NCBI GenBank assembly: GCA_958009085.1
Contig: OY253686.1
Coordinates: 868,001 to 891,867 of the forward strand
Origin: Protoeuglena noctilucae
Lineage: Eukaryota
Direction of reading: 5' to 3'
DNA: 23,867 bases
Shown here: positions 1-23,867 of the stretch, one piece after another
Layout: each line of letters opens with the position of its first letter
How positions within the stretch are numbered: position 1 is the stretch's first letter
Made by a program: the position numbers and the translations under genes
Notes under the pieces: generated by a model
Database searches by the model: none
What the model saw: the letters and a program-made list of their open reading frames with translations, nothing else
What the model was told of the DNA's origin: nothing

Positions 1-20
1 ATCGGGCATCCCGGCGGGCC

Positions 21-2395
21 ATGGGTCGCCGCGATTGGCTGCGGCTTGCAGCGTGGGCGCAGTGGGCGTTTCCGTGGCGCCGCGTCCCGGCCCCGCTGCG
101 GTCGCCGTGCGTCCATCTCCCACTGGATGCATCGCTCGGCGCGTCCCGGACTCGCGAGCTCGCCTCCAGAGCTTGGCGCGCGGCCCCATCGCCCTGCCTA
201 CGCACTCCAGCCGTGCCGGGCCCCCGCGTCGGGCCCCGCCGCCACGCCGGGCAGGAAGCGACGGACGCCGGCGACCTCGAGGATGAGCGCATCGAGATCA
301 CGGAGTCTCTCCTGTCCGCTCTCCGCGAGCGCCACGCGCGCCACGCTGCGCTGCAGCGGCGTCTCTCCGGGGAAGGCGTCGCGGAGATGGACCCAGCGGA
401 GGTGGCGAGGCTGAACAAGGCAAGGGATACTTTGCGTGATGTATGGGCATGCGCTCAAGGGCACCGGCAACGACCTCACCCGTTTTTGCATGACCGTGTC
501 TGTCGCTGCCCCCTTGGCTGCAGGAGCTGGGGTCCCTGGCGGGGGTGGCGGCGCAGTGGGAGGAGCGCGAGAGGCTCCTGGAGGAGATACGGTGAGCGGG
601 AGGGGCAGGTGGGCCCGCAGGACCCACCATGTGACACGGCAGCCGTGTCGTGCCCCATCGCACGCCTCGCTTCAGATGGCTGTGATAGAGTGAGCTGTTA
701 GGTAGGGAAACCTCCGTTACTTGTTCTTCGCTTCTCAGTGGTCTTCGCGAGGCGGCGGATGACCCCGGGGAGGAGGAGGAGGTGCGTGCCCTGTGCCGCG
801 ATGACCTCAGTCGTGCTGAGGGTGCCCGGGAGGCATTGGAGCAGCGCATGGCGTGGAATATGGTGCCGAGGGACGAGGAAGACGAGGGTGAGTCATGGTT
901 GGTCATGGGTTAGATGTAATCTAGGGACACAATGCGGGTGGGAGAGGTGCGCATGTGAGGGTGCATGTTATGCAGGGGCAGTGCGGGTGGCATGCGCATG
1001 TGAGTAAGGCCGCGTGTCGCACAAAGTGTTGGCACCATGCTAGTGTGAAGGTGCGTGTCCATGCCCCACCCGCAGCCGAGGGCCTGGTGTTGGAGGTGAA
1101 GGGCGCCGTGGGTGGCGAGGAGGCGTGCGTGTTTGCGGGGGAGTTGCTGGCCATGTACCGGTCCTTCTGCCACAGCCGCGGGTGGCGCTTCGACGTGATC
1201 AGCCAGCAGTCCTCCGAGTACGGCCACTGCAAGCACGCCGTGGTGGACGTCACGGGGGCGGGGGCGTACCGGTGAGGCATCACAGCTGCATCACAGTCGT
1301 GTGTCTTGCTATGTAACACTGACTTAGATGGTACTGGATCCACTCCGCTACTAGGGTAAGCACGGCAGCATAGCACGCTCTTGCCTCGGCCGTGCGTGCG
1401 GTGGGGCAAAGGCACCCTCGGGTGCATGGATGCTCACCTGACAGCCCATCACGTCAGATCTGACGCTCAGGGCATTGAAGCACGAAGCGGGCATCCACCG
1501 CGTACAGCGCGTGCCCGACACCATCAAGGCCGACAAGGTGCAGACGAGCGCGGCGGCCGTGCTGGTGCTGCCACGAATGGGGGAGGCGCAGGTGCAGCTG
1601 GACATGAGGGACGTGGCGGTGGAGGTCATGCGGTGAGATCACATGAGCAGCTGGGCATGACAGGTCCTGAGTAGCCAGATTTGGATGGTGATTCGGATGA
1701 CAGGCCACCTGTTGGCAAGTTGGCCAAACATGCGCCATCGCACTGCTACATATTGTTAGTGCTACACACCCTGCCGCCCCTCGTCAATCCACTTTGCTCC
1801 CTCCTCTCCCCCTGTCCCCCCAGTTCCTCTGGCGCTGGCGGCCAGCACGTCAACACCACCGAGTCAGCCGTCCGCGTGACCCACCTGCCCACGGGCGTGT
1901 CGGTGCGGGTGCAGGACGGCCGCAGCCAGCACCAGAACAGGGAGAGGGCGCTGCAGATTCTTAGGGCGAAGCTACTCGACGCGGAGAAGGCCAGGGCAAC
2001 GGTGAGGCACTGTCATGGCACTTTTGTGCATTCTCATACACTCTCATTCGCTGTTGTGCACTCGCATGCACCATGGCACTCGCATGCACTGGCTTGCACT
2101 CGCATGCACCCTAACACCCTTCTCCTTCCCCTCCCCGCAGGAGGCTCGCGGCCAGGAGGCCTCTCAGCAGCTGGGCACGGGCGACCGCTCTGCCAAGATC
2201 CGAACCTATAACTTCAAGGACGGCAGGGTGACGGACCACCGCGTGGGCCTGGTGCTGTACAAGCTGTCCGAGGTGCTGAAAGGGGAGGCCCTGGGGGAGC
2301 TGGTGGATGCGATGGGGCGGGAGGAGCGGAGGAGGAGGGCAGAGGAACTGGTGGGGGCGATGGGGGGGCGCGCGAGGGGGGGGGAGGGGGGATAA
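21..2395 (+). CDS. prfA: Class I peptide chain release factor 1, organellar (probably mitochondrial mtRF1a-type), ~468 aa; exons 21-419, 524-591, 739-887, 1076-1271, 1471-1632, 1824-2001, 2141-2395
   Basis: The spliced product has RF1 motifs: [36 protein letters not shown] (PxT), [25 protein letters not shown] (GGQ), [28 protein letters not shown] and RVTDHR. All intron phases match. Intron 1 has a GC donor (AAG|GCAAGG at 420). The Arg-rich N-terminal extension resembles a targeting peptide. The start ATG is tentative because it lies at the window edge. Confidence 0.93.
2058..2109 (+). repeat. Three imperfect tandem copies of GCACTCGCATGCAC in RF1 intron 6
   Basis: The 14-mer is seen at 2058-2071, 2076-2089 and 2096-2109. 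Confidence 0.85.
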
Positions 2396-2649
2396 GTGGT
2401 GACGGGAGGACTAGGGAGTGTTTTTGTGAAGCATCGTTGGTTCAATGATGGCACGCGAAACATGTATCGAGAAAGCACGAAGCACTGTTTGCACCCCAGC
2501 TCTCCATACCAGAGCCTCTCCCCACACCCACCACGGCTCTCTCCACCACCCACCCGTTCCCCCTATCCCTTCCCACCTAGTCCACCTCTCCACCCGGTCC
2601 TTCCATCCCCCCATCCCAATATTCACCTCTCCCCCTCTATCGCCGCATC

Positions 2650-4173
2650 TCACGCCCTAGGCACGGCTGCCCGGAAGGACGCCACCATGGCCCTGAGCCT
2701 CTTCTCGTTCCTGGCCCACTGCTTGTCGTGAGCCGTGACCTTGAGCATCAGCGCCAGCTCGCCGTTCGTGGTGATCTGAGGGGGGAGAATGGGACACGAG
2801 AGATGGGCGGATAGTAAGGCGGGCCTGGAGTGGCACCAGCGATGGGGTGGACAGGGTCAGGTGGCAGCGGAGCGACGCAAGGGCTGAGCGATCGCGACCA
2901 TAGTCGCTGCCATCCCCACCTGCGCCAGGATGTGGGGCCCCGTGAGCGCGTCGGGTGCGTTGAGCTCGTAGGTGTAGTACGTGGACGCGTCGTCGTCATA
3001 CTGCGAGTAAAGAGAGACAGTCAGTAAGTGACTCACGCAAGGCTCACGTGGACACATGGTCACATAACAGAGGCAGACAGCTGTACCATTGATGGGTAAT
3101 GACCCATCACCCATCTTACCTTGACGGACTCCTTTCCCACCACGTCCCCCGGCTCCAGGTAGTTCCCCGTCAGGAACTGCCCAATGGACTCGAGCACCCC
3201 CTGGGGCGTCCCCACCTCCTCGATGGTGGCGCGTGCCTTGGGGGTGAGGCGCTCCAGGGGGGAGACGATCACCTCGGCGCGGCCCTCACGAGCATTGCTG
3301 AAGATCACCTGGGGAGACGGGAGAGATGGGAGATCGGTGGAGTGTGTGTGGAGGTGTGGGCATGGTGGTGGGTGCAGCGAGCGTGGCAGGCTGGGTTGTC
3401 AGCAAGTGTGGTGGGTGCGGCATCAAGGCGTGTGAGTGGCGTACAAGGCAGAGCAAGAACAGAGCCCTTCCAGCATATGCCACTGCCCCATCCATTCCAG
3501 CACATCCCCCATCTAGCCCACCCTTGCCTCAGTCCATGGCTCCGCGCACCGTGGCTGGCAGTAGTTCCCCGACTGGATGTTGGCCACACGGTCCTGCGTT
3601 TCATAAACCAACATATATGTTGCATCTCGACTGCCTCGTGCTTGGTGCAAGCATCTGAAATCAAGTGGGTATTTTAGAGCCGGCTTGCCTCAGACCAGGA
3701 GGCGGGAAGGATGAAGGTGTAGGGGCGGTCGGGCTTGACGGTGCCGGCGCGGATGGCGGGGGTGGCGCGGGGGCCGGGGACGTAGCGCACGAAGTCGTCG
3801 ACGCCGGCGGGGGGCAGGTAGTTGCCCACCTCCTTCCCCGCAGCTGCGGACGCCGCGCCTGCCCCTGGCGACCCGGCAACGACGGCCGCCAGGGCCAGGA
3901 GGGCGCGGCGGGAGACGTCGACGGGGGCGGCATCAGCAGACGGGCGGACGCTGCGGGGGGCGAGGTGGGCAAGTGCAATGAACTTGAATTCAAGAAGACG
4001 GCATGCAGCCAATGGGGAAGGGACAGAATAGATGCCATGCCACAAGGCGCGACGCCAAGGACGCGCCTGGCCCTGCAGGCGACGCCTGGTGTCGAAGAGG
4101 AGACGGATGCAGCCACGCCTTGGGCCGGGCGCGTTGCCCGGGGCGCGACGGGGATGCGGCACGACGTCGCCAT
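2650..4173 (-). CDS. PPD6: PsbP domain-containing protein 6 (thylakoid lumen), ~276 aa; exons 4173-4067, 3950-3689, 3593-3528, 3308-3120, 3000-2920, 2775-2650
   Basis: The spliced product reads EVGNYLP...TPAIRAG...PYTFILPASWSE|DRVANIQSGNYCQPRCAEPWTE|VIF...SPLERLT...ATIEEVGTP...FLTGN...YYTYEL...ALTGPHILA...KQW, matching plant PPD6 as I recall it. It has a transit peptide plus a Tat signal (SRRALLALAA...AxA). Three of five introns need GC donors (4066, 3688, 3527). Confidence 0.9.
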
Positions 4174-4940
4174 CTGCACGGGGAGCGCAGGGGGCCGTCG
4201 CTGCGCACTGCCACAAACCGCGATGCGATACTGCATCTGTGGCGCGGAGCGAGAGATGGGGGCGACTAAGCGGGGCGCGCGGCGCGGGCGATGGGACTGC
4301 TCTTGTGTGGCAGGTGCGCAGGGGCCCTCAGCAACGCCAGCTGGCCAGCCAAGCAAGTTTTGCCAGCGCGGCGAATCGAGTTTGGAGACGAGATATCTGC
4401 ACGCGCTGCATCGGTGCGCCCGAGGAGGCATCGCGGGCGATCCGGACGCAGCCCTTCGCGCGCTCTCGCCCACACTTTGAGCACGCTACGCAGGCGCGGG
4501 ACACGCGTTAAGGGCGCAGATAGACAGTGGCAACTTCAGTTTCCCTAAATCCACGGCCTGAACGTCGGCAACGCATCCATCGCGCCCTGTGCTCGCCTGG
4601 TTCTACGTGTGACGTCTCCCGAGCTCGATTCGTTCCCAACACGCGAGCCTTTGGTATCTCGTGCTTGTTTGATGTACCGCCGTTGATATCCAGCGGGTAC
4701 AGCAGGTTGCGAGCGAGCCAATTTATGGAGTCAGGGTAAGACTGATATCACATGTGTCATGAACCATTCAAGCCGCACCATGCTTTGCAACATCAGCCTG
4801 TTCGTCACCTGTCGTCCCCTCTGTGCTCCGATCTGCTTCCCGCGGGGTGTGATTCCGTCCTGGATCGTGCGCCCTGTGTATCTGCACTGGGCGCGCTTTT
4901 GCAACCTCCACAGGCTTGCGATCTTTCGGTTTTCCACGCC
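4174..4940. promoter_or_regulatory. Divergent (head-to-head) intergenic region between PPD6 and the P450 gene
   Basis: Inferred from the opposite orientation of the flanking start codons. The region is CpG-rich. No specific element was identified. Confidence 0.45.
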
Positions 4941-7900
4941 ATGCTGTCGCTTCAATCTCTTCAAGCCGCGGACGCTCCCGGCGGTGCCCGCGGAGCGCGT
5001 CACGGCACCGGGCGCGCCCGCCTGGTCGTGCCGGGGAAAGGGGGCCCGTCGCGCTTCGCTGGGCGTCCCGTGTCCCTCCTGACCCGCCGAAGCGGAAGCT
5101 CTGGATCGGTCGCTACCACCTTGACGGGCGACAGCCCAGGCGCGTGTCCCCGCTCCGCGCGCGTCCTCAACTACCCAGCTACCCCAAGGCCACCCCTGCC
5201 ACGCATGCCCGCTCTCTCCCGCCGCCCCAGGCAGCGAGGCTCCCCTCCCCGGCAGCCGTCCCGGCCAGCGCTGGGACGGCCAGTGGCGCCCCCCCGTGGT
5301 GGAGCCCCGCGGGTGGTGGGCAAATGTCCCCCTGCTGCGCCGCTGGGTGGGCGTGCTTCCCCAGCTGTCCATCGACCGGATGAACACCGTGGCTGGCCCC
5401 GCGTGGCTGGAGGCGCTGCGATCCGACGCCGTGTGGTACTGGATCTTCAACCGCGACATCTACCACCTGCGTGACCCAGACGACATGGCTGAGGTGGCGA
5501 GGAGGGTGGAGGACTTCGCGCCCCCGGGGGCGAATAACAAAACGCTCAAGATATTCCTTGGGGACTCCCTCGTGATTGCATTTGGGGTGTGGGAAAGTGA
5601 CAGTCTCAGCGTCATTTCTACCCATGTGCCGCTTGCAACAGCCACGCACCCCTCACCCTCACTCTCACTGTCACTCCCATCCCTCACCCCCACTCCCACC
5701 TCCTCCCCCGCTGCTCGCAGATTTCCCTGGATGGCCCCCGCCACAAGGCCGAGCGCGAGGCCCTCAGCCCCCCCTTCCAGGGGTCATACGTGCAGAGGAT
5801 GGTCCCCACCGTGGCCGCTTGCGCCGAGGACCTGGCACGCGTGCTGGCCATCAAGCAGGGGCAGCCGCAGGAAGTGACCGAGACGCTGCGGTGAGTGAGT
5901 GGAAGGAGCAGGGGCAGTGGAGCAGGGAGCGACCGAGACGCTGCGGTGAGACGAGCAGGGGCAGCATGCTGACGGTGGCATGCTGCTCACCCCACTCCTG
6001 CCCTGCACCCCACCCCACCCCAAGCACTCCCCTCCCCATTTCCTTAATCCGCGCACGCCTCACCCTCACCCTACCCCCACTCCCCATCTCTCTTCATTCC
6101 CCCCAGGCGTGCTGCCCTGGATGTGATCGGCCGCGTCGGATTCGGCACCGACTTCCGCGCCCTGTGGTCCCAGCTGGGGGGTAGCGAGGAGGTTGTCAGT
6201 GCGGGGCAGTCGGATGACGTGGGTGACTTGATGGAGCACTGGCAGGACTTTGCCGACTCCGCGGAGAAGATCATGTTCATGCCGCCGGTGAGTTGCTGAT
6301 TACTACTGGCTACTACTTAGACTACAGCACTACGTGAGGGCCATGGTCATGGTCGTGTTCGCCTTCCACCACTCACATCTCTCACTCACCCCCACTCTCT
6401 CACATCTCACTCCCCACTCCCTCTCAGTCCCTCGCGTGGTTCTCCCCCTCCTTCTACCGCTACCGCCGCGGGGTGGACCGCATCACGCGTGCGGCCAGGG
6501 GCATGATGGAGAGGAGGAGGCGGGCAATGGAGACGGGCAGCAATGCGCAGGGTGAGGAAGAAGGGGAGTGGAATGCATGATGGGCAGGCATGGGAGCGCA
6601 GTGCGGCACTCACTACTCACCCTCACTCTCACCCTCACCCTTGCTGCCACCCTCACCCTCACCTCCACCCCCACTCTCACTCACTACCACCCCCACCCTC
6701 ACCTTCACCCTCACCCTCACTGCCACCCCCCACCTCCCCCCCAGGCGCCACCCGCGACGTCCTCTCCCACCTCCTCGCCAACCAGTCCCGCTACGGCATG
6801 TCGGAGCAGCAGATCTTGGATGAGATGAAGCTGCTGCTGTTTGCGGGGGTCGACACCACCGCGGCCACCGTCAGCGCCGCCATCCACGGAATGGCGGGGG
6901 TGAGTAAGGGGGGTGGCATGGCTTGACAGGGAGTGTGCAGATGATGTGAGTGTGTTATCCGCCCATCTCACCAACCAGTCCTATCACTTCCACGCCACTT
7001 CTCCCGCACACACACAGCGCCCCGACTGGCAGCGTGCGTGCAAGGAGGAGATCGACGCTGTGATGGGTGACAGGCCACTGTCGGAGATGACGTATGAAGA
7101 CCTGCAGGTGAGGGAGATGATCGTGTGGCGATGCATGGGGAGATAGATGCAGTGGAGATGGCCATGCTAGAGAGTGCGGCAGGCAGAGACCCATCAACGC
7201 GCATGACGCACCACAGCCTGTCACCATTACTACTACCACTCACCACCACCACCACCACCACCACCACCACCACCATCACCCACCTCCTCCCCCCCCCCCC
7301 CAGTCCCTGCGCCGCGTGCAGTGCGTGTGGAGGGAGTCCCTGCGCATGTGGCCCGCCAGCCTCGGCACGGCACGCACAGCCAGGCACGACACGCAGCTGA
7401 GGGGATACGACGTGCAGCAGGTGAGGGTTGAGGTGGATGGCAGATGAGGGTGGGTGGCAAGACCATGGTTCCTCCCTCCCTCACTCACATTCACTCACTC
7501 ACTCCCTCACCCCTCTCCCACCCCCACCCCTACCCATAGGGCACCACCATGGTCCTCAACTTCTGGGCCTTGCACCGCCACCCCTCGCTGTGGCCCCGTG
7601 CGGACGAATTCCTCCCCGAGCGGTGGCTCCCTGAGTATGCACCCACGCTGGGCCCCTCACGTTCTGACGCCCTCATGCCATTCAACGTGGGGCCGCACGC
7701 ATGCATCGGGGCCACCCTCGCCAACGCGGAGGTGAGAGGGAGAGAGAGGTGGGGGGAGATGGCTCAGGTGCTGTTGCTGACACCCAGCTAGTAGACTATG
7801 CACGGATGGAGAGGCGGCTCAGGTGCTGTCACATTCCATATGAATCATTGAATGCTGTCACAATGAGATAAACTTCCTTCTGCCAACACACCACCATGAG

Positions 7901-8124
7901 ACTCATTGACTTAGTGTAGCTAACACTGCTAACACATCACACACACACACCCACACCCAACCCATCCCCAGGGCCCCCTGCTTCTCGCGTCTGTGCTGCG
8001 TTCCTTCTCCATCCGCGGCGTGCCTGGGTGGGAGCCCGACTGGGTGCAGCGCATGACCCTGTCCAGCACGTGCGGGGTGCACGCGGTGCTCAGGCCGTGG
8101 GGAGACGAGAAGGGGAGGGAGTGA
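4941..8124 (+). CDS. Cytochrome P450, family unassigned, possibly plastid-targeted, ~573 aa; exons 4941-5139, 5231-5571, 5721-5890, 6107-6287, 6428-6551, 6745-6899, 7018-7107, 7304-7420, 7540-7731, 7972-8124
   Basis: Motifs present: LDVIGRVGFG, I-helix LLFAGVDTT, K-helix ESLR (ExxR), FLPERW and heme loop PFNVGPHACIG. The exon phases join into one frame. The N-terminus is rich in Ser/Arg/Ala/Gly with no hydrophobic ER anchor. The first intron uses CAG|GCGCGT. Confidence 0.93.
6608..6720 (+). repeat. Degenerate (CACCCT/CACTCT)n microsatellite in a P450 intron
   Basis: Repeated ctcacc/ctcact hexamers are visible in the 3' half of intron 6552-6744. Confidence 0.75.
7241..7273 (+). repeat. (CAC)11 microsatellite in a P450 intron
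   Basis: A perfect CAC triplet run, with a poly-C tract just before the 7301-7303 CAG acceptor. Confidence 0.9.
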
Positions 8125-8390
8125 GATGTGGAGGGATGGGGATGAGGGGTGGGGATGAGGGTGGCATGGGGGTGCACGCGGTGCTCAGGCCGTGGGGGGG
8201 GGGGGAAGAGAAGGGGGAGGCGTGAGGGTGTAGATGGCATGGGGTGGGTCACGATGGATGGATGGACTGTGTTCAAGGCTCCAACTGTCGCCCTTTGAGT
8301 GTATAGCAAACGAGGCGTTCCATGACGTTCCCTTAGATCCATAGTGTGGGTTGAATTCGAGAAACAAAGTCATCGCCTATCCATCGCCGC

Positions 8391-10938
8391 TCAGTCCATC
8401 TCTGCCTCCCCCATGCTCTGCCACTCCCAGTCGGGGAGGTGGAGGTCCACGGTGCCCCTGGGGAGAGGAAGAGGGGGGTGAGGGCAAGTGTGGTGACACT
8501 GACATTGGGTGCAAGAAGCAGTGGGGGTGCAGGGCAGTGGGGGTATGACATGCGCACAGGCGCATCCAGAGCGCAGTGCGTGACACACAGCTACCACTCC
8601 AATCCATCATTCCCCTTCCATGATCACCGGTACACGTAGGTGGCCATGACCCCCATGGACTGCCTCATGCCTCTTTCACTCCCGTCTGCCATCCAGTGCA
8701 CGTGGTGAGACAGGGCGCCGTTCTTGAGGTGGAAGGAGGCCACGGGGTCACGCAGTGAAGAGAGACTGCAGAGATGGGGGGTTACGGCAGCAGTGATGGG
8801 GTGCATGGCAGGCAGCTGTCCTTGTTGGAGAGTCGCAACCATGCATCGCTGACCACTCACACCCAGTCACTGCCATGCTCACCCGACCCCTCCCCTCAGT
8901 GCCTGTCCCCCGCTCTCCGCGATGTGCCAGTGCGCCATCCGCAGCAGCGCCACCACCGCCCACCGAGGCACACGAACATGAGACGTGGGGACACTGCTTT
9001 GATCTGCCAGGGATGCCACGTGTCTCTGCAGCTGCGCCCAGAACCGCGCCTGGTCCTCGGATGTGAGACGCGACTGCTGCCACAGGTGACTGCAAGGGTT
9101 GTTAGACGATGGGGCGATGGTGACACTGGTAGAGGATGGTAATAGATGATAACATAGGCAGCGATGTGATGTCAACTGCACTCTCATGCAACACCACATC
9201 ACATTACCCTGCTCTCACCTGTGCAGTCCCTCCCATGCAGCCCCCGATGCATCTCCCTCGCTCCCCGCTCCTCCCACATGCGCATCCACCACCTCTTTCA
9301 CCCATGCATGGAATCGTGGCATGGGTGACAGGGTGGCGATGGTGGAGGCGCGGGGACCCTCGGCATCACCCACCACCCGCAGTGCCGACTGCAGGGGGGG
9401 GGAGGTGGAGATGCAAGCGATGCGAATGGGGAGCAGTTACATACTACTAGTATGGACGGGTCGCGTGACATACAATGCAAACAAGGGCATGCGTTCGCTT
9501 GCACACCTGCGCATCAAGTCAGCCGTCGCACTGCGCCACACCGCCCATGCAAGGCACCTTGATGATGTGCTGCCCCAGCCCCATGCCCCCCAGCGACGGC
9601 CGGCGGTTGCTGACGCTGTACAGGGTGAGGGTGTCTGCTTGTGAATTGGCATGTGCCTTGCTGGGTGACGCCGCCTCTACCACCGCTGCCAGGGAGCGTG
9701 GGACACCGCGAGTGAGGGCGCCCCACAGCTGGGCCAGGGGGGTGCGGGGGAGCAGGGGGTGAACCAACACCTGCGGGACAGATAAGGTGGGGATGACGAG
9801 AGGGGAAGTGGAAATGCGAGAGCAGCAGTGGCTCCCTGGCAGGCATTGTCAGCGATGGCTAGCTCTTACTAGCGCTGCTAGCAGGCAACATGGTCTGTCA
9901 CCATCAGTCTGCCGTCCGGCCCCATGCGGTTGAGAAGGTCCCCGGGTCGCGCCACGGCATGCACCCTCTCGGTGCGCCACAACGCATCCAGCATCTGAGA
10001 CAAAAGGCAGAGGCGTTGCATGAGAACAAAACATCACCGTGACAACACCTCCATTAAGTCAGTCGCATGTCGCATGTCGGATCGTCAGCAATGCACTGAC
10101 CTCGTCGTCCACGTCGCCAGCACTCACGACGCAGAAGCGCAGGCGGTCGGCATGGCACGCCCGGGTCACGGCCTCACGCACCACGCCACGCCCAGACGCC
10201 TCCCCTGTTGACCGTGGTTCTCCTCTTGACCCCGCATCTGCCTCTGCCGCGTCTGCCAGGTCCAGGAGCAGCCGCAGCCCCGGCCCCGTGCGACCCAGGC
10301 ACTCGGCCACACAGCGCCATCCACGCCCACCGCTCCCGGACCTGCACGCAACATCCATCGCCGCGAGCAGCCGGCCGTGGAAGGGACCCGCACTGCGTCC
10401 CTCTCGCGCCTCCTCTGCCGCTGCTGTCAGTGCCGCCGCTGCCACATGAAATGGGTCATTGTCTGCCGGTGCATCGGGTGCATTGGCATCGGCAGCAGCT
10501 GCGGTGGTGGCCACCCGGTCGCAGGCGTCGATCAAAGCCTGGGAGGGCGAGAAGCGAGAGATGGCGTGAGCGATACGAGGAGTTGCTGCTAGGAGGAGGC
10601 ATGGGGCGCACCCTTGCCTGGACGTCTGCCCCGCTCCCCGCTGAAAGGGAAGGGCTTGCAGCCTCCGCTCCCTCCCCTCCGCTGTCACTCTTCGCAGCTT
10701 CCGATTTCACTGCAGAGGGCCCCTGCCACGCGCGGAGGAGGGCGAGCGACTCCGCGAGAGCGGTGCGGGGCTGGGCCGCTGGCTCCGAGCCCCGCTGCAA
10801 TGAATGGGGGGGTAATTCGAATATCCAGCGAGGGACGAACACAAGGGGCGCGTGAACAAAGTGCGGGGACGATGCGACACTAGATGGCGCGCATAACTGC
10901 GCAACAGTGACGCCAACTCGATGAATAGAGCGCAGCAT
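8391..10938 (-). CDS. MLYCD: Malonyl-CoA decarboxylase-like protein (divergent), ~548 aa; exons 10938-10618, 10538-10101, 9994-9902, 9770-9558, 9388-9219, 9089-8883, 8765-8628, 8457-8391
   Basis: The spliced product aligns by eye with MCD blocks: TERVHAV...DLLNRMGP (EAVH...DLKRRVGP), HPLLPRTPL, LYSVSNRRPSLGGMGLGQHIIK (FYSIS...GLQGVELG.FLIK), ATLSPMPRFHAW (SLSPIPGF..W) and DPVASFHLKNGA...WMADGSERG...SMGVMATYVY (NPVANFHLQNGA...WMAD.S.RG...S.GLMANYRY). The start and the last exon are tentative; an in-frame TGA at 8626-8624 is the alternative end. Confidence 0.85.
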
Positions 10939-11181
10939 GCCGAGGGGTTTGATGTGACAGGAGCAGCGGAGTGACTGATACGTGTCAAAGTTGAGGCATA
11001 GCATAAGTGCATCGGGAATCATGCGTCCAATCGGCGCCATCAGAACGCGCGTGCCAGTGAATGCGCATGAACACCATTATGAGGCTTCGGAGCGATGGGG
11101 CGACCTGCCACATCGCCTCTCTCGAAGAAGATGTAGGTGTCCTGATCGCCTTGAGTCCCTAGACACAGCTGACCGGAGGCG
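10939..11181. promoter_or_regulatory. Short (~240 bp) divergent intergenic region, candidate bidirectional promoter
   Basis: It lies between the tentative MCD ATG (- strand, 10938) and the ATG at 11182 (+). Inferred from orientation only. Confidence 0.4.
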
Positions 11182-14077
11182 ATGGGGAGCTCGAGTGCGG
11201 GCGACCCTGTCCCCGACCTCGCTAGCCGAGCGGAGGCCCTGCTATGTGCCCACGTGGATGCCGGGGCCAATGCGCTGATCGAGGCCATTCGGGAGATGGC
11301 GGACCGGTGCGCTTCCGAGGCGCGCGGGCCACGCAACAACATGAACCTTCAAGCACGAAATGCGCGAGCCTCTGCCGACGTGCAGGGCCCAGCGGACCGT
11401 GAGGGATCAGTTACGGGAGTTCGCGAACATCTCGCGGCGCGATTCCTCCGCCGGTGCTCCCCCGGAACCGACTGGCCCCGCTGCCTCCCGCGCCCTTCCC
11501 CCGGCCCCGCTCAGCGATCGCAGCGGCGCCGATTCGGCCGACGAGTCCCATAGCACCGCTGACGCGTCCTCAACCGCCCGCGATCCCATGGGAACCCAGG
11601 ATCCCTCGCATCCCGCGGCAGTGGCGTCGCTGCTGCGTGTTTTGGGTCCCGATGTCGAGTGGGGCGCACTGCCCGCCGCGCTGGCCTGGGACCCCAATGC
11701 ATGGGCACCCCGACTGGTCCAGCAGTCCGAGTACTCCCGGCTGAGGCGAGCTAGTGGTGCCGACGGCCGACCTTCCCCTCATCGCCAGCACCACTCCCGC
11801 ACCTTCTCACCCCGCCCCTCTCCCCCTCCCCCCAGCACCCGCGCCCGCCTCTGTGACCGCCTGGAGCGTCGCGTCGCAACCTTAGAAACCCACCTCGCCA
11901 GGGCCAAGGCGAACCTCAAGAGGAGCAACGCCCTCGCGCCCACCGACCTGCCGCCCCACATCGCAGCCGCGCTCGCCCCAACCGACCCGGCCACGCCACC
12001 GCACTCCACCGCGCACCCCAGCCCCACCCCTTCCGCCGCCCCCCGCCCCGACCCCCACCACGAGGCGTGCGGTGTGCGGCTGTGGGTGTCGGCGCCTGCT
12101 GGGCGCGGGTGGGTGGAGCAGCGCAGCCCCGCCTGCGCCGCCGCGGCTGTGGCTGGGGCGTGGAATGCCGTCCGCCCGCCTTCGTCGCCCCTCTTTCCGG
12201 GGGGGCTGCCCCGCATACAGGTGAGATGGTGTCCATCATGGCTGTCACAGTCACACGTGCTATCAAAAGATCAGCAAGCAGACAACACAACTGCTCCCCG
12301 TTCCCCCCCATTTGCAGCAAGACGACGTTCTCGATCTGTACCGCGAATACTGGGCGGACGAAGTCAGGGCGGCAGCCAGGGGCATCCTGTCGATACTGCA
12401 GGTGTGAGGACACGCAACACGCACATGCCCATGGCTACCATCCCATGCTTACTCCACTCCACTGCAGCAACCCACACCCCTTCCCTCTGTCCCCGCAGCC
12501 CTTCTCCCCCGCGCCCGACAGCCCCTCTCCCTCGCAGCCCCCCAGCTCCTCGCACCCCGCCACCACCACCACCCCGCCCCTGCCGCCCCCCTCGGTGCTT
12601 GCCGGCCTGGAGTCTGCGCTGCGTGAAAGAGGCGTCATTCGCGCGGGGCACAAGCCGGGGAAACGGGAGGTGGCGGCAGCACTGGCGGTGTATGCAGAAG
12701 TGCCCGAGGCAGAGTGGGGCGTGGAGGATGATCAGAGGGCAGCAACAGGGGACGCAGATGGGGAAGGGGAGCAGGCGTCGCAAAGGGGAGGGCGGGGGAG
12801 GAGGGGTCGGGGAAGGGGGCGGGGAGGGGTGCGGAGGCGGGTGAAGGGGGGGACGTTTGACGTGCCAGTCGCCATCTTTGAGGGGCCGGGAAGAGCAGGG
12901 GATGGGGCAGGTGATGCAGAGGGAGTTGCGGACGGGGATGGGGGGACAGCAGAGGCTTCGGCATGCGGGAGTGAGAGGGGTGGCGAGAGTGACGCCTCTG
13001 CCGCTCCCCGCCGTGACCCGTCAGACTATGGGGCATCACCCAGGCCCCGCGCGAGGCGGTCCGCCAGCACGGGTCTCCTGGGCACCCACGCGGGTGCAGT
13101 CACGGGATTGTCGCTGCCGGCCATCCGTGGGGCGCGCAGGCCCCCTCTGCCGGCCGTGGTGGGCATAGGCTTGGCACCGCCTCGGCCCCCATGCGACCCC
13201 CCGGACACCGACGCTGCCCTCTCCCCACCCCACGTGCTATCCACCGCGACAGCTGTGGAGCTGGACGCCCCTCCACCCGACAGCCCCCCGCATCCCCGCG
13301 ATGCATTGGGGGAGGAGCGCGTGCGTGCCGCCATGCGCGCCCTGCTGCGGGGCGGGGGTGCGCATCGTGGCGAGGCGGTGGCGCGGGTGCGGGCGTGGGC
13401 GTCGCGGCAGGGCGCCCTGGGCAAGCTCAGCGGCCCTCGCCCCAGCACGGCCCCCGTGGGCACGGACCGCGTGATGTGGGCGCTGCAACGTCTGGCGTCC
13501 CGCCACCAGGTGCAGCTGTCCGTGTGGCGGCTGATGGGTGCGGGGCGTGGGAGGTACGAGGTGCCACTGGCGGCGGAGGATGGGGAAGACATGGTGGCGG
13601 AGCAGTGGGGCAAGGTGAGGGGGAGAGAGTGGGGGGGGTACCAGGGGAGGGATAGTGGGGCAGAGTGAGGGTAAGAATGAGGGCAGCAACGGGGGGCAGA
13701 ATGCGGGGGTGTTACGACAAATGGAAGGCCGTGGGAAGGGCAGTTGGCATGAGCTGCGAGCGTCGCCCAGCCACCCTCCCTCCTTCGCCCCTCGCCCGCA
13801 GCTGCTTTCGTGGCTGTCTGCCCCTCGCGCGGCGCTCATCTACCACTTAGAAAACCACTTCTCGCTGATATACGCGGCGAGGGAGTGGCGCAGCGACGCC
13901 GGCTACGGTGGGGCACGCACAGTGCGTCAGGTGCTGGTGGCGCGGCCGGGGCAGCGGCCCTGCTACTGGGTGGACTTCGCCTGGCTCAGGGACACGTGCC
14001 TGGCGTGGAAGGGATACAACGTCGTCGCCGTCGCGTGCCCGGGGCCGGCAGGGGGGCCCCAGGCAGGCACCGGCTGA
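11182..14077 (+). CDS. Uncharacterised protein, ~780 aa, with a split BIVM-like / papain(C39)-like fold; exons 11182-11306, 11386-11745, 11836-12220, 12318-12401, 12499-13614, 13802-14077
   Basis: The exon chain is phase-consistent. Conserved-looking blocks VEQRSPACAAAAVAGAWNA, RPSTAPVGT and LIYHLENHFSLIYAAREW...VLVARPGQRP..WVDF are separated by low-complexity linkers. Intron 11746-11835 (GC donor, 90 nt, in frame) is tentative. Confidence 0.75.
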
Positions 14078-14141
14078 CAACACGCACAGACCAGTCGCAG
14101 ACCAACGTTCAATGCACGCCCCCTGTCTAGTTGTGCAGTGA

Positions 14142-15004
14142 TCATCGCGGCCGCCTCGTTTGCGTGGGTGGCCGGTTCGCCAGCTGCTGCGCCCTTTCCA
14201 GCTGCGGGGTGAAGGGAGGACGTACCGTCATTGCCAGGCATGCACCAAAGCGCGCATCGCTCGCTCGCGCCCCGCCCTCGGCCCCCCACCTGCCCCGCGA
14301 TGACCTCTCTCCGCGCGGCCCACAGCTGCTCCCGCCGCCTCCGCTGCTGCATCAGCGTCCCGTCCTCACGCACCGCCGCCTCCATGGCCGCCCGCGCCTT
14401 GGCCGCCTGGCCCGGCCGGGGAAGCAAATCCACCCCGGGGAGGCCCCGCCCCGCGCCCGCGTCCACGTGGACGGGCGACACGGGCGCAAGGGCGAAGCGC
14501 TCCGGGTGCCGCTCGTCCGGCATCAAGCCCACCCGCCGCAGCAGCTCCCGCACCGTGGGGGTGGGCTCGGCGCCCTGGGCGAGCCAGTACTTGGCCCGCG
14601 TGAAGTTCAAACTCAAGTGCAGATTCCCGTCGTGCCTGCGGGGCGGAGCGGAGCGCGGATGGCCGCGTGAGGCATCGTGGGCGAAGGCACGGCTGCAGCA
14701 GGACGGGGCGAGTTTTCCGCGCATCTCGGCGCCCCACCTGGGCTGCGGCCAGAAGTTCCCGATCATCTCGACATGCTTGCCATCCCGATTGCCCCCCGAC
14801 CGCGCCACGTGGATGCGGAAATACTCGATGTTCTGCGTGCCGCAGACGGCCACCGCTGACGGTGCGGCAGACGCCCGCGCGGCGCTACTAGTTCGCTCGC
14901 AAAGGGCGCTACAAGGTCCCCGAAACACGTCAGGTCCCCGACTCTCTGCAGGCCCTCACCGCTTTCCCGAAGCGAGCCAGGCGGATTTTCAGCGGCCGCT
15001 TCAT
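14142..15004 (-). CDS. RPS16: Nucleus-encoded organellar (probably mitochondrial) ribosomal protein bS16 with a C-terminal extension, ~181 aa; exons 15004-14960, 14832-14738, 14635-14290, 14201-14142
   Basis: The product reads MKRPLKIRLARFGKA|NIEYFRIHVARSGGNRDGKHVEMIGNFWPQP|RHDGNLHLSLNFTRAKYWLAQGAEPTPTVRELL, matching the S16 pattern (KIRLxRxG...RI.V...RDG..IE.lG.y.P...KYWL..GAqPt.TV..LL). All introns are GT-AG. Confidence 0.92.
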
Positions 15005-15588
15005 GGATGCGAGGCCTCCGCGGACCCAGCCGCCTGCAGGTGATGCACTGCAATGGCCTGGCCAGGCTTGATGTACTTGCGAGGATTGCAAAGACCGCAG
15101 GGGTAACTAGTGGTGCCACGCTTCAGCTGAGCGAGGGGATGAATGCGATGGCGGCGGCGAAACACTCTACGGACTCACACAGGTCGATCTTGATGCCGCA
15201 GCTGCCTCAGAATCGCTTATGTTTCTGTGCCCACCCTCCTGACGTTGTGCGACACGTAGGCTCCCGGCGATCAGCGGCTTATGCGCGAGGAAGTGGCGTC
15301 AGAAGAAGCACACGTTTGATCTCGCATGGGCTGGGGCCGAGCGGGAGGTGGCCGCGACTGCTAATTTTTTCCATGCGCTCTGCCGCGGCGTGGGCCCGAC
15401 GCGCTGCGTAGCGTCGGCCCGCCAGTGGGCGGTGTGCATGGCGAGAGGCTGGCTTAGCTCGACAGCAGTCCCGCAGAATTGCCGCGTGCTCTGGGCGGAC
15501 TAATGGGCCCTCGCGCGCGGGCGCTTGCTCCCCTGTGTCGCGTGATGATGGTGCGCCCCTGCCGCGCGAGCAGCGTGACCTTGGCAGC

Positions 15589-16843
15589 ATGCAGCAGCGC
15601 GCAGGATGGCGGGGATCCCCGCCCCTGCTCGCCCCGGCGTTGACAGTTAGGCGGGTCTGTTTGCTCGCGGCATCTGCGGGCCCGCGCGTGCCGAGTACCG
15701 GCTGGATCCATGCCCGCAGTTTGCGTTCCGAGGCAAGGCCTGCGATGCCGCCCCGCCAGCGGGTGCGCTGGCACCGAGGCGGTGGCACAGCGCGGCGCCC
15801 CATTCCACGGATCTCCCGGCGCCCCGTCGCACCCCGGGGCACTGCGATGCTTTCCATTTGTGTTCCAGCAGATACGCGTCTCACCCTGTCGTCCCGGATG
15901 CCGTAGAAGGTGCGGGGCGGGGGCATCCAGGTACCCAGCGCTCCATGCAGCCCGGACAGCCACAGAAGTTACTTGCTCTTCCCCCCACGCAGCTCATGGC
16001 AGTGAAAGAGTCGAGGTTTCTTTCCTTCGACGCAACAGCCCGTCGCCCCCCATCCCCTGGGGAGCGACCGCAGTGGTGCGCGGTGCGTGGCCAGCCGTGG
16101 GCTGCGTGTCCCCTGCCCTCTCTGCCCTGCCGGGGATGGAGGGGCTGCAGAGTCGGCGGCGGGGTGTTTCTGGCGCGCGCTGGCACCCCTGGCCGGCGGG
16201 CACAGTGGGATGTGCGGCCATGGGGGGCGCGGGGTCCCTGTGGGTTGGGCGGGGTGCAGCGGGGGGGCCTAACTCAGAGAATGTAGGTGCGGGCGGTGCA
16301 GGAGCGGGGTCGGGTGGCGGTGGCAGAGAGCACCGCTCCGGTGGACCCGTGCCTCAGGTGACGCCCCATGGCATCACAATGCATGATCCGACTCTGCTCT
16401 CCACCCCACTCCTCACCGTCTCTGTCGTCCCGCAGTGCACCCCGCAGTCTCACTCTCTCACTCTCACTCTGTCTCTCCTCTCCCCCCCCCAGCTGGGCGT
16501 GGTTCACCCCGTGGTCCCCGAGCGCAGTGACCGCGCCCAGTACCACACCGTCATGGTGGCCATCTGGGCCAACGTGGCCATTGCTGCTGCCAAGGCCGTC
16601 GCCTACCTCGCCACGGGGTCGTCTGCCATGCTCGCCGAGTTCATCCACTCCTGCGTGGATGTACTCAACCAGGCAAGGGACACGCAGATTTGTATCACTC
16701 TCCCACTCACTCACTCACTCACTCACTCACTCGTCGCCCCCACTCACTCACTCACTCACTCGTCGCCCCCACTCACTCCCATCCCAGTACCTCCTCCGCC
16801 TGGGCGTCCTGTCACTCTCTTACTTTTACTCCCACTCAATCCA

Positions 16844-16876
<33 letters not shown>

Positions 16877-16882
16877 CACTCC

Positions 16883-16915
<33 letters not shown>

Positions 16916-19111
16916 CCACTCCCACTCTCTCACTCTCACTCACTCCATCTCATTCACTCCCACTCTCAGTACCTCCTCCGCCTGGGCGTCCTGGCCGCCC
17001 GCCGCTCCGCCACCGCCGACCACCCGTACGGCTACTCCAAGGACCTCTTCGTGTGGAGCCTCATCGCGGGGGTGGGGATCTTCTGCTTCGGGGGGGGGGT
17101 ATCTTTGGGTAAGGAATGAGTGACAGTGACAGTGACGTGACTGCCATGACACACACCGCACTTGACTCGACACCCCCGGTGGCTGCCCAGTCGTTCACTG
17201 CCCCGTCGCTCACCCTTCCCCTTCCCTCACCATTCCACCCATTCCCCATCTCCTCCCCAGTCCACGGCATCAACAGCCTCCTCACCCCCGGGCATTTGGA
17301 GAACCTCGGCGCGGGTGTGGCCGTGATGCTCGTGTCACTCGCAGTGGAGGGGTACTCCTTCAAAGTGGCACTCGACACGGTGCGGGCGGACGCCAAGCAG
17401 GCCGGCATGTCGCTGCGTGAGTAAGGGTGGGGGTGGAGGGGGTGGGGGGTGGCAGTGCAGCACAGCTGACCACGTGCACTGCTGGCGTGCCTGGTTGGTA
17501 GTACTACTAACTTGACGTGCGTGTGAGTTGTTCCATAGCATGTAACTGACCCGCACCCTTTTTCTTCTATCACCAGTGGACTACATCCAGCGCGGCCGCG
17601 ACCCCACGACCACAGCAGTGCTGGTGGAGGATGCGGGGTCGGTGATCGGGGTGACGGTGGCCGGCCTGTGCATGTGGCTGACGCACTTCACCCAGGCGGC
17701 CGTCTTCGATGCCGCGGGGTCCATCTTTGTGGGGTGCCTGCTCGCGGGGTCCGCGGCGTTCCTCATCCAGGCGAGAGATGGGCAGTGCCCTGTGTCTGCG
17801 CCACTGTGACTGTATACTACTCCCAGCGCTTATGACCACCCGTCACGCCCACAGCACCAGCATCAGCACCGCGCGTGCCGGGTCAGCCAAAGCACCCCAT
17901 ATGAGTGCTCCACCCATGTCTTGCCCCCTCCAGACCAACCGCAAGCTGCTGATCGGCCGCGCCATGGGGCAGGAGGAGCGCGCGCAGGTGCTGGACCTGC
18001 TTCGGTGCGACCCGGTGGTGGCGGCCGTGTACGACACCAAGAGCGAAGAACTGGGGCCGGGGGTGTACCGATTCAAGGCGGAGATCGAGGTGAGGGATGA
18101 GTGGTGGTGATGCGAGTGATGAAGATGGAGGTGAGTTGGCGATGGGGGTAACACGAGGCATGCTTGCAACCGATGCAGCTCTCATGTCATCACACCTCAT
18201 CTCCCCCTCCCAATCCTCCTTCCACCCCTCTCAGTTCTCTGGTGACCAGATCGTGCGCCGCCACCTCGACCGCACCGGCCGTGCTGCCACCCTCCGCGCC
18301 ATCCGCGACTGCGCCTGCGACGACCGGGCACTGGAGAGGGCGCTGAGGGAGTTCGGGAAAGACGTCATCAGCTCCAGGCGAGGGGCAGGGGGCATGGCAT
18401 GGCATGACATGGCAGGGGTGGAGAGCGATGCTTACTGCCCACCATACAGCCGCGTCACAGACCCACCTCACTCTCTCCACCCCCCCAGTGGCGCTGAGAT
18501 CGACCGCATCGAGCAGGAGATCAAGGCGAGGGGACGAGCTGGCACCTTTCCAGCCGCTGCCCATCTGCCAACAAACACGGATGCTGTCAGCTGGAGATGC
18601 GTGGGTGTGGGTGTTACCACTTGCACTGATCAATGAACATATACACACACATGCCCCTTCTCTCCACCCCCCCAGCGTGCCGTCAAGGGCATCCGCCACG
18701 TGGACATCGAGACGGACCGAGGGCGGTGGTTCCGCGCCCAGGAGCAGTGGCCGTGGGACGAGGAGGCGCCAGGGGATCACAGGCCGGAGTTCGTGAGGCC
18801 CAGCGACGCACCGGACACCTACGAGGCCATCGCGCAGTCCATGTGCAGCATACCCACGGTGGGTGAACAAGGGGGGGCGGGAGTCGGGAGGGTGATGAGG
18901 CACACGGGGGGTTTGGTGCAGTGCATAGCTGTAAGAGAGTGTGGTGAGACGGGTGATGCGTTGCAACACAGCCCCGTCTGCCTCCCCACCGCAGGGCCCT
19001 CATCAGGGGGACGGTGCGGGGGGGGCACGGGACCAGGGGAGCTCTGCCAGCAGTGGGGCGGGGGGGCTGCCCGGGGATGGCATGGGGTCGGCCGGCAGGA
19101 CCAAGGCATAG
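15589..19111 (+). CDS. Cation diffusion facilitator, MTP7/ZnT9 (SLC30A9)-like metal transporter, ~610 aa; exons 15589-15732, 15869-15930, 16039-16357 (these three tentative), 16493-16672, 16970-17108, 17261-17416, 17577-17770, 17934-18089, 18235-18377, 18489-18525, 18676-18858, 18995-19111
   Basis: Motifs present: SSAMLAEFIHSCVDVLNQ (TM2 HxxxD), HPYGYSKDLFVWSLIAGVGIFCFGGG, RGRDPTTTAVLVED, FDAAGSIFVGCLL, NRKLLIGRAM, DTKSEELGPGVYRFKAEIEF and GAEIDRIEQEIK...GIRHVDIE. These match MTP7/ZnT9 as I recall them. There are four clear GC donors (16673, 17771, 18378, 18526) and one tentative (15733). Confidence 0.9.
16695..16969 (+). repeat. (CACT)n and (CTCACT)n microsatellites filling an intron of the CDF gene
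   Basis: cactcactcact runs at ~16704-16780 (including a duplicated tcgtcgcccccactcact unit) and ctcact hexamer runs at ~16845-16960. Confidence 0.85.
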
Positions 19112-19254
19112 GGCAGACCCGCGGCGCATGGCATGTGAAGCAGAGGCACACTGGCGGTCACTTTCTGACACATTGGCTCGAGCGCAAGCTGTCCGCGCCC
19201 CGACCTCGCCTCCCCACGCATTCTCGTGAATCCGCAAGCGCTCCTAGTGCCGCG

Positions 19255-20857
19255 ATGTCCGCGTTGCCGCTGAGCCTCGGCGCAGGCTTGCGCGCCCCTG
19301 CCAAATGCGCTGCCGGAAGGCTCGCCCCGGCGATGCCACGGGCGCAGGCGCAGCGCGCGACGGTGGCGCGGGCAGCCGCTTCCAGGCCTGAACCGGCGTC
19401 GAACGTCCCGCGATTCAACCCCGATACCGACGCCGTGGACGTTCCCGCAACTCCCGCGCCGAGCAAGTTCCGGTCAGAAATGCACGCGCGTGCCTCGCTA
19501 CGCGTCCTAATTGCGTTTTATCGCAGGCCAGAGCAGCTCCGGTGTCGTTTGTGATGCAGGAACATGGTGGCGCTCGTCGCCGGGGCCACGGGGCGCACGG
19601 GAGCTGAGATAGTAAAGCGGTTGGTGAAGGAGGGCGTGCAGGTCAAGGTGAGCTTTGAGCAGGTCGCGGAACGCTTTTTACATACGCGTAGATTGTAGAG
19701 GAGCACCAGCAGTTGGTCGCGGAGGTCCCGCGAGGCGCGCACCGTGCCCCCTGACCTCGTGGCTGCGCACGCACCGTGCCGCACGGCCCCGGCGCGCCGC
19801 GCGGAGCCTCCGTTGCGCCCCTCGCATGCAGGCACTCGTTCGCGATGAAGCAAAGGCGCGAATCATGCTGCCCATGGACAGCGGCTTAATCCAGGTCATC
19901 GTGGTGAGCAAATGCAGGGAGGGGAGCCCTGCGGTTGCGTCAAAGTGAATGTGGCGTGGCCAGCTGCACCAGCGCCTCGCATGGTGACGTGCACCGCAAT
20001 CAGACCTCTCGCAGGGCGACGTGTACCAATACGAGACGCTGCCCCCGGCCATGGCGGGCGTCAACACGGTGTTCTGCGCCACGGGGGCCAGCACAGTCAG
20101 CGACCCCCTGGGGCCCTACAAGGTCGACTACGAGGGGACTCGGTGAGTGGGGAGGGGCCATGACGCTTTGCCATGATCTGCGGCTGCCCCGCACACTCGT
20201 CACGCACGCCTCCCTCATGCCCCATGGCCCACTGCCCACCCTCCAATCCGTCGCTCACCCCCCAAAGTCGCATGCCCATCCGTGCCCCTCCCCCTCTTTC
20301 AGGAACCTGGTGGCAGCGGCGCGCCAGGCCCAGGTGCGCCGCTTCGTGCTGGTCACCTCCATCGGTGCCGACGAGCTCCTCAACCCCCTCAACCTCTTCT
20401 GGGGCGTGCTGTTCTGGAAGAAGCGGGCGGAGGAGGACCTGCAGAGGTCGGGGCTGGCGTACACGGTCGTGCGGCCGGGGGGGCTCAAGAGCGAGCTGAG
20501 GGAGGGGGAGACGCTGGGGCCGGTGGTCATGGCCAAGGCTGGGACGTACGGACTGGGGCCGGGGGCGAGGAAGCCGGAGGGACCCATCCTGCGCAGCCGG
20601 GTGCGGAGGAGCGGAGCAGGCTGGCCATGCATGTCTGTGTGTACATGCATGAACATGTACACATATATGCATGCGTGTGAATGGAATGGCATGGGCTATG
20701 CAACGCGGCTGTCCCTCTGGGCCCTCAGGTGGCGGACGTGGCGGTGGAGGCGAGCGTGGAGGAGCTGGCTGCCAACACGGTGGTGGAGATCCTCACGGAG
20801 CCCAATGCCCGGGAGATGCCGACGCCGGAGATGTTCCGGTCGCTGACCAGCAAGTGA
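19255..20857 (+). CDS. Plastid-targeted NAD(P)-binding Rossmann-fold protein (atypical SDR, TIC62-like), ~310 aa; exons 19255-19472, 19560-19647, 19832-19903, 20015-20142, 20303-20600, 20729-20857
   Basis: An Ala/Arg-rich transit peptide is followed by LVAGATGRTG, ALVRD, GPYKVDYEGTRNLVAAA, FVLVTSIG, LNLFWGVLFWKKRAEEDLQRSGLAYTVVRPGGL and ILRSRVADVAV...NTVVEI. It lacks the C-terminal FNR-binding repeats of vascular-plant TIC62. Confidence 0.9.
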
Positions 20858-21128
20858 CGTTGCATTGCCAGAGATGTTCCGGTCGCTGACGAGCCGCTAA
20901 GTGATGCCGCGAGTGACGGTGCAGGGTTTCAATGGCATGCGGTGGGTGCTTGCGGCACGGCACCCGGACTGCTAGAGGCGCGGGCACGTGGTAACGCTTA
21001 GGGCAGTTGAAAGGGGAGAGACGGGCACGGCGGCTGAACATCGTCGTCCTGACCCCAACTGGTGAAGGGCCGGCGTTGCGACGCGTGATATGGCAGACCC
21101 ACCCATCTCTTGGCTCCCATCCCCCCTC

Positions 21129-23055
21129 TCAGTCCAGCCCCTCCAAATCGTTGCCCTTCCCCACCAGCTCCGACGCTCCACCCGCCCCCGACCACGCCCC
21201 GACGCCGCCCTGTGCTCCGCCCTGAGCACCGGCAGCGTCTTGGCCTGACCCGCTGCCCCCCGGCAGCGCAGGCACCGCCGTGGCTGCCCCCGTCAGCGAC
21301 CCAGGCACCGTCCCCGGCAGCGCAGCCACGGGCACGGGCGCACCCCCCGGGCCCTCCACGGCCAGCGCCCCCGTCGGCGCATTCCCCAGCCCCAGCCCCA
21401 CTGCGTCCGGCCCCACCAGCGCCCGCACGTCCTCCCAGGCCAGCGCTGGCGGCACGTACGCAGACATGGCCGCCTCCCCGCCCTCCCTCAGCACCCCCTC
21501 CAGCAGCGACACGCGGTCCCTCACCGCCGCGGGGTGCTCCAACAGCAAGTCCAGCTGCAGGGATGGGGTGCGATAACATGCATAAGGGTGCGCTGCCAGA
21601 GTGGGAATGACGTAGGCGAGGGTGCTAGGCGGCGAAGTCATTGACATAGGCATTGTGTCCCTGCCCCACCCACCTCGTCGGCATCCATGGCGAGGAGCTT
21701 GTCCTGCACAGGCGCGGGCAGCCCCTCCGGGAATTGCTCGGCCAGGCGGTGGCGCATCCACTCGTAATAGTAGAAGTTGGGGGGGTGGGAGCGGAGGACC
21801 TCGGGGAGCTGCCGCTCGGACTCGACCTGCATCCACCGGTCAAGCCCCGCCGCGCCCCCGGCGTCCAGGGCCACCCTGCGACGAGGGGCGAGCGACCGTG
21901 CCACCCATGCATGCATGACTACACCCAAGCCACCCTCGCAGCCCCGCACCTCTGGTCCTCCGTCAGCCTCGCGCAGGTGTCCTGATACCGCGCGAACACC
22001 CACTCGGCGGCCGCCCTGTCATCCACCGGCAGCGCGGACGTGTCGAGGGCAACACCCGTGCCACCCCGGGACACCCGGCAGCCCAGGGCGTCCAGGGCCA
22101 GCCGCAGCTGCTGCGCCGCGGGTGCGTGCTGCGCCGATGACGCCAGCGCCAGGCCCAGGGCCACGTGTGCCGCCGCCCCCTCCTCCCCATGGGAGGGGTC
22201 ACGCGGGGCACCGCTCACTGCGTTGCGGCCGTCCGCCACCGCCTGCAGCGCCTGGGGGCGGGGAAGACCACGGCACGGCTCAGGAGCGCTCTCCGATGCG
22301 CGGGGGCAGCCAGCGCCCTATGCCCTCTCCATTGCAGCGGGGGGTTGGTGGGGGGCGGGTATGGGCCGAGGATGCGCAGGCACTGCGAGCGCGTCTGCGG
22401 TCGCCCGCGGACCTGACCCATGCCCCCCCGAGGTGTCAGCGGCGGTGCCCCTGGCCCCCCCCACCTGCCCGTGGATGCGGTAGGCGTGCGCACGCAACGT
22501 GTACAGCATGCTCTCCATGCTCTTGGTGGCCCCCACGGCCGCCATCCCGCGGGCGCTGAGCGCGGCCTTGAGCGCCGCCTCCAGTCCCGGCACCTCCCCC
22601 AGCGCCGCCCGCAGGCACGCCACCAGGTCTCCATTGGACGCCCGCACCCGGCTGGGCACGCGCCGCAGCAGCTTGCCGTCGCGCGCGCTCAGGAGCCCGG
22701 GCTCCTCCGCCTTCCGAATCGCCAGAGCCGCCTCCGATGCTAGCCGTCTGCGGGGGCTGTGGTCGCGTCGTGTACGCTCCGCGTCGCGGGCAATTGGGAA
22801 CGGACACCAAAGCAGGACGGCGTGGACTTCGCGCGGGGGACATCAACGCCGAGTGCGGTGAGCGCAACCATTGATATTATCGATATAGGTCGCAATGTGC
22901 GAGTGGGGGGGCTGCCTCGGGGCGCGGCCGCGTCGCAGAGACCCAGGGACCGCCCACCTGCCGTCGGCGCTCGCCGTGCCAGCTGCCGCCGGCTCTGCAC
23001 CCGACGGACCCTGCATGGCCGTCGTGTCCTCTTCTGGCTCTGCTCCGCGGCACAT
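21129..23055 (-). CDS. Uncharacterised protein, ~436 aa, with TPR-like helices and an MLLE/PABC-like segment; exons 23055-22958, 22747-22465, 22251-21950, 21875-21674, 21554-21129
   Basis: All four GT-AG introns are phase-consistent. The product includes AAAHVALGLALASSAQHAPAAQQLRLAL and HPPNFYYYEWMRHRLAEQFPEGLPAPVQDKLLAMDADELDLLLEHPAAVRDRVSLLEGVL, and ends in DLEGLD. An alternative start ATG lies at 23016. Confidence 0.75.
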
Positions 23056-23608
23056 CCTGGCCCTTGGTCCCTCTGCAGGCGGTGCACGGTGTCCCAACAG
23101 TGCGTGAAACCGCTCCTTCTCGTTATGCACCGCGTCATGCGCCAAGAAGCCCCGAGGCAGAGCATAAGGGTCCAGCTTTATAATCACGCAGCCCGGGAGC
23201 CGCGAAATCAACGCCGCGATTCGCACGGGCGCGCGTGCCCTTTGGTATTCCCTCACGTCAGTGGGCGCGTGGCAACTGACCAAGGGCGCTTGGGATGAAA
23301 GGAGGGGCCGCGCGAACGCATGTGACAAGCTTAACTACGCGGCTTGAGAGGGTGCGCGCCCTGCCGCTGCTTCTGTTCGCTCGCACCGTGAGTCCAAATA
23401 AAAGCAGCTACTCCCGGCCAGCGGCAGGCGTTACCCACGCAGCGGTTGCCTCACCTTGCTCTTCCGGTGACGGAGCACTGCACGCGGTGACCCCGCGGAC
23501 GTGACACGCGTTCAGGGCGCGCAGAAGACCAGATGACAAGTGAGACACTCCGCTGCTCGGTAGCCGCTGTGCGAGGCTGAGCGAGCGTGAGGCTACTGGC
23601 AGTGGCCA

Positions 23609-23686
23609 TTGGGTTAGGGTAGGGTTAGGGTAGGGTTAGGGTTTAGGGTTAGTTTTATTTTTAGGTTAGGTAGGGTTAGGGTAGGG
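23609..23686 (+). repeat. Proximal telomere-variant repeats (TTGGG, TAGGG, TTTAGGG, TTAGG and a T-rich interruption)
   Basis: Read directly: TTGGG TTAGGG TAGGG TTAGGG TAGGG TTAGGG TTTAGGG TTAG TTTTATTTTTAGG TTAGG TAGGG TTAGGG TAGGG. Confidence 0.9.
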
Positions 23687-23867
23687 TTAGGGTTAGGGTT
23701 AGGGTTAGGGTTAGGGTTAGGGTTAGGGTTAGGGTTAGGGTTAGGGTTAGGGTTAGGGTTAGGGTTAGGGTTAGGGTTAGGGTTAGGGTTAGGGTTAGGG
23801 TTAGGGTTAGGGTTAGGGTTAGGGTTAGGGTTAGGGTTAGGGTTAGGGTTAGGGTTAGGGTTAGGGT
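23687..23867 (+). repeat. Telomere, (TTAGGG)30, right chromosome end
   Basis: Thirty perfect TTAGGG units run to the end of the sequence, with the G-rich strand oriented 5'->3' toward the terminus. Confidence 0.97.

Follow-up and report, generated by a model that had tools for sequence, protein, structure and literature searches.

[quoted passage not shown]

A release factor (RF) with an intact GGQ motif and an aberrant stop-codon recognition loop raises the question of which codons it reads. Such a factor is encoded near the start of the window, by which we mean the whole stretch of 23,867 nucleotides analysed here (Protoeuglena noctilucae assembly GCA_958009085.1, contig OY253686.1, positions 868,001 to 891,867 of the forward strand). 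The original prediction of an RF1 with an atypical loop at 1490-1560 and an intact GGQ describes the sequence correctly, with slightly shifted loop borders (Table 1). The gene is the nuclear, intron-split mtRF1a gene of P. noctilucae, a pedinophyte green alga of the order Marsupiomonadales. Both the protein and its altered loop are already in print (Barcyte, Zihala and Elias, PLoS Genet 2025; PMC12574857). A stretch of 40 residues over the loop matches the P. noctilucae mtRF1a in row 24 of the S7 Table of that work exactly, and the remainder from exon 4 to the stop is the same as the published entry when the two are compared by eye. The text of the same paper links the mutated loop to UUA and UUG (UUR) as mitochondrial stops across the Marsupiomonadales. 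The published entry is without the N-terminal region, and the RNA-supported exons 1 to 3 (21-887) are added here. The new elements are an RNA-supported model of the complete gene, the environmental relatives P0155 and P0098, both of which have this loop type, and the caution that the replacement of His193 by Gln alone is no marker of a changed genetic code.

The gene is composed of seven exons, and its product is an RF1-type release factor of 468 amino acids. All six splice joints are present in RNA contigs from four of four runs; the RNA evidence consists of contigs only, and the four runs represent at most three samples from one study. The contigs on the gene all fall in the likeness band of at least 99%, with no differing letters listed. 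Contigs cover exon 1 (1-417) and join it to exon 2. The joint across the first intron is given as 417 to 522, with three letters that fit on either side, and is read here as a GC-AG intron cut at 419|524, which preserves the frame. Exon 1 has no Pfam match. Its reading frame is open upstream of the first ATG in the window, back to window base 3, and contigs of runs X8 and X9 extend beyond the window start, so that the true start codon may lie upstream of the window. Among the first 85 residues of the N-terminal extension there are 14 Arg, 4 Asp, 2 Glu and no Lys. An extension so rich in Arg and poor in acidic residues would be compatible with a mitochondrial presequence, the position of the start codon being uncertain. 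Assignment to the class-I RF1 type is borne out by the order of the domains (PCRF, then RF-1), by the GGQ motif and by the PxT motif, which reads PDT. The RF-1 match of the exon 7 piece alone (22.7 bits) is under the 35-bit cut-off. Elsewhere in the window, at about 2650-4330, the minus strand bears a gene that looks PsbP-like by eye; three ORF pieces there are without a Pfam family, and no claim is made for it.

Table 1. Features of the P. noctilucae mtRF1a gene (window coordinates; residue numbers of Thermus thermophilus RF1)
Feature	Position	Strand	Remarks
Gene	21-2395	+	seven exons
Exon 1	21..419	+	first in-window ATG, Arg-rich N-terminal extension, start of RF domain 1
Intron 1	420..523	+	104-base skip in 4/4 RNA runs
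Exon 2	524..591	+	GT..AG joint 591|739, 4/4 runs
Exon 3	739..887	+	GT..AG joint 887|1076, 4/4 runs
Exon 4	1076..1271	+	PCRF domain, Pfam E 2.1e-17; joint 1271|1471, 4/4 runs
Helix alpha-5 tip GAVGGEEA	1102-1125	+	in exon 4; Gly116 and Glu119 kept
Exon 5	1471..1632	+	PCRF end and codon-recognition loop; Pfam PCRF E 4.4e-09; joint 1632|1824, 4/4 runs
Stop-codon recognition loop	1496..1561	+	within exon 5
Codon of Gln181	1505-1507	+	alignment to Thermus RF1
PxT motif (PDT)	1514-1522	+	
Codon of Thr186	1520-1522	+	alignment to Thermus RF1
Codon of Ile187	1523-1525	+	alignment to Thermus RF1
Codon of Asp190	1532-1534	+	alignment to Thermus RF1
Codon of Lys191	1535-1537	+	alignment to Thermus RF1
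Codon of Gln193	1541-1543	+	alignment to Thermus RF1
Codon of Thr194	1544-1546	+	alignment to Thermus RF1
Exon 6	1824..2001	+	RF-1 domain, Pfam E 3e-25; joint 2001|2141, 4/4 runs
GGQ motif	1837-1845	+	in exon 6
Exon 7	2141..2395	+	RF-1 domain end, Pfam E 1e-4; Gly/Arg-rich tail
TAA stop	2393-2395	+	in exon 7

The loop residues are numbered according to the ungapped alignment with Thermus thermophilus RF1 (4v4r_AY), in which residues 2-53 of exon 5 correspond to Thermus residues 171-222 and residues 4-64 of exon 4 to Thermus residues 108-168. Exon 4 aligns without gaps to both the Thermus and the E. coli RF1 chains. With bacterial RF1 (T. thermophilus 4v63, E. coli 5j30), the protein has in common the domain order, the GGQ and PxT motifs, and residues Gly116, Glu119, Gln181, Arg182 and Thr194; Pro184, Thr186 and Ser195 are kept as well. 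Unlike bacterial RF1, it carries the substitutions E187I, G190D, R191K and H193Q (position 192 is Val), an N-terminal extension of about 100 residues, and nuclear introns. As a result, the canonical TExxGR(I/V)HTS after the PxT motif is absent. Identity is 44-46% to three RF1s of 353-359 amino acids that are without the N-terminal extension and that, by our reading, are probably bacterial-type. The passages of PMC3974865 on codon reading assign roles to Thr186, His193, Gln181, Thr194, Gly116 and Glu119. According to these passages, bases 1 and 3 of the stop codon are read by Gly116, Glu119 and Thr186 and by Gln181 and Thr194, respectively, and His193 stacks on the purine in the second position. 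In E. coli RF1, the variant His197Ala shows weakened binding, and its release is slowed 5-fold. Glu187, Gly190 and Arg191 are not among the codon contacts given there, and thus the effect of changing them would be indirect.

The original prediction grouped the four substitutions together as one cluster. All four are present, but they are not equally unusual. A HMMER search with exon 5 against 1.84 billion representatives gave 1511 matches with E<=0.001, the best 150 of which were listed. The HRVxRVP anchor is found in 147 of the 149 other listed matches, and among these anchored sequences Glu187 is present in 145, Gly190 in 145, Arg191 in 146 and His193 in 136, with Gln193 in the other 11. In the search with P0155, the 8000 candidates sharing most words with the query were scored and the best 120 taken, nearly all of them of 352-360 amino acids; one of these has a source name, which is plain "peptide chain release factor 1". 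The 119 matches listed contain Glu187 (118), Gly190 (119), Arg191 (118), and either His193 (103) or Gln193 (16). Among the matches listed, Ile187 is thus found in none of the 266 other RF1 sequences compared (147 and 119), whereas Gln193 occurs in 27 of 266 otherwise canonical RF1s, a share that is probably inflated, since both comparison sets are ranked by likeness to queries that bear Gln193. Gln193 is also present in three dinoflagellate mtRF1a proteins (S7 Table, PMC12574857). Judged by these comparisons, H193Q by itself is not diagnostic of a changed code, and the unusual part of the cluster is formed by E187I, G190D and R191K, which are rare.

Among the 150 listed exon 5 matches, the loop type recurs only in P0005, which is the window's own 53-residue ORF in a cluster of one member, and in the N-terminally truncated P0098. 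A word-index search with exon 5 against longer proteins considered 55 candidates and gave four matches, and in each of the four the loop is canonical. The metagenome scan with P0155 yielded no new loop variants among the best 80 of 129 relatives. At 34-55% identity to P0155, 79 of these 80 are taken to be ordinary bacterial RF1s. One metagenome sequence (L022) is 95% identical to residues 1-106 of P0155 and ends ahead of the loop.

The relatives that share the loop are of Marsupiomonadales type. The mtRF1a loops of Akinorimonas (PKTIGGVDKIQTS) and Oistococcus (PRTIGGIDKIQTS), both from the S7 Table of PMC12574857, are of the same type as that of P. noctilucae, and the three have the loop T-I-x-x-(x)-D-K-(V/I)-Q-T-S in common. 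The two Resultomonadaceae proteins differ in carrying Q181A and a loop that is one residue longer, and P. noctilucae mtRF1a is without both. The environmental proteins P0155 (PATIKADKIQTS; 63.7% identity to the window protein over 322 aligned positions) and P0098 (PTTIRENKIQTS) belong to the same type. The pattern of Ile187, a residue other than Gly at position 190 (D/N), Lys191 and Gln193 is therefore present in all five sequences, namely the window protein, P0155, P0098, Akinorimonas and Oistococcus. The loop is normal in the mtRF1a of the standard-code relatives Pedinomonas minor (PDTETQGRIHTS) and Chlorochytridion tuberculatum (PDTETQGRTHTS), and also in the pRF1 of P. noctilucae itself (S7 Table, PMC12574857). 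P. minor and C. tuberculatum are Pedinomonadales, described in the text of that paper as sister lineages in which UUR encodes Leu.

In the published P. noctilucae mitogenome (S10 Table, PMC12574857), the counts are 12 for UAA, 4 for UAG, 1 for UGA, 7 for UUA, 2 for UUG and 112 for UCA. According to section 11 of the same work, UUA and UUG are confined in Marsupiomonadales mitogenomes to places at which a stop is expected, and none of these mitogenomes has a tRNA gene for UUR. The idea of an RF1 adapted to a reassigned stop set with UUA and UUG is thus supported by correlation. The outcome named as speaking against it, organellar genes that end only in UAA or UAG and substitutions that are common in standard-code relatives, differs from what is found: UUR ends are present, and the Pedinomonadales loops are normal. 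UCA, which had also been suggested as a reassigned stop, can be dismissed, since a codon counted 112 times in the mitogenome is a sense codon.

Comparison with other systems separates a parallel case from superficially similar ones. The green algae Pycnococcus provasolii / Pseudoscourfieldia marina also use UUA and UUG as stops (Zihala and Elias 2019; PMC6821328, Table S5). The Pycnococcus mtRF1a loop (PGHLAKAKLHTS) is partly parallel to that of P. noctilucae: residue 187 is aliphatic (Leu versus Ile), residue 190 is not Gly (Ala versus Asp), and residue 191 is Lys in both. In contrast, Pycnococcus has lost the PxT motif (PGH) and has kept His193, whereas P. noctilucae has kept PDT and has Gln193. 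Pycnococcus and the pedinophytes are unrelated lineages, and the loop changes are thus independent. The mtRF1a of the Scenedesminia (Sphaeropleales) is similar in being a sole mitochondrial RF1 that is mutated in the codon-binding region alongside a changed stop set, with UCA and UCG as stops and UAG as a sense codon (PMC6821328). Its hallmarks are replacement of Arg182, replacement of Gln181 in the lineages in which UAG is sense, and Thr186Asn together with Ser206. P. noctilucae retains Arg182, Gln181 and Thr186 and has UCA as a sense codon, and a mechanism of the Scenedesmus type is rejected. Vertebrate mtRF1 (PDB 8oin/8oir) is likewise a mitochondrial factor derived from RF1 that has kept the GGQ motif, and it is assigned to the non-standard stops AGA and AGG in the text of PMC9810596. 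It is, however, an extra paralogue with insertions, namely two more residues across the alpha-5 region and three across the loop. Such insertions are absent from P. noctilucae mtRF1a, which is ungapped relative to bacterial RF1 and apparently the only mitochondrial RF1.

We consider it fairly probable that mtRF1a with the remodelled loop releases peptides at both UAR and UUR codons in P. noctilucae mitochondria. The remodelled stretch after the PxT motif, where the second base has lost His193 as its stacking partner, would loosen the reading of this base from A to A or U. A single factor would then act on codons with U in the first, A or U in the second, and A or G in the third position, and bases 1 and 3 would be read as by an ordinary RF1. 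As a guess only, the amide of Gln193, which can be a hydrogen bond donor or acceptor, might contact the uracil. The link between loop and UUR stops is a correlation over two independent lineages, and our literature search found no peptide-release assay. Two observations may weigh against dual UAR and UUR reading by this loop, namely that H193Q is unspecific and that Pycnococcus, also with UUR stops, retains His193. Furthermore, the mitogenome of Marsupiomonas sp. NIES-1824 is reported in the text of PMC12574857 to make no use of UUR, which counts against it as well. A more far-reaching version, which we regard as speculative and rather unlikely, is that an aliphatic residue 187, the loss of Gly190 and R191K form a convergent, near-minimal recipe that would make the RF1 pocket for the second base accessible to uracil, and that pedinophytes (I/D/K) and Pycnococcus (L/A/K) arrived at it independently. 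The amide of Gln193 in pedinophytes would pair with A or U, at the cost of weaker UAA reading and reliance on the import of a plastid factor. The published text speaks only of "the same region" being mutated in both lineages; the parallel at residue level is our reading, drawn here from the published sequences.

Several other explanations have to be weighed. It appears unlikely that the loop has nothing to do with termination at UUR. In such a scenario, UUA and UUG would be unassigned codons without a tRNA, ribosomes stalled there would be freed by a codon-independent ICT1/ArfB-type factor with GGQ, and the loop would have drifted under relaxed or other constraints. This would fit with the lack of a UUR tRNA gene reported for the Marsupiomonadales mitogenomes, and with the passages of PMC3974865 in which Glu187, Gly190 and Arg191 are not given as codon contacts. 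ICT1 had also at one time been proposed to act codon-independently at the non-standard stops of mammalian mitochondria (text of PMC4169044), but later work attributed the non-standard stops of vertebrates to an RF1 paralogue dedicated to them (text of PMC9810596). The I187, non-Gly190, K191 and Q193 pattern is constant in five Marsupiomonadales-type sequences that differ elsewhere, which speaks for selection and not for drift, and a partly parallel change is present in the unrelated Pycnococcus. The extra paralogue that the original prediction had offered as a second option, a specialised rescue factor, is very improbable, as is a decaying gene copy beside a normal mtRF1a, and we found no point in support of either. 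A decaying copy is hard to reconcile with six spliced joints and a frame open over 468 codons. Rescue factors of the ICT1/ArfB type have a GGQ domain without PCRF, whereas the P. noctilucae protein has kept the codon-reading domain together with the GGQ and PxT motifs. In the text layer of S11 Fig of PMC12574857, P. noctilucae mtRF1a stands under "Mitochondrial RF1", beside the Oistococcus and Akinorimonas proteins, and the tree text layers name mitochondrial RF1, pRF1 and pRF2 once each for this species. No mtRF2a is given for it in that survey, which found no codon-reading class-I release factor other than mtRF1a for P. noctilucae mitochondria.

A division of labour, in which UUA and UUG are the main or sole codons read by the altered mtRF1a and UAA (and UAG) in mitochondria are left to an imported plastid factor (pRF2, perhaps pRF1), seems quite unlikely. 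The authors of PMC12574857 raise it in their text to explain the retention of pRF2 in a pedinophyte without UGA in either organelle, and suggest that the mutated loop may read UAA less well and that the import of pRF2 may be required. Replacement of His193 could indeed cost affinity for UAA, as the weaker and slower E. coli His197Ala variant indicates. However, UAA and UAG are the majority of the mitogenome stops (16 versus 9 UUR), and otherwise canonical RF1s with Gln193 exist, so that this residue is probably compatible with UAR reading.

Reassignments from sense to stop are rare, and this one would require a bacterial-type release factor to accept a pyrimidine as the second base of a stop codon. 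P. noctilucae mtRF1a is a natural variant in which every contact for the first and third base is kept and only the stretch that faces the second base is changed, which would make it well suited to release assays and structural work.

The atypical loop reported in the original prediction lies on a single exon of a split gene. Sequence reading and scripted junction tests yielded a plus-strand model of seven exons and 468 residues. The open frame reaches back to window base 3, and RNA contigs of two runs (X8 and X9) extend beyond the first base of the window, so that the ATG at 21 is merely the first in-window candidate start. With a GC content of 0.62-0.74 per kb, the window reads as eukaryotic nuclear DNA, and the four neighbouring ORF pieces with Pfam matches all resemble exons of intron-split nuclear genes. 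At about 16700-17100 (plus strand), flanked by cation-efflux exon pieces, two frames encode extended dipeptide runs (His-Ser, Leu-Thr and similar pairs), which points to a simple hexamer-type repeat that is probably intronic. Another split gene, at about 2650-4330 (minus strand), lies tail to tail with the release factor gene; its pieces have a PsbP-like look by eye, but no Pfam family was found in three ORF pieces from there.

Features of the release factor gene and Pfam-matching pieces in the window
Feature	Position	Strand	Basis
Exon 1	21-419	+	no Pfam match on the exon alone
Exon 2	524-591	+	gene model
Exon 3	739-887	+	gene model
Exon 4	1076-1271	+	Pfam PCRF, E 2.1e-17
Exon 5	1471-1632	+	Pfam PCRF, E 4.4e-09
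Loop	1496-1561	+	within exon 5
Exon 6	1824-2001	+	Pfam RF-1, E 3e-25
GGQ	1837-1845	+	within exon 6
Exon 7	2141-2395	+	alone 22.7 bits in Pfam, under cut-off
Stop codon	2393-2395	+	end of exon 7
p450 piece	6507-6923	+	Pfam E 4e-05, just at cut-off
Ribosomal_S16 piece	13966-14955	-	Pfam E 6.2e-12
Cation_efflux piece	15644-17116	+	Pfam E 9.1e-13
NAD_binding_10 piece	19908-20843	+	Pfam E 8.6e-16

The RF1-type factor is expressed and intact. Each of four metatranscriptome runs contains 35-50% of the sampled words of the window. When contigs (not reads) of these four RNA runs, representing at most three samples of one study, were compared with window positions 1-2600, all six splice joints were seen in all four runs. 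All aligned contigs fell in the band of at least 99% likeness, with no differing letters listed. Five of the joints have GT..AG borders exactly as modelled. The first was printed as 417 to 522 in all four runs, with three letters that fit on either side; the in-frame placement, which joins 419 to 524, makes GC-AG, not GT-AG, the best reading of intron 1 (420-523). One 218-base X9 contig is unspliced over 1263-1480 (intron 4), where other X9 contigs are spliced; this reflects either retention of the intron or carry-over of DNA into the library. One X8 contig has a 255-letter loose end before 1191 that matches nothing in window 1-2600 and could be a chimera or an alternative upstream piece.

The finding is already published for this very gene. 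Two papers from one group deal with altered release factors and the mitochondrial genetic codes of green algae (PMC12574857, PMC6821328), and the S7 Table of Barcyte, Zihala and Elias 2025 (PMC12574857) contains a P. noctilucae 'mtRF1a' whose sequence was derived from a genome scaffold without annotation and is flagged as missing the N-terminal region. Compared by eye, this protein equals our model from mid-exon 4 to the stop, and 40 residues spanning the loop match exactly. Our additions are modest: the N-terminal exons with RNA support, the GC-AG first intron, two more environmental proteins of the loop type, a residue-level parallel with Pycnococcus and a caution on His193Gln. According to PMC12574857, the species belongs to the pedinophyte order Marsupiomonadales, lives in the sea and is chiefly known as the green endosymbiont of Noctiluca; the marine habitat is consistent with the presence of window DNA in marine metagenome runs. 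Window DNA is also present in runs that carry the label of one coded organism. Mitochondrial orthology is taken from the tree text of that paper, in which P. noctilucae has a single mtRF1a, a single pRF1 and a single pRF2; this lends no support to the suggested rescue paralogue, and it is very improbable that the gene is a surplus paralogue or a copy in decay. The P. noctilucae pRF1 in S7 Table has a normal loop, PATETQGRVHTS, and the paper reports that mtRF2a was not found in any pedinophyte with nuclear data.

Exon 4 residues 4-64 align ungapped with Thermus thermophilus RF1 108-168 and E. coli RF1 112-172, as do exon 5 residues 2-53 with Thermus RF1 171-222. Relative to Thermus RF1, Gly116, Glu119, Gln181, Arg182, Pro184, Thr186, Thr194 and Ser195 are unchanged; the substitutions are E187I, G190D, R191K, I192V and H193Q, and the GGQ motif is present. 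As described in the text of PMC3974865, Gly116, Glu119 and Thr186 read the first stop codon base, the second base is hydrogen-bonded to Thr186 and stacks on His193, and Gln181 and Thr194 read the third. On these assignments, the factor keeps its contacts to the first and third bases, and within the decoding site it departs from RF1 only where it faces the second base.

Loop stretches of the factor and its relatives
Protein	Loop	Source
Window factor	Ile187, Asp190, Lys191, Gln193	gene model
Akinorimonas japonica	PKTIGGVDKIQTS	S7 Table, PMC12574857
Oistococcus okinawensis	PRTIGGIDKIQTS	S7 Table, PMC12574857
P0155, environmental (351 aa)	PATIKADKIQTS	database search
P0098, environmental (198 aa, truncated)	PTTIRENKIQTS	database search
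Pedinomonas minor (UUR = Leu)	PDTETQGRIHTS	S7 Table, PMC12574857
Chlorochytridion tuberculatum	PDTETQGRTHTS	S7 Table, PMC12574857
Pycnococcus provasolii (UUR stops)	PGHLAKAKLHTS	Table S5, PMC6821328

Ile187, Asp/Asn190, Lys191 and Gln193 are common to all five Marsupiomonadales-type sequences (the first five proteins of the table); Pedinomonas and Chlorochytridion have normal loops. The Akinorimonas and Oistococcus proteins additionally carry Q181A (PMC12574857), whereas the window factor keeps Gln181. P0155 shares 63.7% identity with the window protein across 322 aligned positions, and a metagenome scan with it found no further loop variants among the best 80 of 129 relatives. It has a single open frame across the sites of introns 3-6 and 28 extra in-frame residues exactly at the intron 2 site, which suggests that a related alga has fewer introns and that the gene caller read through a short one that is in frame. 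Pycnococcus shares an aliphatic residue 187, a non-Gly 190 and Lys191, but has lost PxT and retained His193 (Table S5, PMC6821328). The Scenedesmus-type changes (loss of Arg182, loss of Gln181, Thr186Asn with Ser206; PMC6821328) are absent from the window factor, and vertebrate mtRF1 has insertions relative to it, judging by the chain ranges of the alignment.

The changes are not equally rare. Among the matches listed, 147 of the 149 hits to exon 5 bore the HRVxRVP anchor (E187 145, G190 145, R191 146, H193 136, Q193 11), as did all 119 hits to P0155 (E187 118, G190 119, R191 118, H193 103, Q193 16). None of these 266 RF1s has Ile187. The original prediction stressed the His-to-Gln exchange; it is present, but Gln193 (TExxGRIQTS) also occurs in otherwise canonical RF1s (11/147 and 16/119 among the matches listed), a share likely inflated by ranking on likeness to Gln193-carrying queries. 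Carriers include P0049, P0072, P0104, P0109, P0121, P0132, P0133, P0143, P0154 and others. Those inspected, from the exon 5 list, include full-length proteins (e.g. 359 aa) and appear bacterial-type, judged by their length and the absence of an N-terminal extension; the 16 from the P0155 list were counted only. Three dinoflagellate mtRF1a also carry Gln193 (S7 Table, PMC12574857). By itself, His193Gln is not diagnostic.

According to section 11 of PMC12574857, Marsupiomonadales mitogenomes have UUA and UUG only at CDS 3' ends, where a stop is expected, and tRNA genes cognate to UUR are lacking; in Pedinomonadales, both codons are freely used for Leu and mtRF1a loops are normal. The authors connect the mutated mtRF1a loop with this stop role of UUA and UUG in the order, a link that is correlative. 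The P. noctilucae counts (UAA 12, UAG 4, UGA 1, UUA 7, UUG 2, UCA 112; S10 Table, PMC12574857) support UUA and UUG as extra stops, in line with the proposed reassignment. UCA, also proposed as a stop, is a sense codon.

It is unlikely that UUR codons are unassigned and served by codon-independent rescue, with the loop change incidental: the conserved loop pattern in Marsupiomonadales-type sequences and the Pycnococcus parallel both oppose it. The text of PMC12574857 raises the possibility that the factor is dedicated mainly or only to UUR and that a plastid factor imported into the mitochondrion reads UAR, which appears quite unlikely to us. Searches of one literature library turned up no release assay for a factor of this kind. 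In P. noctilucae mitochondria, UUA/UUG stops stand beside UAA/UAG (PMC12574857), and we infer that the remodelled stretch probably makes the factor tolerate U in addition to A at codon position 2, so that it would read U-A/U-A/G.

Follow-up and report, generated by a model that had tools for sequence, protein, structure and literature searches.

The near-universal start of an intron is GT. In a 23,867-nucleotide stretch of the genome of Protoeuglena noctilucae, a small marine green alga, a preliminary description had listed twelve sites where an intron seems to begin with GC. (We refer to the whole stretch as the window.) Are these splices real, how common are they across the genome, and why would they be tolerated?

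All 12 listed sites do read AG/GC on the strands claimed, followed by AAG, GAG, or GCG (the slash marks the exon-intron junction):

420..523, + strand: release-factor (RF1) intron 1, AAG/GCAAGG; open frame and model call, with an RNA contig end at 417 as indirect support
3951..4066, - strand: PsbP-domain (PPD6-like) intron 1, CAG/GCGCGT; predicted donor from a model call, RNA pieces stop at acceptor 3950
3594..3688, - strand: PPD6-like intron 2, GAG/GCAAGC; RNA pieces stop at 3688, protein P0040 identical across the junction
3309..3527, - strand: PPD6-like intron 3, GAG/GCAAGG; P0040 identical across the junction
5140..5230, + strand: cytochrome P450 intron 1, CAG/GCGCGT; RNA joint in run X4, sole fit GC..AG
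10539..10617, - strand: malonyl-CoA decarboxylase-like (MCD) intron, CAG/GCAAGG; probable, from the gene model
11746..11835, + strand: intron of an unnamed gene, GAG/GCGAGC; RNA joint in run X2, sole fit GC..AG
15733..15868, + strand: possible intron within the 5' portion of the CDF transcript, GAG/GCAAGG; acceptor 15868 or 15871, proposed from sequence
16673..16969, + strand: cation-efflux (CDF) intron, CAG/GCAAGG; gap-free alignment to P0004, P0005, and P0007
17771..17933, + strand: CDF intron, CAG/GCGAGA; joints in X2, X3, and X4, and homology
18378..18488, + strand: CDF intron, CAG/GCGAGG; joints in X2, X3, and X4, and homology
18526..18675, + strand: CDF intron, AAG/GCGAGG; joints in X2, X3, and X4, and homology

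We compared transcript contigs from three RNA runs of one study (X2, X3, and X4) to the window and examined the 15 of 52 RNA joints that were listed. Contigs from all three runs contain the CDF joints 17765 to 17929, 18373 to 18485, and 18523 to 18674; a contig from X2 contains 11743 to 11834, and one from X4 contains 5134 to 5226, in the P450 gene. For all five joints, the single possible GY..AG placement is GC..AG, so introns with GC..AG ends are removed from the transcript at these sites. In the DNA-like run X5, which is possibly the assembly's own source, the listed RNA joints are all absent; the pieces of this run span all 12 sites without a differing letter.

Protein comparisons support further sites. 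The spliced PPD6 model matches P0040, a database protein encoded on a contig of 943 bases, residue for residue across 3688 and 3527, and the identity across the 3527 junction excludes an in-frame GT at +6. The CDF model aligns to P0004, P0005, and P0007 without gaps at 16673 and at the three RNA-backed donors (17771, 18378, and 18526). Support for donor 420 is indirect: the fit of an X2 contig ends at 417 with 7 letters over, which corresponds to the leftmost placement of a 419/524 joint. The donors at 4066, 10617, and 15733 are absent from the 15 of 52 RNA joints listed and are predicted by modelling; for 10617, a GT at -6 or at +6 would also keep the frame. Conserved motifs had been thought to require the GC donors, but 420, 4066, 5140, and 10617 are in N-terminal regions, and motifs on their own do not force them. 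Overall, GC-donor splicing is confirmed.

To extend the count beyond the window, we began with a pyrimidine-tract test of donor-like words, which was too blunt (GC sites were not above controls and GT sites were barely above them), and we adopted a gene model in its place. Introns are counted with this model, not from RNA, and weak GC donors are perhaps under-called. It covered 890 kb of the 26-Mb genome: a first sample of 800 kb (1415 introns; 3% of the genome) and a fresh 90 kb. The modelled GC donors number 260 of 1582 introns (16%), or 235 of 1415 in the first sample. As controls, GA and GG donors received 12 and 5 calls, versus 232 for GC. GC calls were present on all 22 sampled contigs, which fits the earlier proposal that the lineage as a whole tolerates C at +2. 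The window is not a local outlier: 11 of its 52 modelled introns are GC (the model misses 5140 and adds a doubtful donor at 1990), which is similar to 235 of 1415 (P = 0.35). The preliminary estimate of about one GC intron in five was right about a high share, but the genome figure is nearer to one in six. Similarly, GC was said to occur always after exonic AG, which is so for the 12 listed sites but for 210 of 235 genome-wide. At least one GC intron is found in 122 of the 225 modelled intron-bearing genes, which average 5.8 introns. As anticipated, GT-only predictors misannotate these genes: of the 235 GC introns, a GT-only model shifts the donor in 179 and loses the acceptor in 56.

The GC donors follow a sharp context rule. 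Where the exon ends in AG and the intron has AG at +4+5, GC makes up 194 of 455 donors in the first sample; in all other contexts it makes up 41 of 960 (AG alone, 16/384; +4+5 alone, 16/391; neither, 9/185). At AG/G.GAGT sites, 50 of 61 donors are GC. If the energy of the U1 duplex is computed with T at +2, then 131 of 285 donors in the strongest bin are GC, versus 20 of 618 between -9 and -5 kcal/mol (four bins), and the mean U1 score is 5.14 for GC donors and 4.23 for GT donors. GC donors are enriched over GT donors in A at -2 (90 vs. 59%), A at +4 (91 vs. 63%), and G at +5 (95 vs. 85%). The rule held when GT donors alone were used to train the weight matrix, and again in hold-out halves. 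At AG/G.RAGT, GC outnumbers GT by 54 to 11 in the hold-outs and by 10 to 4 in the fresh DNA. The dependence on strong U1 pairing that had been suggested is correct in that the GC share climbs with the U1 match, but exonic AG is insufficient; +4A and +5G are needed as well.

GC and GT introns are alike in length, base make-up, acceptor logos, and branch-like motifs, and both have an adenine peak near -29. GC introns are not clustered within genes (chi2 of 238 on 224 df) or tied to first or last introns (19/146 first, 144/847 middle, 18/146 last). Extra G-runs behind GC donors were not found (P = 0.79), and in matched context there were slightly fewer (P = 0.04). GC donors have an excess of phase 0 (146/214), which mostly follows the AG context (125/277, 21/53, and 28/85 by phase).

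Which spliceosome removes these introns? The GC donors do not fit the RTATCCTT-type motif of U12-type donors; 209 of 235 continue with GAG or AAG instead. A search for U11, in which 40 of 706 candidates were scored, gave no matches, and neither did its control; U11 is reported to be missing from Chlorophyta (PMC11347168). Three approaches (a covariance model that scored 41 of 427 candidates, a DNA search, and a two-loop pattern) recovered a single copy of U1. Its 5' end is canonical, as are the U6 ACAGAGA box and loop 1 of U5. Given the ends, the flanks, the acceptor and branch region, and U1, U5, and U6, these are best read as U2-type GC-AG introns.

The explanation that we favor, and consider probable, is that these are ordinary U2-type introns whose +2 position, where the site is strong, drifts to C in this genome of 67% GC. 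The introns would be read by the major spliceosome with canonical U1, U5, and U6. C at +2 would lose one U1 pair (C against A7), and this loss would be tolerated if both flanks pair well, that is, with exonic AG and intronic +4A+5G, the addition of +3A or +6T being the most favorable. The +2 position of these sites would be near neutral, and the substitution bias toward C would fill it up to about the neutral share of C. The spliceosome may also be somewhat more permissive than in plants and animals.

Several published observations are consistent with drift. U1 snRNP binds +2C better than +2A (Kondo 2015, PMC4383343), GC has been proposed to become fixed neutrally where the context is strong (Churbanov 2008, PMC2490688), and the GC-AG share is tied to genomic GC (Iwata and Gotoh 2011, PMC3033335). 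But Micromonas RCC299 has 64% GC and just 2.7% GC-AG introns (PMC3033335), so GC content alone is insufficient. In our data, the 50 of 61 at AG/G.GAGT is not different from the neutral C/(C+T) of 0.71 in intergenic DNA (P = 0.066) or 0.74 at fourfold sites (P = 0.19), but it is too high against the intron-interior proxy of 0.50 (P = 5e-7). In strong contexts, GC use did not clearly depend on how GC-rich the intron itself is (P = 0.11).

Another observation against drift is that T at +6 is below neutral in the AG/GTGAG donors of the first sample: 11 of 235, versus 11 to 17% by intron and intergenic proxies. This deficit did not arise from neutral drain at +2 in any of 18 settings (P from 1e-5 to 0.03). 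It raises the alternative that GT donors with the best match are slightly harmful, due to slow release of U1 before U6 binds, and that +2C is a selected compensating weakening. We consider this unlikely, although less so than the other alternatives. Pooling gives 15 donors with +6T among 272 (P = 0.001 for a neutral rate of 11%, 4e-5 for 13%), while +6T occurs at 59 of 280 donors after other G-ending exons and at 50 of 170 AG/GCGAG donors. GT donors with 8 Watson-Crick matches are rare (15/1180), there are none with 9, and the predominance of GC at AG/G.RAGT would also be expected. Hyperstabilised U1 pairing and bypass of Prp28 have been discussed for yeast (PMC5779234), although on hyperstabilisation the evidence from humans disagrees with that from fungi (PMC11842720). 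However, the idea arose post hoc from the same data, and a pre-set prediction about +6T failed: the fresh 90 kb gave 4 of 24, and adding the window and 8 other loci gave 4 of 37, neither different from neutral. (Versus the first-sample rate, P = 0.024 and 0.093, respectively.) Also, in one of the neutral proxies, antisense coding DNA that follows GTGAG, the rate falls to 6.6%. A fuller form of this proposal, in which a U1-C that lacks several duplex contacts sets a window of U1 pairing, the best GT donors are disfavored, and +2C is a selected brake, is likewise doubtful.

Quite unlikely as the main cause, though it may act alongside drift, is an altered spliceosomal protein (U1-C, LUC7, or PRP8) that makes scrutiny of the +2 position less strict in this lineage. 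Proteins or RNA modifications were suggested by Iwata and Gotoh (2011, PMC3033335), and one relative also uses a GC donor. The modelled U1-C differs from the human protein by T11S, Y12F, S19V, and R28L; these changes fall on four of nine positions listed as touching or adjoining the duplex or SmD3 (Kondo 2015, PMC4383343). We found one LUC7 locus, while animals and plants have two subfamilies (PMC11842720). Against this idea, yeast growth is unaffected by single alanine changes at those U1-C residues, U1-C makes no base contacts (PMC4383343), and SNRNP27K, a METTL16-like gene, and the U6-binding domain of PRP8 were all found in the genome.

It is very unlikely that the GC donors are remnants of a decayed burst of transposon-like introners, which brought or co-opted AG/GC ends. 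Of the introns compared, nearly all are missing in two relatives from metagenomes (both lack those of CDF, which has 7 to 8 in the window, and one lacks those of PPD6, which has 4), so many introns may be gains in this alga; one relative has a GC intron of its own. An Rfam scan of four loci from relatives gave no matches. Some Micromonas introners do have GC/AG ends (PMC4540971). But when the 1415 introns of the 800-kb sample were compared by blastn, 2 of 235 GC introns had any match and no cluster had two GC introns; the sample represents 3% of the genome, and families of great age would escape detection. Position-wise identity at the boundaries is at chance at both ends, and an intron's own ends pair no better than those of same-gene chimeras (P = 0.83). 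A small excess of own over random end pairing (P = 0.002) disappeared against these chimeras. Whatever the origin, selection is needed to account for how steeply GC use depends on positions +3 to +6. Finally, we found no evidence for the earlier suggestion of a variant snRNA, either a U1 or a U6 able to pair with +2C, and it is extremely improbable because the lone U1 from three types of search and the U6 box are both canonical, although a very divergent second U1 is conceivable.

Features of the mitochondrial code suggest where this alga belongs. A stretch of cox1 has 16 AGR codons per 237 codons, at positions that we take to be alanine or other small residues. The mitochondrial tRNA(UCU) carries G3.U70 and A73, and none of the 33 leucine codons in this 237-codon stretch of cox1 is TTA or TTG. 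In Marsupiomonadales, mitochondrial AGA and AGG encode alanine, tRNA(UCU) has G3.U70 and A73, and the stop codons include UUA and UUG; AGR is also alanine in some Sphaeropleales (PMC12574857). The alga is probably a member of Marsupiomonadales (Pedinophyceae).

The baseline of about 1% GC-AG introns in the preliminary description overlooked GC-rich algae for which shares of 8 to 60% have been published. Shares are 22.2% in Micromonas pusilla, 39.6% in Aureococcus anophagefferens, and 7.7% in Chlorella sp. (Iwata and Gotoh 2011, PMC3033335). Like those three, our alga has a GC-rich genome; like the first two, it has a double-digit share; and like the two species whose U1 was checked in that study, it has a canonical U1 5' end. 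That study calls the origin of abundant GC-AG introns an enigma, and we add a quantified context rule for this alga. Our alga is from a different class, Pedinophyceae, and no repeated intron families were seen in it, whereas Micromonas has introners with GC/AG ends. Similar or higher shares are known from unrelated lineages: 14 to 17% GC donors in pelagophytes (bioRxiv 10.1101/2024.10.30.620910) and ~60% in Emiliania huxleyi (PMC4028052). These are credited to high genomic GC, and GT-biased gene prediction errs there. E. huxleyi also has ~4% GA donors, which are at control level here, and pelagophytes have under 1 intron per gene, versus 5.8 per intron-bearing gene here. In mammals, too, U2-type GC-AG introns fit the U1 consensus more tightly around the GC (PMC2490688), but they are under 1% of introns rather than 16%, and in our alga most donors at the best sites are GC. 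We found no published report of abundant GC introns in pedinophytes, and no word beginning with "splic" is in the main text of a pedinophyte genome preprint (10.1101/2021.10.04.463119), whose supplements or journal version may hold a figure. This is a new example among GC-rich algae with high rates of GC-AG introns, and not a new splicing system.

GT-only annotation would harm about half of the genes of this alga. It is a further algal lineage that combines abundant GC donors with a canonical U1, seemingly without introners. The sharp rule that the best U1 matches are mostly GC can be used to weigh drift against selection. If +2C does turn out to be a selected brake, then the combination of extensive intron turnover with a lack of introners would make this alga well suited to understanding how 15 to 60% GC donors coexist with an unchanged U1 in some GC-rich algae.

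The window carries 12 proposed GC donors, and AG|GC (exon end | intron start) is present at all 12:

420, in RF1
4066, 3688 and 3527, minus strand, in PPD6
5140, in the P450 gene
10617, minus strand, in MCD
11746
15733
16673, 17771, 18378 and 18526, in CDF

The gene labels of the preliminary description (PCRF/RF-1, PsbP, P450, MCD, cation efflux) are borne out by Pfam, which also matches NAD(P)-binding genes and, with a score under the cut-off, ribosomal S16. We placed contigs from three marine RNA runs (X2, X3 and X4; three samples, one study) on window 1-20000. Among the 15 of 52 RNA joints that were listed, three CDF joints are present in all three runs, 11743->11834 comes from X2, and 5134->5226 comes from X4. 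For these five joints, GC..AG at the proposed donors is the sole GY..AG placement; six other joints that we examined are GT..AG. Because X5, a DNA-like run, agrees letter for letter on pieces that cover all 12 donors and lacks the RNA joints listed, the donor C is not an assembly slip. (X5 may be the source of the assembly itself.)

P0040, a database protein, corresponds to the spliced PPD6 model, with identity across 3688 and 3527. Its source contig and X3 record 5 are equally long, which makes it unlikely to be independent of the X3 RNA evidence. The CDF model aligns to three homologs without gaps at all four GC junctions. There is indirect support for 420 as a GC intron start, and 4066, 10617 and 15733 are modelled as such. 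The loose end of an X3 contig at 5719 matches 5481-5491 (window 5494-5720), which suggests that P450 has another in-frame donor, at 5494, that can replace 5572.

From 20 contigs we took 40 kb each (800 kb) and ran a gene-finding HMM on this sample; four window genes served as its seed, and its self-training used GT donors only. In the comparison, GC, GA and GG donors shared a single weight matrix and equal priors. Three counts of each donor gave 170, 211 and 224 for GC; 10, 23 and 37 for GA; 9, 21 and 39 for GG; and 1205, 1150 and 1107 for GT. After re-estimation, 235 of 1415 introns were GC (16.6%, interval 14.7 to 18.7), with 12 GA and 5 GG controls. GC calls occur in every sampled contig (5/67 to 22/86), and hold-out halves gave 128/729 and 115/693. 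A fresh 90 kb gave 25/167, with 4 GA and 3 GG controls. GC donors are abundant genome-wide, as had been claimed, but their pooled share is 260/1582 (16.4%) rather than one in five; these shares are HMM predictions for coding introns in 3.4% of the genome.

GC donors require both flanks: 194 of 455 donors with exon AG and +4+5 AG are GC, versus 41/960 elsewhere. Within this context, the GC share climbs with +3A (23/34) and +6T (53/67); it is 50/61 at AG|G.GAGT and 0/43 at AG|G.GCGG. That GC always follows exonic AG holds for most calls, but not for 25 of the 235, and nine of these 25 are xG|GCGAGT, which we judged plausible. GC introns otherwise resemble GT introns in length (medians 125 and 127), composition and acceptors.

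In coding exons of the 800-kb sample, AGGTGAG is nearly missing from sense strands (3, versus 20 antisense), and AGGCGAG is not depleted (42 versus 46). Exons tolerate unused GC look-alike donors. Intron 5' ends in the sample are G-rich and 3' ends C-rich, so the ends can pair; this pairing is no stronger than between the ends of neighboring introns.

A variant U1 or U6 snRNA had been suggested. The single U1 that we found has a canonical 5' end, and the U6 box and U5 loop 1 are canonical. We also found genes for U1-C, one LUC7, SNRNP27K, a METTL16-like protein, and PRP8. The modelled U1-C (L092:1501-1871) retains L13, T14, H15, R21, K22 and H24, and its zinc finger differs from the human one by T11S, Y12F, P18L, S19V and R28L. 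Human residue 18 is proline; Ser19 is taken from PMC4383343. The U1-C gene itself contains a modelled GC intron.

Pairing on both sides most likely compensates for the C:A mismatch at +2. At strong sites, +2 would be almost unconstrained, and GC-biased substitution would then fill it with C. The best-site GC share (82%) is compatible with the intergenic (0.71) and fourfold (0.74) neutral proxies, but not with the intron-interior proxy (0.50). Alternatively, selection might disfavor the best-matching GT sites: AG|GTGAG donors are short of +6T (11/235), a deficit that we noticed post hoc and that a four-state drift model is unable to yield. This explanation is weakened because our advance prediction of the deficit failed in fresh DNA (4/24), although the pooled count is still low (15/272). 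We looked for an introner signal among the sampled introns and found none.

Scanning metagenomes yielded 12 loci. Of these, L101, L103, L104 and L105 carry the gene for P0004 (one of the three CDF homologs), L102 is from a second relative, and the others are distant. We compared L101:10001-11587 and L102:3906-6800 with PPD6 (window 2650-4173) and CDF (16493-19111). The CDF protein is 77-81% and 67-75% identical to those in L101 and L102, respectively, and neither relative has the window gene's 7 to 8 introns. The PPD6 ortholog in L102 lacks four window introns; its single modelled intron, AAG|GCAAGG (L102:4653-4744), lies where the window gene is intronless. Excising that intron gives a gap-free alignment, whereas GT alternatives lose at least 4 residues, so from this one case, GC tolerance is probably common to the group. 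Given that nearly all of these window introns are absent and that L102 has its own intron position, intron positions have been heavily turned over between this alga, with 5.8 introns per intron-bearing gene, and its two relatives. The comparison points to large-scale gain in this alga or loss in both relatives; if L101 is the closer of the two, as judged by identity alone, a single gain would be the more parsimonious account. Three window genes stay together in L102.

Short exact duplications across splice sites occur at window 16785-16811/16967-16993 (acceptor and exon start, second copy within the GC intron at 16673) and 5876-5895/5931-5950 (exon end and donor, second copy within a P450 intron), and there are others at 8074/8169 and 20828/20871. 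New introns could be seeded by local tandem duplication.

The assembly is 26.33 Mb in 27 contigs, with GC content of 64 to 68% across sampled blocks. Contig C19 ends with the window, which is telomeric: TTAGGG repeats run from about 23610 to 23867, and the initial 70 bases contain degenerate units. Mitochondrial and plastid genes sit on contigs C26 and C27. In 237 codons of mitochondrial cox1 (L099:4779-5490), there are 16 AGA/AGG codons, which we take to fall where alanine or other small residues are expected, and 0 of 33 leucine codons are TTA/TTG. A cox1 intron contains a reverse-transcriptase-like frame. The mitochondrial tRNA(UCU) (L100:6942-7013) has G3.U70 and A73, which are alanine identity elements. 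The AGR codons and tRNA(UCU) agree with Marsupiomonadales mitochondrial features described in PMC12574857, and the leucine codon use would fit them. From these code features, rather than from a tree, we would place the host alga in the Marsupiomonadales.

According to PMC3033335, Micromonas pusilla and Aureococcus have a double-digit GC-AG share with a canonical U1, and this alga is alike in both respects. High shares are also described for pelagophytes (bioRxiv 10.1101/2024.10.30.620910) and Emiliania (PMC4028052). The finding of abundant GC donors is correct, and the phenomenon is already known from other algae. What this case adds is the lineage, the seeming absence of introners, and the quantitative context rule.
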